The notes beneath the pieces are model-generated. The model saw only the letters and a list, made by a program, of their open reading frames with translations. It did no database searches and was not told the origin of the DNA. 45,477 nucleotides of DNA from a virus: IMG/VR virus record IMGVR_UViG_3300045988_117871; one strand, written 5' to 3'. This document shows, one piece after another, positions 1 to 45,477 of the stretch; the stretch's first letter is position 1, and the number at the start of each line of letters is the position of its first letter. The translations under genes and the position numbers were made by a program.

Positions 1-45
1 CCTCCGGAGCCGTGTGCGGTGGTTCGATTCCACTCGGGCGTACCA
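1..45 (+). tRNA. 3' portion of a tRNA gene (T-arm, acceptor 3' strand, encoded CCA); the 5' part lies upstream of the window
   Basis: T-arm GGTGG-TTCGATT-CCACT at 18-34, 7-nt acceptor strand CGGGCGT, discriminator A, CCA at 43-45. The 17 nt before the T-arm suggest a long variable arm (class II tRNA). The isotype cannot be called. Confidence 0.7.
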
Positions 46-47
46 AT
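1..47 (+). repeat. attL core (47-bp perfect direct repeat with 45431-45477)
   Basis: Identical 47-mer at both window ends; integrase gene next to the right copy. Confidence 0.9.
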
Positions 48-55
48 AAAAAAGT

Positions 56-98
56 ACCGTCAAAGCCTAGTTTTCAAGGGCTTTGACGGTTTTTGTTT
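56..98 (+). terminator. Rho-independent terminator downstream of the tRNA 3' end
   Basis: 12-bp stem ACCGTCAAAGCC (56-67) / GGCTTTGACGGT (79-90), followed by TTTTGTTTTATTTT. Confidence 0.8.
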
Positions 99-131
99 TA
101 TTTTAGAATTATTTTCCAACACGTCGTAAGA

Positions 132-182
132 GGTCGCAAAATGGTAGTAAAAAGTACTAAAGTGCGACCAAAACTGCGACCA
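132..182. promoter_or_regulatory. Candidate integrase arm-type binding sites (P' arm): TGCGACC x2 direct plus one inverted copy
   Basis: GGTCGCA at 132-138; TGCGACC at 163-169 and 175-181. The 22-mer AGTGCGACCAAAACTGCGACCA (161-182) recurs exactly at 45360-45381. Confidence 0.5.
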
Positions 183-193
183 CTTTTGACATA

Positions 194-649
194 TTAATGA
201 TGATGTTTCCCAGCTCTCCACAGATAAAAAACTTTACCTGCTCCGGCATCAGGATCATTTATATACGCTTTGGCAAATTTAACATACTGAGCAACATCTT
301 CTCCCCATAGGTGAGAATAATCGCTATGCAGCATATTCATTAAATAATACCAGTCGTACTTATTGGCATGTACACCGTTCTGATCCATTACACGGGTCGT
401 TTCTTCTAATGTCCAATGTTCACCGATAGTACCGTCAACATTTTTCATCTCTGATACGGCCTTTTTAGCAAGATGTTCATCGAAGTGAGGCCCATGAGCT
501 ACGCAATGGATTTTCATCATTACAGCCTCATAATCATCCTCATCGTGTGCTTTAAGTTTTTCCAAAGCGCCACAGATGATACAATCAATTTCATCTTCCT
601 TTATTTCATCGCCGTCTACGATGTCAATATAATCTTCGTACTTATGCAT
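194..649 (-). CDS. Hypothetical protein (last gene of the attL-proximal cargo operon)
   Basis: 151-aa ORF with ATG at 649 and an 8-nt overlap with the upstream gene. Acidic N-terminus, ends KHHH. No family assignable by eye. Confidence 0.75.
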   Translation of the reverse strand: MHKYEDYIDIVDGDEIKEDEIDCIICGALEKLKAHDEDDYEAVMMKIHCVAHGPHFDEHLAKKAVSEMKNVDGTIGEHWTLEETTRVMDQNGVHANKYDWYYLMNMLHSDYSHLWGEDVAQYVKFAKAYINDPDAGAGKVFYLWRAGKHHH

Positions 650-1049
650 CCTTGCTCACCGCCTTCTTGCTTTCTGCTGCAGCAGTAGGCGTAGCAGGTA
701 CAGGCAGGCTTGCCACTGTACCGCAGTTACAAGTGCAAATGTAGCCGCCGACAAGAATAAATGATCCAGTATCTGCTGCTACTTTAAGCACATAATTCCT
801 GCGGGTCCTGATTTGGTTTGCGTACAAATGGTGTCCACATCTGCGTAATATAGGATGCTGCGTAGAACCTGAGCCAATCACTAACACTACCGGCATTAAA
901 TTAGTTGCTGTAGCTGGAATATCCTGTGCTATCCGGATAACATAATTCTCGCAGTTAACGTAAGTTCCTTCTGGAATAGTAAGTACCAGATTATCACCGC
1001 TTACTGCTACGGCCGTAGTCAATATAGTTCTGCAATTACAAGTTGCCAT
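642..1049 (-). CDS. Cysteine-rich hypothetical protein
   Basis: 135-aa ORF with SD AAGGAG upstream. Cys clusters at both ends of the folded part (MATCNC..., ...CTCNCG) and an Ala/Thr/Pro-rich tail. Confidence 0.75.
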   Translation of the reverse strand: MATCNCRTILTTAVAVSGDNLVLTIPEGTYVNCENYVIRIAQDIPATATNLMPVVLVIGSGSTQHPILRRCGHHLYANQIRTRRNYVLKVAADTGSFILVGGYICTCNCGTVASLPVPATPTAAAESKKAVSKDA

Positions 1050-1124
1050 TTATAATTCATCTCCTTAAATTAAAACAGGGAAGCGTGACAGCTCCCCTGT
1101 TTCTTAGTCACGCTTTAAGCGGAA

Positions 1125-1793
1125 TTAGACGGTGCCACAACCGCCACAGCCATAAACACCGGCTGCAGACTGATACGGGCTGCAAGTGATGTAAGCGGGC
1201 TGAGGGAATGGACGTACCGCATTAATGATGGTAGAAGTCTGAGATAAGGTACCAAGTTGTAGCTGAGCAGCTTGCAATTGGTCACGAAGTTCCTGCATTA
1301 CATTTGCTGTCATCAAAGCACGAGTTGCTTCTGCTTCTGCATGAATCGCAGTAGTGATTTCACAAGTGTTCTTGTAGTTTTCTGCACGAACAGCATCAAT
1401 GTTACGATTAGTTTCGCAGCAGCATTGCTGTGCAGCAAAGCGACTTTCTGCAATTGCATTGTTAGTCTGGTTGAACCCTTGACACATGCCCATTTGCAAA
1501 GCGCCAGTGGATTGGCAAATATCCCTTTGGATACCGAATCCCTGATTTGCTAATTGGGTAAATCCTTGATTCATCGTGTTATTCAAGTTGGTGTACAAAA
1601 ATTCATTCGTCAAGGTGTTTACTGCGCCATTAGCGCCACCGCCAAAACCACCGAATCCACCGCCGCCCCAGGCAAGCAGGAAGAATAACATTACTACCCA
1701 CATCCAGCCGCCGCCAAAACCTGCGCCGTCTGCTGCTGTGGTACGGTTATTCAAATCGTATACAGGCATTACGCCCGAACCTTCCATAGTCAT
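1125..1793 (-). CDS. Glycine/cysteine-rich membrane-anchored hypothetical protein
   Basis: The ORF-track start at 1802 has SD AAAGGAG abutting the ATG; the ATG at 1793 has 9-nt spacing. Gly-rich hydrophobic segment GFGGGWMWVVMLFFLLAWGGGGFGGFGGG, a CCC motif and C-terminal YGCGGCG. Confidence 0.75.
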   Translation of the reverse strand: MTMEGSGVMPVYDLNNRTTAADGAGFGGGWMWVVMLFFLLAWGGGGFGGFGGGANGAVNTLTNEFLYTNLNNTMNQGFTQLANQGFGIQRDICQSTGALQMGMCQGFNQTNNAIAESRFAAQQCCCETNRNIDAVRAENYKNTCEITTAIHAEAEATRALMTANVMQELRDQLQAAQLQLGTLSQTSTIINAVRPFPQPAYITCSPYQSAAGVYGCGGCGTV

Positions 1794-1844
1794 ATAGAAC
1801 ATCTCCTTTAGATTTATTGTTTAAAATCCTTTGGTGGCCACCGA

Positions 1845-2084
1845 TTAGATTTTAATACCGAATTGCGACAAAAGCTGTTGAGCCTGTTGCGGATCAATAC
1901 CACGTTGTTTTGCAATATTCATCACAGTTTCTTTTAACTGTTCAGGAGACTTACCTCGCGCCATTTCCATTGCGCGCCCAAACAGGGGGTTGCTCCCCAA
2001 CATTTTCTGCATCGCTTCCATCGGGTTTGGATTGCTGCGAAGCTGATTGAAGATTTGTATCATTGTGAATAGGTTCATTTGCAT
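1845..2084 (-). CDS. Small helical hypothetical protein
   Basis: 79-aa ORF. Strong SD AAGGGGG lies 9 nt before the ATG at 2084, with in-frame stops just upstream. It overlaps the tail of the 1951..2493 ORF. Confidence 0.7.
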   Translation of the reverse strand: MQMNLFTMIQIFNQLRSNPNPMEAMQKMLGSNPLFGRAMEMARGKSPEQLKETVMNIAKQRGIDPQQAQQLLSQFGIKI

Positions 2085-2493
2085 TTATTGTTTCCCCCTT
2101 CATATATCGTTCCAAAGAATTAACTTTTTGCTGCAGTTCTTCTACAGTCTCAGCATCAGCATATCTTTTAGGAGCCGGTTCTTTTTCCTGCGACAATTTA
2201 TAATTTTGTATTACCGGCATACCATTCATATCAATATACTTTGCATATATGCAGCTGTCTGCTGGGCAAGGGAAATATGTAAGGCTTCCATCTAAATCAA
2301 TTTGGGCAGCCTTAACCTCATCTAAGCTTGCAACTGTACGCCCTTTCATCATCAGGGGCATAGGCGGTTGTGGAACAAATTGCTGTTGTTGATACGCCGG
2401 CATCTGCGGCATTTGAGCTTGATAATTATTTAAACGTTGCTGCGTTACTCCCATCATTGCTGGATTAACAGGAGCATAAGGATTTACATACAT
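1951..2493 (-). CDS. Gln/Pro-rich hypothetical protein; 3' end uncertain (G5 run at 2094-2098)
   Basis: 180-aa ORF with SD GGAGG 8 nt before the ATG at 2493. The last ~45 codons overlap the next gene in another frame. Confidence 0.7.
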   Translation of the reverse strand: MYVNPYAPVNPAMMGVTQQRLNNYQAQMPQMPAYQQQQFVPQPPMPLMMKGRTVASLDEVKAAQIDLDGSLTYFPCPADSCIYAKYIDMNGMPVIQNYKLSQEKEPAPKRYADAETVEELQQKVNSLERYMKGETINANEPIHNDTNLQSASQQSKPDGSDAENVGEQPPVWARNGNGAR

Positions 2494-2582
2494 TGCTATC
2501 GCCTCCGTTTCTTACTTATATTGTCGCCTAAATCAGCTCTTATAATCCGTAAACATTCCCTCATAATTCCCTAATATGGGCA

Positions 2583-2621
2583 TAAAAAATAAGGCAGCCA
2601 CAACTATTATGTGACTGCCTT
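2583..2621 (-). terminator. Rho-independent terminator ending the lysis/regulator transcript
   Basis: Minus-strand hairpin AAGGCAGTCAC...GTGGCTGCCTT (2591-2621, one mismatch), followed by ATTTTTTATG. Confidence 0.65.
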
Positions 2622-2849
2622 TAATGCTCTCTTAACTGAATTATACGCCTGCTGCAGATCTCTTTCGACCGTTTGCACTGACGTATCTATTTTCATCGCT
2701 ATTTGATAGTTTTTAAGATCGTGAATAAACTTGAGTTCTATAATTTCTATTTGCCGCGGCGTTAGTTTGGCTTCTGAAATAATTGCTTCAAATTCCTTTC
2801 GTGTGGACTGCGAAAGCCAATCTCTTGCCTGCAAACGGCAAGTATCCAT
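2607..2849 (-). CDS. Small sigma-70 region-4 / LuxR-like HTH regulator
   Basis: 80 aa. LTPRQIEIIELKFIHDLKNYQIAMKIDTSVQTVERDL reads as a region-4-type helix-turn-helix. Confidence 0.7.
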   Translation of the reverse strand: MDTCRLQARDWLSQSTRKEFEAIISEAKLTPRQIEIIELKFIHDLKNYQIAMKIDTSVQTVERDLQQAYNSVKRALKAVT

Positions 2850-2853
2850 ATAA

Positions 2854-3315
2854 TCACCTGCTCGCTGCTATTGTTCCAACTAATGCCCCTCCTATAAATC
2901 CCCAAAAGGCCTTCTGTTTTTGTTTCAATTCACTTTTGGATTGTTCTTTCTTTATTTGCTCGCTCAATATCTCTAAGGATTTGTTTTGCTCTGCTATTAT
3001 TTTTTTGGAGTTCGACAATGATTCCTGCGCACTCGTTAGCTCGCTCCTTATCTTCTGATAAGATAAACGCTGCTCTTCGATTAGCTTCTTCAGCTCGTTC
3101 GAGTTCATCTGCTGCAGTTCCAACGTGTTCGATAGCCCTATCAACAGATTTTCCTGTCTGTTTATTATCGTCTGCAATTCCTTGAACTGTTCCCTGGACA
3201 TCGTTATTGTTTCCGGAAGTTCCTCCGCAAAACAATTTAAAGAAAATGATAAGCACAGCAATAAGGGCAAAACTAATAATAAGATACTTGCTATACCTGA
3301 TTTGTTTTTCTTCAT
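2854..3315 (-). CDS. Signal-peptide / coiled-coil / C-terminal TM protein (spanin-like candidate); frame B of an overlapping pair
   Basis: ATG at 3315 lies 10 nt after GAAGGG. N-terminal signal-like MKKNKSGIASILLLVLPLLLCLSFSLNCFA, heptad-rich middle, unique C-terminal AFWGFIGGALVGTIAASR. The stop is embedded in the SD of the next gene. Codon third positions are G-rich, which is off-frame-like. Confidence 0.5.
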   Translation of the reverse strand: MKKNKSGIASILLLVLPLLLCLSFSLNCFAEELPETITMSREQFKELQTIINRQENLLIGLSNTLELQQMNSNELKKLIEEQRLSYQKIRSELTSAQESLSNSKKIIAEQNKSLEILSEQIKKEQSKSELKQKQKAFWGFIGGALVGTIAASR

Positions 3316-3337
3316 TCACTTTCTGCCCTTCTTTCAA
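2930..3337 (-). CDS. N-terminal TM anchor + coiled-coil protein (i-spanin-like candidate); frame A of an overlapping pair
   Basis: TTG at 3337, or more likely GTG at 3319 (6 nt after GAAGGG). TM segment YLIISFALIAVLIIFFKLF followed by a charged helical domain. A/T-ending codon usage resembles the well-supported genes of this phage. Confidence 0.55.
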   Translation of the reverse strand: MKEGQKVNEEKQIRYSKYLIISFALIAVLIIFFKLFCGGTSGNNNDVQGTVQGIADDNKQTGKSVDRAIEHVGTAADELERAEEANRRAAFILSEDKERANECAGIIVELQKNNSRAKQILRDIERANKERTIQK

Positions 3338-3480
3338 TTTAAATTCTATTTCATTATCATTAAGATAGTTCTATTTTCAATATAATCAACCTGTGCGCCG
3401 TTTTCTATACTCCTACTTATATTTCCTAGTGTTTTGGAGATAAAACAACGCACAGGCTAATTCTGCGGCTGGGTTTTATC

Positions 3481-3561
3481 TTATAGATTATAATAAGTAA
3501 TGCACCCTACCAAAATCGCAAGAGCAATACCAGCCCAAATCAAAATACGCTGTTTTTCCAT
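3481..3561 (-). CDS. Tiny putative lipoprotein (26 codons)
   Basis: Below the ORF-track cutoff. SD GGAGGTGA lies 5 nt before the ATG at 3561. Sequence MEKQRILIWAGIALAILVGCITYYNL carries lipobox L-V-G-C. It follows the amidase gene directly. Confidence 0.35.
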   Translation of the reverse strand: MEKQRILIWAGIALAILVGCITYYNL

Positions 3562-3585
3562 ATTAGTCACCTCCTTATACAATCT

Positions 3586-4125
3586 TTACCAATTATGATG
3601 CCACCAGATCGCCTTACCACGAATAACATCACCGCCGGGTTTCAGTTCTCCGTCGCCTGGCACATCTGGTAATTTCCACAAGTCCCAGCGTTCAAAAGTA
3701 GTTGCCGGGCCGTAGTCGTCTAAGTCTGCAGCTTCTGCATGTGTCATTACGGTATCGGCATTAATGTCCAATCCAAGCTCCTCACACAGTACAGCTACAA
3801 CTTTTGCCATACTATCTATCTGCAACTCTGTCGGTGGCACGTTACCAAAGTCGATATGCCCATCAGCATAGGCTACAGCATCTACGCAGCACGCTAAAGC
3901 GATACCTACAGCCCCTGTATTACGCCGCCATGTATGAGCCTTATATTCAGTTAAATCATCGGTTGTCGCCATTATGGCGCCGTCGCTATCAATGTTTAAA
4001 TGATAATCACTGAAAAACTGGTGATAATTACCAGCTGACCAGTGTAGATAGATTTTATCAATATTACCTTTACCCCTTACTGCTAACTGCCGCAGCTCAT
4101 CTAAAGTGATTCTTTTCGTCACCAT
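3586..4125 (-). CDS. N-acetylmuramoyl-L-alanine amidase (Amidase_2/PGRP-type endolysin)
   Basis: IYLHWSAGNY...AHTWRRNTGAVGIALAC pattern. The ATG at 4125 has SD AGGAGG at 9 nt; the track start at 4161 lacks an SD. Confidence 0.8.
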   Translation of the reverse strand: MVTKRITLDELRQLAVRGKGNIDKIYLHWSAGNYHQFFSDYHLNIDSDGAIMATTDDLTEYKAHTWRRNTGAVGIALACCVDAVAYADGHIDFGNVPPTELQIDSMAKVVAVLCEELGLDINADTVMTHAEAADLDDYGPATTFERWDLWKLPDVPGDGELKPGGDVIRGKAIWWHHNW

Positions 4126-4438
4126 TGTTTTCTGCCTCCTGTTCAAACTTGTCAGGGACACCGTCCCCGTCTTTATCTACTAAACTTGTAGCTATAAAGG
4201 TCACAAATGCAACCATAGCCGGACCTGTGATCTCACGTATCAACGCCAGCAGGTCAGACATAATAATCTTATCCAACCACAACCACATATACATCCACGC
4301 AGCGTAATAGGTTAGTACCAGTAAAACGACTGCAATAAAATAGCCTACAATGACAGCCATTATTTTTGGCGACATTGAGGCTACTTTATTTCTGGCACTC
4401 ACTATTAAGTTTTTTATTTTCTCAAGCATAAATATCAC
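4097..4438 (-). CDS. Holin-like multi-TM protein with acidic C-terminal tail
   Basis: 113 aa with at least two hydrophobic helices. It lies between the XhlA-like and amidase genes. The start is ambiguous (GTG 4438 or ATG 4429). Confidence 0.6.
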   Translation of the reverse strand: MIFMLEKIKNLIVSARNKVASMSPKIMAVIVGYFIAVVLLVLTYYAAWMYMWLWLDKIIMSDLLALIREITGPAMVAFVTFIATSLVDKDGDGVPDKFEQEAENNGDEKNHFR

Positions 4439-4454
4439 TTATCCCTTTGATTAT

Positions 4455-4700
4455 TCACTTTATAACTACACCATAAACAGCTACCGCTAATGTCGCCAAC
4501 CAAGCCAGTAAACTTACGTTTCCGCGGATGCAACCGCTTTGACATTCTAAGTTTGTTATACGCTCCTCGTGATCGGCAATTGTTTTTTCTTGCTGATCAC
4601 ATTGTCTATTTTTCGCCTCACCCAAGACAACGAGCCTAGTTATCTCCTGACCCATTTGATCTAACCGTTCAAAAATTCTTCTAGTATCTCCTTCTGCCAT
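4455..4700 (-). CDS. xhlA: XhlA-like (haemolysin XhlA family) lysis-associated membrane protein
   Basis: 81 aa with a coiled coil containing DHEERITNLE, then the C-terminal TM LLAWLATLAVAVYGVVI. This is the typical XhlA layout and position. Confidence 0.6.
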   Translation of the reverse strand: MAEGDTRRIFERLDQMGQEITRLVVLGEAKNRQCDQQEKTIADHEERITNLECQSGCIRGNVSLLAWLATLAVAVYGVVIK

Positions 4701-4713
4701 ATCAACGCACCGC

Positions 4714-5367
4714 CTAATTTAATATAATAGCGTCCAAATCCTCTTTGCTTAATGCTGCGGCTACCTCTGCCTGCTTGCTCCAACCTTGCTGTTTGCAAGC
4801 GCCCACGTGGGACGATAAGTCAGCACACCATGTATATACCTGCGAAGCGTTAAGATACTGTATTGTTTTAACAGTTTCACCATCTTTATACCCCCGTACC
4901 GGACAGCCGTCAGGATATTCATTTTTAAAGCGTTCAGTGCTTACGTTCAGCGCAATCCCCTGCATCGTAATCTGCGTGTCCTTATCGCTATCATATCTTA
5001 CTATCTCACCAGTGCATTCAGATATAAAACCGCCTGCGATTTTTCTTTCAGTCCAAGCGTCTACCTCTGACAGCTTGATAGCTTTAAGTTCATCAAACGT
5101 AAGAGCTATATATTCACGTGCTGCTTTTTTAGCAATCAATTCATCAATACTTTTTAAAATATCTTCACAAATTTCATTTGGGTATTGTTGGAATGCTACT
5201 CCATTAAGCCAGCAACTCTCCGTTCCACAATTATAGTCAATAGACTTATACTCTATTTCTTTGCCATAATCAACAAAGAAATTATTTATTGTATCCATAT
5301 ACACTTTTTCTTGTGCTTGTACAATAACTTTATCGTTATTCGTATCTAAAATAATTATATTTTGCAT
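4714..5367 (-). CDS. Hypothetical protein, possibly a tail-fibre assembly/accessory protein (DUF4376-like by recall)
   Basis: 217-aa ORF directly downstream of the distal fibre gene. Confidence 0.7.
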   Translation of the reverse strand: MQNIIILDTNNDKVIVQAQEKVYMDTINNFFVDYGKEIEYKSIDYNCGTESCWLNGVAFQQYPNEICEDILKSIDELIAKKAAREYIALTFDELKAIKLSEVDAWTERKIAGGFISECTGEIVRYDSDKDTQITMQGIALNVSTERFKNEYPDGCPVRGYKDGETVKTIQYLNASQVYTWCADLSSHVGACKQQGWSKQAEVAAALSKEDLDAIILN

Positions 5368-5378
5368 TTTTATTCTCC

Positions 5379-5903
5379 TTACTCAATTCTTTCCCAACAG
5401 TAATATGTTACATATGGCGGCATATTATTATGCTCCGCACTACCACCAGTATTATCAATACTAATATCTGAAGCAAACGAAGAATTTAAATTAAAAGTAG
5501 TAATAGAACCGCTCCAATCTGTATTTCCACAATAAGCATTACTTGTATTGGTGTGGCTAAAAGCTCCACTACTATTAACATTTTGAAGTCTCCCAACAGT
5601 TATAGAACCACTCACGGTAGATGAAGTGGCACTAGCAGAATGCTTGTGCATTGGAATTTGATCAATCTCTAATGTAACATTTGCTTCACCTCCGTTACTC
5701 CCTGCTTGATAAGTATCTCCTGCAGCTAAAATAAATTTATCTTTTATCTGTGTCCACGTACCACCAAACAGAGTTCCTGGATCAGTAGGTTGCGAACTCC
5801 AATAAAGCGCTCCTACAGGATATGGATTTGGCGGCAAATCGTCATAAAGAGCATTGATTGCTGCTCTTATTTTTTCAACTGTTATTAGCCCAGTAAGCTT
5901 CAT
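5379..5903 (-). CDS. Tail-collar-domain fibre protein (distal receptor-binding candidate)
   Basis: YPVGALYWSSQPTDPGTLFGGTWTQI ... LEIDQIPMHKH matches the phage tail collar domain pattern. Confidence 0.75.
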   Translation of the reverse strand: MKLTGLITVEKIRAAINALYDDLPPNPYPVGALYWSSQPTDPGTLFGGTWTQIKDKFILAAGDTYQAGSNGGEANVTLEIDQIPMHKHSASATSSTVSGSITVGRLQNVNSSGAFSHTNTSNAYCGNTDWSGSITTFNLNSSFASDISIDNTGGSAEHNNMPPYVTYYCWERIE

Positions 5904-5914
5904 TTTTCCTCACC

Positions 5915-6859
5915 TCAAATCGTCAGAACAAAGCCGGCAAACTTCTCCGTACTTTGGATTATGATATTACTGCCACTTTCAACTACGTCTACCATAACAC
6001 TCTCATAGGTACTGCCATTAGTACGATACATACCAAGGAAGTGTTTTCCTGAAGCTGCTAAGGTAAATGGATAGTAGCCGTTTGATAATGTTCCCCAGTT
6101 GGCGCTACTTGCTGTAAATTCAGTTTTGGTTACTGACGCAGCACCGGTAACAGCTTCTGTAACTTCATCTTTTGTAGCATAAGTAGATGTGATGACATTG
6201 CCACTAGCATCTTGAGTTGCTTTAGTAGCACTGGTCGCATTAGCTACATTATTTATCGTAATAGTGGTAGTTGTACCGCCTGTATTTACGGATAACTGAT
6301 TGGCAGTGCTTCCAGCTGTTACAGACCTTACACCTGTGTTATTAATGGCATTGCTAGATATACTTATACCTGTGCCTGCTGTATAAGTAGTATCCGTAAA
6401 TACAGCATTAGCCGGTACTGTTTTGTTAAGGCTATAAGTACAAGCTTTAGGAACACCACCATCAAAATATACAGGCTGTGTTGTACTGCCGGCAGAAGTT
6501 GTTAGTTTAGCGGCAGCAGCTGCAGTTTCAGTTTTACCGAGTTTACCTGCTATAGCTTCATTCATAGCTGCCGCACCCGTTTTATCTTCTGCAATGTAAT
6601 CGGCAATTTCTTTTAACGTATCGTAAGTATCAGGCGCTCCGTCAATCAGCTCATCTTTTACTGCCGACTTTGCAGCCTCAATAGCACTATTCATATCAGC
6701 AGTCTTTGCATAACTCGCAGCTGCTACGCCACCTAATTTACTACTGTCAGCGGCAGTTTCGGTCTTACCGAGCTTGCCGGTATCCAACGCTTCAAAATTA
6801 GCATTAATCTTAGCGTCTCTCTCTGCTAAAGTTCCGGTGACAATTTTTTCTACACTCAT
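5915..6859 (-). CDS. Tail fibre protein
   Basis: 314 aa with a repeated GKLGKTETAA motif and a Thr/Ala/Ser-rich shaft. ATGA overlap with the upstream gene. Confidence 0.75.
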   Translation of the reverse strand: MSVEKIVTGTLAERDAKINANFEALDTGKLGKTETAADSSKLGGVAAASYAKTADMNSAIEAAKSAVKDELIDGAPDTYDTLKEIADYIAEDKTGAAAMNEAIAGKLGKTETAAAAAKLTTSAGSTTQPVYFDGGVPKACTYSLNKTVPANAVFTDTTYTAGTGISISSNAINNTGVRSVTAGSTANQLSVNTGGTTTTITINNVANATSATKATQDASGNVITSTYATKDEVTEAVTGAASVTKTEFTASSANWGTLSNGYYPFTLAASGKHFLGMYRTNGSTYESVMVDVVESGSNIIIQSTEKFAGFVLTI

Positions 6860-8004
6860 TCTAAGTAACCTCCATCCAATATTATTTTCCCTGTGAACGC
6901 TTTGCTCACATTTATAACAACGTTACCGTTATTATCTACTCCGGCATTAGCATAGTAAGGATAACTAACGCCATCAATTATTTGTGTTAAGCTGACAATG
7001 ACCGGACTGTTTCCTGCCTGGTGTTCCTCAGCAGATATGGTTAGTACGAAATCACTGCCAACCTCTGCAAAATCTTCATCCGTAAAGTTTTTGACATAGA
7101 CCTTATCACCAGTCTTTTTTGTCAGCGACGCTAGTATAACGATGCCTGCAAACCTTTCAGGAACTTCGATAATCACATTTTCGGCGTCCATATAAACGCC
7201 GGTCAGTACCATTTCATACTGAGGCTTCTTGACTTCCTTGTAAACGCCTATAAGCCTGCTGTTACCCATTGCCATTGTAAAACGCCACATGCCGTTGTTT
7301 TCAGTCCATCTGTCATCTGTCGCAGTAAACTCTTTTGTTATAGTTCCGCTCTCAAAACGCAGTAAAATATCTTCTGCACGGTCAGCAGCATCTTCTGCTT
7401 TCTCTGCATCTTTTTTTGCAGATTCTGCACTTTCTGCTGCTGACGTTTCAGACTTCTTTGCAGATTCTGCACTCGCCTGTGCCTGCTCCATAGCAAATTT
7501 AGGATTAGGCCCAGCAATAAGTTTTTTACCGGTTTCATCCCAATAAAAACTCTCATTTGGCATTGGTTGTGGCAGAACTGTAGAAATATCTTTAGGCGCT
7601 GAATCTGATAAACGAATTGCTCTCGTTACACCGTCCCACAGCTGTTGGCAAATTATCGTTAGTTTATCCAATGCCGCTTCGATAACATTAAATGGCCAAT
7701 GAGTATCCAACTGAGATTCCTGTGTTATAGGAACCTCACGATATAAAACAAGCTGCCACCCTTCAGGTAATATTGGTGGTCGTTCTGCCTCTGGTGGTTC
7801 TGCTCCCGGAGAATAGCCAGGATAAAACACTACTGACTTCTCCATATCAACGAAATAATCTTTGGTTAAAACAGTTTCTTTAAAATCGGGATCAACAAGT
7901 ACTACATTAATATCGGTCTTTTCCAATATCTTAAAAGAATATCCAAACTCTGTAGCAACTCCATTCCCATTGTATGTAATCCTATTTTCACTGCTGCCTA
8001 TCAA
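6856..8004 (-). CDS. Tail fibre / fibre-adaptor protein
   Basis: The track start at 8022 is a TTG lying inside SD GGAAGGAGGG; the TTG at 8004 follows that SD by 7 nt. N-terminal ITYNGNGVATEFGYSF fibre-type domain and an acidic Ala-rich coiled coil. Confidence 0.75.
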   Translation of the reverse strand: MIGSSENRITYNGNGVATEFGYSFKILEKTDINVVLVDPDFKETVLTKDYFVDMEKSVVFYPGYSPGAEPPEAERPPILPEGWQLVLYREVPITQESQLDTHWPFNVIEAALDKLTIICQQLWDGVTRAIRLSDSAPKDISTVLPQPMPNESFYWDETGKKLIAGPNPKFAMEQAQASAESAKKSETSAAESAESAKKDAEKAEDAADRAEDILLRFESGTITKEFTATDDRWTENNGMWRFTMAMGNSRLIGVYKEVKKPQYEMVLTGVYMDAENVIIEVPERFAGIVILASLTKKTGDKVYVKNFTDEDFAEVGSDFVLTISAEEHQAGNSPVIVSLTQIIDGVSYPYYANAGVDNNGNVVINVSKAFTGKIILDGGYLE

Positions 8005-8020
8005 AGTTTTCCCTCCTTCC

Positions 8021-8051
8021 AAATAAAAAAGCGCCTACCGAAGTAAGCGCT
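8021..8051 (-). terminator. Intrinsic terminator (UUCG tetraloop) immediately upstream of the tail-fibre SD
   Basis: Minus strand AGCGCTTAC-TTCG-GTAGGCGCT followed by TTTTTATTT. Confidence 0.7.
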
Positions 8052-8079
8052 TTCTATTAAGTTCTAACTAACTTTATGA

Positions 8080-8119
8080 TACTATTTTAACTCATTTTTA
8101 TAGGGGTTTTGTCGGATAC
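8080..8119 (-). promoter_or_regulatory. Bipartite late motif, copy a (GTATCCGACA-N16-GAGTTAAAATAGTA on the minus strand)
   Basis: One of three copies with identical 16-nt spacing. Confidence 0.55.
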
Positions 8120-8170
8120 ATTTTTAATTTTTTTACATCGCCTCTGCTCTCATATCCAATAACCTTACAT

Positions 8171-8210
8171 TACTATTTTAACTCTTGTTAAATGGCATTT
8201 TGTCGGAAAC
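8171..8210 (-). promoter_or_regulatory. Bipartite late motif, copy b (GTTTCCGACA-N16-GAGTTAAAATAGTA)
   Basis: Lies 91 bp from copy a. Both blocks are identical to copy c. Confidence 0.55.
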
Positions 8211-8261
8211 TTTTTAAAATTTATTTCTTAATCTAAAGTAAGGTTAAATAACTAAACTAAA

Positions 8262-8293
8262 TTGACAAACTATTATAATTCTAGTACTATAAT
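8262..8293 (+). promoter_or_regulatory. Sigma-70-type promoter of a small moron cassette
   Basis: TTGACA (8262-8267), 17-nt spacer, TACTAT (8285-8290); overlapping TATAAT at 8288-8293. Confidence 0.55.
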
Positions 8294-8352
8294 AGTAAAG
8301 ATAATTGAATTTACCAGTTGTATTATATAGTGAATACACGGAGGTGTTATAT

Positions 8353-8484
8353 ATGTGGAGCGAATCTTGTGGAATCTTAGAACGAAATGGTAAAGATCCA
8401 TTTAAATTCGATGCCGAGTTATTAGTAAAAAAAGAAACCACTACCCCAAAGGAAAAAGAACAAAGCACCAAAGCCAATAAATAA
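8353..8484 (+). CDS. 43-aa charged peptide (moron)
   Basis: Below the ORF-track cutoff. SD GGAGGTG lies 6 nt before the ATG. Sequence MWSESCGILERNGKDPFKFDAELLVKKETTTPKEKEQSTKANK. It has its own promoter and terminator. Confidence 0.5.
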   Translation: MWSESCGILERNGKDPFKFDAELLVKKETTTPKEKEQSTKANK

Positions 8485-8516
8485 GAGAGAGCATTATATG
8501 CTCTCTTATTTTTATT
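8485..8516. terminator. Bidirectional intrinsic terminator
   Basis: 9-bp stem AGAGAGCAT/ATGCTCTCT with a 3-nt loop. T-rich on both sides. Confidence 0.7.
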
Positions 8517-8614
8517 AGCAATTATTTTTTTGGCGAAAAGCAGATTCTTTAAGATACCATGTATTATATAATTTTGCTATTTCAGTATAATATTTTTGAG
8601 CAGGATCTATATTT

Positions 8615-9382
8615 CTATAAACGATAAAGAAATATAGATTTTTTTACATTTTGTAAAAAAGTCTGGTGCAAAGAATTATAAACATAGTCACTCCCAGCTA
8701 AATTATTATTGAAATACATACAAAAATATTCTAATTTGTTTAAAGACTCATTGATCATACGTATTACATCAGTCCTAATATCAGAAGAACATATATCATT
8801 TAATATCTGGGCTGGAATAATATTATTTGTATGATTACACAATTCATGAAACGGTAAATAATAGTTAATTTTTGATTGCCGGTACCCCAACGCTAAACAT
8901 TCCACAGAATTACTTAAATCAATTTTTTTATTTAAACTATCAGCTATCATTTCAATTTCTTGGGAAGTGAATATCATTCTCAACTCATCTACATCAAAAT
9001 CCTTTATATTAAACTTCTTAATTTTATCCATTAATTTTATAGTCCCAGTAAATTCAAGGTACTCACTTGAAGCCGTTAATAAAGGTAATATTTCATTACC
9101 ATACAACTTAGCCATTTCAAAAGCATTTTCCTGTGCAAGTTGTTTATTTCTGGTTTCATTTTCTAACTTTATATAATATACTTGTACAGCAACAAAAATA
9201 AGTGAAATACCAGTTGCTATAGCTCCTAATGATGAAAAGAAATTAGTATTTTCTGTTAGAATTTTATGAGCAACAGGACAATAATATAAACCTACAACAG
9301 CCGATATAACTAATGCACTAATTATAGATATTTTATTTTTAGACAGCAAACAAAATATTTTATTTTTAAATTCTGCAATCAT
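8615..9382 (-). CDS. Two-TM membrane protein with an unassigned cytoplasmic domain (moron; Abi/exclusion candidate)
   Basis: 255-aa ORF in a visibly AT-rich island. Has its own TGgTATAAT-type promoter upstream and two N-terminal hydrophobic helices. Confidence 0.75.
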   Translation of the reverse strand: MIAEFKNKIFCLLSKNKISIISALVISAVVGLYYCPVAHKILTENTNFFSSLGAIATGISLIFVAVQVYYIKLENETRNKQLAQENAFEMAKLYGNEILPLLTASSEYLEFTGTIKLMDKIKKFNIKDFDVDELRMIFTSQEIEMIADSLNKKIDLSNSVECLALGYRQSKINYYLPFHELCNHTNNIIPAQILNDICSSDIRTDVIRMINESLNKLEYFCMYFNNNLAGSDYVYNSLHQTFLQNVKKSIFLYRL

Positions 9383-9507
9383 ACACAGCTCTTCTTTCCA
9401 CGATAGTAAATACTTTTTATATTATACCATATAGTTTATAAATGTGATATAATTGTGAAAAACAGTCAAAAATTTTCTGTTTCCCATAAAGCAAAGGAGG
9501 ATTTATT

Positions 9508-9807
9508 ATGTTAAAAAAAGTATTGTTAATGAGTATGGCTTTATTGGTAGGTATCAATACGGTTAATGCCTGCGAGGTAGAACACAAGGAGGATAACAGT
9601 AGAAGGGAAATTATTAAAGACCTCAAGCCTTGTATGAATGAAAGTTGCCCAGTTTATAAAAAATATAAGGAATTAGAAATTATTATCGAAATTGAACTCG
9701 AAGAAAAAATGTCTGATGAACAAGTAGCAACAAGAGCAGCCAGACAGGATTTCGTAAAGGCTAATACTAGAAAATTTAAAGAACCGACAAAAATTATATA
9801 CAAATAA
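9508..9807 (+). CDS. Small secreted protein (signal peptide)
   Basis: SD AAAGGAGG at 7 nt. The signal peptide MLKKVLLMSMALLVGINTVNA is followed by a Cys-containing charged domain. Confidence 0.75.
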   Translation: MLKKVLLMSMALLVGINTVNACEVEHKEDNSRREIIKDLKPCMNESCPVYKKYKELEIIIEIELEEKMSDEQVATRAARQDFVKANTRKFKEPTKIIYK

Positions 9808-9859
9808 AGAATTGAGGAAAAATCATGAATGATTTCTACTATGAGGAAGAAGGAACATC

Positions 9860-10531
9860 ATGCAAAGAGTTCTTGCTTTATTTATAATATTTTTATCCAT
9901 ATTTATCTTTGGATGCACCACTGAAAAAAAACAAAATAATACTATACATCAAAGTAATATACACACTTCCTCGACCCTTGTTGTTGATCCATATAGCACA
10001 TCAAAGTTTGAAAGCTTAAATTTTGGTGATTCATTAGAAAAAATTAAAACTTTACCCACCCTAATATATTATGATGAATATCCCAACAGTCTTATAAAAT
10101 CTCCAAAACATAAAAGTTATTTGTTTCAAACAAATGCAAATTCTTATTATAATATACCGTTGATATACGATGCGCCTTTATTAGAGCTCTCTTTTTTTGA
10201 TAATAAATTGTATAAGATAACAGCCAGATTGGATGTAAAAGACGAAAAAGATGGATTAGAAAAATTTGAAAAAATAAAAAAAGAAATCAGCAAAATATAT
10301 GGAAAAGGTCAAAATACCTCAAACCAATTCCTTAAAACTTTTTCTTTGGATATAAATAATACTCATTTTTCAATTATGTTTATCTCAAGACCACCAGTAA
10401 TAACCAAAAACTTGGGTAGTTCGCCATTTGACCTATTAGTTGAATCTTGGGATAGAAAATTACACAAAGCCTTTTTAGATGATGATTTTAAATATTTTGA
10501 AGCTTCTAATGACAAAGAAGCGAAAATATAA
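9860..10531 (+). CDS. Lipoprotein (moron; superinfection-exclusion candidate)
   Basis: MQRVLALFIIFLSIFIFGC carries lipobox I-F-G-C. 223 aa, AT-rich codons. Confidence 0.8.
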   Translation: MQRVLALFIIFLSIFIFGCTTEKKQNNTIHQSNIHTSSTLVVDPYSTSKFESLNFGDSLEKIKTLPTLIYYDEYPNSLIKSPKHKSYLFQTNANSYYNIPLIYDAPLLELSFFDNKLYKITARLDVKDEKDGLEKFEKIKKEISKIYGKGQNTSNQFLKTFSLDINNTHFSIMFISRPPVITKNLGSSPFDLLVESWDRKLHKAFLDDDFKYFEASNDKEAKI

Positions 10532-10558
10532 CCCCCTCAAATTTGAGGGGGTATTTTT
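10532..10558. terminator. Bidirectional terminator between the convergent lipoprotein and giant virion genes
   Basis: CCCCCTCAAATTTGAGGGGG hairpin followed by TATTTTTAT. Confidence 0.8.
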
Positions 10559-10561
10559 ATT

Positions 10562-13500
10562 TTACCGTTCTTTCTTCGGTCGACGTCTAAAGATGTCTCC
10601 AACTTCCGGATCCATACCATTGAACAAGATATCATATCCGTTAAAGAATAATTTGTTTAACTGTGCAGGTACGCCTAATGCTGTTCCAACAAATGTTGCA
10701 GTAGGCTCAACCAATTCGTCATAATCTGCTTTGCCCTGGTAAACCTTTTGCACCTTACCGGCAGCACGCTCCATCTGCTCTATCGTGCCTTGTACTGCTG
10801 TCATTCTATACCCGTAAGTCTGCATGCCTAAAGCCCTGCTCCAAATAGCATTACCAACCTGCCCAACCGGTCCGGCTAAACTCATAGGGTAAGTAAGCAG
10901 TTCTTTTGATATCTTTTGATATTCATCCTTATCTTCTTCAAATGGATCTTCGGCCGACAACATCAAGTTTATAAAAGCAAACATTACAAACTTAGCTCCC
11001 ACAAACGAAGTAAGACGCATTATATCTTTTTCTTTTAAGAAGATGTTATACTCTCTGGCCCACTGATTATATTGTGTATTGAAGAAGCCTTGGAATGTAG
11101 TAAACAGTTTAAGCATAGGTCCGCCACGCAAAAGCGGTGCAACCTCCGTAACTCTGCTGCTGCCAAGTGTACGTCTAATAACCGTATTGGCAAAGTCCAC
11201 AGCTTCTGTTTCGCCTGCACCAGCCCTTATTTTTTTGCCATACGCCTGCATCCATACCGGAATAGCAGAAATATTATCAGTAGTGACCAGCAATCTTGTG
11301 CCAAATTCAACAGCTTTCTTTTCTATAGGATTCAAGCTTTCCATTTCTTTCATATCCCGCAGGGAAATATCCGGAAGCACAGACCTTTCTTTCATCCAAG
11401 GGGATTTGCTGTAAACAAATTCCTTAGCCGATTTATAGCCCTCTGCAAGCTGCATATTCATACTGTAATTGCTCACAGCGGCAACGACATCACTATATCC
11501 AAAACCATCTACAGCATTACCATACAGCAAAGGATTACCCAAGTTCTGAACGGCAGTTTTAAGGTTAAGCATAATAGCAGCGTTTACAGTACGAGCCCTA
11601 AGCCAGTTAGCAACACTGCCCATCCAGCTTTCACCAACAGAACCGCTGTTAGTACCTTGAGGATTTGCCGCACGTTCAAGATATTCTTTAAAGGCAGAGA
11701 AATCGGCCAAACCTAATTTTTCTTTAATCAGAGTATACATTTCCTGATCGTTCATAATTTTACGGAAATCCCCCATAACCTCACGGAAGCACAGATCATG
11801 TATCGCATCCATAGCAACATTAAACTCTGCTCCACGTTTTAGATTAACAGGATATTTAGCCTTAACACGTTCTTTTAAATGGCCTCGTCTGGTGCTCATT
11901 GTTCTAATATTGCGGCCTTGTCTGGGATCAGTATCAGAAATAACTTCTTGCCCAGCGTGTTTAGAACCAGTATCACCGTCACGCATCAGCGGGAAATAAC
12001 CGCCACGCATAACAACAGTCTTACCATCTGATAACGTCAGCTCTACAGGCGACGCTTCTACTTTCTTAGGACTAAACCCTGTCCAACGAGTTTCAAGAGC
12101 TTCCATTTCAGACCAGTACATCTCTGCAATGTCTATCTTAGCCTGTGCATATTTTATATCCGCTTCAGTAAGATTACGCCCTAAGAAGTCAAGCAAATTG
12201 ATTTTAGTCTGTACGATATCGCCATCTACCCACAAGGCAGAACTTTCAAAGCCTACCGGTCTAGTGCTGCACAATACTCTAGCACTGCTCTCGTTGCCTA
12301 AATTCATAAGCATTTTTACTAAAACGTGCTTATCTACAGAAGTACCTAGCTCGTCATATTTTTCCTGATAATCGGCCGCCTTTTCTGCAGCTTTATCCGG
12401 TAGCCACTCCCTGTAAACCTGCGCTGTTTTTTCTTCATATTCTAAAATTTTTCTTGTTTCATTATCGGCTGCTTCTCGAATAGCTGCGCCAAAATGTTTG
12501 CTGAAAAATCCATACTGCCAGTCGTCCATCATTTCAAAAAGATTGTCAGTACTGCGTAAAGACGCTTTTAGCTTCTCCATTACTGTAGGCTGCTGTGTAA
12601 CGCCAACCTGCGGTTTCCATATAGTTTTCAGCTTATTAAGTGTTTCCTGTGCTTCAGCTTTAAATTCAGCATAGGTAACACCTTTCTGTAAAGCGTTGAT
12701 ACTCATTTCCTGTTTAGCGATCGCCTTGATATTTTTAAGCGCATTTACTACATCTTCAAGCTGACTTGCCGTCATACGTTCACGAGGATTTGTAATTCTA
12801 ACATCCTCATACATTATCCAATCGGCAACTGCAACATTGTCATAAAGATCATCCATATCATTCAGATAGTCTGATAAAGTTTCTGTCTTTTCAAAATCAG
12901 AATAATCTTTACGCTTATAACCGAACCTTTCCATAATTGCTGCTGCTTGAATAAAGTTTCTTTCATTACCCCACGTTTCCCTTTTAGCTTTAGCCTGTTT
13001 CCTGAAATAATTCTGCCACTTAACATACTGATTACGTAGTCTTACGCTTTCAACTACACAAGCATGATTAAACGCCTGGACGTTTTTATATCGGACCGCA
13101 GCAGAATAATCATCATTTTCCAATGCTACAGCAGCTTTAGCCGCAGCGTTTCGTTCGGCAGTAATATACTTTTGGGTATTCAAAGCCTCCTTTAATTTCA
13201 CTCTGTTCTGTAGGTCCATCTGTGCCTGAATTTTAGCTGTTTGCCTGCGTGCAACAGCAAGTTTTCTAAGAGTTTCAGCATCACGCTGACCCTTTAACAA
13301 GCCTTGTGCTTTATCCTCAATAAGCTGTGCTTCTGTATTTATCAAAAGACCGCTCTCGTCATTATACATAGCATCACGCGCAGCTTCTTCAGCAAGCCCT
13401 CTCTCTTTGTAAATATCAGGGAAAGCGTCCTGCACCATTTCATCAATATGTCTGTTAACCGCACCATTAAAAGATGGTTCTGACATAATCGTTTTAGCCA

Positions 13501-16500
13501 GCTCGTCACCGGAAGTAAAACCATTAGCTTCAGCTATCATATCAAAAGTTGCCATTTTACTTTCATCAAAATTACCTTCTAAATATCTGTTAGCTACGCC
13601 CTTCGCTGTTTTTAAATCAGATGCAATATCAAGTATCTGCTCCGAAGCCATATATAACGGCTGTTTTGCAATCGCTTCTTTGACCTGCGGCTCTACATCT
13701 TCACGATATTTTTGAATTCGGTCTTTACGCTCCTGATTGAAATTAACAAGGCTTTCTTTTGTTAATAACTGTACTGCCTTATCGTGAGCTTTAGCAGCAA
13801 AATTACGCAGCATTTGCTTACGTGGTTCTGAAAGTGCATCTAACACAACATCTGGCAAAGCAGAAAAATAACCGTCAATACGCTCCATTTCTGATATTTG
13901 CTCTTCACTGGCCAGCATCCTGTCAAAAACCTGCCTTACTTCATCGTTGATTGGAACAGCATTTTTACTGCGCTTATCCGAAAAAACGGCGTTATAAACA
14001 GCAAGCAGCCATTTTTTGAACCTGTTAAATACCGGCTGCAACTCTTTTGAAGGTGCCTTGCCTTCAAGCATATAAGTTTCTGCGGCCTCTGCCAAGCGTT
14101 CATGTGCTGCTGTTTTTTCTTCCTGCGACAAGCTATCCCAGTCTTTAGTGACACCGGCATAATCAAGCATAGTCTGACGGTCTTTTTTCATCTGCTCTGT
14201 AGCATTAGGGAGTGCTCCTTCACGCATGAGGTTCTCAATAAAGTAATGGCCGACAGCTTCATGAATAACAGTGCTCATATCAGCACCTTCAAACAGGCTG
14301 ATAATTGCTTTACCTTCTTCGTCCCAGGTGATAGAACCTTTCTTATCGTTATTAACTTTTTGATTATACTTGTTAAGAATCTTTATGGATTTATCATCAA
14401 ATACTACAAAAGCACGCCCATCAAGATCACCGTAATAAGTAATGCCTTTAATTCCTGCCTTATTTAAAGCAATCGATGCTTCTTTCGCTCCACCCAAAAC
14501 TTCTGATAATGCTGCATAAAAATTATCTCCTGTAATAGCATTACTGTTAAAAAGACCTGCTCCTCTAGATTTCTCTATAGTTTCTAACTCTTTATTATAG
14601 GCCTCTTGGATGGTCTGTTCTTCTGCCGCAATAGCCGCTTGTAATTCTTTTTGTTCTGCTTGGAGAGAATTTACGATACTATCATAATATTGTTGATCTG
14701 TTTTCAGCCGTCCAATATCATATCCTTCTCCTTTTAATTCCGACATTGACAACTCTTTTGCTCTTTGTATAAATTTTGGTGCTGTATCTGGCAACGGCTT
14801 AAGAATTTTATTTAATCTTGATAAAGTTGAATCTCTCTTTCTCGTTTTATTAATTTTTTCTGAATATTCCTCGCTGGTTTCATTTTTTCGCACTGACTGT
14901 TTTAATTGTTCTTTTACTGCACTTCTTTGTTCGCTTCTTAATGATTTATAAAAATTTTTAAGCAGATTTTTTACATTCTCATCCTGTTTGGCAAGTGTTT
15001 TTTGTTCATCCAGCAAAACATTATTCTCTGGGATGTCTACTTCGATAAGCGATCCTTTTATTCTTAACCGTGGTTTAATTTCTCTCTTAAACCATTTTAC
15101 CGCTGCAGGAGAAAAATTTTCTTCGTTAATATCAACAGTCGATCCCTTATATTCTATATCTTCAATCAGTGCCATCTTATCATAATATTTCTGGGCTTCA
15201 GCATTATCTGAAATAGTACCGGCCTGACGTTCTAAGGAATCATATAATTCCATAATCGGCCTGCCACCAAAAGTTACAGAATTATCAGCTGCTTTTCCTA
15301 TAAATCTATATCTATTCCCTGCTACACTACGATCTTTAGCAAAATACAGTCCCCAGCCGTGAGACTGAGCACCTTCACCTGTTCCGATATTTTCTAAATT
15401 AAACTTATTAAATTTATGTGGGCTTCCGTGAAAAGCTGTCTGGTAGTATCCCTGCATTTCTTCTCGTCTCTTGCGGAGTGCATTTTCATCTGGTATACTA
15501 TTATTAAGAAGACTGTCAAGGTCGTTACCTCTGCTGGCGGAATCGCTGCCTGGAGACTGTAACCACTTGGCAGTCTTTTCTTTATTTATATATGACACTC
15601 TACCTTTTTTTAGATTGTGCTCTATAAACCAATCATAATCTGTGCCATTTTCTCCACCTTTCCCATAAGCACTGCTGACAGCATTCACCTGATAACGATT
15701 GCGTTCAACATCAAGTTCTAAAGGAACAATAATAGTAGACCTTTGTGCATCCTTTAAGTCTAATACAACAACCTTACGCCCAGCATACGAATCTAAAACC
15801 ATCATCGGGTCAGCCATAGCACGTGGAACTTGTTTTAGCAGCTCCGGCGTCATGCCATCGGAATGGCCGTCAAAAATATGTTTGATCTTGCTTCCGTCGA
15901 TAGTTACAGGCAAAATTTTACCGCCTGCAAGACCCAATGCAAGCGGTGTCGTCATAACATTATAAGTTTTAGTATCGTTTATTTTCCCTGCAGTATATTC
16001 ATCTACGATGCCAGCAAAGTTTCTTTCATCCTCAATCAATTTTTCGTTAGCGCTTTTAGTTTGCATATATCGTCCCTTAGGAGTACTGACAACACGCTTG
16101 AAGCTTACAGGGTTATCCCTGAAATACTGCATAGGGTCATCAGGATTAGCAATCATAGCACGGCTGGTTAAAATAGCCAGGACGTCACCTGTTTCCTTTT
16201 GATTTAGTCCCGCTTCGGTCAATTCATTTCTAAAAGTATCAACTGCAGTTCTAAATTCCTCGTCGTTCTCCAACGCTTTTTTATAAGCGCTTTGGAGAGC
16301 TTTTTTATTTCTGGCGCGTTCTTCTGTATAACCGCCCTGTTCAAAAGCTACGTTATTGCTTACAGCCTGGAAAAAGCCAGGATTTTGAGCCTCTGCCGCA
16401 CAATACGTACCCATTGGCATTTCAATATCCTCACCACGAACAGCAGCTGCCTGCAGTTCAGAAACCTCTATACCAAAGGTATCTTTTACATCCATGTTAG

Positions 16501-17710
16501 GATTTGCCTGCGCATATGTAAAAAGGGTTTCAGCATCTACATAAGCCTTTTCGTCTGTCGTTTGATTCAAAACTAATTTGCTGGCAGTAATATTTACGTC
16601 CTTACTATTTTTCATCGTTTCCGCAGTACGTACAGCCTGCTCCTGTATAACTCTATTTGCATTACGGTCTACGGCAATGCTTACCGAACCGCCAAGACCG
16701 CCAAACACCGCACCAATAGCACCGGAATAAGCGCCTCTTTTGGTGATTTCTCCAAACTCCTGATAAAATTTAAGTATTTGCTCTTGAGTGGAAAGATTCG
16801 CATTTTTAGCCCATATTTCAGCAGCGGCATCCGGGTATTCCTGAATCCATTCAGTAATGCCTTCTGTCAATGCAGTTTTAAAAACTTCTTTAGCCTTACC
16901 GCCCATAGTTGCGATTTTAGCGGCTCTTGCTCCTGCTCCCATGACTTTGCCAAAGCCCACTTTTTCAAGAGCAGACTGTGCAACAGCGTTTAACGACGCC
17001 GCAGCTCTGGCTCTGTCATTAGATACCCCAGCTTCAGTAAGGTCTAAATATTGGCCGCCTGCAATCTGACTGCCCATAAAAGCAGCAGCACTCCAGCCGC
17101 CAGTACTGATTGCAACGCCGACCTGTGCCGCTAATTGTGGTGCATTCTGCAGTAAGTCATAATAAAACTGACCTGCCGCAGTTTCAGCCTTTACTTCTTC
17201 CGGCTTAAATATTTCACTACCACCAATGCGTTTAGCTTCAGTACCAATAGTTTTTAGCTTATCTCCACCAACAGCATACAAAAGCCGTCCTATTGTATCT
17301 GCGCTAAAAACCTTGGATTCCATTGTCAGGTCAGCATCTTTTTTATCTGCTCCCAAATCAGCAAGCAGTGCAACGGTACCATAACCACTACGAGCAACAT
17401 TCTTAAACCCATTTTTCAGTGCTGTAATACTTTTCCAGTTATTTTCTTGCTCACCCCAAAATTCTGCAGCTTTAGTTCCGGCAATGCTCATAAGCACAGG
17501 GTCTTTTAGCGCCTCTGCTGTTCTTGGTGCGATCTGCTCATATTTATTCCAATCATATTCAAAGTTTTTAGGTAAATAATAATCAGGATTACGAGCTGCC
17601 ATTTGAAGCGATATATTATTCGCATTAGCTCCTTGTAATGCTTTCGTCTTTAAATCTTCGGGTATAAACTTTCCGGCCGCAGCTACATCATATAATAAAG
17701 ACCTTGCCAT
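10562..17710 (-). CDS. Giant (2382-aa) polyvalent internal-virion / ejection protein
   Basis: Uninterrupted ORF in the T7 gp16-equivalent position. PARP-like HGS ... GWGLYFAKD motif (about 15338-15430) and HEAVGH (14246-14263). Long helical C-terminal part. Confidence 0.9.
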   Translation of the reverse strand: MARSLLYDVAAAGKFIPEDLKTKALQGANANNISLQMAARNPDYYLPKNFEYDWNKYEQIAPRTAEALKDPVLMSIAGTKAAEFWGEQENNWKSITALKNGFKNVARSGYGTVALLADLGADKKDADLTMESKVFSADTIGRLLYAVGGDKLKTIGTEAKRIGGSEIFKPEEVKAETAAGQFYYDLLQNAPQLAAQVGVAISTGGWSAAAFMGSQIAGGQYLDLTEAGVSNDRARAAASLNAVAQSALEKVGFGKVMGAGARAAKIATMGGKAKEVFKTALTEGITEWIQEYPDAAAEIWAKNANLSTQEQILKFYQEFGEITKRGAYSGAIGAVFGGLGGSVSIAVDRNANRVIQEQAVRTAETMKNSKDVNITASKLVLNQTTDEKAYVDAETLFTYAQANPNMDVKDTFGIEVSELQAAAVRGEDIEMPMGTYCAAEAQNPGFFQAVSNNVAFEQGGYTEERARNKKALQSAYKKALENDEEFRTAVDTFRNELTEAGLNQKETGDVLAILTSRAMIANPDDPMQYFRDNPVSFKRVVSTPKGRYMQTKSANEKLIEDERNFAGIVDEYTAGKINDTKTYNVMTTPLALGLAGGKILPVTIDGSKIKHIFDGHSDGMTPELLKQVPRAMADPMMVLDSYAGRKVVVLDLKDAQRSTIIVPLELDVERNRYQVNAVSSAYGKGGENGTDYDWFIEHNLKKGRVSYINKEKTAKWLQSPGSDSASRGNDLDSLLNNSIPDENALRKRREEMQGYYQTAFHGSPHKFNKFNLENIGTGEGAQSHGWGLYFAKDRSVAGNRYRFIGKAADNSVTFGGRPIMELYDSLERQAGTISDNAEAQKYYDKMALIEDIEYKGSTVDINEENFSPAAVKWFKREIKPRLRIKGSLIEVDIPENNVLLDEQKTLAKQDENVKNLLKNFYKSLRSEQRSAVKEQLKQSVRKNETSEEYSEKINKTRKRDSTLSRLNKILKPLPDTAPKFIQRAKELSMSELKGEGYDIGRLKTDQQYYDSIVNSLQAEQKELQAAIAAEEQTIQEAYNKELETIEKSRGAGLFNSNAITGDNFYAALSEVLGGAKEASIALNKAGIKGITYYGDLDGRAFVVFDDKSIKILNKYNQKVNNDKKGSITWDEEGKAIISLFEGADMSTVIHEAVGHYFIENLMREGALPNATEQMKKDRQTMLDYAGVTKDWDSLSQEEKTAAHERLAEAAETYMLEGKAPSKELQPVFNRFKKWLLAVYNAVFSDKRSKNAVPINDEVRQVFDRMLASEEQISEMERIDGYFSALPDVVLDALSEPRKQMLRNFAAKAHDKAVQLLTKESLVNFNQERKDRIQKYREDVEPQVKEAIAKQPLYMASEQILDIASDLKTAKGVANRYLEGNFDESKMATFDMIAEANGFTSGDELAKTIMSEPSFNGAVNRHIDEMVQDAFPDIYKERGLAEEAARDAMYNDESGLLINTEAQLIEDKAQGLLKGQRDAETLRKLAVARRQTAKIQAQMDLQNRVKLKEALNTQKYITAERNAAAKAAVALENDDYSAAVRYKNVQAFNHACVVESVRLRNQYVKWQNYFRKQAKAKRETWGNERNFIQAAAIMERFGYKRKDYSDFEKTETLSDYLNDMDDLYDNVAVADWIMYEDVRITNPRERMTASQLEDVVNALKNIKAIAKQEMSINALQKGVTYAEFKAEAQETLNKLKTIWKPQVGVTQQPTVMEKLKASLRSTDNLFEMMDDWQYGFFSKHFGAAIREAADNETRKILEYEEKTAQVYREWLPDKAAEKAADYQEKYDELGTSVDKHVLVKMLMNLGNESSARVLCSTRPVGFESSALWVDGDIVQTKINLLDFLGRNLTEADIKYAQAKIDIAEMYWSEMEALETRWTGFSPKKVEASPVELTLSDGKTVVMRGGYFPLMRDGDTGSKHAGQEVISDTDPRQGRNIRTMSTRRGHLKERVKAKYPVNLKRGAEFNVAMDAIHDLCFREVMGDFRKIMNDQEMYTLIKEKLGLADFSAFKEYLERAANPQGTNSGSVGESWMGSVANWLRARTVNAAIMLNLKTAVQNLGNPLLYGNAVDGFGYSDVVAAVSNYSMNMQLAEGYKSAKEFVYSKSPWMKERSVLPDISLRDMKEMESLNPIEKKAVEFGTRLLVTTDNISAIPVWMQAYGKKIRAGAGETEAVDFANTVIRRTLGSSRVTEVAPLLRGGPMLKLFTTFQGFFNTQYNQWAREYNIFLKEKDIMRLTSFVGAKFVMFAFINLMLSAEDPFEEDKDEYQKISKELLTYPMSLAGPVGQVGNAIWSRALGMQTYGYRMTAVQGTIEQMERAAGKVQKVYQGKADYDELVEPTATFVGTALGVPAQLNKLFFNGYDILFNGMDPEVGDIFRRRPKKER

Positions 17711-17711
17711 A

Positions 17712-19997
17712 TTACCACTCCTCGTTAATTTCTCCTCTTAATGTCGCTAAATGACGCTGTTTTATAGATTCTAAAACATCACTAAAATTCATTGCCGCCA
17801 AACCAGTGCGCTCACTGGCTCCCCAATCACTAAACCAGGGAGTGCTTTCATTTTGCTGTACTGCCGTATTACTTTGCTGCGGAATATCCAGTAAATGCGG
17901 GGCTGCATCCACTCCATCACGGACCGCCATAGCCGCAATCTGTTTATTAAGTTCTTGGATATCCATAGGACTATTATAAACAGCAGCATATTGAAGCGCT
18001 GAAACCTGGTATTTATCATTAGGATTTATGGATTCAAAAACTGTTCTTGCCTGTCCTAAATCAATATTATTGCCATTCTGTCTTTGATAAGCATCTATAT
18101 AAGGATAAAGTTTCGGAGAAAGGCTGCTCTTTAACGAACCCCATTCACGTTGTTTGCTATTAAAGTTTTTATAAATAGCTTTGTTCTCAAAGGCTTTATT
18201 CAAAACTTCCATTCCTGTTGCAAATCTCACCTCAGGATCTGTGACATTCTCCAATGCACTATCCAAATACGCCTGCAATTCTCCTCGTTCCATTTTATCG
18301 TCTATAGTTTCATTAACTATAGTTATCAATCGTTTATCAATCTCTTTATTTCTTGGGTCTTGTTCTCTAACCAAAGACAATAATCTGTTTCTATCAGCAC
18401 TACCCAACATAGTTGCGTTTTGATTGATTAATGATACTGCCTCGGACGGAGTCACAGTGCCATCGGTAATTGCATCCTTAATTTTTTTATAAACTGCACC
18501 GTTAGAAGATTCAGCAGCTGCTTTACCTTGTATTCCAATCAAGTCATTGCCGAATTTTAAAAGGTTCATTTCAATATCAACATCGCCGCCAGAAACATTA
18601 TATACAAGGCTTTGAAACTCGTTAGGATCAATAACACCAGACTTAAATTTATTCCACATTTCTTGTTGCACGCTATCAATAATTCTTTTCTTATGGTTAT
18701 TTTTTATTGCATTATTATAATTAACTTGGGTAACATAAGCATCCCATGCTTTATCTTTATCTTCTATGGATACATTTCTTCCTCTAGGTCTTGCGAAACC
18801 AGAAATATTTGCATAATCAAGTGAAATTTCCGCAACTCCATGATCTCCACTTTGTATTACTGTTCCAGTTTTGGCATCATATATCCCAACATGATCAACA
18901 TCATTTGGATCTCCTCCATAATTCCAATAAACAATATCACCACTTCGCAGTTGAGATTTGTCGGTAAATATCAATCCGGCATCTTTCATATCTTCAAATT
19001 GTGTAGGAGCCCAAGTATTACCTTCCTTACCTCCACCTGCAGCAATCCAATTATTACTTCTTATTGTACATGTGTTAGTCCCATAATTATTCCCAATATC
19101 TTCTCTTGCACTTCTGACAGCAGCTTCACCATCATATCCAAAAGCATCGCCGTAAATATACTGCCTAGCAGCTTCATAATCATCACCAAATCGTTCATGC
19201 GCGGTTATGCCTGTATAATGTTCGTATTCTCTTTCTTTTCTAGCATGTGCAATCCTAGAATAAGCAAGCCTAGTTTCATCAGGCATGAAAGCTCCCCACT
19301 TTTCTATCATCGCCCCAGCTCTGTCAATATCGCCATTAGCTAAAGCAGTTCCAACAAGCGATGCCATTTTAGGAGCTAATAATCTTTTAGCTTCGCTTTT
19401 TATAAACTCGGGATCTTGCCCTTTATATCTATCCATAACAAGAGTAGCGCTTTTATCAAATTCCGACTTTATCAAAGCGTCGTTGTCATAATTTTGCATT
19501 GCAAAATTAAAATTTTCATCAATATTATTTGATAATGCTAAATCTTTATTAGCTTCAACCTGTTTATATTCATGTTGTCCAACCAACATAAATCTTTTCT
19601 GTGCATCATTATTAGCCCAATTATTAAAAACGCTAGAAGTTCTTTCAAGACGGAAATTATATTTTCCCATAATCTCTTGTCTTATTTTTTGTTCCTCGCT
19701 CTGAAATTTACCAGCAATCCCCTCTGCATTAGCATATTGAGTGTACATTAAACCATTCTGTGGATTATACAACAAATCAGAAATTCGTTTATCATATTCA
19801 GCATCAGCTTCTACAACTCTGGATTGATCAACACTTTCTATAAATTTCTGATAAGCTTCATTCACCGCACCCAATCCTCTACCAATGGCCTCGTATCCAG
19901 CGCCATTGCCGCCGTAACTGTTTAAATCGCCCGGGCGCTGTACTTGTCCCTGTATTGTATTAGGATTGACCTGTGAAGGATATTGACTGAATTTCAT
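17712..19997 (-). CDS. Internal virion protein with NlpC/P60- or CHAP-type peptidoglycan endopeptidase domain
   Basis: 761 aa with SD GGAGG at 9 nt. Cys in GTNTCTIRSNNW and SGDIVYW...DHVGIYDAKTGTVIQSG (about 18830-19100). Confidence 0.8.
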   Translation of the reverse strand: MKFSQYPSQVNPNTIQGQVQRPGDLNSYGGNGAGYEAIGRGLGAVNEAYQKFIESVDQSRVVEADAEYDKRISDLLYNPQNGLMYTQYANAEGIAGKFQSEEQKIRQEIMGKYNFRLERTSSVFNNWANNDAQKRFMLVGQHEYKQVEANKDLALSNNIDENFNFAMQNYDNDALIKSEFDKSATLVMDRYKGQDPEFIKSEAKRLLAPKMASLVGTALANGDIDRAGAMIEKWGAFMPDETRLAYSRIAHARKEREYEHYTGITAHERFGDDYEAARQYIYGDAFGYDGEAAVRSAREDIGNNYGTNTCTIRSNNWIAAGGGKEGNTWAPTQFEDMKDAGLIFTDKSQLRSGDIVYWNYGGDPNDVDHVGIYDAKTGTVIQSGDHGVAEISLDYANISGFARPRGRNVSIEDKDKAWDAYVTQVNYNNAIKNNHKKRIIDSVQQEMWNKFKSGVIDPNEFQSLVYNVSGGDVDIEMNLLKFGNDLIGIQGKAAAESSNGAVYKKIKDAITDGTVTPSEAVSLINQNATMLGSADRNRLLSLVREQDPRNKEIDKRLITIVNETIDDKMERGELQAYLDSALENVTDPEVRFATGMEVLNKAFENKAIYKNFNSKQREWGSLKSSLSPKLYPYIDAYQRQNGNNIDLGQARTVFESINPNDKYQVSALQYAAVYNSPMDIQELNKQIAAMAVRDGVDAAPHLLDIPQQSNTAVQQNESTPWFSDWGASERTGLAAMNFSDVLESIKQRHLATLRGEINEEW

Positions 19998-20021
19998 AGG
20001 TTTAGACCTCCTTTTTAGGTA

Positions 20022-20056
20022 TAGAAAAAGCGCTTTAACAAATTGTTAAGCGCTTA
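20022..20056 (-). terminator. Intrinsic terminator on the minus strand, just upstream of the next virion gene's SD
   Basis: AAGCGCTTAACA-ATTT-GTTAAAGCGCTT followed by TTTTCT. Confidence 0.6.
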
Positions 20057-20071
20057 AAGGTATGTTATAAT
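20043..20071 (+). promoter_or_regulatory. Promoter of the toxin mRNA
   Basis: TTGTTA (20043-20048), 17-nt spacer, TGtTATAAT (extended -10, TATAAT at 20066-20071). Confidence 0.6.
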
Positions 20072-20122
20072 GTTGTCCGAGATAGTCAGTGTGTTGGCTT
20101 CCCTTACGGGGGGTGATAGCTA

Positions 20123-20200
20123 TTGTCAACTTATGAAGCGTTGTCTTTGATGATTGCTTTTAGTACATTAATAGCTATTGTCATTTTAGGCTGTAAATAG
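20123..20200 (+). CDS. Type I toxin candidate: 25-aa hydrophobic peptide (TxpA/BsrG/Hol-Tox-like)
   Basis: Below the ORF-track cutoff. SD GGGGGGTGA lies 7 nt before the TTG at 20123. Peptide (M)STYEALSLMIAFSTLIAIVILGCK, stop TAG at 20198-20200. Confidence 0.6.
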   Translation: MSTYEALSLMIAFSTLIAIVILGCK

Positions 20201-20296
20201 CCATGAAATAAGCCGCTAACACCAGTGGCGCGCGGCTTCCTTTCACGTTTTACGATTATGAGGGAGAGCCAGCGTGCGACCACTGACTATCTCTTT
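20200..20296 (-). ncRNA. Candidate antisense antitoxin RNA (3'-end-overlapping type); extent uncertain, may run to 20022
   Basis: Driven by the 20303-20331 promoter. Convergent with the toxin mRNA. Shared GC hairpin at 20210-20238. Confidence 0.4.
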
Positions 20297-20302
20297 TCGT
20301 TT

Positions 20303-20331
20303 ATTATATAATACATTTCGTACCAATGCAA
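20303..20331 (-). promoter_or_regulatory. Promoter of the antisense RNA
   Basis: On the minus strand: TTGCAT (20331-20326), 17-nt spacer, TATAAT (20308-20303). Confidence 0.6.
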
Positions 20332-20333
20332 GT

Positions 20334-20969
20334 TTAGAAGTAAGGATATTTTGATTTACCAAGTGGCGCGATGCCCGAATATGGACTTGTGTAATTATTT
20401 TGATAAGGCGACTGATAAACAAAGCCTCCGTTGGATGAACCACCTGTTTTCCCGCTGCCGCCGTAATTTTTATATGCGCCAAAAATACCAGCAGCAGTAC
20501 CCAAGATAGTGCCTATATTCTGCTGCTTGGCCTGTTGTTTCACGTTATAAGCAGAAGCTCTTGCAGCGTTAGCCTGGTTCTTGTAATTCACTACACCAAG
20601 ATAGTTACTCCATTGGTCGTTGCGCTGATTACTCAAAAGCTGGTTACTGTCTTTTCTATAAGCCCTAAAGCTGGAATCACTAAGGTCAAGAGCTGTCCCC
20701 ATATCGCCACTGATGCCTGCTGCGCCAAATGCGGCGGCCTGCTGACCTGCTACAAGGCGACGACGATCATTGAGCTTTTGCTGCTCATAAGCGTACTGCT
20801 CCGCTATCTGCTCCCCCTTCTTTGCCTGTATATCAGCGTTTTGTTCTGCAGCCTGTGCCTGCGCATCGTAATAAGCCTGCTGCGCTTTAGCCTGTTGGTT
20901 CGTCGCAGCTATTTGCGATACTCCCTGCAAAGCAGTCAATCCCATCATCATACCTACAGATAAACACAT
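20334..20969 (-). CDS. Internal virion protein (T7 gp14-position, Gln/Ala-rich)
   Basis: 211 aa with SD GAGGAGGGGAG at 8 nt. N-terminal hydrophobic segment and a Q/A-rich helical region. Confidence 0.75.
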   Translation of the reverse strand: MCLSVGMMMGLTALQGVSQIAATNQQAKAQQAYYDAQAQAAEQNADIQAKKGEQIAEQYAYEQQKLNDRRRLVAGQQAAAFGAAGISGDMGTALDLSDSSFRAYRKDSNQLLSNQRNDQWSNYLGVVNYKNQANAARASAYNVKQQAKQQNIGTILGTAAGIFGAYKNYGGSGKTGGSSNGGFVYQSPYQNNYTSPYSGIAPLGKSKYPYF

Positions 20970-21455
20970 TTATATACTCCCCTCCTCAATCACGAACGGA
21001 AGAAACTCTTTTCCGTTCTTTTTTATTTTTATAGGAGCTAAGAACATTGCTCCCAACCTATCAAGCCACCGTATAGAAGCAGAATTGCCGCTGTAAACAT
21101 AATTATAAAGCCGTCCATATTCTTTTACCCATTTTGAAATTAAAAGCCTGGCAACGCAAATAAGCAGCTCTTTTTTGAAACTGCTTATCCTTTTTGTCGC
21201 CAACATCCAAATCTCTTTACCCTGAACGCCTGGAATTTCAGTTAATCCTACAATACAAAGAATGTTATCTTCCATATCTTTATAAATGTAACAATGATCT
21301 GCATTTTCAATACTACCGGCAACAAGCATTATTTCGTCTTCCTCATATGCTTCCAGCTCCTGCCTATCACTATCTCTCAAATCTTTCAGCAGCGCTACAG
21401 CAATTCCAATAGCGTTATCAACGTCAGCCAATTCGACCTTATACTTTTTAGCCAC
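20970..21455 (-). CDS. Small virion-associated protein (T7 gp13-position; GNAT-like fold possible)
   Basis: The GTG at 21455 follows GAGGAAGGTGA by 6 nt; the track start at 21458 is a TTG. About 161 aa. Confidence 0.7.
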   Translation of the reverse strand: MAKKYKVELADVDNAIGIAVALLKDLRDSDRQELEAYEEDEIMLVAGSIENADHCYIYKDMEDNILCIVGLTEIPGVQGKEIWMLATKRISSFKKELLICVARLLISKWVKEYGRLYNYVYSGNSASIRWLDRLGAMFLAPIKIKKNGKEFLPFVIEEGSI

Positions 21456-24216
21456 CAAAAGTCACCTTCCTCGTTACGCTGAGCAAATTAAACGGATAAG
21501 GTTCAGTACTTGTAATACAAAGTCTTCCATCACGATCAAACCCACCTGCCGGTGGAGTTGCCGTTTTATCTCCACTATACAATTTCATATTCTCAGTAAC
21601 GCTAAATTCATCATAAGCAATAGCATCCTGATTTCCAAATTCAGTACCAACTTCACCTCCGAGAGTATTTTCAATGCGTAAAATCGCCTCTGACACCTGC
21701 TTAAACCTGCCCTGCATAGTTCCGTCCTGTAATTGAATTTCAACATTAGGAAGCTCAATATTCATAGTATACGGTAGACCTGCAACCGCACGTTTAATTT
21801 GTATAGGTAATTCAACAGTACCGTCATCAAGCACTTTATAATTTCTCAATACACGCCCATCGCCTAAAAGAGTAATATTATTGCCGGCAAGGTGACCAAG
21901 CCCTGTTACAATATTAGTCGCCTCATCCATATCATACTTTTTAGCGCAATCTAACATTACATAATCATTCGGACCATCACCGTCATAGTTATTGTCAAAC
22001 CGCTCAATATAACGGACAGTTTCTCCATTTACCACACGTTTAACAACAACATATACACTATCCTCATCACCTTCAGGAATGTTCACTACAGCTTCAAATT
22101 CACCGTCAGTAATAATTCTTGACCATGCATATACTTCCTGTTCTCTTATGTAAGACAGACACGCTATCGTACCATCACTGCGCACAAAGTAAATTATGCT
22201 GTCCGGCTCCTGCTTATAAGCAGAATCAGTAATCGAAAGTCCCTTTATAATTTGTCCCGCCAGTATCGTCAATTCCATACCGCCATAGCTGTCGGTTTCA
22301 AAACTGTAGCCCATATCCCGCACTGTCGAACCACGTCCCTGTACGAATACAATTCTATTGCCAATTGTAAGCGGCTCACAATTGCTGCAGCCCCTGGTAG
22401 TTTGCATCTTCGGTGTGATATTCGTCGGTGTCACGACCTCGCTCCCTGAAACGATCCATTCATTGCCCTGCGTTAAAACAAGCAAATCCACAGACGGAAT
22501 TAAATGTAAAATATCAAATTGTTTCCTGCTGATAAACGAAGCGGCAATAGCGCTATCATCTGTTACTGTACCACTGACCTTTTCTACGCCAAAATTAGGA
22601 TAATCACCGCTTCTAGACATCCAAACCATATACGGTCTTTTATTATTTCCACCAAAGCAAAGTCTGTCTTGAAAAAAACATACCGTTTTTGGATAACCGA
22701 AATTGCTATTCCAAGCCCCAAAAGCATAAGTAGTAGTACTTTCTGTAGAACCAAACGGTTCGTTTACCATAGCTTTAATATTATATTCGTCGATATAACT
22801 AACTATTTTAGCTGTGCCGTCTTTAGTATACGGCAGTGCAGTAAGCGTAACAGTCAGATCACCGCTTGTTATAGAAGCTTCTATTCTCAAATAAGTTGTA
22901 TCTGTTACTGTACCGCTTTCAGTAGCATTAAAATTATTTGTAGCAGAATATTTACGATATTCTTTCCACGTTGTACCATCCTCACTTTTTTGCACTTGAA
23001 AACTTCCAGTCCACGTTCCACCAGAAATAACCTTCCAGCTTTCTCCAACGACAACCGCTCCAGTTGTTCCTGCAGCATTGTCTTTCAAATTTAATTCTAC
23101 CGAGGACGATTCTACCTCATGTGTCAGCCTAATATTACCATCAATCAATCCCTCGTTAAAAATAGGCCTATTGCTTGTAATGGTCACAGTACCTGTTGTA
23201 CTGGACGGTGTAACCTTCGGATTATCCTGAAACGCTATAGTAACCCAGCCATTTGCCCCATCTGTCCCTGAAAGATTGTTATCATCATAAGCAACGCCTT
23301 TCTTACCGCCAATGCCACCATTGCCATAATTGATTCCATCACTTCCGTTTTTTGCTCCATGCTCTTCTGAATAAGCCGCAGTAGCTCCTCCACCGCCTTG
23401 CGCTACCCAGCCAAAAGCACTACTGCTTCCACCGTTGCCGCCAGCATTACCATAACCGGCTCCATAATGTACGGCTCCGCCTTTTCCTCCGGCTCCTACG
23501 GTTACAGGAAAACTATCACCTTCGGTCAAATCCATCTCAAAACTGTAAAATCCACCACGTCCGCCAGTCCCGCCAGAGCTTTGTTTATCACTTGCTTTCC
23601 TTGCCACACCACTGCCACCGCCACCAGCACCTGCAACTTCTATTGTGTAGCGGCCATCTTTTGGCACTGTATACGTATAATCACCAGGAGACGTATAAAC
23701 AGCGCTCTCAACTAAATCCATCATAACCTCATCTTCAAAATACGCATGAGTAATTTCAAAATCGCCAAACTTCCAGTCCGTTTCGCTGTATCTTGCTAAT
23801 TGTTTCACCGGATAACTACCGCTCGTAATATATATAACATCCGCAGACTGAGCAAATCTTAATTTTTCCAAATCGGATTCTGTAAAAGGAGTTACTATCT
23901 CTATACCAAGATATTCCCCGTTTCTATGTATTCTGATATACTGATCCCCTATTTCAAGCAAATAATTAATATCGTCAGTAAAATTAAACCCCGCCAGAAT
24001 ACATCTCTTATCAGCATATTTTGTAGCAATACAGTAAACAGTTCCGCTGCGACGATACACGGGCCCATAAGGGCGAATATAACAATTCTCAGCAGTCAAA
24101 AGCGCATACTGATATTTATCCAGATCAACGCGGTTAGCTACCGCATTAGATATCTCTCCTGCAGTAAATGCCGGCTGCAGTACATAAAAAGGATTTGGTC
24201 CACTTCCTCTAGCCAT
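21448..24216 (-). CDS. Tail tubular protein B / nozzle (gp12-like) with a glycine-rich insertion
   Basis: ATG at 24216 with SD GAGGA at 9 nt, 5 nt after the upstream stop. The track's earlier start would overlap the previous gene by 134 nt. Confidence 0.8.
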   Translation of the reverse strand: MARGSGPNPFYVLQPAFTAGEISNAVANRVDLDKYQYALLTAENCYIRPYGPVYRRSGTVYCIATKYADKRCILAGFNFTDDINYLLEIGDQYIRIHRNGEYLGIEIVTPFTESDLEKLRFAQSADVIYITSGSYPVKQLARYSETDWKFGDFEITHAYFEDEVMMDLVESAVYTSPGDYTYTVPKDGRYTIEVAGAGGGGSGVARKASDKQSSGGTGGRGGFYSFEMDLTEGDSFPVTVGAGGKGGAVHYGAGYGNAGGNGGSSSAFGWVAQGGGGATAAYSEEHGAKNGSDGINYGNGGIGGKKGVAYDDNNLSGTDGANGWVTIAFQDNPKVTPSSTTGTVTITSNRPIFNEGLIDGNIRLTHEVESSSVELNLKDNAAGTTGAVVVGESWKVISGGTWTGSFQVQKSEDGTTWKEYRKYSATNNFNATESGTVTDTTYLRIEASITSGDLTVTLTALPYTKDGTAKIVSYIDEYNIKAMVNEPFGSTESTTTYAFGAWNSNFGYPKTVCFFQDRLCFGGNNKRPYMVWMSRSGDYPNFGVEKVSGTVTDDSAIAASFISRKQFDILHLIPSVDLLVLTQGNEWIVSGSEVVTPTNITPKMQTTRGCSNCEPLTIGNRIVFVQGRGSTVRDMGYSFETDSYGGMELTILAGQIIKGLSITDSAYKQEPDSIIYFVRSDGTIACLSYIREQEVYAWSRIITDGEFEAVVNIPEGDEDSVYVVVKRVVNGETVRYIERFDNNYDGDGPNDYVMLDCAKKYDMDEATNIVTGLGHLAGNNITLLGDGRVLRNYKVLDDGTVELPIQIKRAVAGLPYTMNIELPNVEIQLQDGTMQGRFKQVSEAILRIENTLGGEVGTEFGNQDAIAYDEFSVTENMKLYSGDKTATPPAGGFDRDGRLCITSTEPYPFNLLSVTRKVTFGG

Positions 24217-24220
24217 AAGT

Positions 24221-24814
24221 TCACATCCTCGCAGTAAAGTATTTATCAGGGTAATCCAGCTTATCCTGACGTTCAGCGGCCGTAGTATATTTTGCCCTGT
24301 TAAGAGCTGCCTGTGCCAGTTGATATTGTGTCTGCTGGATAGTCCCATTGCCATTTAACTGTAAGCAAATATTAAAAGCCAACATCCTCGCCAACGCCTC
24401 AACAAAATCAGAACTGAAAAGCTCTGCATCCTCTGCGTCATATGTGTACTCCAAATATGCTTGGTACACATCACATCCTATAGCCTGCGTATTATCACTA
24501 ATCAAAAACAAATCATACTTATCTTTATCCAAGCTGTTTACAGTCTCTTTCTCATTAAAAATACGTCTTGCACACACACATTTTTCTGGATATGCATATA
24601 CATACTTCCAATCAGGATTTGAAGCATCCAGTTCTGCAAGCCTAATAATCCTCTTGGCAAAGCCCCAGCTATATTCACGCAATAGACCTTTTCGGCTATG
24701 GTCATAAAACAGCTTGCACTGCCTTGCAAGTTCGTTATTCTCGTCAATAGAAGAAATGCGGCCTTTAGCTAAATAAGCCAAGGCCATATTGCAAATATCT
24801 GTATTATTCATCAC
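24221..24814 (-). CDS. Tail tubular protein A / adaptor (gp11-like)
   Basis: 197 aa, GTG at 24814 or ATG at 24811 after GGAGGTG. Size and position match podoviral gp11. Confidence 0.75.
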   Translation of the reverse strand: MMNNTDICNMALAYLAKGRISSIDENNELARQCKLFYDHSRKGLLREYSWGFAKRIIRLAELDASNPDWKYVYAYPEKCVCARRIFNEKETVNSLDKDKYDLFLISDNTQAIGCDVYQAYLEYTYDAEDAELFSSDFVEALARMLAFNICLQLNGNGTIQQTQYQLAQAALNRAKYTTAAERQDKLDYPDKYFTARM

Positions 24815-24840
24815 GGAAACACCTCCATGTTATTTTCCTC

Positions 24841-24874
24841 TTTATTAAAATAGGGACGCCTTAAAGACGTCCCT
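24841..24874 (-). terminator. Hairpin terminator after the head-gene block
   Basis: AGGGACG/CGTCCCT stem (24852-24874) followed on the minus strand by ATTTTAATAAA. Confidence 0.5.
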
Positions 24875-24912
24875 AAGTGCTTGTACATAGTCGTCACATG
24901 ACTACATAGGTG

Positions 24913-25074
24913 TTATTTAATATTTTCTCTAATAAGCCTAATCAAATCTTGTTTACTGGCATTTGCCGGATATTTAACATCGGCATTATAGAGCTTAGCT
25001 CTTAATTCATTGGCCGACATATCTTCAAGCTTTCTACCCGGCATTACAGTATTACCATTACTATCTAAAATCAT
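24913..25074 (-). CDS. 53-aa HeH/SAP-like small protein
   Basis: Below the ORF-track cutoff. ATGA start-stop overlap with the upstream gene. ...MSANELRAKLYNADVKYPANASKQDLIRLIREN. Confidence 0.5.
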   Translation of the reverse strand: MILDSNGNTVMPGRKLEDMSANELRAKLYNADVKYPANASKQDLIRLIRENIK

Positions 25075-25433
25075 TTAAAATCCACATCTACAGCGAGCGC
25101 CGCAACAATTTTATCGGCAGTTGCATTAGTTGGAGTGCTGGAATCACTAGCTTTGATGCGCAGGTATTCTTTTACTCCCAAAGGCACCTTAGCTCGTACA
25201 GGAGCATTGTCGTCCAGAGTAAAGCTTCCCAGCGCTACAGCCTCGCTGAACGCTTCATCATCAGCAGTTTCCAGGGTTAAAACAACACTGCCGCTTTCAA
25301 GCTTCGGTCCTACATAAAGCCACATTGGATTGATGCTGTCTCCGCCGCCCATAGCGATAATATCGCCAAGAACACCGTCAACTAATTCTGCAGCAGGTTT
25401 CTCAAAGAAAATATTTTCCTTATCTAATCTCAT
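25071..25433 (-). CDS. Head decoration / cement protein (Bbp16-like by recall)
   Basis: 120 aa, immediately after the major capsid gene. Confidence 0.7.
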   Translation of the reverse strand: MRLDKENIFFEKPAAELVDGVLGDIIAMGGGDSINPMWLYVGPKLESGSVVLTLETADDEAFSEAVALGSFTLDDNAPVRAKVPLGVKEYLRIKASDSSTPTNATADKIVAALAVDVDFK

Positions 25434-25446
25434 TATTTTTCACTCC

Positions 25447-26451
25447 TCACGCTTCAATTTTAGCTTCGTCTTCACGAATGCAGTCAAGTTTACGTACACG
25501 CATACCATCTACATTTAATACTTTAATGCCATTGGCCAGCGTTTCCATTTCAACATGAACGTTATTTTTATCGATCAAGCACAGTTTGAACAGAGTATAC
25601 ATGCTGCGAGAACAGTACATCATAACACTGTCAGGATTTCTCAACCGGTCATGAACGCGAATAACATTCTCAATAATCTTCTGCTTTTGAGCAGAAGTTG
25701 CAGATGCAAACTGTGCTGCATCAATATTGCGAATAGCTCCTACAGCTCTATAATCACGAATAGTCAGGCCTACATTCCAAGTCCATTTCGTAATCATAGC
25801 TTCAAATTCAGTTCCGTCATCCGCTATTGTAGTTTGTTGTCCAAGATCTTCTTTCTTCAAACCAGCACTACCATTTTTAGGGAACACGCCTGAGCATGTA
25901 CGTTCTCCCCAATTTACAAAATAAATAGATGTATTTTTGGTACCGCCGCCAGCATTAAGAGTAGTATAGCCTTCAGCCGTCGGATCATCACCATTGCCAA
26001 AATAACGATGTCTGATATCGAACCCGTTAAATTCATCCGGAACCTCGCTAAGTCCGCCATAAATAACATCTTTAGCAATACGATCACCAAAGCCGGCTAC
26101 AAATGCTAGATCCTCGCTATAACGGAAAGCTGCAGGATCATTCTGCAAACGCAAAAGCTCTACATCCATCTTATTACGATTTTCGTATAAAGTAGTCGTA
26201 TCATTAATCTGTTTTACTCCGCTCTTTTTATAAGGAACACCAGTATTGATACGACGGATAGAAGGTTCAGGAACTTTTGTACGTTGAGTAGTCACGATCC
26301 CAGTAGGAAGATTGCCCTCCATAAAAGTCATTTCTTCTAAAATTGGATTAGATTGAGACAATACCTCAATAATATCATCTACATTTCCGGAAGGGTCAAG
26401 TCTTCCCCTCCAATCAGCTAAGGTATATGCCAATTGATTTAAAACTGCCAT
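25447..26451 (-). CDS. Major capsid protein
   Basis: 334 aa. Its position after the scaffold gene and strong T/A-ending codon bias fit a highly expressed gene. Confidence 0.85.
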   Translation of the reverse strand: MAVLNQLAYTLADWRGRLDPSGNVDDIIEVLSQSNPILEEMTFMEGNLPTGIVTTQRTKVPEPSIRRINTGVPYKKSGVKQINDTTTLYENRNKMDVELLRLQNDPAAFRYSEDLAFVAGFGDRIAKDVIYGGLSEVPDEFNGFDIRHRYFGNGDDPTAEGYTTLNAGGGTKNTSIYFVNWGERTCSGVFPKNGSAGLKKEDLGQQTTIADDGTEFEAMITKWTWNVGLTIRDYRAVGAIRNIDAAQFASATSAQKQKIIENVIRVHDRLRNPDSVMMYCSRSMYTLFKLCLIDKNNVHVEMETLANGIKVLNVDGMRVRKLDCIREDEAKIEA

Positions 26452-26468
26452 TATTCATTCATCCTCTC

Positions 26469-27107
26469 TTATTTTAATTTACTAAAATCTGTTTTGTCAT
26501 AGAATTTTTCAAGGCTGCTTCCCTGTGCGGCAGGAGCGCCAGCGCCTTTACCCGGGTCACTCTCCAAAAACTTCCCGAGCATAGAAAAAGCGCGGATAAC
26601 TTCAATTCTGTTACCTGCGCCTGTTTCGTTTAACGCCTGCCTGATACCAGGAACCGCTTTCTCTACATGTTCCACCGCAAGACCGCAAAGACTAATGATA
26701 CTGTCGAACTCTGTCCCAAGTTCTTTCTTTGCAGTCTCACCCCAATTTTGAACTTCTGTATTTCGCTGCTCTATAACAGCATTCATAGCAGCTTCTGCGA
26801 TTCCTTTACCCCATTCGCCGCCATACTTAACAATAGCGTTAGCCTGCTCATTATTAAGCCCCATATCCTTAATGACCTCTACGAACTTATCGCTCTCTTC
26901 CTGGCTGAACTCAAAGTCATCCATAGCGGAAATAGTTTCTTTAAAGTCATAAACAATTGGTTCAGCTTCTTCATGTGGTTGAGTTTCTGCTTTACCACCA
27001 AGAAGGGTATCAGCAGACTGTGTCTCCTGTTGAACCTCTTTCTGCTGTTCAACTACTTCAGTGCCCTGCGTGTTATCGTTGGCACTCGTGTTAGTTACAT
27101 CTTCCAT
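26469..27107 (-). CDS. Scaffolding protein
   Basis: 212 aa, acidic and helical, between the portal-side genes and the capsid gene. Confidence 0.7.
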   Translation of the reverse strand: MEDVTNTSANDNTQGTEVVEQQKEVQQETQSADTLLGGKAETQPHEEAEPIVYDFKETISAMDDFEFSQEESDKFVEVIKDMGLNNEQANAIVKYGGEWGKGIAEAAMNAVIEQRNTEVQNWGETAKKELGTEFDSIISLCGLAVEHVEKAVPGIRQALNETGAGNRIEVIRAFSMLGKFLESDPGKGAGAPAAQGSSLEKFYDKTDFSKLK

Positions 27108-27469
27108 TAGTCATCGTCTCCTTCCAATTGTTCGGCAGCAATTTCCTGCGCTTTGATTTGAGTTTTTATATATTCAAGCTCAGCCTTTTGTTTGAGCTCT
27201 ACTCCAGAAATACCAAGGCTCTTAATATCATCGAGAATTAATAAACCGACTTTTCGCATACCCTCGTTATAAAAGGTCTGTGAATTGCCGGTAAAACTAT
27301 CTATATTGATTTTTGTTTTATCAAGCAATCGCATTAAAAACCAGCGTCCGCTTTCGCTATTTAAGATAGTTGATAGTGCATCCTGATCGCGTTTGCGAAG
27401 CTCTCTTTGAAAGAACGCCTGCAATTTAGCTTGCCGGCTATCCGCATCTGTAATACTCTTATACCTCAC
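27107..27469 (-). CDS. Small head-module protein (Bbp19-like by recall)
   Basis: 120 aa, overlapping the portal stop. Confidence 0.7.
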   Translation of the reverse strand: MRYKSITDADSRQAKLQAFFQRELRKRDQDALSTILNSESGRWFLMRLLDKTKINIDSFTGNSQTFYNEGMRKVGLLILDDIKSLGISGVELKQKAELEYIKTQIKAQEIAAEQLEGDDD

Positions 27470-29258
27470 CTGCGCCGCCTCCCATGCCTAACCAAGCTGC
27501 CATAGCTGGGTTACCATCATTTGCAGCCTCAGTCATGTTCTTTGCCGCCTGTGCTGCCGGTGCTGCTGCCTGCATAAGAGCCATTGCTTCCTGCGTCTGT
27601 TGCTGCTCTTGTAATGCCTGCTGTTCTTGCTCAATAAGCTTCTTAACATCATCGTCGCTACGTTGCATTGCTGCCGGCGCACCAAGCATTTCAAAGTATT
27701 TGGACAGTGTTCCTATAGGATCAACCTTCTTGAGCACTTCCGGCCAAGCCTGCGCCATCTGCAGCGTAGTAGCAAGAGCCTGTTCGATATTAACAAGTCC
27801 ACTCATTTTCTGCGCTTGCGCCAACGGGGAAATATACTCAATTTTAATATCCTCATCGCTTATACGTTCCTGGATCTCAGGTGGTATCGGCGGGAATGCT
27901 CCAGACCTTTCGAGGATGTTGTATATCCTAACAATAATCGGCGTTAGGAACTCATCCTGTAACCGTTCGACTACAGGCCCTAGCTGCTGCAACTTTTCCT
28001 GTGTGCGTTCCATGACCTCGCGTGCCGTCATTTGCCCGTTATCAACACTATCAAGCATCAAAAATAAATCTGCACTATAGTGCCTTTTGATTGCGTCCTC
28101 CGTGCGAATGATCTCCTGAGAAGCATGGTCAATATCTAAATTGACCTGGAACAGCGGTTGAACGAACTGCTGCGACTGGTCATCCACAGCTGTCATCCCG
28201 CCAGGAATAAGATTAATACCACCGTTGTTCAGCAGCGAAGCCGGTCCTTTCATTGGAGGTTTAACCCCAATCTCAATAGCTGTAAGCAAATCTTTTTTCA
28301 TAGTCTGAAGTGCTTTACTATCGCCTTCAGCGAACCAACCTGGCCCTTTAGCGTACGGTTCAAGCCCGTTTACAAGATACCTTGCAACTGGTATGGCCCA
28401 TTCTTCAAACCCCCCAACGTATAAGAATTCATTATCCTGCGACTTATCAAGCCAATACACAGACCTATAAGGCATATTCAACCTATCCATATATCCTGGC
28501 AGACGTTTGTCATTTGGTTCCACAAGCCAATTGACAGTATGCTTTTTATCAAGTCCAGTACCATTAGTTACTTGCTGCAAATGTTGAGGCAGGCTTTCCT
28601 GTCCAAAACAATCAACTATCTGTGCTAATGACATTTCATATTTTCGAGCGAATGTCTGCACCTTGCCAAAGCCGTCTACACCAAGAGCATAAGTCCCAAT
28701 AGTCATAGGTACACATCTAATACCCGTACTCGGGTCATAAAAAATTGCCATTGGGCATTGTCCAAATGGCAACTCAAGATACACCGAATGTATGCTATTG
28801 TAAAAATTACTCTTTGAAAGCACCGCAGATACTATTTCTTGCCTGATATCCAACACTCTCGTGGCTTCAATATCACCACTCATCGCACTATTGCTAAACC
28901 CTAATTTGAACCACTGGCGACTAGGAGGGGTTAAACCGCTCATTACGCCTGCAGCAAATACTTGTGCGGCCAACCATGCAACGCCCTGAGCAATTTCCAG
29001 ATCACGTCTGCGGGCAGGATTAGTTTTATCTGCCGTATTATCGAATTCGCCTATAAACGGCAACTGATAATCTCTAATCGCTTTCCAACGAATTTCATAA
29101 TCAAGTCTTTTTTCATAAAGATCTCTCATCTTTCTAATCAGTTTTCTTTTCTCTGGCCAGTGGCTTTTTAAAGACGGCCCATCTGCTGGGTGTGTTTCTG
29201 CCGGCGCTCGTGCTGCTATAGTTTCAATTTCTTTTTGCTTTAATTTAGCTTTAGCCAT
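27459..29258 (-). CDS. Portal (head-to-tail connector) protein
   Basis: 599 aa, downstream of terL. Gln/Ala-rich C-terminus. Confidence 0.85.
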   Translation of the reverse strand: MAKAKLKQKEIETIAARAPAETHPADGPSLKSHWPEKRKLIRKMRDLYEKRLDYEIRWKAIRDYQLPFIGEFDNTADKTNPARRRDLEIAQGVAWLAAQVFAAGVMSGLTPPSRQWFKLGFSNSAMSGDIEATRVLDIRQEIVSAVLSKSNFYNSIHSVYLELPFGQCPMAIFYDPSTGIRCVPMTIGTYALGVDGFGKVQTFARKYEMSLAQIVDCFGQESLPQHLQQVTNGTGLDKKHTVNWLVEPNDKRLPGYMDRLNMPYRSVYWLDKSQDNEFLYVGGFEEWAIPVARYLVNGLEPYAKGPGWFAEGDSKALQTMKKDLLTAIEIGVKPPMKGPASLLNNGGINLIPGGMTAVDDQSQQFVQPLFQVNLDIDHASQEIIRTEDAIKRHYSADLFLMLDSVDNGQMTAREVMERTQEKLQQLGPVVERLQDEFLTPIIVRIYNILERSGAFPPIPPEIQERISDEDIKIEYISPLAQAQKMSGLVNIEQALATTLQMAQAWPEVLKKVDPIGTLSKYFEMLGAPAAMQRSDDDVKKLIEQEQQALQEQQQTQEAMALMQAAAPAAQAAKNMTEAANDGNPAMAAWLGMGGGAGEV

Positions 29259-29268
29259 TTCAATACCC

Positions 29269-29484
29269 CTAACCTAAAGTCTTTCTGCCAGTAGCGTTGC
29301 CTGCAATAGTATTGCGATCAGACGACACTTGAGTAGAAGCAAAACCACGCCTTTTATTTTTCTTTGCCGGATCTGTTTCTGTTCCTGTCTCTGTACTGGT
29401 TACCGTAGTAGGCGCCGGAGGCGTTTCAACAACTTCTGGCATTCTAATGCTACCGCCGCCAAATACTTTTTTAAAAATTCCCAT
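29269..29484 (-). CDS. Small Thr/Pro-rich protein between terL and portal
   Basis: ATG at 29484 with SD AAGGAG at 7 nt. The track start at 29523 lies inside terL. Confidence 0.6.
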   Translation of the reverse strand: MGIFKKVFGGGSIRMPEVVETPPAPTTVTSTETGTETDPAKKNKRRGFASTQVSSDRNTIAGNATGRKTLG

Positions 29485-29495
29485 ACTATCACTCC

Positions 29496-30827
29496 TTAAA
29501 ATATCGAATAATCTGTATTGCACATCATCTTACGGCCATACCCAGGATCACCAGGCTTCAATCTCGGATAAACAGGCCTTGCAAAAGTCAAAGCAAGGCC
29601 ATCTGCAAGATCGGGGCTTTTACCTATCTTTTCCTTAATTTCTTCTTTAGGCTGCAAAATGATTTTGCCATGTTTACTAAACTTATACTCTACAATACTA
29701 AGCTCGCTTTTTAATTCCGGCATATCAGGTATAGCACCACCAGACTTGAGCCATTCAAGCATCTTAAAATACATCTCGGCACGGATATTTTCAAAACGCT
29801 GTTCATGCAGTGCATTGCCCTGAAAGTAGACCTCACTGATATTGTTGTACCCCAACTGCTTAATTCGATCTATAACTCCAGCACCCATGACGCCGGCGTC
29901 AATAAAAGTCATATCGGCCTTATATCTGATCATCGCATCAATAACTCTTGCCGCCATATCCATAGTGTCCAGGCCTTTGTAAACTAAAGGCTCATCTACC
30001 CACAGTCCCTGTCGCTTAAAAATAGTAGATCTGTCATCACCATATCTGGCTACATCAACACCAAGAATAACTGGAGCGCCCTGCACATCTTTTTCTGTAA
30101 GCAGTCTGTGTGCTGCCGCCGTAACCAAATCAATAGGAATAACAACATTACTAGCCGATGCAGTAAAATCACAATAAAGCTCCTGACGTATTTCTATATC
30201 CGTCATATCTTCCATCATAGATTTAAGTTCTGCTTCGTCCAGCACACCACTTTCATCAGCTCTATAAAGACAGGTAAACCATTCTTCGCTGCGTTGAGCT
30301 CTTTGGTAGATGTCATAAAACTGATTCTGTCCTTTAGGCGTTCCGATGAAATATGCGAACCCCTTACGATCAGCTAATGCCGGCCGTATTACCTCGCCCC
30401 ATAATTCAGGCTTTATTTGAGCGTATTCATCAAGGACAACACCATCCCAGTAAGTACCGCGAAGGGCATCAGGCTTATCTGCGCCTATAATATATATCCT
30501 TGCCCCAACAGCATTTTTATGCTTCGACGGCAGTTCTATAAACAGATCGCTTTCATTAACCTTTCTTCCTGGAATTGCGCTTGTGTAATACTTCAAATAG
30601 TTCCAGGCAATCATCTTTGCTTGGTTCCTAAACGGTGCCACGTATGCGAACTGAGGACTTATAAGCGTATTCTTAATAGCGCTCTTACTCAATTCGTTTA
30701 TCATCCCTACGGTCTTGCCATAACGTCTGTGCGCTACTATAACAGCGAAACGGTATTTATCAAGCGCAGGATGGATTATATCTTTCCAAAGAGGTCTTGG
30801 CTTGTATGGTATCGTTATTACTTTCAA
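29496..30827 (-). CDS. terL: Terminase large subunit
   Basis: 443 aa. Walker A-like AHRRYGKT near the N-terminus and a nuclease-type C-terminal half. Overlaps terS. Confidence 0.9.
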   Translation of the reverse strand: MKVITIPYKPRPLWKDIIHPALDKYRFAVIVAHRRYGKTVGMINELSKSAIKNTLISPQFAYVAPFRNQAKMIAWNYLKYYTSAIPGRKVNESDLFIELPSKHKNAVGARIYIIGADKPDALRGTYWDGVVLDEYAQIKPELWGEVIRPALADRKGFAYFIGTPKGQNQFYDIYQRAQRSEEWFTCLYRADESGVLDEAELKSMMEDMTDIEIRQELYCDFTASASNVVIPIDLVTAAAHRLLTEKDVQGAPVILGVDVARYGDDRSTIFKRQGLWVDEPLVYKGLDTMDMAARVIDAMIRYKADMTFIDAGVMGAGVIDRIKQLGYNNISEVYFQGNALHEQRFENIRAEMYFKMLEWLKSGGAIPDMPELKSELSIVEYKFSKHGKIILQPKEEIKEKIGKSPDLADGLALTFARPVYPRLKPGDPGYGRKMMCNTDYSIF

Positions 30828-31228
30828 CCGTCATCACCAGCCCAGCGAAATGTTATAGGTTCTCCATCTTTACCGCTGACCTCACGTTTTTCAACAAACG
30901 CTGCTATTGATTTTCCGTATAGCTCAGATGCTTTAAGCCTATTATTCATACGCTCTTCTTTATCGTCTATCACTTCTAGCCAGAACTTCCTTAATTTGCT
31001 AAGTTCATCTATAATATCCTTCTGTTCATCTGCAATTTTTTCTTCAGTAACAGTTTGAAGCTCTGCTACCCTGTCAACAATGTGCGCCTTTGTTAACAGC
31101 CTTGACGCAGCCTGCCTAGCACTTTTCGCTGAATATCCTGCATCTATGGCTGCCTGCTCTTGCGTTTTACCACCTACAGCCATAAGCCGACAAAACTTCT
31201 CCTGCCTTGGATCTTTTAATGCAGCCAT
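30824..31228 (-). CDS. terS: Terminase small subunit
   Basis: KFCRLMAVGGKTQEQAAIDAGYSAKSARQAASRLL matches the terminase small-subunit HTH pattern. Confidence 0.85.
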   Translation of the reverse strand: MAALKDPRQEKFCRLMAVGGKTQEQAAIDAGYSAKSARQAASRLLTKAHIVDRVAELQTVTEEKIADEQKDIIDELSKLRKFWLEVIDDKEERMNNRLKASELYGKSIAAFVEKREVSGKDGEPITFRWAGDDG

Positions 31229-31249
31229 ATCTCCTTCACCACCTTTGCA

Positions 31250-31280
31250 AATACAAAAGCACCTAACCGAAGTTAAGTGC
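31250..31280 (-). terminator. Intrinsic terminator (UUCG tetraloop) immediately upstream of terS
   Basis: Minus strand GCACTTAAC-TTCG-GTTAGGTGC followed by TTTTGTATT. Confidence 0.7.
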
Positions 31281-31369
31281 CTTTATATTAAGTTATATGC
31301 TAAATTTTGATATATATTGCCGTGTTTTCCCTGGCTTTTGCCTGCAAATTATTTATGTAGATTAAACAA

Positions 31370-31528
31370 CTATTTACTACACCACACCACACTTGCCGCC
31401 CACGTTACCCCTATCACAATATCAACTGGCCCTGCTGTTACATAGCCGTCTATAGCTTTTTCTACAGCCTGCCAATATATCTCTATCAAGGTTAGGGCTA
31501 CTAAAAACATTAGTGTTTGCTTTAACAT
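31370..31528 (-). CDS. 52-aa membrane peptide
   Basis: Below the ORF-track cutoff. SD GAGGT lies 7 nt before the ATG. MLKQTLMFLVALTLIEIYW...VIGVTWAASVVWCSK. Confidence 0.45.
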   Translation of the reverse strand: MLKQTLMFLVALTLIEIYWQAVEKAIDGYVTAGPVDIVIGVTWAASVVWCSK

Positions 31529-31630
31529 GTTAGTACCTCAATTAAATAAGCCGCTGTATTACCCCAACGGCAGGGCAGTGTCCAAGCGCTAAGCCTGATC
31601 GTCTCTTGTTGTAAGCCTACTTACTTACAA

Positions 31631-31670
31631 TACTATTTTAACTCATCAGAACAGGTAATATGTCGGAAAC
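31631..31670 (-). promoter_or_regulatory. Bipartite late motif, copy c (GTTTCCGACA-N16-GAGTTAAAATAGTA)
   Basis: Starts 5 nt after the stop of the RinA-like gene, upstream of terS. Confidence 0.6.
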
Positions 31671-31674
31671 TTTT

Positions 31675-32118
31675 TTATTTTATCAAACCTTTTTTCAATG
31701 CCAAACCAACAGCATCTCGGAGAAACTCTTTACGAAATTCATAGCAGGTATCTCTATTTACACCATTTAATTCTGCAATTATTTTCATCGGCTTCCTTTT
31801 TTCATATTTTTGATACATGGCTTTACCCGTAAGCTGGTTTTCATGTATCTTATAGGTTTCTGCGACAACTTCAAGCCATAGCTCCGGATTCATTATTATC
31901 GACTGATATGGTCCATATCCAAACGATATCATACGTACTGGTTCAATGTTTTTTAATGCTGCTGTTTCTGTTGGATTACTGATAAAAGCATGACCCCCAC
32001 CGCCCGTATGCCCTTTCCTTGCAGTACGCTGCTCTCTTTCCTCATCGACAGCTTTTTGTATTTGCTTACGATCCCAAAAGTACCGCTCTACATGCTTAAT
32101 ATACTGTTCTATTAGCAT
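31675..32118 (-). CDS. RinA/ArpU-family late-gene transcriptional regulator
   Basis: 147 aa. SNPTETAA segment and C-terminal HTH IIAELNGVNRDTCYEFRKEFL. Sits directly upstream of the packaging genes. Confidence 0.75.
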   Translation of the reverse strand: MLIEQYIKHVERYFWDRKQIQKAVDEEREQRTARKGHTGGGGHAFISNPTETAALKNIEPVRMISFGYGPYQSIIMNPELWLEVVAETYKIHENQLTGKAMYQKYEKRKPMKIIAELNGVNRDTCYEFRKEFLRDAVGLALKKGLIK

Positions 32119-32143
32119 ATCAGTCTCCTTCTAGCTTTTCTTT

Positions 32144-32293
32144 CTAAATCGGCTCAAATCTAGCCCACTGCCGGCTGCTACCACCATCATCTATAAGTGG
32201 TGCATTTTCCTCGTGCCGGTCGCAGTCAGTGTTAGTAAATGGTTTATCAATAAATTTGTTACTTCGTATGCAGTAGGCTTTATCGTTCGTCAT
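32144..32293 (-). CDS. 49-aa hypothetical protein
   Basis: Below the ORF-track cutoff. ATGA overlap with the upstream stop. Confidence 0.35.
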   Translation of the reverse strand: MTNDKAYCIRSNKFIDKPFTNTDCDRHEENAPLIDDGGSSRQWARFEPI

Positions 32294-32592
32294 CTACTAT
32301 TCTCCTTCCTTCCGTCCATAATAGCCCCGCAGTAGGAGCAGTAATTAAATGTTGTGCTGTTTGTGAAAACCAAAGTTTTGCAGCATGAACAGGTTCTTGA
32401 AGTGTTTCCGCCCAAGTTTTTTTCAATCCAATGCCCTTGCTTACGTTCTTCTACTGTAGGGGCTTCATCAATCAAGTATCCAGCACTTTCATAGCCGCTT
32501 TTAACCCCTGTAATAAATGGGTCACTTACTGTGATACTATTAATACATTCTTGAAATTTTTCTTTTAATACGTCTGCATCTATTAATCGCAT
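32290..32592 (-). CDS. Hypothetical protein with C-terminal zinc-ribbon-like CxxC...CxxC
   Basis: 100-aa ORF, tightly packed. Confidence 0.7.
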   Translation of the reverse strand: MRLIDADVLKEKFQECINSITVSDPFITGVKSGYESAGYLIDEAPTVEERKQGHWIEKNLGGNTSRTCSCCKTLVFTNSTTFNYCSYCGAIMDGRKENSR

Positions 32593-32595
32593 AAT

Positions 32596-32934
32596 CTATT
32601 CACTCTCACTTTCAAGCCACTTCTTAACTGCTTCTTGGCAACTACAGTCACCAGTGCAATACATATAAGCAGGGCAATCCTCACATTTTTTAAAAATTTC
32701 ACGGCTAAAAAAATCGGCCAATTCTTCTATACTCCTAGACTTAATGCGTTCGGCATTTGTCAATATCCTTGAACCTATCATTTCGCTATTAAGCCATTTG
32801 TTGACTCTATCATCATCTGCTTTAAATAAGATCATTAGTCTTACAAAATCTTTTTCGGTGTAGCCAACTAGTAAGCAATATTCGTTTATAAAATCTTTGA
32901 CTGATATATTCATTATGTAGTCACGATTAGTCAT
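32596..32934 (-). CDS. Hypothetical protein (Cys-rich C-terminus)
   Basis: 112-aa ORF. Confidence 0.7.
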   Translation of the reverse strand: MTNRDYIMNISVKDFINEYCLLVGYTEKDFVRLMILFKADDDRVNKWLNSEMIGSRILTNAERIKSRSIEELADFFSREIFKKCEDCPAYMYCTGDCSCQEAVKKWLESESE

Positions 32935-33184
32935 TTTCTTCGCCGTCCCGCCTGTTCCATGCTTTTATTGCTCTCTGCTCCAACTCATCCACTCCTTCGC
33001 CAGTTTTTTTGTTTTCTACTATCTGAGCGGGACAATTTTTGCACTCTATTACACAACCTTCGGGTTCTTCGTCCCTACAATCTACCACGGCACCAGTATC
33101 AGGATCGATAACGGGCATATATATACCATCATCCCACATTGTTGCTTCACCGCCACAAAACGGACAAGGTTTTAATTTAGTCAT
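32927..33184 (-). CDS. lar: Lar-family restriction-alleviation-like protein
   Basis: LKPCPFCGGEA ... AIKAWNRR pattern. Confidence 0.65.
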   Translation of the reverse strand: MTKLKPCPFCGGEATMWDDGIYMPVIDPDTGAVVDCRDEEPEGCVIECKNCPAQIVENKKTGEGVDELEQRAIKAWNRRDGEEND

Positions 33185-33190
33185 TTTTCT

Positions 33191-33355
33191 TCACCTCAAA
33201 TAAATAATAGTCTTATTGTCAGACTCATTAACGACTATGACACTCGACAAACTACATCTTTTCAAGAGGTCAAGGTCTGTATAGTCATCAATTTTGTAAA
33301 CTTCTGTGTCAGGCGGTAAACCTGTTAGAGCGTTCATTAGTTCTTCTTTGGTCAT
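33191..33355 (-). CDS. 54-aa hypothetical protein
   Basis: Below the ORF-track cutoff. ATGA overlap upstream; its stop lies in the SD of the next gene. Confidence 0.45.
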   Translation of the reverse strand: MTKEELMNALTGLPPDTEVYKIDDYTDLDLLKRCSLSSVIVVNESDNKTIIYLR

Positions 33356-33570
33356 TTTTCTTCACCTTTCTCAGCACTAATATCAAACATATCGCCTAAA
33401 TTTCTGACAACTTGCGCTAACCGCAGGCACAGTTTTTGAGTAGCTTCAAACGATAAAATATCAAGTATTTCTTTCTGTTCTTCTTCCGTCATGTCGGTAA
33501 AGCAGATATCTTCATGCCTATAATCCCTCTCTACTCTGAAATAAATGCCGCAAAGTTCATGTTTTTTCAT
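33352..33570 (-). CDS. Hypothetical protein
   Basis: 72-aa ORF. Confidence 0.65.
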   Translation of the reverse strand: MKKHELCGIYFRVERDYRHEDICFTDMTEEEQKEILDILSFEATQKLCLRLAQVVRNLGDMFDISAEKGEEK

Positions 33571-33718
33571 TGTTCTTCACCATCTTTCTAAGGTTTTCCA
33601 TTACTTTTTTGTTGCATTCCTCACAAAGCTCAAAGCTTTTATGTATACATGGTATTTCAAAGCCGCTGACTATACGTTTTATCTTTTTACAGTGGGTACA
33701 ACGCCTGTATCTAACCAT
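33557..33718 (-). CDS. 53-aa zinc-ribbon-like protein
   Basis: Below the ORF-track cutoff. SD GAAGGATGA upstream. CTHC ... CEEC. Confidence 0.45.
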   Translation of the reverse strand: MVRYRRCTHCKKIKRIVSGFEIPCIHKSFELCEECNKKVMENLRKMVKNNEKT

Positions 33719-33752
33719 TGGTTATGTCATCCTTCTTTCGCTGACGTTCAAG

Positions 33753-33911
33753 TTATTCCATTAGCTGAGGCAGCCACTTCACTTTCGCTCCACGTTTTGA
33801 TCTATATTCTTCCATTCGGCAATATACATTCCATCGATAAGCATGATCATAACCATGTTTTTTATAAATTTTGAACGCCCTTTTTATTTGACGAGCTTTG
33901 TATTCTTTCAT
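33753..33911 (-). CDS. 52-aa basic hypothetical protein
   Basis: Below the ORF-track cutoff. ATG at 33911 after AAAGGGGCTGGAG. Confidence 0.4.
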   Translation of the reverse strand: MKEYKARQIKRAFKIYKKHGYDHAYRWNVYCRMEEYRSKRGAKVKWLPQLME

Positions 33912-33926
33912 CTACTCCAGCCCCTT

Positions 33927-34349
33927 TCAGACTTCCCTGAAATCAATGTCCGGGTACTTATAAAGCAGCATCTTCTTTTTGATCAGATACACCTGCGTCC
34001 GCATCCCTTTCGTATCAACGTAATATATATGCCCGTCAGCTTCCGTCACCTTAAAATCAGCTCGATAAATAATCGGCCTTATCTTTTTACCGTCTCTCTT
34101 ATAACCAGGCTGTAAAACAAATTTTGGCTGTAGTTCAACCTCTTTTACTGTACCTTCGCGCATAAGCCAGTGTAACTGCCAGTAATAGTCAGCTTCTTTT
34201 TCGCTGTCAAACCGTATGCCGTCTACTTCCGTAATTGAGTTACCATATTTTAATTTAGGTTCTGTCCCTGGTAGATTCTCAGACGCCGTTACGCTATCAG
34301 AACGTATTTTACTTACAAGGTGTGCCGGCAGTTCATTCCACGTCGTCAT
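33927..34349 (-). CDS. DUF1064-type (PD-(D/E)xK-like) nuclease / resolvase candidate
   Basis: GIRFDSEKEADYY ... YRADFKV ... YVDTKG pattern. Confidence 0.7.
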   Translation of the reverse strand: MTTWNELPAHLVSKIRSDSVTASENLPGTEPKLKYGNSITEVDGIRFDSEKEADYYWQLHWLMREGTVKEVELQPKFVLQPGYKRDGKKIRPIIYRADFKVTEADGHIYYVDTKGMRTQVYLIKKKMLLYKYPDIDFREV

Positions 34350-34566
34350 TTATTACTACAGCCGATAACATAATTTCTAGAGCTTTCTTCTCTCTCCGAT
34401 ACCGAGCCACTTTCCCGCCGAGCTGACTGTTTTTTCGGCGCAGTTGTTTGAGTTCCGTTAAAGCCTGCATAAGTACTGGCTTTAATACCGGTATATATTT
34501 ATCCTCTGGCTCATCCTCAATCATTGCTAACATAGCTTTTATATTTATTGGTTTCATAGTTTCCAA
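34333..34566 (-). CDS. Hypothetical protein
   Basis: 77-aa ORF with SD AAGGAG. Confidence 0.65.
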   Translation of the reverse strand: METMKPINIKAMLAMIEDEPEDKYIPVLKPVLMQALTELKQLRRKNSQLGGKVARYRREKKALEIMLSAVVINDDVE

Positions 34567-34666
34567 CTCCTTATATTTAAAAGGCCGCCCCCTACGGGCT
34601 AATCACCTCCGCAGGGGTATACTTCCCTTTATGCTTGTATATAGTTAGTATGCGCGGCCGTTTTAA

Positions 34667-36565
34667 CTAAAATAAATTTATCGGTATCTCGGCTTCTGCT
34701 GCTATACCTTGCATAACATATAGTGCATTAGGTAGAGCTATTCCATTGCCCCACATTTTGTACTCTGCGCTATCAGAGTGCAGTTTGTTATACCAAGCTA
34801 ACATTTGCTCTCTTGTGTATTCTTTAGTGGCTTTGCCGTTGATTTCTGCGTAAGTGTTCCTCACGTCTAACCAAAAGGCATAATCTTCATCTGTCAGATT
34901 TTCTACCGGGTTTACTATTCCCCACCAAGACGGAAATCCTTGCAGTCTCGCACATTCTGTTGGTGTTAAACGGCGCACTATGTAATTTTTTACTACAATG
35001 TTTTCACTTCCACCGCCGTAGCTTCCGCCAGTAGCTTTTAGTGTCGACAGTGTACTTTCGTCCTTAAACTCTGTGTAAGACTTTTGCGCACACACAACAG
35101 CGGGCTTATCTATCGTATTAAGCGTGTAGCTTGTGTCCTCTTTCCACCCTTTGCCGTTGCAACCCGCTGTGTCTGCTCTGTCTATGCCGTTGCCTTGCAA
35201 GCAGTAGACAACTCCCGGAACATTATTACCACCCGTACCACATCTAGCCGTTATCGTAGGGCTTTTTTCAATATATTCGCTTGGCGTTCGCAATCTTGCT
35301 TCGCCTATATCGTAGCAACGTGTTATCGCCAAACAAGTGTAATCGGTAACCCTGTTATTGTGGTCACCTGTTATCGTTGGTACAGTTTCACCGGCGCCGT
35401 TGCCTCTTGTATCGTAAACAAGAGTTTTTTTATTAATAACGTAAGGCGCATTTCCGTGCGCTTCGGCCCTTAAAGTAGGGCTTTTACCATCAGTGCAGAC
35501 GCTGATTTGCTGACCGCCTTGGTCATCTAAAATAATTTTCTCTACGATAGCAATACCGCCTTGATTTTTCGACGGGTCAGGATACCCTGTATCTAAAGTT
35601 TTAGCGATTTCAACAGCACGGCAACCGCTATGCGGATTTTTGCTTTTCATACTATTCGAGGACAAGCTATCAAAACTATATGCAGTTAAACATTTTCCCG
35701 CTCTATCGATGCCGTTTCCTTGATGGCAATATACGGCTACTGGTGCTAACACTGTCGGTGTACAATCTCCGCCGCCAGGAGCCCGCAAAGTTTGTGCAAG
35801 TCCCGGCAAAAACGATTGATTATACCTATCTACTCCGCCGATTGCTGTTCCAACGCAGTTTTGAGCATCGGCGGCAATTCCTTGCCACGGCGTTCTGCCC
35901 GCCTCAAAATACCCTCGCAGGCTTTCGCGCTTAAATAGTATTTCTTGGGCACATTCGCCTCTAAAATCTGCGACAAGGTAGATTCTACGGCGGCGCTGGG
36001 GGACTCCCCAATATTGCGCGTCAAAAACTCGGTATGCAATGCTCCATCCGTCTCCACTGATACAATCTGCATATGCCCAGCCAGCTTGTGGAACCGCAGG
36101 CATAACGGCGTCCTTTTCTTTGACTCTAATAAATTCTTCAAGGACGGTTCTAAAATCTTCTCCTCGGTTACTGCTAAAGGCTCCGGGAACGTTTTCCCAA
36201 ATAGCGTATCTTGGATAAACTCCATTTGTTGCTTCCCTCATTTCTTTGATAATTCTGATTGCTTCTAAGAATAAACCGCTTCTTGTTGTTTCATCATCGC
36301 CCATATCAGCGTGTTTCAACCCTGCTCTTTTTCCCGCTATCGACATATCTTGGCAAGGACTGCCGAATGTGATTATATCTACAGGCTCTATTTCTCCGCC
36401 CTTAACTTTGCTAACATCTCCCAAATGTTTCATTTTTGGGAAACGATTTTTAGTAACAGCTATCGGGTATGGCTCAACCTCTGCCGCATAAACAGGCTCT
36501 ATCCCGCACAAGCTTGCTGCTAAAGGAAATCCTCCACTGCCATCAAATAAGCTCATTAGTTTCAT
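34667..36565 (-). CDS. dcm: DNA (cytosine-5) methyltransferase, orphan, with an extended variable region
   Basis: Motifs LFDGSGG (I), GSPCQD (IV), ENVPG (VI), QRRRRIYLV (VIII), RLTPTECARLQGFP (IX), GNGIALP (X). About 340 aa lie between VIII and IX. Confidence 0.9.
   Translation of the reverse strand: MKLMSLFDGSGGFPLAASLCGIEPVYAAEVEPYPIAVTKNRFPKMKHLGDVSKVKGGEIEPVDIITFGSPCQDMSIAGKRAGLKHADMGDDETTRSGLFLEAIRIIKEMREATNGVYPRYAIWENVPGAFSSNRGEDFRTVLEEFIRVKEKDAVMPAVPQAGWAYADCISGDGWSIAYRVFDAQYWGVPQRRRRIYLVADFRGECAQEILFKRESLRGYFEAGRTPWQGIAADAQNCVGTAIGGVDRYNQSFLPGLAQTLRAPGGGDCTPTVLAPVAVYCHQGNGIDRAGKCLTAYSFDSLSSNSMKSKNPHSGCRAVEIAKTLDTGYPDPSKNQGGIAIVEKIILDDQGGQQISVCTDGKSPTLRAEAHGNAPYVINKKTLVYDTRGNGAGETVPTITGDHNNRVTDYTCLAITRCYDIGEARLRTPSEYIEKSPTITARCGTGGNNVPGVVYCLQGNGIDRADTAGCNGKGWKEDTSYTLNTIDKPAVVCAQKSYTEFKDESTLSTLKATGGSYGGGSENIVVKNYIVRRLTPTECARLQGFPSWWGIVNPVENLTDEDYAFWLDVRNTYAEINGKATKEYTREQMLAWYNKLHSDSAEYKMWGNGIALPNALYVMQGIAAEAEIPINLF
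35830..36225 (-). CDS. Embedded alternative-frame ORF inside the methyltransferase gene (status uncertain)
   Basis: 131 codons. ATG at 36225 lies 8 nt after GAGGGAAG. It spans methyltransferase motifs VI-VIII in the +1 frame. Third positions are G/C-rich, which is off-frame-like. Confidence 0.3.
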   Translation of the reverse strand: MEFIQDTLFGKTFPEPLAVTEEKILEPSLKNLLESKKRTPLCLRFHKLAGHMQIVSVETDGALHTEFLTRNIGESPSAAVESTLSQILEANVPKKYYLSAKACEGILRRAERRGKELPPMLKTALEQQSAE

Positions 36566-36761
36566 GTTGATCCTCGCTACTTATGCTAACGCATTCCTTG
36601 TCCTGCAATCTTTTGAAGTTATTAAATATTTCCTGTGCTGTAACAGCCCGCGGATCATCTGACCACATCAAGCAGTTCGGGCAAATATGCACCTCAAAAT
36701 ATCGACCTCTGTTTACGTGACTACCCGCCGTTGTATCCTTATGGCATATATCGCAATTCAT
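36543..36761 (-). CDS. Small zinc-ribbon-like protein
   Basis: 72 aa, CDIC ... CPNC. Confidence 0.65.
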   Translation of the reverse strand: MNCDICHKDTTAGSHVNRGRYFEVHICPNCLMWSDDPRAVTAQEIFNNFKRLQDKECVSISSEDQHETNELI

Positions 36762-36770
36762 AATCTCACC

Positions 36771-37448
36771 TCAAAACGGTTCTGACTTATTAGTGTTCAG
36801 CTTGTCAAAATATTCTTCGCCTAAAATCTGTAGTTCTGCCATATCTGCAGCAAGGTTATACATTTTTGCGTGCTTATTATTTCCATGTGTATCGGTAACC
36901 TTAGCTCTAAATTCGGCAATAGTCCCTAAGAAACAACCACAAGACACTGTTATACCTTTGTCTTTATTTTTGAAAAATGTCGTAAAACTAAATCTACTAC
37001 CAATGCGACCGATCAATAAATAGTCAGCGTCGTCGCACACCCAAGCGTTGTCGCACACCCAAGCGTTGTCGCACACCATAACGTTGTCGCACACCCTAGC
37101 GTTGCCGTACACCCTAGCGTTGCCGTACACCCTAGCGTCGCCGTACACCCAAGCGTTGCCGTACACCCTAGCGTTGTCGCACACCCAAGCGTTGTCGCAC
37201 ACCCTAGCGTTGCCGTACACCCTAGCGTCGTCGCACACCCAAGCGTTGCCGTACACCCTAGCGTTGTCGCACACCCAAGCGTTGTCGCACACCCAAGCGT
37301 CGCCATCTTGCGCTAAGTTATCTTCTTTTTCCACATATCCACCAAGTTCACCAGCTTCAACACTTCCAAAGCTAATTAAAGCCTTAATCCTAAATAATTT
37401 CTTGCCCCATTGTTCTATAAACTCTGCTGTCAACTCATACTTTTTCAT
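36771..37448 (-). CDS. Hexapeptide-repeat (beta-helix-like) protein
   Basis: 225 aa with SD AAAGGAG. About 15 tandem NA(W/R)V(C/Y)(D/G) hexapeptides. Confidence 0.8.
37026..37310 (-). repeat. Tandem 18-bp repeat array (about 15 units) inside the CDS
   Basis: Units GTCGCACACCCAAGCGTT / GCCGTACACCCTAGCGTT occur every 18 bp from 37032 to 37301. All frames are open across it. Confidence 0.9.
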
Positions 37449-37461
37449 AGTTACCGCTCCT

Positions 37462-38112
37462 TTAAACTTTAGCTAAATCACCTTGACGACATGCTGACCG
37501 TTTTGGTACTACATCAGGCACTAACGGATGATATTTATAACACCGTTCACGATCAGCTACCACATAAGTAAATCCGCTTTCTTTATCTACCCTCAAAAAC
37601 GGTTGATGTCCGCTGTATGGACAATCAACAGTGTTAATACATTCAGCGCATTTTCGTTCAACGTCTGCGATAAAGCTGATATCGTTGTAATTACGCTTTA
37701 TAAAGCTATCATCGGCGTCAGGAAAAATCCTCTTTGCTGCAGCTCTGACTTTCTCACTCACTGGCTGCCGTAGTTCGCCAAATGTTTTACCGGCAGCAAG
37801 ATCAGCAAACAACTTTTTAACAAACTCATTTGCCGCTTTAGAATTACGCTCAATAGCCTTCTTCTCTGCACCGATTTTATTTTGTCGTAGGATTGATAAA
37901 GTATTATTAATATCTGCCCATGTTGGCCAATATTTATTATTATCAGCGATATAATCAACAGTATCGCCCCACATCTCAATGTCTGTGTATTTATAACGCT
38001 CCAGGGTTTGCCTTTCGATAGTTTTTTTTGCATCTTCGCTTCCCCAGTTTGGCTTTAATCCCGCCGCCTGCCACACTTCATAAGCTGCCGTTATCTCTCT
38101 AAGTTCCAACAT
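37462..38112 (-). CDS. Hypothetical protein of the replication module (C-terminal Cys cluster)
   Basis: 216-aa ORF overlapping the upstream gene by 14 nt. Confidence 0.75.
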   Translation of the reverse strand: MLELREITAAYEVWQAAGLKPNWGSEDAKKTIERQTLERYKYTDIEMWGDTVDYIADNNKYWPTWADINNTLSILRQNKIGAEKKAIERNSKAANEFVKKLFADLAAGKTFGELRQPVSEKVRAAAKRIFPDADDSFIKRNYNDISFIADVERKCAECINTVDCPYSGHQPFLRVDKESGFTYVVADRERCYKYHPLVPDVVPKRSACRQGDLAKV

Positions 38113-39022
38113 ATGGCATGTCCCTCACTTCTTCCCAGTCCAGCCCCATAAAACAAGCCAGTCTGTATTTTCTTTTCTCTGGAGGTATCGCTGCCCAGCG
38201 CTCCTTATTTTTTGCAATCCATTCGTCTTTCTCCTGTGCTTCCCTGTCAGCAGCTCGCACTGCTTCAGACAATTTGATTTCATCCGTCCAGCGTTCATCC
38301 TGCAAAAAAGTATCAGGATCAGGTATGTACCTTCCGTTCTCCTCCTGCCACTGATTAGTTTTTTTGTATCGCTCAACAGCAGCATTAATCAATGCATACT
38401 GTTCTTCAGAGTGTACACGCATATTCATCCATGCTATTCTTGCAACAGGCTTTTTCCTTTTCGACGGATATAATTCCCAAAATAATTCAAAACCTTTTTC
38501 TTTTTCGTTAACCTCTAATCTATTTTTGGTTTGCTCGCGTGCGCGCGCGTTATTATTATTATCATTGTTTATCATTGTTATATTATTATCATTATTGTTA
38601 GATGTTAGCTGTCTGTTAGGTTGTCTGTTAGGTGTCTGTTGGCCGTCTGTTAGCTGACTGTTAGGTCGTCTGTTATCGACTTCCCTTTTTCCTTGATAAA
38701 CCTGCCAGTTTACTATAGTTATCAGCCTTCCAGTCTTTGTTGATTGGTCTGTTAAAAAATTCATATTTTCAAACTTTTTTAACGCAGTCCTTACATTTTG
38801 GACTGTTAGTCCATTTCCGCAAGCTTTTACGATATTAGGCAAGCTGGTTATAAATTGTCCCGGTTGGCAAATAAATTCTTCTCCCTGCCAATACCACTTT
38901 TTTTCACTGTGATTTGCCATTAAAAGCAGAGCGATTAAAATTACCTTTTGCTCAACTGTCGTAACCTGCCAAATCGGACTATCTAACAATTTTCGATGTA
39001 AAGCAATAAACCCAGTATTCAT
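38099..39022 (-). CDS. Replisome organiser / replication initiator (N-terminal winged-helix type)
   Basis: 307 aa with SD AGGAG. Asn/Gln-rich linker encoded by the iteron region. Confidence 0.75.
   Translation of the reverse strand: MNTGFIALHRKLLDSPIWQVTTVEQKVILIALLLMANHSEKKWYWQGEEFICQPGQFITSLPNIVKACGNGLTVQNVRTALKKFENMNFLTDQSTKTGRLITIVNWQVYQGKREVDNRRPNSQLTDGQQTPNRQPNRQLTSNNNDNNITMINNDNNNNARAREQTKNRLEVNEKEKGFELFWELYPSKRKKPVARIAWMNMRVHSEEQYALINAAVERYKKTNQWQEENGRYIPDPDTFLQDERWTDEIKLSEAVRAADREAQEKDEWIAKNKERWAAIPPEKRKYRLACFMGLDWEEVRDMPYVGT
38596..38676. repeat. Iteron array (candidate replication origin) inside the initiator gene
   Basis: GTCTGTTAG-like units at 38611, 38623, 38634, 38645, 38656 and 38668 (11-12 bp period), plus two degenerate copies. 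An AT-rich tract at 38541-38600 is adjacent. Confidence 0.65.
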
Positions 39023-39028
39023 AGCACT

Positions 39029-39319
39029 TTACTCCTGATGGTCATATTTTGTAGATAAATACGCTTTTACCTTTTGCCCAATTACAACGCCCTCGGCGGC
39101 ATTGTGGCGCAGGTAATGGCATTTATTACAAAGCATTGCCATATCTTCCAATCTATCCTGTCCGCCTTGTGACTTTAGCGGCTCATGGTGTGGCTTAACT
39201 CCAGGCTCAACAAAGCTATTGCAGTTTACACACAAACAATCATCACGCCGATATACTTCCTCGCAGAGTTTTTTAAGCGCTTTACCCTTAAGTCTTATCC
39301 TCTTTATTTTTGGAATCAT
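39029..39319 (-). CDS. HNH endonuclease
   Basis: CxxC ... HH ... GG ... N ... CxxCH pattern (CVNCNS, KPHHEPLKSQGGQD, LCNKCHYLRH). Confidence 0.8.
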   Translation of the reverse strand: MIPKIKRIRLKGKALKKLCEEVYRRDDCLCVNCNSFVEPGVKPHHEPLKSQGGQDRLEDMAMLCNKCHYLRHNAAEGVVIGQKVKAYLSTKYDHQE

Positions 39320-39863
39320 CTTTAACGCCCCACTCCTTGATCAGCTCATCTAATTCTTCCTGCGGCCTTGTTTCTACACCAATCTCTTTTGCCGTCGATA
39401 CCAAACAATCTATAAAACGGCTCATCTCTTTCGTGTCATAAGCACTGCTACCGTAATATACCCTTACATTGCTATAGCCTTTAATGTTCTGACATTCACT
39501 AACTAATTCAGCTATCCAGCCAACACCATTACTTTGCCAAATTTCAATAGTTCTGTTTACAGCGTCAGTTGGCACTGGCCATATTCTGCCGTAACCACAT
39601 TCCCTGATTGCCTTCCTGTAAACATCTTCCTTGCTGTGAAAGCTCTCTTCTGACAGCTTTTCTGCTATCTTTTGACATAATACCCAAGCGTATTTATTAG
39701 CGTCGTTAGAACGCCCTTTGCGCCATTGCTTAACCTCTACAACATACTGCTTTTCAGGATCGATTTTATTGATTTCTTCTTCCTCTGATAAAGGGACAGG
39801 TACTACTAAATTTATGTACCCCATCCCTTTTAATGTCTGTAACCCTTTAACTGTTAGCTTCAT
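39288..39863 (-). CDS. NinB/Orf-like recombination-associated protein
   Basis: RSNDANKYAWVLCQKIAE motif. The ATG at 39863 forms an ATGA overlap with the erf stop; the track start at 39893 lacks an SD. Confidence 0.65.
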   Translation of the reverse strand: MKLTVKGLQTLKGMGYINLVVPVPLSEEEEINKIDPEKQYVVEVKQWRKGRSNDANKYAWVLCQKIAEKLSEESFHSKEDVYRKAIRECGYGRIWPVPTDAVNRTIEIWQSNGVGWIAELVSECQNIKGYSNVRVYYGSSAYDTKEMSRFIDCLVSTAKEIGVETRPQEELDELIKEWGVKDDSKNKEDKT

Positions 39864-40453
39864 TTTGCTACTGCCTTTTGACAGTTCATACAAAGAGGCC
39901 TGCCAAATTTCTGCACGCTGTAATCGTGAACTCTTTGGCTGATTTCATCTGTACATTCTTGACACATCAAAAACTGCGGCCCAGTGTTTTCATCAGGAAA
40001 CGCAGGCTTAGTTTGATTTATAGGTGTAGGCGGTTCTGCTTTTCTTTCTGTTGTCGAAACAATAGCATGGCTAGCAGCTTGCCCATCGTCATCCGTATCC
40101 CACGCGACACCAAGGATTGCAGACAGGCTATATCTACGACCATATGTCACCGCAGACCCTGCGCCCTGCGGATCAACTTTTTGCGACTTTAATGTAAATG
40201 GTTCGCTTTCAATCCACTCGCCACTAGAATGCAGTAACACAGTGGTTATTGTAATCAATTGACCGTCACCGCCCGGAAATTGTAAAAATGATAACCCGTT
40301 TTGGGATAACACTGGTCGAATACTTTCGAGCAATTCATCTAATGTAACATACTTCCCATAATTAGCCTTCCCGCTTTTTGACGGGTCTTTTATTTCGCTT
40401 TGAAATTTAGCTAAAGCCTTCGCTAATTCAATAGTACTTTCTGATTTTTTCAT
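39860..40453 (-). CDS. erf: ERF-family single-strand annealing protein with a C-terminal zinc ribbon
   Basis: YVTLDELL...GLSFLQ...VLLHSSGEWIE...GSAVTYGRRYSLSAILGV pattern. C-terminal CQEC...CMNC. Confidence 0.8.
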   Translation of the reverse strand: MKKSESTIELAKALAKFQSEIKDPSKSGKANYGKYVTLDELLESIRPVLSQNGLSFLQFPGGDGQLITITTVLLHSSGEWIESEPFTLKSQKVDPQGAGSAVTYGRRYSLSAILGVAWDTDDDGQAASHAIVSTTERKAEPPTPINQTKPAFPDENTGPQFLMCQECTDEISQRVHDYSVQKFGRPLCMNCQKAVAK

Positions 40454-40587
40454 TATTTACACCTCACTATGCCTTTACACCGTTCTGCACGTCTAAGAAG
40501 TTTAACAGCCTGCTTTGCGGGGACTTTAGGCTCACCGTATGCTTGCTGAAGCGCACGAAAGGCCGCTAACTTTTCTTTCTCATTCAT
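40453..40587 (-). CDS. 44-aa hypothetical protein
   Basis: Below the ORF-track cutoff. SD TAGGAGG at 8 nt. Its stop shares a base with the erf ATG. Confidence 0.4.
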   Translation of the reverse strand: MNEKEKLAAFRALQQAYGEPKVPAKQAVKLLRRAERCKGIVRCK

Positions 40588-40599
40588 TTCTACGTCCTC

Positions 40600-40788
40600 C
40601 TAAAACTCTCTAAAAGTTTGACCGCCGCATCTACAGCGTGTATCCTCTATTGGCACTCTACATCCACAATGTACACATACAACGACTGGTACTGGCGATA
40701 GTCTCACCGGCACCTTTAATTTCATCTTGTCAACGATTGCTACTGCCCTGTTTAGGCGTTCAATCTTTTCCTGCAATAAATTATCCAT
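40600..40788 (-). CDS. Small zinc-ribbon-like protein
   Basis: 62 aa with SD GAAGGTGA. CVHCGC ... CRCGG. Confidence 0.65.
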   Translation of the reverse strand: MDNLLQEKIERLNRAVAIVDKMKLKVPVRLSPVPVVVCVHCGCRVPIEDTRCRCGGQTFREF

Positions 40789-40960
40789 TTACAAGTCACC
40801 TTCGCTATGCTAAAATGAAGGTGGACGCTAAACTTCGTAAAATTTACAGTCCACCTGAGCTATCGAAGCTGTAACTTCGGTAGCTCTTTTTCTTTTGCTT
40901 TGTCATAATCACTCCTCCTAAACTAAATCAGATACTTCACAGTTCATTTTCTGCCATCCT

Positions 40961-41215
40961 TTACGGACAATTAATACTGGGCTCATTACTCATCCGGTTT
41001 GCTAAATCGGCAAGCCAGTTTTTATTGTCAGTCTCTCCGCAGCACCCTTCTGACAAACCATATTTCCCGCTACAAACCTGATTTTGTAAATCCTCTGCCA
41101 GTCTTTCTAAAACATCACCAGCTTCATTTATCGTTAATTCATTCGCAGAAGCAAAGTTAAAAAAACATTCTCTCAAGCTTTGATAATCATCCGGTGCTAC
41201 TTTGTTATTAAACAT
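40961..41215 (-). CDS. Hypothetical protein
   Basis: 84 aa with SD GGAGG at 8 nt. Confidence 0.65.
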   Translation of the reverse strand: MFNNKVAPDDYQSLRECFFNFASANELTINEAGDVLERLAEDLQNQVCSGKYGLSEGCCGETDNKNWLADLANRMSNEPSINCP

Positions 41216-41233
41216 AAACTATTCCTCCTTCGT

Positions 41234-41329
41234 TCATCTCAACACCCCTACTGTCACTACAGCAGCCATAATAGCAATGTATGTTCCGACAAATATTGCA
41301 GTAGTTGCTACGGTAAAATCTCTAATCAT
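41234..41329 (-). CDS. 31-aa single-TM peptide
   Basis: Below the ORF-track cutoff. ATGA overlap with the upstream stop. MIRDFTVATTAIFVGTYIAIMAAVVTVGVLR. Confidence 0.35.
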   Translation of the reverse strand: MIRDFTVATTAIFVGTYIAIMAAVVTVGVLR

Positions 41330-41508
41330 AAGCCTGCCACCTGCCCCATAGCGTAACCAATATTGTAGATCATTCGTGCTGCTACCAGAGTTGCTACTAC
41401 AGTCAGCAACCACATAGCCGGATACCTTGCAATACTATCAAGTAAGTCTGCTGTTAAATTAACCGCTGCTAAGTATGCTAAATAAATATCTTCATAAATG
41501 TTCTTCAT
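41326..41508 (-). CDS. Small membrane protein
   Basis: 60 aa with SD TAGGAG at 8 nt and one clear TM helix. Confidence 0.6.
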   Translation of the reverse strand: MKNIYEDIYLAYLAAVNLTADLLDSIARYPAMWLLTVVATLVAARMIYNIGYAMGQVAGL

Positions 41509-41519
41509 TTTCTCATCTC

Positions 41520-41771
41520 CTATAAAGCCTTTAGAGCTGCTTCAAAATCAAATTTTTTCCTTCGCTTACGACTTCGCTTTATCCCATTAGAGCGATATTC
41601 CATATTCTCACGCATAACTTGTGTCAAAGCTTCGTCAACTAACGGAGGATCTAACCTATATACCTTACCAATCCGAAGGTATGGGATAATCCCTTCACGA
41701 CAATACCTTCTAATGGTATCCAGCGCTAATCCTCTGCTTTTCGCATATTCGTCACACGTCACAAGCTCCAT
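41520..41771 (-). CDS. Excisionase/MerR-like HTH DNA-binding protein
   Basis: ATG at 41771 with SD GGAGG. LVTCDEYAKSRGLALDTIRRYCREGIIPYLRIGKVYRL, then a basic tail. Confidence 0.65.
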   Translation of the reverse strand: MELVTCDEYAKSRGLALDTIRRYCREGIIPYLRIGKVYRLDPPLVDEALTQVMRENMEYRSNGIKRSRKRRKKFDFEAALKAL

Positions 41772-41904
41772 CTTTCTGATCCTCCTTTCTTTCAATTTCA
41801 TCAAGCCCTTTACTATCCTTAACATACTTTTCTTCAAACTCTTTAGAACTTAAATTCTTTACCACTTCGACAAACTTTGCCAAAGCTTCATCTTTCTTGT
41901 TCAT
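41752..41904 (-). CDS. 50-aa acidic hypothetical protein
   Basis: Below the ORF-track cutoff. ATG at 41904 after AGAGGGA. Overlaps the next start by 20 nt. Confidence 0.4.
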   Translation of the reverse strand: MNKKDEALAKFVEVVKNLSSKEFEEKYVKDSKGLDEIERKEDQKDGACDV

Positions 41905-41924
41905 GGTATATCCCTCTTTCAAAG

Positions 41925-41953
41925 TTGATATACCAGTCGAAGCGTGTTATAAT
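41925..41953 (+). promoter_or_regulatory. Strong sigma-70-type promoter (TTGATA-17-TGtTATAAT)
   Basis: TTGATA at 41925-41930, TATAAT at 41948-41953, with an extended -10 TG. Confidence 0.6.
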
Positions 41954-41959
41954 GTTCTC

Positions 41960-42028
41960 GTCAGCTTCGGCTGGTGCAAGAAACACTCGCTAACTTTTCC
42001 ACGAGCAGGCGGGTGTTTCTTTTTGTGT
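41960..42028 (+). ncRNA. Candidate ~70-nt small RNA or terminated leader, antisense to the early minus-strand transcript
   Basis: CAGC-UUCG-GCUG hairpin (41962-41973). Terminator stem AAGAAACAC (41978-41986) / GTGTTTCTT (42013-42021) plus a T-run. Confidence 0.45.
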
Positions 42029-42056
42029 TGTAAAAGAACCTGCTCCTTCTTATAAT
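42028..42056 (+). promoter_or_regulatory. Promoter of the 42080 gene (TTGTAA-17-TATAAT)
   Basis: TTGTAA at 42028-42033, TATAAT at 42051-42056, then SD GGAAGGAGGTGA and GTG at 42080. Confidence 0.55.
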
Positions 42057-42079
42057 GATTGTAGGAAGGAGGTGATTTT

Positions 42080-42571
42080 GTGACTATCTCAACGCTTGTT
42101 ATAACTATAATAGTTTCTCTTGTATCGGGTCTTGCAGGAACATTTTATTTAGAAATCAGTCGAAAAAAATCTCAAAAACAGAAACTTTCAAACTGCTTAA
42201 TATTGCTATATACAGAGATTAGCAACCATTCTTTTTGGCTTAAAAAACGCTATTCTAGTAATGAAGCATTCATTTCATGTTCAAAGCTTTTAAGAGACGC
42301 TCCAATAAATGAATGGAATAACGTAAAATATTTTTTAGCAGAAACGCTTAACTCCGAAGATCTAAAAGCCATCGTCCATCATTACAGACATATTGAAGGA
42401 TTAAAAAAGATTTTAGCTGAAGATCCAAATTATTTATATTCAAAATCCCGCCTCAATCTTTTCGTAAAAGATGCTGACCATGTCTTAACAGTTCTTATGA
42501 AAGACCATGCTGTGAAAGAATTTGTTCAATCCACCATAGAAAAAGAATCCAAAGAACAAAATTCAAACTAA
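42080..42571 (+). CDS. N-terminally anchored membrane protein (lysogen-expressed moron; exclusion/Abi candidate)
   Basis: 163 aa, GTG start with a strong SD. TM segment ISTLVITIIVSLVSGLAGTFYL. Opposite strand to the surrounding early genes. Confidence 0.75.
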   Translation: MTISTLVITIIVSLVSGLAGTFYLEISRKKSQKQKLSNCLILLYTEISNHSFWLKKRYSSNEAFISCSKLLRDAPINEWNNVKYFLAETLNSEDLKAIVHHYRHIEGLKKILAEDPNYLYSKSRLNLFVKDADHVLTVLMKDHAVKEFVQSTIEKESKEQNSN

Positions 42572-42782
42572 GCATAAGGAATAATCCACGAAGTGAAGGC
42601 GTACCCAATACAGCAAACTTTTCTGAAAGGTTTTCCAGTGCAATAATCATTCTGGCCGATGTATAAATTCTTTCTTGATTATCTTCTTCCAACTGCCTGC
42701 GTATTTCAGTTGCATGATATTTCCTAATTGCTTCTATAACAAACTTCTTTGTTGCTGGTTCGCCTTTTTTGTTTTTGCTCAT
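42495..42782 (-). CDS. Hypothetical early protein
   Basis: 95-aa ORF. Its 3' 77 nt overlap the convergent 42080..42571 gene. A mini-ORF (ATGAAATGA) abuts the start. Confidence 0.55.
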   Translation of the reverse strand: MSKNKKGEPATKKFVIEAIRKYHATEIRRQLEEDNQERIYTSARMIIALENLSEKFAVLGTPSLRGLFLMLSLNFVLWILFLWWIEQILSQHGLS

Positions 42783-42834
42783 TTCATTTTTACGCTCCTT
42801 TCATATCCTTTCAATTTCATTAAGCCCCAATAAC

Positions 42835-43020
42835 TTAAATACTACCTATGTATTTATTGTCCGTAGTATAGAATTTATATATTGCTGTATACGGATCTTC
42901 TTGCGTACCCTTACCTGTCAAACACTCAACTCTTATGACTGTTGCTAATTCAGCACCATCAATTCTACAAATTTCACAATTCGCCACACATACTGATTGT
43001 GTGGCATTTTCTTTTTCCAT
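42835..43020 (-). CDS. Hypothetical early protein
   Basis: 61 aa with SD GGAGGT. Confidence 0.6.
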   Translation of the reverse strand: MEKENATQSVCVANCEICRIDGAELATVIRVECLTGKGTQEDPYTAIYKFYTTDNKYIGSI

Positions 43021-43069
43021 TACTTATACCTCCTTGTTAAGCTCCTTTTTCACCGCTGTTTGTTTAGGT

Positions 43070-43276
43070 TTATGAACATTTTGTACATTTGCGTGGCAAA
43101 AAAATATCATCAACTGTGCTTTTTAAAACTTTTGCTATTTTAAAAGCGACATCTATTGAGGGTTTTCGAGCCCCACTTTCAAGAAATGCAATATACCTAA
43201 CGGTAACGCCCACTTTACAAGCGAGTAATTCCTGGCTAATATTATTCTTCATTCTAATTTCTTTTAATTTGTTCAT
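43070..43276 (-). CDS. cro: Cro-like XRE-family HTH regulator
   Basis: ISQELLACKVGVTVRYIAFLESGARKPS HTH. Divergent from the repressor gene. Confidence 0.8.
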   Translation of the reverse strand: MNKLKEIRMKNNISQELLACKVGVTVRYIAFLESGARKPSIDVAFKIAKVLKSTVDDIFLPRKCTKCS

Positions 43277-43298
43277 TGTACCCCTCCTTTCTCTGTGT

Positions 43299-43321
43299 AC
43301 ATATTGTACTGTACAATATGT
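43299..43321. promoter_or_regulatory. Operator: perfect 11+1+11 palindrome ACATATTGTAC-T-GTACAATATGT
   Basis: Lies between the divergent cro-like and repressor genes. Further TGTAC/GTACA half-sites nearby. Confidence 0.7.
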
Positions 43322-43393
43322 GGAATGTCAATAGCTTTTTTTATATTTTTATTGTATAATGAACACACAGTACACAAAAGGGAGGTGAGCTTG

Positions 43394-43780
43394 ATGTTAG
43401 GTCAACGAATAAAACAATTAAGACAAGAGCATGATATAACACAAAAAGAGTTGGCAGACTTCTTGGGAGTAACACCAAAAGCAGTATCCTTTTATGAACT
43501 CGGTCAGCGTATGCCGTCCAACGAAATGATTTTGAAATTAGCTCAAAAGTTTTGTGTAAGTACCGACTATTTACTTGGTAACAAAGAAAATATTACTGCC
43601 GTTGAACGGGAAGGCTATTACACAAATCCCGAAGCTGCAAAAATGGCGCAAGAAATATATGATAATCCCGACATGAAAATATTATTTGATGCGGCCAAAA
43701 ATGTATCTCCGGAAGATTTAAAATTTGTAGCCGATATGGTTAGCAGAATGAGAAAAAAGGAACGTAATGAAGATGATTGA
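43394..43780 (+). CDS. CI-like XRE-family repressor
   Basis: ATG at 43394 after AAAGGGAGGTGA. ITQKELADFLGVTPKAVSFYELGQRMPS HTH. The track's longer ORF would cover the operator region. Confidence 0.85.
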   Translation: MLGQRIKQLRQEHDITQKELADFLGVTPKAVSFYELGQRMPSNEMILKLAQKFCVSTDYLLGNKENITAVEREGYYTNPEAAKMAQEIYDNPDMKILFDAAKNVSPEDLKFVADMVSRMRKKERNEDD

Positions 43781-43985
43781 ACGAACCATATTATTTGATC
43801 TTCCTCTAACAATAAAAGGTTTTTGTTTTTGTACTCCTGAAGGTGAAAAAATTTGTGTCCTTAACTCTAGGTTTACTTTTGAAACAAATAAAAAAACACT
43901 CCTACATGAGCAGGAGCATATTATAAATAATGACTTTGATAACTATTGTTTTGTTGACGAACTTGAAGCTCAACGTCATAAATGA
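43767..43985 (+). CDS. Minimal ImmA/IrrE-like zinc metallopeptidase (72 aa)
   Basis: ICVLNSRFTFETNKKTLLHEQEHIINND with HExxH. 14-nt overlap with the repressor gene. Confidence 0.6.
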   Translation: MKMIERTILFDLPLTIKGFCFCTPEGEKICVLNSRFTFETNKKTLLHEQEHIINNDFDNYCFVDELEAQRHK

Positions 43986-44021
43986 ATTTAATAAAAACTA
44001 TAAGTATAGAGGCACTAAATT

Positions 44022-44240
44022 ATGGATAATAAATTTAAAATTAACACTATTAATCTTACTAACATTTTGTTATTAATTATCATATGTATGCTTTGTTTCC
44101 AAGCGTATCAAATAAATTTAATATCACAAGAAATTGATAGCCTTTGGCTTATTCAATCTGGTATAGATGATGTATCTGACGACTTGCGCTACATTCAACG
44201 TGAGCTGTCTGATATACAGTCTTACCTTATAAGTTTGTAA
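44022..44240 (+). CDS. Small single-TM protein
   Basis: 72 aa. TM segment ILLLIIICMLCF, then a helical acidic domain. Confidence 0.6.
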   Translation: MDNKFKINTINLTNILLLIIICMLCFQAYQINLISQEIDSLWLIQSGIDDVSDDLRYIQRELSDIQSYLISL

Positions 44241-44279
44241 AAACATCCCTAAAAATATAATAAAAAAGGACGTGAAGCA

Positions 44280-45392
44280 ATGTACGGCGACGGAACAATA
44301 TGGTACGACAAAGCACGAAAAAAATATTGTTACGACTATTATGACAACGACGGTAAACGTCACCGTAAACGCTTTGCCACCGAAAAAGAAGCCAAAGAAT
44401 TTAAGAAAGAAATACGGGCAGAACGTGATAAAGGAAATCTTACATCCTCTTCTATTACCATTGGAGAATGGGTAATAGAATTTTTAGAAACATATCAAAA
44501 ACCACACCTGCGCAGCAGCAGTTTTGCAAGGCAAAAACAAAGTGCTAATAAGCTTGCTCCTATTGCACATATACCCATTGACCAGCTCAGCGGCAAAGAA
44601 ATACAAAAGCTGTATAATAGCTATGACGGTGTTTTAAGTACCTCTTCAATAAGTAAGATACATAAGTTACTTTTCGCCGCTTACAAGAAAGCTGTGGCTC
44701 TGAGGATGGTACAATATAATCCAATGCAAGCTGTTGAACCGGTGAAAATCAAATATAAAGAAATGTCAGTATTTTCTTTTAGTGAATTAATTCGCATCTT
44801 CCGTGTACTACGTACCAATAAATACTATAAAAAATACTACACATTATTTTATTTGCTCCTAGTACTTGGCTGCAGGATAGGTGAACTTCTTGCGATAAAA
44901 TGGGAAGATATCGATTTTGATAAAAGAGAAATCTGTATACAACGCGCAAAAGACAGCGGTACTGGTCAAGTATTCCATGAGCCTAAAACAAAAGCCGGTA
45001 TACGTTACATCCCGATCGTCTATGATGCCTGTATAGAAAGACTAAAAGCTATGCAGACAAGCGGTAAAATCACTTATATAAACGGCTTCGTATTTTGTAC
45101 TGAAAGCGGTAAAGCCCTTAACTATGGAAATATTCGACGTGCTTGGTTAAAGATATGCGAATTGGCCGGAGTAAATAAAAATATCCATACATTCAGGCAT
45201 ACATTTGCTACAGCAGCACTCACTAAAGATATACCTATCTTAGAAGTATCAAGGTGTCTTGGACACGCTGACGCAAACACAACACTTAAAATGTACGGAC
45301 ATGCAATGCCAGGATTTAACAGACATATAATAGACATTTTTCAGAAGAAAAAATCAAAGAGTGCGACCAAAACTGCGACCATAAATCAATAA
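44280..45392 (+). CDS. int: Tyrosine recombinase (phage integrase)
   Basis: 370 aa. Catalytic-domain pattern ...GCRIGELLAIKWEDID..., HTFRHTFAT..., LGHADANTTLKMYGH. Confidence 0.92.
   Translation: MYGDGTIWYDKARKKYCYDYYDNDGKRHRKRFATEKEAKEFKKEIRAERDKGNLTSSSITIGEWVIEFLETYQKPHLRSSSFARQKQSANKLAPIAHIPIDQLSGKEIQKLYNSYDGVLSTSSISKIHKLLFAAYKKAVALRMVQYNPMQAVEPVKIKYKEMSVFSFSELIRIFRVLRTNKYYKKYYTLFYLLLVLGCRIGELLAIKWEDIDFDKREICIQRAKDSGTGQVFHEPKTKAGIRYIPIVYDACIERLKAMQTSGKITYINGFVFCTESGKALNYGNIRRAWLKICELAGVNKNIHTFRHTFATAALTKDIPILEVSRCLGHADANTTLKMYGHAMPGFNRHIIDIFQKKKSKSATKTATINQ
45360..45381. promoter_or_regulatory. Candidate integrase arm-type sites (P arm), exact copy of 161-182
   Basis: AGTGCGACCAAAACTGCGACCA lies within the last codons of int. 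Confidence 0.5.
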
Positions 45393-45430
45393 AGCAAGTT
45401 ATATCAATGGTTTTCAGACTTGTAACAAGC

Positions 45431-45477
45431 CCTCCGGAGCCGTGTGCGGTGGTTCGATTCCACTCGGGCGTACCAAT
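45431..45477 (+). repeat. attR core (partial tRNA 3' end copy)
   Basis: Identical to 1-47. The upstream sequence is AT-rich and not tRNA-like. Confidence 0.9.

Follow-up and report, generated by a model that had tools for sequence, protein, structure and literature searches.

Three copies of a fixed-spacing bipartite motif are putative regulator-dependent late promoters in a temperate phage of Phascolarctobacterium

Three copies of a two-part motif, GT(T/A)TCCGACA-N16-GAGTTAAAATAGTA, lie ahead of the late genes in a 45,477-nt stretch of viral DNA (the window, meaning here the whole stretch that was analyzed), and are probably regulator-dependent late promoters of the virion and lysis genes. 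The phage is best explained as a temperate podovirus with T7-like morphology, integrated in Phascolarctobacterium faecium, the type strain of which carries the prophage. P. faecium is a common human gut anaerobe and a diderm Negativicute.

A search of the window allowing up to 3 mismatches returned exactly three matches to the motif (8080-8119, 8171-8210 and 31631-31670), each of them on the minus strand and free of mismatches, while the chance expectation is 0, with no match in 100 dinucleotide-preserving shuffles. Each half is also confined to these sites when searched separately (upstream half GTWTCCGACA, ≤1 mismatch; downstream half GAGTTAAAATAGTA, 0 mismatches). A sequence-only reading of the same DNA had described the motif, its exact 16-nt spacer, the 91 bp (start to start) that separate the two tandem copies, and the start of the third copy at the fifth base past the stop codon of the ORF at 31675..32118; all of this is confirmed, the spacer length in every copy. 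That reading also called the spacers unrelated, which stands in part: they differ in sequence, yet all three are A/T-rich, with CC at positions 6-7. The motif as first described covers only part of the conserved block, which extends from an A-tract (AAAAA ahead of the GT) to approximately 12 nt past AGTA.

The copy at 31631..31670 (P1, the putative promoter of late unit 1) reads on the minus strand as an A-tract (31676-31671), the box GTTTCCGACA (31670-31661), the spacer (31660-31645), GAGT (31644-31641), a -10-like TAAAAT (31640-31635) and AGTA (31634-31631), with a predicted start near G31628. In the tandem pair, also on the minus strand, the upstream copy (P2, 8171..8210) has its box at 8210-8201, TAAAAT at 8180-8175 and a predicted start near G8168, and the downstream copy (P3, 8080..8119) has its box at 8119-8110, TAAAAT at 8089-8084 and a predicted start near A8077; P2 and P3 share 76% identity across 66 aligned nt.

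In all three copies the gap between CCGACA and TAAAAT is 20 nt, outside the canonical 16-18 nt and, as had been proposed, too far for a sigma-70 -35; consensus scans for sigma-70 promoters with 16-18 nt spacers did not call the three sites. Canonical promoters in another register (CCGACA-17-AGTTAA and TTGATA-18-CATATT) were rejected since neither is common to the three copies. The early promoter at the immunity switch, in contrast to the late sites, is canonical (TTGACA-17-TACAAT). Where an extended -10 would have TGn, the window lineage carries AGT, with G at -14 only; the T of an extended -10 is missing, so TAAAAT is the one element that argues for a sigma-A reading of this -10. A promoter for a phage RNA polymerase was rejected because the phage has no polymerase gene, and no sigma-2 domain was detected in it either.

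The positions of the three copies match the layout of the late genes. P1 follows the last early gene and precedes terS, the pair P2 and P3 follows an island bounded by terminators and precedes a tail-fibre gene, and all three are direct copies on the sense strand of the late genes. Unit 1 begins with terS (30824..31228, minus strand, ATG at 31228) and continues through terL, a T7-type portal, scaffold/protease, capsid, tail tube, nozzle and internal virion proteins to a 2382-aa gene, the product of which has MuF_C as its only domain and no PDB relative. Within the unit, a terminator-like hairpin (24851..24875, minus strand) follows the capsid module upstream of the tail-tube genes. A bidirectional terminator (10531..10552), located 10 nt past the stop of the 2382-aa gene, ends the unit and also closes a plus-strand gene of the neighboring island. 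This variable island (8244..10531) is low in GC (~30%), and in relatives its content differs or it is absent altogether. It encodes a 223-aa lipoprotein and a 99-aa ORF (plus strand) and a 255-aa membrane protein (minus strand), carries its own bidirectional terminator (8485-8507), and its genes have no match in PADLOC. Unit 2 opens with a tail-fibre gene (6856..8004, minus strand) that likely starts at the TTG at 8004 and not at 8022, followed by more fibre genes, holin-like ORFs and an amidase endolysin (3586..4161).

The best reading of this arrangement is that transcription of unit 1 (terS to the 2382-aa gene) would stop at the terminator and that the tandem pair would restart it for the tail-fibre and lysis genes. 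Such a restart had been suggested for the second site, and it gains support from the unit-1 terminator at 10531-10552 and from a relative (L013) in which the island is missing and the orthologous terminator lies directly upstream of P2.

The motif is conserved well beyond the window. A scan of IMG/VR recovered it in at least 117 stretches, which fall into the three site classes known from the window. The complete motif is present in just one of 185,579 species genomes, that of P. faecium DSM 14760, where contig NZ_QLTS01000009 carries all three copies; 36 of the 39 stretches returned by this genome-collection scan lack the GT and AGTA on either side and resemble chance matches (by our own arithmetic, a search with 17 fixed bases over both strands of 596 Gb should give approximately 70). 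When viral loci were selected by the regulator protein alone, without regard to the motif (regulator identity 67-99%), both boxes were exact in 80 of 80, at 10-12 nt past the protein match. The motif search in relatives that had been called for thus found the motif right after the regulator gene in every locus, with none lacking it. Across 36 unique sequences of the P1 region, the segment from the A-tract to approximately +25 is near-invariant and both flanks decay. Orthologous P1 copies therefore keep the spacer as well, and the spacer is free to vary only among the three paralogous sites and from one distant lineage to another. The gene order regulator, motif, leader, terS is shared by the window, the relatives L001-L007 and the distant relatives described below.

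The ORF that ends just ahead of P1 (31675..32118, minus strand) is the last gene of the early cluster and, based on position and fold, encodes a putative late regulator of 147 aa. At its N terminus the protein has a helical hairpin; further elements are a conserved GGGGHAFISNPTE loop, a beta-hairpin and, in residues 78-147, a helix-turn-helix (HTH) domain like sigma region 4. The protein itself has no match in Pfam (E up to 0.01), or in PHROGs or NCBIfam (E up to 1). A profile search gathered 203 cluster representatives; among 95 relatives, 7 weakly match the RinA model TIGR01636 (best E 2e-6) and 1 matches ArpU. Aligned with the RinA of staphylococcal phage phi11 (hhalign), the regulator gives a probability of 58% and an E of 1e-4, colinear over 118 columns. 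In an AF2 model built from 95 sequences (pLDDT 92.5), the C-terminal domain superposes on the -35-binding sigma-4 domain of PDB 3hug (target TM 0.79, rmsd 2.2 Å). None of the PDB fold matches has an E better than 0.08, and viral fold matches in BFVD (E 1e-2 to 1e-1) are to proteins named Sigma-70 r4, DUF1492 and transcriptional activator. The regulator is at most a remote relative of RinA, with a C-terminal domain that is sigma-region-4-like; its earlier assignment to the RinA family holds at best as a remote likeness, but not as a match of the protein itself to Pfam, PHROGs or NCBIfam. Neither megablast of the regulator-terS region nor tblastn of the regulator and its relative P0023 found a match in 50,697 cultured phage records, and the family is known only from prophages and metagenomes.

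The sequence-only reading had named a second candidate reader of the motif, an 80-aa protein consisting of sigma region 4 only (2607..2849, minus strand; Sigma70_r4_2, E 1.2e-7). This protein is present in related phage contigs and sits in a small unit (3315..2607) with its own sigma-70-like promoter (3380-3353) and terminator (2621-2591). It is the weaker candidate and is not favored, as its unit lies far downstream, after the lysis genes, and has no link to the position of the motif.

The same architecture was looked for in eight distant lineages, some of them phages with another type of terminase, in which the regulators are 30-50% identical. In 7 of the 8, a 10-nt box, GTnnnnnAC(A/T), occurs exactly 16 nt ahead of a 4-nt block (mostly nTGn) and TA(A/T)AAT, within a few nt of the regulator stop codon; L255 fits this pattern only with the GT shifted by 1 nt, and L253 has no clear box and at best a hexamer gap of 21 nt. 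Because the box is fixed 16 nt before the 4-nt block and hexamer, the -35-like hexamer lies 20 nt from a sigma-A-type -10, and this 20-nt gap is present in 7 of the 8 lineages. The extended sequence TGnTA(A/T)AAT occurs in 6 of 9 lineages (L247, L248, L250, L251, L254 and L255). A scan of IMG/VR for the motif type of L244 gave only three chance matches in unrelated contexts.

The sequence of the box changes in these lineages together with the first residues of the recognition helix of the regulator. Helices starting with (N/S)RD, among them that of the window regulator with N120-R121-D122, pair with CCGACA, SRQ with TT(T)ACA (4 lineages), (G/S)K(Q/G) with TGGAC(A/T) and NKP with CATACT, amounting to about five independent classes. 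Together with the 80 regulator-selected loci, this co-variation supports the earlier proposal that the motif serves as a phage-specific promoter of the late genes, or as an activator site, and is linked to the regulator. It also bears on a very improbable alternative, in which the motif is a signal unrelated to transcription, i.e., a recombination or module boundary, a packaging signal or a relic of duplication. The copies do reside at module boundaries and beside the variable island, and the P2-P3 pair resembles an ancient tandem duplication of 91 bp. Such a signal would not be expected to co-vary with the HTH of the regulator or to keep its architecture in unrelated phage backbones, as is found here, and a motif whose halves are conserved while the spacer is constant in length but free in sequence points to recognition by a protein in fixed register. 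Since all copies are direct, on the sense strand, with no recombinase gene nearby, invertase or crossover sites were rejected as well.

The mechanism that we favor is one in which host RNA polymerase with its primary sigma factor would read the TAAAAT -10 (the extended TGnTA(A/T)AAT in most relatives). The -35-like hexamer in the box (CCGACA here; TTTACA or TGGACA in relatives) lies 20 nt from the -10, which is 3 bp too far for sigma region 4, and the box would be read instead by the sigma-region-4-like HTH of the 147-aa protein, the gene for which ends 4 nt ahead of P1. Once the early operon makes this protein, P1 would fire, driving transcription from terS through the 2382-aa gene up to the terminator at 10531-10552, with P2 and P3 firing independently for the tail-fibre and lysis genes, past the variable island.

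A second possibility, which we consider unlikely, is that the 147-aa protein takes the place of the host sigma as a minimal but complete sigma factor, with its C-terminal domain reading the box and its N-terminal domain reading GAGTTAAAAT as an ECF-like -10. Bipartite motifs with a fixed 16-nt gap are typical of group-4 sigma promoters; ECF promoters likewise have two short elements at a fixed 16-17 nt gap, the upstream one read by a sigma-4 domain. The best PDB fold matches of the regulator are ECF sigma factors in initiation complexes (SigH, probability 0.98, 116 columns), 2 of the 95 relatives weakly match the sigma70-ECF model, and the conserved block extends to both sides of the hexamer (GAGT...AGTA). 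Global superposition on sigma H is nevertheless poor (rmsd 9 Å, TM 0.36), and neither Pfam nor NCBIfam detects a sigma-2 domain in the regulator, the N-terminal 77 residues of which form a helical hairpin, one helix and a beta-hairpin in the AF2 model, which is not a sigma-2 fold. The -10 in this family (TAAAAT, or TATAAT with TG) is also not of ECF type; it remains a primary-sigma hexamer plus TG even where the N-terminal domains are ~30% identical, and only the box varies.

In the favored mechanism, late transcripts would also have to read through a strong terminator located just before the RBS of the first late gene. Leader terminator 1 (31249..31284, minus strand) is a UUCG-loop hairpin, AAAGGCACTTAACTTCGGTTAGGTGC, followed by TTTTGTATTT, directly ahead of the RBS and ATG of terS; it folds with a dG of -21.3 kcal/mol (z -6.45; 0 of 200 shuffles as good), and the same cassette recurs ahead of the first large late gene in L001, L004 and L007. 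Leader terminator 2 (8021..8053, minus strand) consists of AAAGCGCTTACTTCGGTAGGCGC and then TTTTTTATTT, lies ~25 nt past the predicted P3 start, and is followed directly by an RBS (GGAGGG, 8016-8011) and the TTG start at 8004. It corresponds to inverted repeat I5 (dG -19.2 kcal/mol, z -3.95) and is kept in all P3-class copies of relatives. The P1 leader additionally has a stem-loop at the predicted 5' end of the transcript (31609..31630, minus strand; TTGTAAG...CTTACAA, by folding), variants of which in relatives include a G-C to A-T double change and the equivalent of which in L244 is a 9-bp hairpin of other sequence, and a 52-aa hydrophobic ORF (31370..31528, minus strand) with a hairpin (31571-31550) and RBS ahead of it. 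Neither Rfam, applied to the complete window, nor a search of the P1 leader by E-value found anything. The content of P1-type leaders varies among relatives, and the terminator lies between ~25 nt and 390 nt from the motif, depending on the promoter.

At both units of the window, then, a promoter-proximal intrinsic terminator separates the putative late promoter from the late genes; terminators that follow the motif and precede the RBS of the first late gene also occur in L244, L248/249, L250, L251/252, L254, L255, L001, L004 and L007, and the design is shared by the window, the distant relatives and phi11. The terminators had gone unnoticed in the sequence-only reading. Because each putative promoter is separated from its first gene in this way, late expression needs terminator read-through, and the mechanism to be explained changes accordingly: a predicted terminator 25-390 nt downstream is a cost that plain activation does not explain.

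Promoter-loaded antitermination like that of lambda Q could meet this cost. Host polymerase would start unaided from the -10, which is extended in most lineages, and stop at the leader terminator; the 147-aa protein would bind the box, associate with the promoter-bound polymerase and carry it past that terminator, so that its main effect would be on read-through and not on initiation; we regard this as possible, if rather doubtful, and it can coexist with the favored mechanism. Several features are shared with the lambda PR'-tR' region. The regulator gene, the last early gene, is placed as Q is, abutting the putative late promoter, with the putative regulator site inside the promoter (for the Stx-phage version see PMC7547250) and a terminator soon after it, ahead of the late genes, from which a short terminated RNA, ~54 nt for P3, is predicted without the regulator. 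The strong terminators at both units and in many relatives, the TGnTA(A/T)AAT of 6 of the 9 lineages, and the lack of room for a promoter after the terminator in the relatives just listed all favor such a mechanism. In phi11, the order is the same and read-through from an upstream promoter is blocked without RinA (PMC3152322). The terminator directly upstream of P2 in L013 indicates that a downstream terminator is not needed to insulate the late genes from upstream transcription. The regulator, however, has no sequence or fold likeness to Q proteins, the -35-like element is displaced, and no clear -10-like pause element was identified in the initially transcribed region past the predicted starts. 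The terminators could also be mere partial attenuators, like the hairpin after the capsid module. Moreover, the second promoter set after the unit-1 terminator argues against processive antitermination of the lambda Q type, which would void that terminator and make P2 and P3 needless, yet both are conserved.

The leader terminators further bear on a quite improbable reading in which the motif is a remote regulator site and the real late promoters lie downstream of the terminators, as published for phi11 RinA. Ltr proteins are described as binding just past their own gene (PMC3753634), and the published RinA-dependent 5' end in phi11 maps downstream of the equivalent terminator (PMC3152322), which favors another geometry in that phage at least. 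In the window, only ~17 nt are left between the P3 terminator and the start codon, and these are filled by the RBS; the same applies to L250, L251, L254 and L255. The variable distance between motif and terminator (~25-390 nt) is unlike a fixed activation geometry, and the reading would leave unexplained why TA(A/T)AAT and its discriminator are conserved and the spacing is fixed.

Among known systems, the closest comparison is with the Ltr superfamily (RinA, ArpU, LtrA/Sigma70_r4, LtrB/DUF1492 and LtrC), which comprises late activators acting at terS promoters in Gram-positive phages (PMC3152322, PMC3753634, PMC13123087). Shared features are a ~15-kDa protein encoded by the last early gene directly upstream of terS, a DNA target at or just past its own stop codon, a sigma-region-4-like C-terminal half, specificity that would reside in the part of the sequence closest to the gene, and a terminator after the regulator gene and ahead of terS. 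Sequence and fold suggest a remote relationship as well. An Ltr regulator is both required and sufficient for transcription of terS and acts on its own promoter specifically; the co-variation of box and HTH lends no more than indirect support to such specificity here. The intergenic order of phi11 (rinA stop, repeats, TATTAT, terminator, RBS, terS) is like that of the window, and its -10 and discriminator, TATTAT GATAGTGTAGG, resemble TAAAAT AGTATTGTAAG; this TATTAT lies 45 nt past rinA. The window regulator differs in matching no curated model (TIGR01636 RinA, TIGR01637 ArpU, Sigma70_r4 or DUF1492). A single box of 10 bp, at a constant 16 nt from the -10 block, forms its putative target, whereas Ltr targets are three or four imperfect direct repeats, and a repeat search of 31540-31760 found no set of three or four direct repeats after the regulator gene. 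Ltr phages have one promoter for the whole late cluster, whereas the window has two late units with three putative promoters, in a phage with a T7-type structural module and a diderm Negativicute host.

Spo0A acts at spoIIG, an activator-dependent promoter with a 22-bp spacer, and MotA/AsiA replaces the -35 contact at T4 middle promoters. As in the window, a good primary-sigma -10 is combined with an unusable -35, and a second protein reads a nearby box in fixed register; the proteins are unrelated, however, and the putative reader in the window itself resembles sigma region 4. We tentatively extend these comparisons to the suggestion that the regulator family, and by extension RinA-type Ltr proteins, may combine two roles at a promoter that adjoins their own gene, acting as a sigma-region-4 stand-in on a -35-like box displaced by 3 bp and as a short-range, promoter-loaded antiterminator unrelated to Q, which takes the polymerase across the conserved leader terminator before terS. 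If true, this would explain why RinA of phi11 depends on sequences that lie >155 bp ahead of the mapped 5' end of terS and are separated from it by a terminator.

Late-gene switches set the time at which prophage DNA is packaged and the host is lysed, and the Ltr/RinA proteins of Firmicutes phages are known genetically. The locus described here offers an unusually clean case, with a single box, a fixed register, a primary-sigma -10 and three paralogous copies, complemented by >100 natural variants and by distant lineages in which box and recognition helix change together. The leader terminator directly before the first late gene is a conserved part of the design, phi11 included, which makes the choice between an activator, a sigma-4 substitute and an antiterminator directly testable. 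The motif can also serve as a simple marker by which late transcription units of this phage group are recognized in sequence.

The minus strand of the window carries three copies of a bipartite motif, GT(T/A)TCCGACA-N16-GAGTTAAAATAGTA: P1 (31670-31631) and a tandem pair, P2 (8210-8171) and P3 (8119-8080). A search of the window allowing up to 3 mismatches returned these three sites only, each perfect, and the motif appeared in 0 of 100 shuffled sequences, which bears out the fixed-spacing copies described in a sequence-only reading; searches by half found neither half without its partner. The conserved block is wider than that reading noted, taking in an A-tract upstream of the GT and the first ~12 transcribed bases, which are alike among P1, P2 and P3 (AGTA-W-Y-R-TAA-R). 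P2 and P3 are 76% identical over a 66-nt alignment. A sigma-70 consensus scan did not call P1, P2 or P3, because 20 nt separate the end of the -35-like CCGACA from TAAAAT. The motif is real and very probably serves as a promoter.

The window is a complete temperate phage, with integrase and repressor genes on the plus strand at its right end. An early promoter (43331-43303) is canonical (TTGACA-17-TACAAT), and the early genes on the minus strand (encoding Erf, NinB, a DnaD-like protein, a methyltransferase and a resolvase) are followed by the ORF of a 147-aa regulator (32118..31675, minus strand). Late unit 1 comprises, in order, terS, terL, T7-type portal, scaffold/protease, capsid, tail tube, nozzle, internal virion proteins and a 2382-aa protein, and ends at a bidirectional terminator (10552-10531). 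Unit 2, downstream of P2/P3, contains four tail-fibre genes, holin-like ORFs and an amidase gene. No RNA polymerase gene was found among the genes of the window; a T7-type portal, capsid, nozzle and internal-protein module thus occurs without a phage RNA polymerase in a temperate phage. The 2382-aa virion-module protein (10562-17710, minus strand) matches phrog_9880, a family without assigned function; MuF_C (residues 616-713) was the sole domain found, and no PDB relative was found by sequence.

The 50,697 cultured phage records contained no near relative of the phage. Its host is Phascolarctobacterium faecium, a diderm Firmicute (Negativicutes): among 185,579 species (one genome each), P. 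faecium DSM 14760 alone has the full motif, in all three copies, while the remaining genome-collection matches lack the flanking bases and are in line with chance. One regulator homologue carries the label Phascolarctobacterium sp. A motif scan of IMG/VR returned at least 117 stretches, and the matches listed fall into the same three site classes, the two tandem copies lying 90-92 bp from each other. To avoid circularity, loci were also picked by the regulator protein alone (n = 80, 67-99% identity); both boxes are exact in 80/80, 10-12 nt past the protein match. A near-invariant P1 block (36 unique sequences) begins at the A-tract and ends with a 5' hairpin, with drifting coding region on one side and fast-diverging leader on the other. 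This hairpin, a 7-8 bp stem-loop (31609-31630, minus strand) with which the predicted P1 transcript starts, shows a G-C to A-T double change in relatives, and a 9-bp hairpin of different sequence occupies its position in L244, a locus with a distant regulator; it may be a 5' stabiliser.

The regulator itself had 0 matches in Pfam, PHROGs and NCBIfam, and its 95 relatives gave weak model matches to RinA (7/95), ArpU (1/95) and sigma70-ECF (2/95). Aligned with hhalign, the family profile and RinA of phage phi11 are colinear over 118 columns (probability 58%, E 1e-4). The earlier assignment to the RinA family therefore stands in a remote, superfamily sense and not as a direct family match. An AlphaFold2 model (95 sequences, pLDDT 92.5) predicts a helical hairpin, then a conserved loop (GGGGHAFISNPTE) and a helix, followed by a beta-hairpin and a C-terminal domain of four helices; this domain superposes on sigma-4 (-35-binding) domains (target TM 0.79, rmsd 2.2 A) with weak E-values. 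The viral proteins matched by fold are small ones from phages, and some of them carry the name Sigma-70 region 4, DUF1492 or transcriptional activator. The other candidate reader in the sequence-only reading, an 80-aa sigma-region-4-only protein, was rejected: with a 153-aa protein it forms a separate small unit after the lysis genes (2607-3315, minus strand) that has a promoter-like site (3380-3353) and a terminator (2621-2591) of its own, and nothing links the 80-aa protein to the motif. This protein has a weak PADLOC match to a CARF-associated HTH model.

A profile search for the regulator yielded 203 cluster representatives (~150 aa), and the neighbourhoods of 8, 30-50% identical to the window regulator and some in phages with a different terminase type, were compared. 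Loci were anchored on the first TA(A/T)AAT downstream of the regulator gene, except in L244, where the second such hexamer is the homologous one. Seven of the eight lineages share one layout: a 10-nt box GTnnnnnAC(A/T), exactly 16 nt, 4 nt, then TA(A/T)AAT. The box of L255 fits only with the GT shifted 1 nt, and L253, the exception, is without a clear box. The 4-nt block is mostly nTGn (extended -10), and (A/G)GTA(G/T)TGT follows the hexamer. Every -35-like hexamer in the box (CCGACA, CATACT, TGGACA, TGGACT, ATTACA and, in 3 lineages, TTTACA) lies 20 nt from the -10. The start of the HTH recognition helix changes together with the box: (N/S)RD accompanies CCGACA, SRQ accompanies TT(T)ACA or ATTACA (four lineages), (G/S)K(Q/G) accompanies TGGAC(A/T), and NKP accompanies CATACT. 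This co-variation, in about five independent classes, is suggestive, not proof. At no locus was the motif missing beside a conserved regulator, the case that had been named as counting against the motif's role, and the link between regulator and box is well supported by comparison.

The simplest account fitting all observations has two parts. The host primary sigma would read the -10 hexamer, since TA(A/T)AAT is invariant and the TG correctly placed while the N-terminal domains diverged; the regulator's sigma-4-like domain would read the displaced -35-like box, as supported by its position, fixed register and co-variation. That the regulator is a complete mini-sigma is less likely, as it has no sigma-2 domain and the -10 is constant while the protein varies.

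Between the unit-1 terminator and P2/P3 lies an island (8244-10531, 30% GC). Its plus strand encodes a lipoprotein of 223 aa (lipobox FIFGC) and has a 99-aa ORF, and its minus strand encodes a 255-aa membrane protein; no PADLOC match was found in the island. Island content upstream of P2 differs among related phages, or the island is missing. In the related locus L013, which is without it, P2 comes straight after the terminator that follows the giant gene's stop; the tandem pair is therefore part of the phage backbone, the island occupying the gap between two transcription units. The proposal that the second site restarts late transcription is supported, with unit 1 ending at 10552-10531 and P2 behind that terminator in L013. 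A canonical-looking promoter (8272-8299, minus strand; TTTACT-16-TATAAT, then AGTTTGT) 97 bp upstream of P2 is directed into P2/P3; it falls within a doubtful 77-aa ORF (8244..8477) and occurs only in relatives with the same part of the island. A 13-nt stretch upstream of P2 (8234-8246) is 92% complementary to the P2 leader (8160-8172; AACCTTAC / GTAAGGTT), probably by chance or as an island-specific feature, because the complementarity is missing in L013.

The late-promoter reading overlooked terminators between the motif and the first late gene. Leader terminator 1 (31284-31249, minus strand; AAAGGCACTTAACTTCGGTTAGGTGC then TTTTGTATTT; dG -21.3 kcal/mol, z -6.45) lies directly upstream of the terS RBS. 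Leader terminator 2 (8053-8021, minus strand; AAAGCGCTTACTTCGGTAGGCGC then TTTTTTATTT; dG -19.2 kcal/mol) begins ~25 nt past the predicted P3 start and is directly followed by an RBS (GGAGGG) and a likely TTG start at 8004. The related loci L001, L004 and L007 have the same terminator cassette ahead of the first large late gene. Strong terminators of unrelated sequence (dG -19 to -27 kcal/mol) occur in the distant loci L244, L248, L250, L251, L254 and L255, 35-60 nt past the -10 (~480 nt in L244) and immediately upstream of the first late gene's RBS. They leave no space for a promoter downstream, so late transcripts would have to cross them. This terminator rule is a new, testable observation. 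The two window terminators are paralogous UUCG-tetraloop cassettes (GC(A/G)CTTA(A)CTTCGG(T)TAGG(T/C)GC, T-tract, ATTTG), with a third version in L244 (3935-3970), from a phage whose terminase type differs. A hydrophobic ORF of 52 aa (31370-31528, minus strand), which has its own RBS, also lies in the P1 leader ahead of the terS terminator; relatives have other small ORFs there (56, 99 aa).

The leader terminators may be attenuators that hold leaky lysis-gene transcription below harm. A strong terminator-like hairpin between the capsid module and the tail-tube genes (24875-24851, minus strand), recalling the terminator after the capsid gene of T7, shows that partial read-through is used at another point of the operon. 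On a second reading, the regulator may take polymerase through the leader terminators; the terminators on both sides of P2/P3 in L013 and the extended -10 of most lineages favour this. Two features argue against processive, Q-like antitermination: unit 1 has a conserved terminator, and P2/P3 form a second promoter set.

In phi11 (L257 1541-1726; AF424781 16340-16525), the rinA-terS region has the same element order as the regulator's family: the rinA stop is followed by two TGGCAGT repeats, 16 nt, GAGA TATTAT GATAGTGTAGG, a hairpin, a strong terminator, an RBS and terS. The terminator between rinA and terS was reported previously, with the RinA-dependent 5' end after it, and the authors set the promoter downstream of the terminator (PMC3152322). 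RinA depends on sequences >155 bp ahead of the mapped 5' end, and phages whose RinA types differ lose homology ~120 bp upstream of that end (PMC3152322); this breakpoint coincides with the TATTAT. The terminator, the sequence requirement and the breakpoint fit a repeats-TATTAT-terminator layout.

Lambda Q/PR'/tR' is alike in layout only, and ECF promoters in spacing only. Three defining features published for the Ltr/RinA family are missing here: a model match, a target made of direct repeats, and one late promoter only. Position, size and remote similarity mark the system as a late-regulator system of Ltr/RinA type.

Follow-up and report, generated by a model that had tools for sequence, protein, structure and literature searches.

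Of the known systems, the one nearest to the gene arrangement described here is M.EcoHK31I, whose embedded beta chain is read in a different frame within the alpha gene and without which the enzyme is not active (Lee, Kam & Shaw 1995; PMC2836561, PMC3404938). In M.AquI, the alpha chain comprises motifs I-VIII together with a portion of the variable region, while the beta chain holds the remaining variable region and motifs IX-X (PMC3404938). Both precedents were found in a literature search, which returned no published description of the open reading frame (ORF) reported below. In canonical C5 DNA methyltransferases (MTases), such as E. coli Dcm, the MTase of Streptococcus phage phi29854 and RB43-type phage MTases, an in-frame segment of the form L..(I/L)L(E/D)..V..KY.(L/I)(S/T)...........R.....G follows motif VIII. 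The Dmt protein of phage P1 joins a C5 MTase domain to a Dam domain. In bacteria and phages, it is rare for a long overlapping gene to lie fully embedded in another on the same strand and to show clear purifying selection.

An ORF embedded in a phage C5 methyltransferase gene

The window, i.e. the whole stretch of 45,477 nucleotides analyzed (IMG/VR record IMGVR_UViG_3300045988_117871), encodes a C5 MTase of 632 amino acids on its minus strand, and a second ORF (hereafter the alternative ORF) lies inside this gene in the +1 frame. We estimate the probability at roughly 0.7 that the alternative ORF is a genuine, separately translated gene overlapping the MTase gene, and that its product would be an MTase module acting in trans. 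The features of the locus, in the direction of transcription, are as follows.

34667..36565, minus strand: host gene, 632-aa C5 MTase (PF00145, E 7.6e-40; TIGR00675; PHROG 116)
36530..36550, minus strand: MTase motif I, host frame
36347..36364, minus strand: MTase motif IV, host frame
36232..36239, minus strand: Shine-Dalgarno-like GAGGGAAG, made by MTase codons Met109-Arg110-Glu111 (ATG AGG GAA), 6 nt ahead of the alternative ATG
35830..36225, minus strand: embedded alternative ORF, 131 aa, frame +1 of the MTase, ATG at 36225..36223, stop TAG at 35832..35830
36182..36196, minus strand: MTase motif VI (ENVPG, aa 124-128), host frame
36091..36108, minus strand: alternative-frame patch PLCLRF (alternative aa 40-45), conserved within an otherwise poorly conserved Ser/Lys-rich N-terminal part
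35963..35998, minus strand: MTase motif VIII (QRRRRIYLVADF, aa 190-201), host frame
35845..35982, minus strand: alternative C-terminal domain (alternative aa 82-127, STLSQILEANVPKKYYLSAKACEGILRRAERRGKELPPMLKTALEQ), seen in identity, four-fold sites, codon-phase pattern, AlphaFold and hhalign
35831..35962, minus strand: MTase-frame linker after motif VIII (aa 202-245), of which only EILFKRESLRG (35912..35944) is conserved in the MTase frame
34931..34975, minus strand: MTase motif IX (RRLTPTECARLQGFP, aa 531-545), host frame
34730..34750, minus strand: MTase motif X, host frame

All six C5 MTase motifs (I FxGxG, IV PCQ, VI ENV, VIII QxRxR, IX RxLTxxE, X GN) were located in the 632-aa frame in canonical order. 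The alternative ORF is situated wholly within the MTase gene, on the same strand in the other frame, and extends from 10 codons ahead of motif VI, across motif VIII, to 55 codons beyond the motif VIII Gln. Its position, ATG start and product, as given in the initial annotation, were all reproduced exactly, and the overlap with motifs VI to VIII, with both frames open, was borne out by the motif coordinates and by translation. The ORF had also been described as the longest same-strand alternative-frame ORF outside the lysis pair, which agrees with its second rank among the embedded same-strand ORFs of the window, the longest being 2930..3337. The proposed ribosome binding site, GAGGGAAG with a GAGG core, is present, although its spacing to the ATG is 6 nt and not 8 as first reported; the GAGG core ends 10 nt 5' of the ATG.

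As in M.EcoHK31I, a small polypeptide would be encoded wholly inside a large MTase gene, on the same strand and in another frame, and it would supply a piece of the fold that the large chain lacks. The two cases differ in content: the M.EcoHK31I beta chain carries motif IX, which here belongs to the MTase frame, and the alternative ORF corresponds to the segment that comes after motif VIII and leads into the variable region. M.EcoHK31I is, moreover, a single restriction-modification enzyme, while the present family of phage and mobile-element MTases is very large. The window MTase also differs from M.AquI, as it forms one uninterrupted frame from motif I to motif X with no division into two such polypeptides; its two halves share a frame, and the N-terminal module of the beta chain is the one part left as a separate ORF.

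The third codon positions of the alternative frame are G/C-rich, as had been pointed out, with a GC content of 0.61 compared to 0.38 in the MTase frame. The N-terminal alternative sequence (LFGKTFPEP, TDGAL..NIGESP) is also a direct shadow of MTase motifs VI-VIII, and such frames can mislead gene finders. These properties would fit a non-coding or accidental ORF, be it the shadow of a conserved gene or the result of conservation at the DNA or RNA level (a recently spread segment, an RNA structure or a binding site), an explanation that we hold to be very improbable in view of the openness and the substitution patterns found in homologues.

Openness of the alternative frame in homologues

By employing 80 homologous IMG/VR loci (57-100% identity), picked through the MTase frame and not through the alternative frame, we found that about 78 keep the alternative frame open at the corresponding position, with a length of 134-163 codons. 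The ATG is found 10 or 13 codons before motif VI in these homologues, and the stop 55-69 codons past the motif VIII Gln. Among 80 species-representative genomes, 60 had a single-ORF MTase with a separate alternative ORF of 98-171 aa, which reached at least 125 aa in 57. Interruption by stops in most homologues, which had been put forward as grounds for rejecting the ORF, was consequently not seen, the frame being open in all 60 of the single-ORF genome loci as well.

When synonymous codons were resampled with the MTase protein sequence kept, the probability of an open alternative frame was 0.002 for the window gene and on average 0.047 per gene, while the frame was observed to be open in 25 out of 25 non-redundant homologues. 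The density of stops in the +1 frame of the same genes is 0.09 per codon upstream of the alternative ORF and 0.04 downstream of it. Openness well above the resampling expectation argues against an accidental ORF. Gene finders have called the alternative ORF in databases as well, in the form of 3,782 unnamed clusters at 50% identity. The suspicion in the initial annotation that its sequence motif could derive from off-frame annotations is correct as to the existence of such nameless calls; what they capture, on the other hand, appears to be a real coding frame.

Selection in the overlap

Synonymous variation of the MTase frame, which had been proposed as a check, is strongly suppressed exactly over the alternative ORF. 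In the one Clostridia-phage clade (27 sequences) used for the quantitative analysis, with diversity calculated pairwise and statistics ignoring phylogeny, the MTase four-fold difference is 0.656 over codons 1-112 and 0.633 over motifs IX-X, i.e. outside the alternative ORF. Divergence at four-fold sites drops from 0.71 to 0.33 exactly at the alternative Shine-Dalgarno/ATG, where it stays at 0.33-0.39, and falls further to 0.06-0.13 at the PLCLRF patch and to at most 0.05 over the C-terminal 45 codons of the alternative ORF. Within the patch, P40, C42 and L43 are invariant among 47 alternative products.

The distribution of variation over codon positions changes accordingly. Right after QRRRR (motif VIII), the greatest diversity shifts from MTase position 3 to MTase position 1, which is alternative position 3, and MTase position 3, which is alternative position 2, becomes the least variable. 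Over the most constrained stretch, alternative third positions differ by 0.4-0.5 and second positions by 0.04-0.13; from this difference it follows that the protein in the alternative frame is conserved, and not the nucleotide sequence, contrary to what conservation of a DNA or RNA element would give. Mean pairwise amino acid identity over the C-terminal domain is 0.80 in the alternative frame versus 0.54 in the MTase frame, the latter being 0.47 from +20 to +50 after motif VIII. Beyond EILFKRESLRG, the remainder of the MTase-frame linker is carried along by the alternative frame.

Host synonymous suppression confined to the overlap, combined with codon-phase variation that fits a second frame, is the pattern of a protein-coding overlap. 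Judged by these substitution patterns, the alternative ORF evolves as a real protein-coding gene and not as a chance shadow ORF. The earlier proposal that the ORF is a genuine gene served by a Shine-Dalgarno sequence of its own gains support from the openness in homologues, the synonymous constraint and a codon preference at the putative ribosome binding site (see below).

The alternative product and its canonical counterpart

The product would consist of a poorly ordered Ser/Lys-rich N-terminal part, followed by a conserved C-terminal domain of a strand and two helices, with the consensus LSQILE..KYYLSAKACEGILRRAERRGKxLP. AlphaFold models the C-terminal domain of the window protein with a pLDDT of 79-93 and places the two helices at aa 100-113 and 119-130, while the N-terminal 80 aa look disordered in the prediction. 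For a beta-type relative (see below), the C-terminal domain and motifs IX-X were modeled with confidence, but not the target-recognition domain (TRD) and the N-terminal part.

Searches of Pfam, NCBIfam and PDB sequences with the alternative product gave nothing meaningful, and no Pfam or NCBIfam family covers the module. PHROG 16143 matched weakly, and only to alternative aa 67-102. Foldseek against the PDB gave no usable or functional match for the module; in the beta-type relative, only motifs IX-X were matched (M.HhaI, DRM). A counterpart was instead indicated by profile-profile comparison, as hhalign aligned the alternative family with a profile of six canonical C5 MTases at a probability of 89% (E 2e-6), a score that none of 150 column shuffles reached. 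The pairing joins alternative aa 52-113 to residues 279-339 of E. coli Dcm, directly after motif VIII. Significance was obtained only with the six-sequence profile, the comparison with E. coli Dcm alone being weak (E 0.035). The canonical MTases were taken from annotated phages, since an IMG/VR scan with the Dcm segment gave almost no diversity. An HMM of the alternative family likewise matches canonical MTases weakly at the post-motif-VIII position, and found no match in the MTase-frame polypeptides of the family itself.

Most likely, then, the C-terminal domain is the counterpart of the canonical post-motif-VIII segment that the MTase-frame chain lacks. The segment belongs to the one polypeptide of canonical MTases, whereas here its coding sequence is the +1 frame of a stretch that specifies motifs VII-VIII and the linker as well. 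A de novo (overprinted) origin of the gene was considered and rejected, as the conserved domain matches a canonical in-frame MTase segment and so has a homologue outside the overlap; the behavior of an overprinted extension is confined to the N-terminal 80 aa.

Distribution and module arrangements

The domain was found in the same +1 frame of P1 dmt, Mycobacterium phage Omega, Vibrio phage 24, Caulobacter phage DMCA, Streptococcus phage Javan422 and Ruminococcus phages; for these phages, the comparison covered ORF presence and domain conservation only. P1 Dmt and the PHROG 116 phage C5 MTases belong to the same family as the window MTase, with a QRRRR motif VIII followed by (I/V)LFExEG, and P1 dmt holds a homologous +1-frame ORF of 162 aa (2216..2704 of locus L006) ending in LSQVLEQTSIPQRYFLSSKACAGILRRGEKRRKSLPPLLQMAL. 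P1 differs from the window in the extra Dam domain and in an ORF start 24 codons before motif VI. The embedded ORF carries no annotation in NC_005856. A megablast search of GenBank phages with the MTase gene gave no match, and P1 and the window share about 50% amino acid identity in the alternative frame without detectable DNA similarity, which is hard to reconcile with non-coding conservation.

In other relatives (L087, L088 and L041), the ORF from the same ATG is extended without a frame change into the TRD and motifs IX-X, and the same continuation was found in 106 of the best 120 relatives of protein P0134. Clusters of such beta-type proteins have up to 435 members, on contigs of up to 268 kb, and their invariant columns are concentrated in the alternative domain and in motifs IX and X. 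The split alpha/beta form was found in 5 out of 80 genome loci. Assembly artefacts were rejected as a source of these long domain-carrying proteins, since the beta-type clusters run to hundreds of members spread over many long contigs and the loci show intact overlapping ORFs. L087, L088, L041 and P0314-type relatives resemble M.AquI in being split into two ORFs between motif VIII and the TRD, with the difference that the two ORFs of the split relatives overlap by about 150 codons. The MTase-frame linker is broken by stop codons in the split relatives L002, L087, L088 and phage Omega.

The family is built from three modules, namely an N half (motifs I-VIII), the alternative module and a C half (TRD and motifs IX-X), for which the compared loci show three arrangements. 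In the window and in P1 dmt, the N and C halves are fused in one frame with the alternative module as a separate small ORF. In the second arrangement, the alternative module and the C half form one continuous frame, so that the alpha and beta ORFs overlap, and the third keeps all three modules separate. This constitutes a natural case of one enzyme whose modules have been re-joined in three ways through frame changes.

Initiation at the alternative ATG

Ribosomes would start at the ATG at 36225 by way of the GAGG that arises where the MTase codons for Met and Arg (AGG) adjoin. The Arg codon in question is AGG in 23 out of 25 non-redundant homologues, while AGG makes up 15.5% of the Arg codons elsewhere in the same genes. 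An alternative to independent initiation is programmed frameshifting, in which MTase ribosomes slip +1 near motif VIII to give the N half joined to the alternative C-terminal domain, or ribosomes in the alternative frame make a -1 slip close to its stop and enter the TRD/IX-X frame to give a beta-like protein. Strong protein conservation limited to the C-terminal 45-50 alternative codons is consistent with such a slip, as is the start position, which varies among distant phages (P1, -24; Omega, -58; Vibrio phage 24, -17). The window clade has, furthermore, a CCC_C sequence (Val-Pro-Gln, GTC CCC CAG) just ahead of motif VIII, and the database proteins P0007, P0089 and P0126 are chimeras of the N half joined to the alternative domain.

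Frameshifting is nevertheless unlikely. The CCC_C sequence is not conserved, because P1 has Ala in place of Pro before motif VIII; a slip after motif VIII would remove the LSQILE part of the domain; and the chimeric proteins are seldom found and occur as singletons, which would fit indels from assembly. The alternative tails ahead of the stop are variable and no shared slippery heptamer was seen by inspection. The alternative frame is also open for about 85 codons ahead of the conserved domain (resampling P = 0.09 for that part alone), and the synonymous constraint starts at the Shine-Dalgarno/ATG and not at motif VIII. Selection on the AGG codon points in the same direction, and so do the split relatives, which keep the ATGAGG..ATG context and in which exactly this ATG must start the beta subunit.

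A putative second chain

In the reading that we prefer, a separately translated MTase module, the C-terminal domain would be the segment that in single-chain C5 MTases leads from motif VIII into the target-recognition (small) domain. The fusions and the homology suggest that the small protein attaches to the MTase in trans and so makes its DNA-recognition domain complete, and by likeness to the M.EcoHK31I beta chain, which its alpha chain needs, it may be required for methylation. A translated product with a different role, such as a regulator of MTase expression or activity, or an unrelated phage factor sharing the DNA, seems doubtful. To its credit, the window MTase chain already joins motifs I-VIII to the TRD and motifs IX-X, so that a further subunit is not obviously required; the basic RRAERRGK face of the modeled two-helix domain could bind nucleic acid, and the structural searches gave no match tying the module to MTase folds. 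Yet the alternative ORF was never found apart from this MTase family, thousands of relatives carry it as an in-frame fusion with the TRD and motifs IX-X, and it aligns with the canonical in-frame segment missing from the MTase-frame chain.

A wider proposal, to which we give about even odds, is that a very large family of phage and mobile-element C5 MTases annotated as single-chain, including P1 Dmt, consists of obligate two-chain enzymes, with the second chain supplied by a fully embedded +1 frame of about 130 codons, and that single-base indels at the end of this frame switch lineages between fused, split and three-piece forms. If this two-chain reading is true, few of the long same-strand overlaps between genes that are known in bacterial viruses would be as widespread, and the second chain would at present be missing or mis-called in essentially all annotations. 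The embedded ORF itself is present in thousands of sequences, and its deep conservation spans Clostridia phages, P1, the Vibrio and Caulobacter phages and mycobacteriophages. The overlap accounts for a systematic annotation error, in which either the ORF is called and the MTase truncated or dropped, or the MTase is called and the ORF missed. Should the small protein be a required subunit, heterologous expression and specificity work on these phage MTases would need an intact second frame, which codon-optimized synthetic MTase genes would destroy.

The alternative reading frame and its host gene

The initial annotation had described a 131-codon, ATG-started ORF at 35830..36225 inside a C5 DNA methyltransferase (MTase) gene, and translation of the window confirmed it. 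This alternative ORF is fully contained in the MTase ORF, in the +1 frame relative to it. It starts 10 codons 5' of MTase motif VI (ENVPG), spans motif VIII (QRRRRIYLVADF) and stops 55 codons past the motif VIII Gln. The SD-like sequence preceding it is encoded by MTase codons Met109-Arg110-Glu111, and its spacing to the ATG is shorter than the 8 nt originally claimed.

34667..36565, minus strand: MTase ORF, 632 aa (PF00145, E 7.6e-40; PHROG 116; TIGR00675)
35830..36225, minus strand: alternative ORF, ATG start, 131 aa
36239..36232, minus strand: SD-like GAGGGAAG, 6 nt 5' of the alternative ATG

Distribution in phages and plasmids

The database search that had been proposed for the 131-aa product returned matches in 1,259 clusters (90% identity), the majority unnamed proteins of 131-145 aa, while the C-terminal 70 aa matched 3,782 clusters (50% identity). 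The tblastn hits of the product came from 148 phage records and from 532 plasmids, the bulk of them P1-like. The match in phage P1 is an unannotated 162-aa ORF in the +1 frame of dmt, ending in ..LSQVLEQTSIPQRYFLSSKACAGILRRGEKRRKSLPPLLQMAL, and +1-frame matches were also found in Mycobacterium phage Omega, Vibrio phage 24, Caulobacter phage DMCA, Streptococcus phage Javan422 and a Ruminococcus phage. As to whether such hits always lie inside MTase genes, they do so in P1 dmt and the window-type loci, but they also occur fused to the target-recognition domain (TRD) and motifs IX-X, or as an ORF of their own in three-piece loci. No description of the alternative ORF was found in a literature check of limited reach.

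At one homologous locus (3622..5484 in the NCBI MAG GCA_965337045.1), a 139-aa alternative ORF and a 337-aa C-terminal piece have been called as genes and the catalytic N half has not, although the 620-aa MTase ORF there is intact. Such calls look like a systematic mis-annotation of the MTase family that bears the alternative ORF.

Openness of the frame and its start signal

Homologues were gathered by MTase-frame similarity alone, with aa 1-260 of the MTase searched against IMG/VR, so the sample is unbiased towards an open alternative frame. The +1 frame was open for 134-163 codons at the equivalent place in approximately 78 of the 80 loci (57-100% MTase identity), although stops in most homologues would have been expected had this not been a gene. 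In these loci the first alternative ATG lies 10 or 13 codons 5' of motif VI, and in the homologue alignment the stretch from motif VIII to the alternative-frame motif GILRR is free of indels.

When synonymous codons were resampled, keeping the MTase protein and each gene's own codon usage, the +1 frame stayed open with a probability of 0.002 in the window gene and with a mean probability of 0.047; against this mean, the frame was open in all 25 non-redundant genes. Outside the region of the alternative ORF, the same genes have a +1-frame stop per 11 to 23 codons. The Arg codon that forms the GAGG of the SD is AGG in 23 of 25 genes, as compared with 15.5% of Arg codons elsewhere in them, and an ATGAGG..ATG start context is common to the Firmicutes-type loci.

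Selection in the alternative frame

The suppressed synonymous variation in the MTase frame that a second coding frame had been predicted to leave was seen over the alternative ORF, most strongly at its C-domain (alternative aa 82-127).

Four-fold differences along the MTase gene (27 sequences of one clade, below 93% nucleotide identity; pairwise differences, no tree correction)
Codons 1-112, upstream of the alternative ORF: 0.656
Codons 105-120, KEMREATNG, alternative SD and ATG: 0.33-0.39
Codons 121-145: 0.45-0.55
Codons 149-157, alternative PLCLRF patch: 0.06-0.13
Codons 193-240, alternative C-domain: 0.05 or less
Motifs IX-X: 0.633

Up to motif VIII, position 3 of the MTase codon is the most variable. 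Directly past QRRRR the peak moves to MTase position 1 (alternative position 3), and variability is now lowest, at 0.04-0.13, in MTase position 3 (alternative position 2). From 5 to 50 codons past motif VIII, the alternative-frame products have a mean pairwise amino-acid identity of 0.80, versus 0.54 for the MTase frame. What is conserved here is thus the protein in the alternative frame and not the DNA as such. The codon-phase pattern contradicts the idea that the ORF is non-coding or open by chance.

A ribosomal shift between the MTase frame and the alternative frame is disfavoured, because the upstream 85 alternative codons are kept open, constraint starts at the SD and ATG, there is selection for the AGG codon at the SD, and inspection revealed no conserved slippery site. 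As judged from sequence, the best-supported reading is that the alternative ORF is a separately initiated gene.

Arrangements of the modules

In a set of 80 species-representative genomes retrieved with the alternative module, 60 had the window-type arrangement, i.e. a single MTase frame with a separate alternative ORF of 98-171 aa (at least 125 aa in 57 of the 60); five had a split form, four another arrangement, and 11 were unclassified.

In many database proteins the whole alternative product, N-terminal part as well as C-domain, shares one reading frame with a TRD and motifs IX-X. For one such protein, this fused form was found in 106 of its 120 best relatives; some clusters of the form have up to 435 members, on contigs of up to 268 kb, and its invariant columns are concentrated in the alternative C-domain and motifs IX and X. 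Loci of such proteins (L087, L088 and L041) have two ORFs overlapping by about 150 codons. The first, in the MTase frame, comprises motifs I-VIII followed by a short tail; the second starts at the same alternative ATG and takes in the TRD, motif IX and motif X. One 470-aa metagenomic protein (P0215) consists of the alternative module, TRD and motifs IX and X and then continues, without a change of frame, into motif I of another MTase (MGSLFDGIGGFPL...); it could have arisen by read-through of tandem MTase genes or by circular permutation of the enzyme.

N half, alternative ORF and C half are separate ORFs in the three-piece arrangement of locus L002 (JGI 3300024272, 4387..4438) and phage Omega. 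In L002 the MTase frame stops at 4387-4389 and restarts, in the same frame, at an ATG at 4435; the alternative ORF spans the gap. Its stop overlaps the C-half ATG (ATGA), an arrangement that suggests that translation of the C half is coupled to that of the alternative ORF. This arrangement occurs on at least 12 of the 18 contigs carrying the protein. In Omega (AY129338, 1637..2986), gp127 and gp128 are both labelled hypothetical proteins; gp127 comprises motifs I-VIII in a 262-codon frame closed by a stop, and the 159-codon alternative frame between them (1851..2330) is unannotated.

Resemblance to the canonical variable region

A profile of the alternative family matched one of six canonical C5 MTases (E. 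coli Dcm; a Dcm homologue, 72% identical, on an IMG/VR viral contig; Streptococcus phage phi29854; a Blautia phage; RB43; a Klebsiella phage) with a probability of 89% (E 2e-6), a small reference set. Alternative aa 52-113 aligned to Dcm 279-339, the segment immediately past motif VIII, with a score of 47.4 versus a maximum of 23.5 in 150 column shuffles. The alternative-family HMM gave weak matches to canonical MTases at this same position, and none in the MTase-frame polypeptides of the family bearing the alternative ORF. AlphaFold predicted a strand and two helices for the C-domain (pLDDT 79-93) and disorder for the N-terminal 37 aa; Foldseek gave no informative match to the alternative structure.

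A role unrelated to the MTase is disfavoured by this homology and by the in-frame fusions. The best-supported reading of the comparisons is instead that the alternative C-domain would be the canonical leader of the C5 MTase variable region, now read from the +1 frame across motifs VI-VIII and the linker. The TRD and motifs IX-X would have moved into the MTase frame in the window and P1, with the alternative module retained under strong purifying selection as a small protein, which may associate with the MTase and complete its small (DNA-recognition) domain.

The closest precedent for such an embedded second chain is M.EcoHK31I, whose beta chain is required for activity and is read from a different frame inside the gene for the alpha chain (PMC2836561; PMC3404938). 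The alternative ORF is a variant of this kind rather than a member, since motif IX is carried by the M.EcoHK31I beta chain but lies in the MTase frame in the window. The split relatives of the window gene resemble M.AquI (PMC3404938).

Other features of the window

A 72-aa Cys-rich ORF (36543..36761, minus strand; CxxC ... CxxC, zinc-ribbon-like) adjoins the MTase upstream and shares the 23 nt at its 3' end with the region of the MTase start codon. A 225-aa ORF (36771..37448, minus strand) consists of about 16 tandem six-residue units (NAWVCD / NARVYG) with an 18-nt period, and the repeat DNA also yields long shadow ORFs at 37013..37306 (minus) and 37048..37476 (plus). The window's other long same-strand overlap, termed the lysis pair in the initial annotation, lies at 2854..3337 (minus): a 135-aa ORF (2930..3337) is approximately 95% overlapped out of frame by a 153-aa ORF (2854..3315), and starts 22 nt 5' of the latter's start codon.
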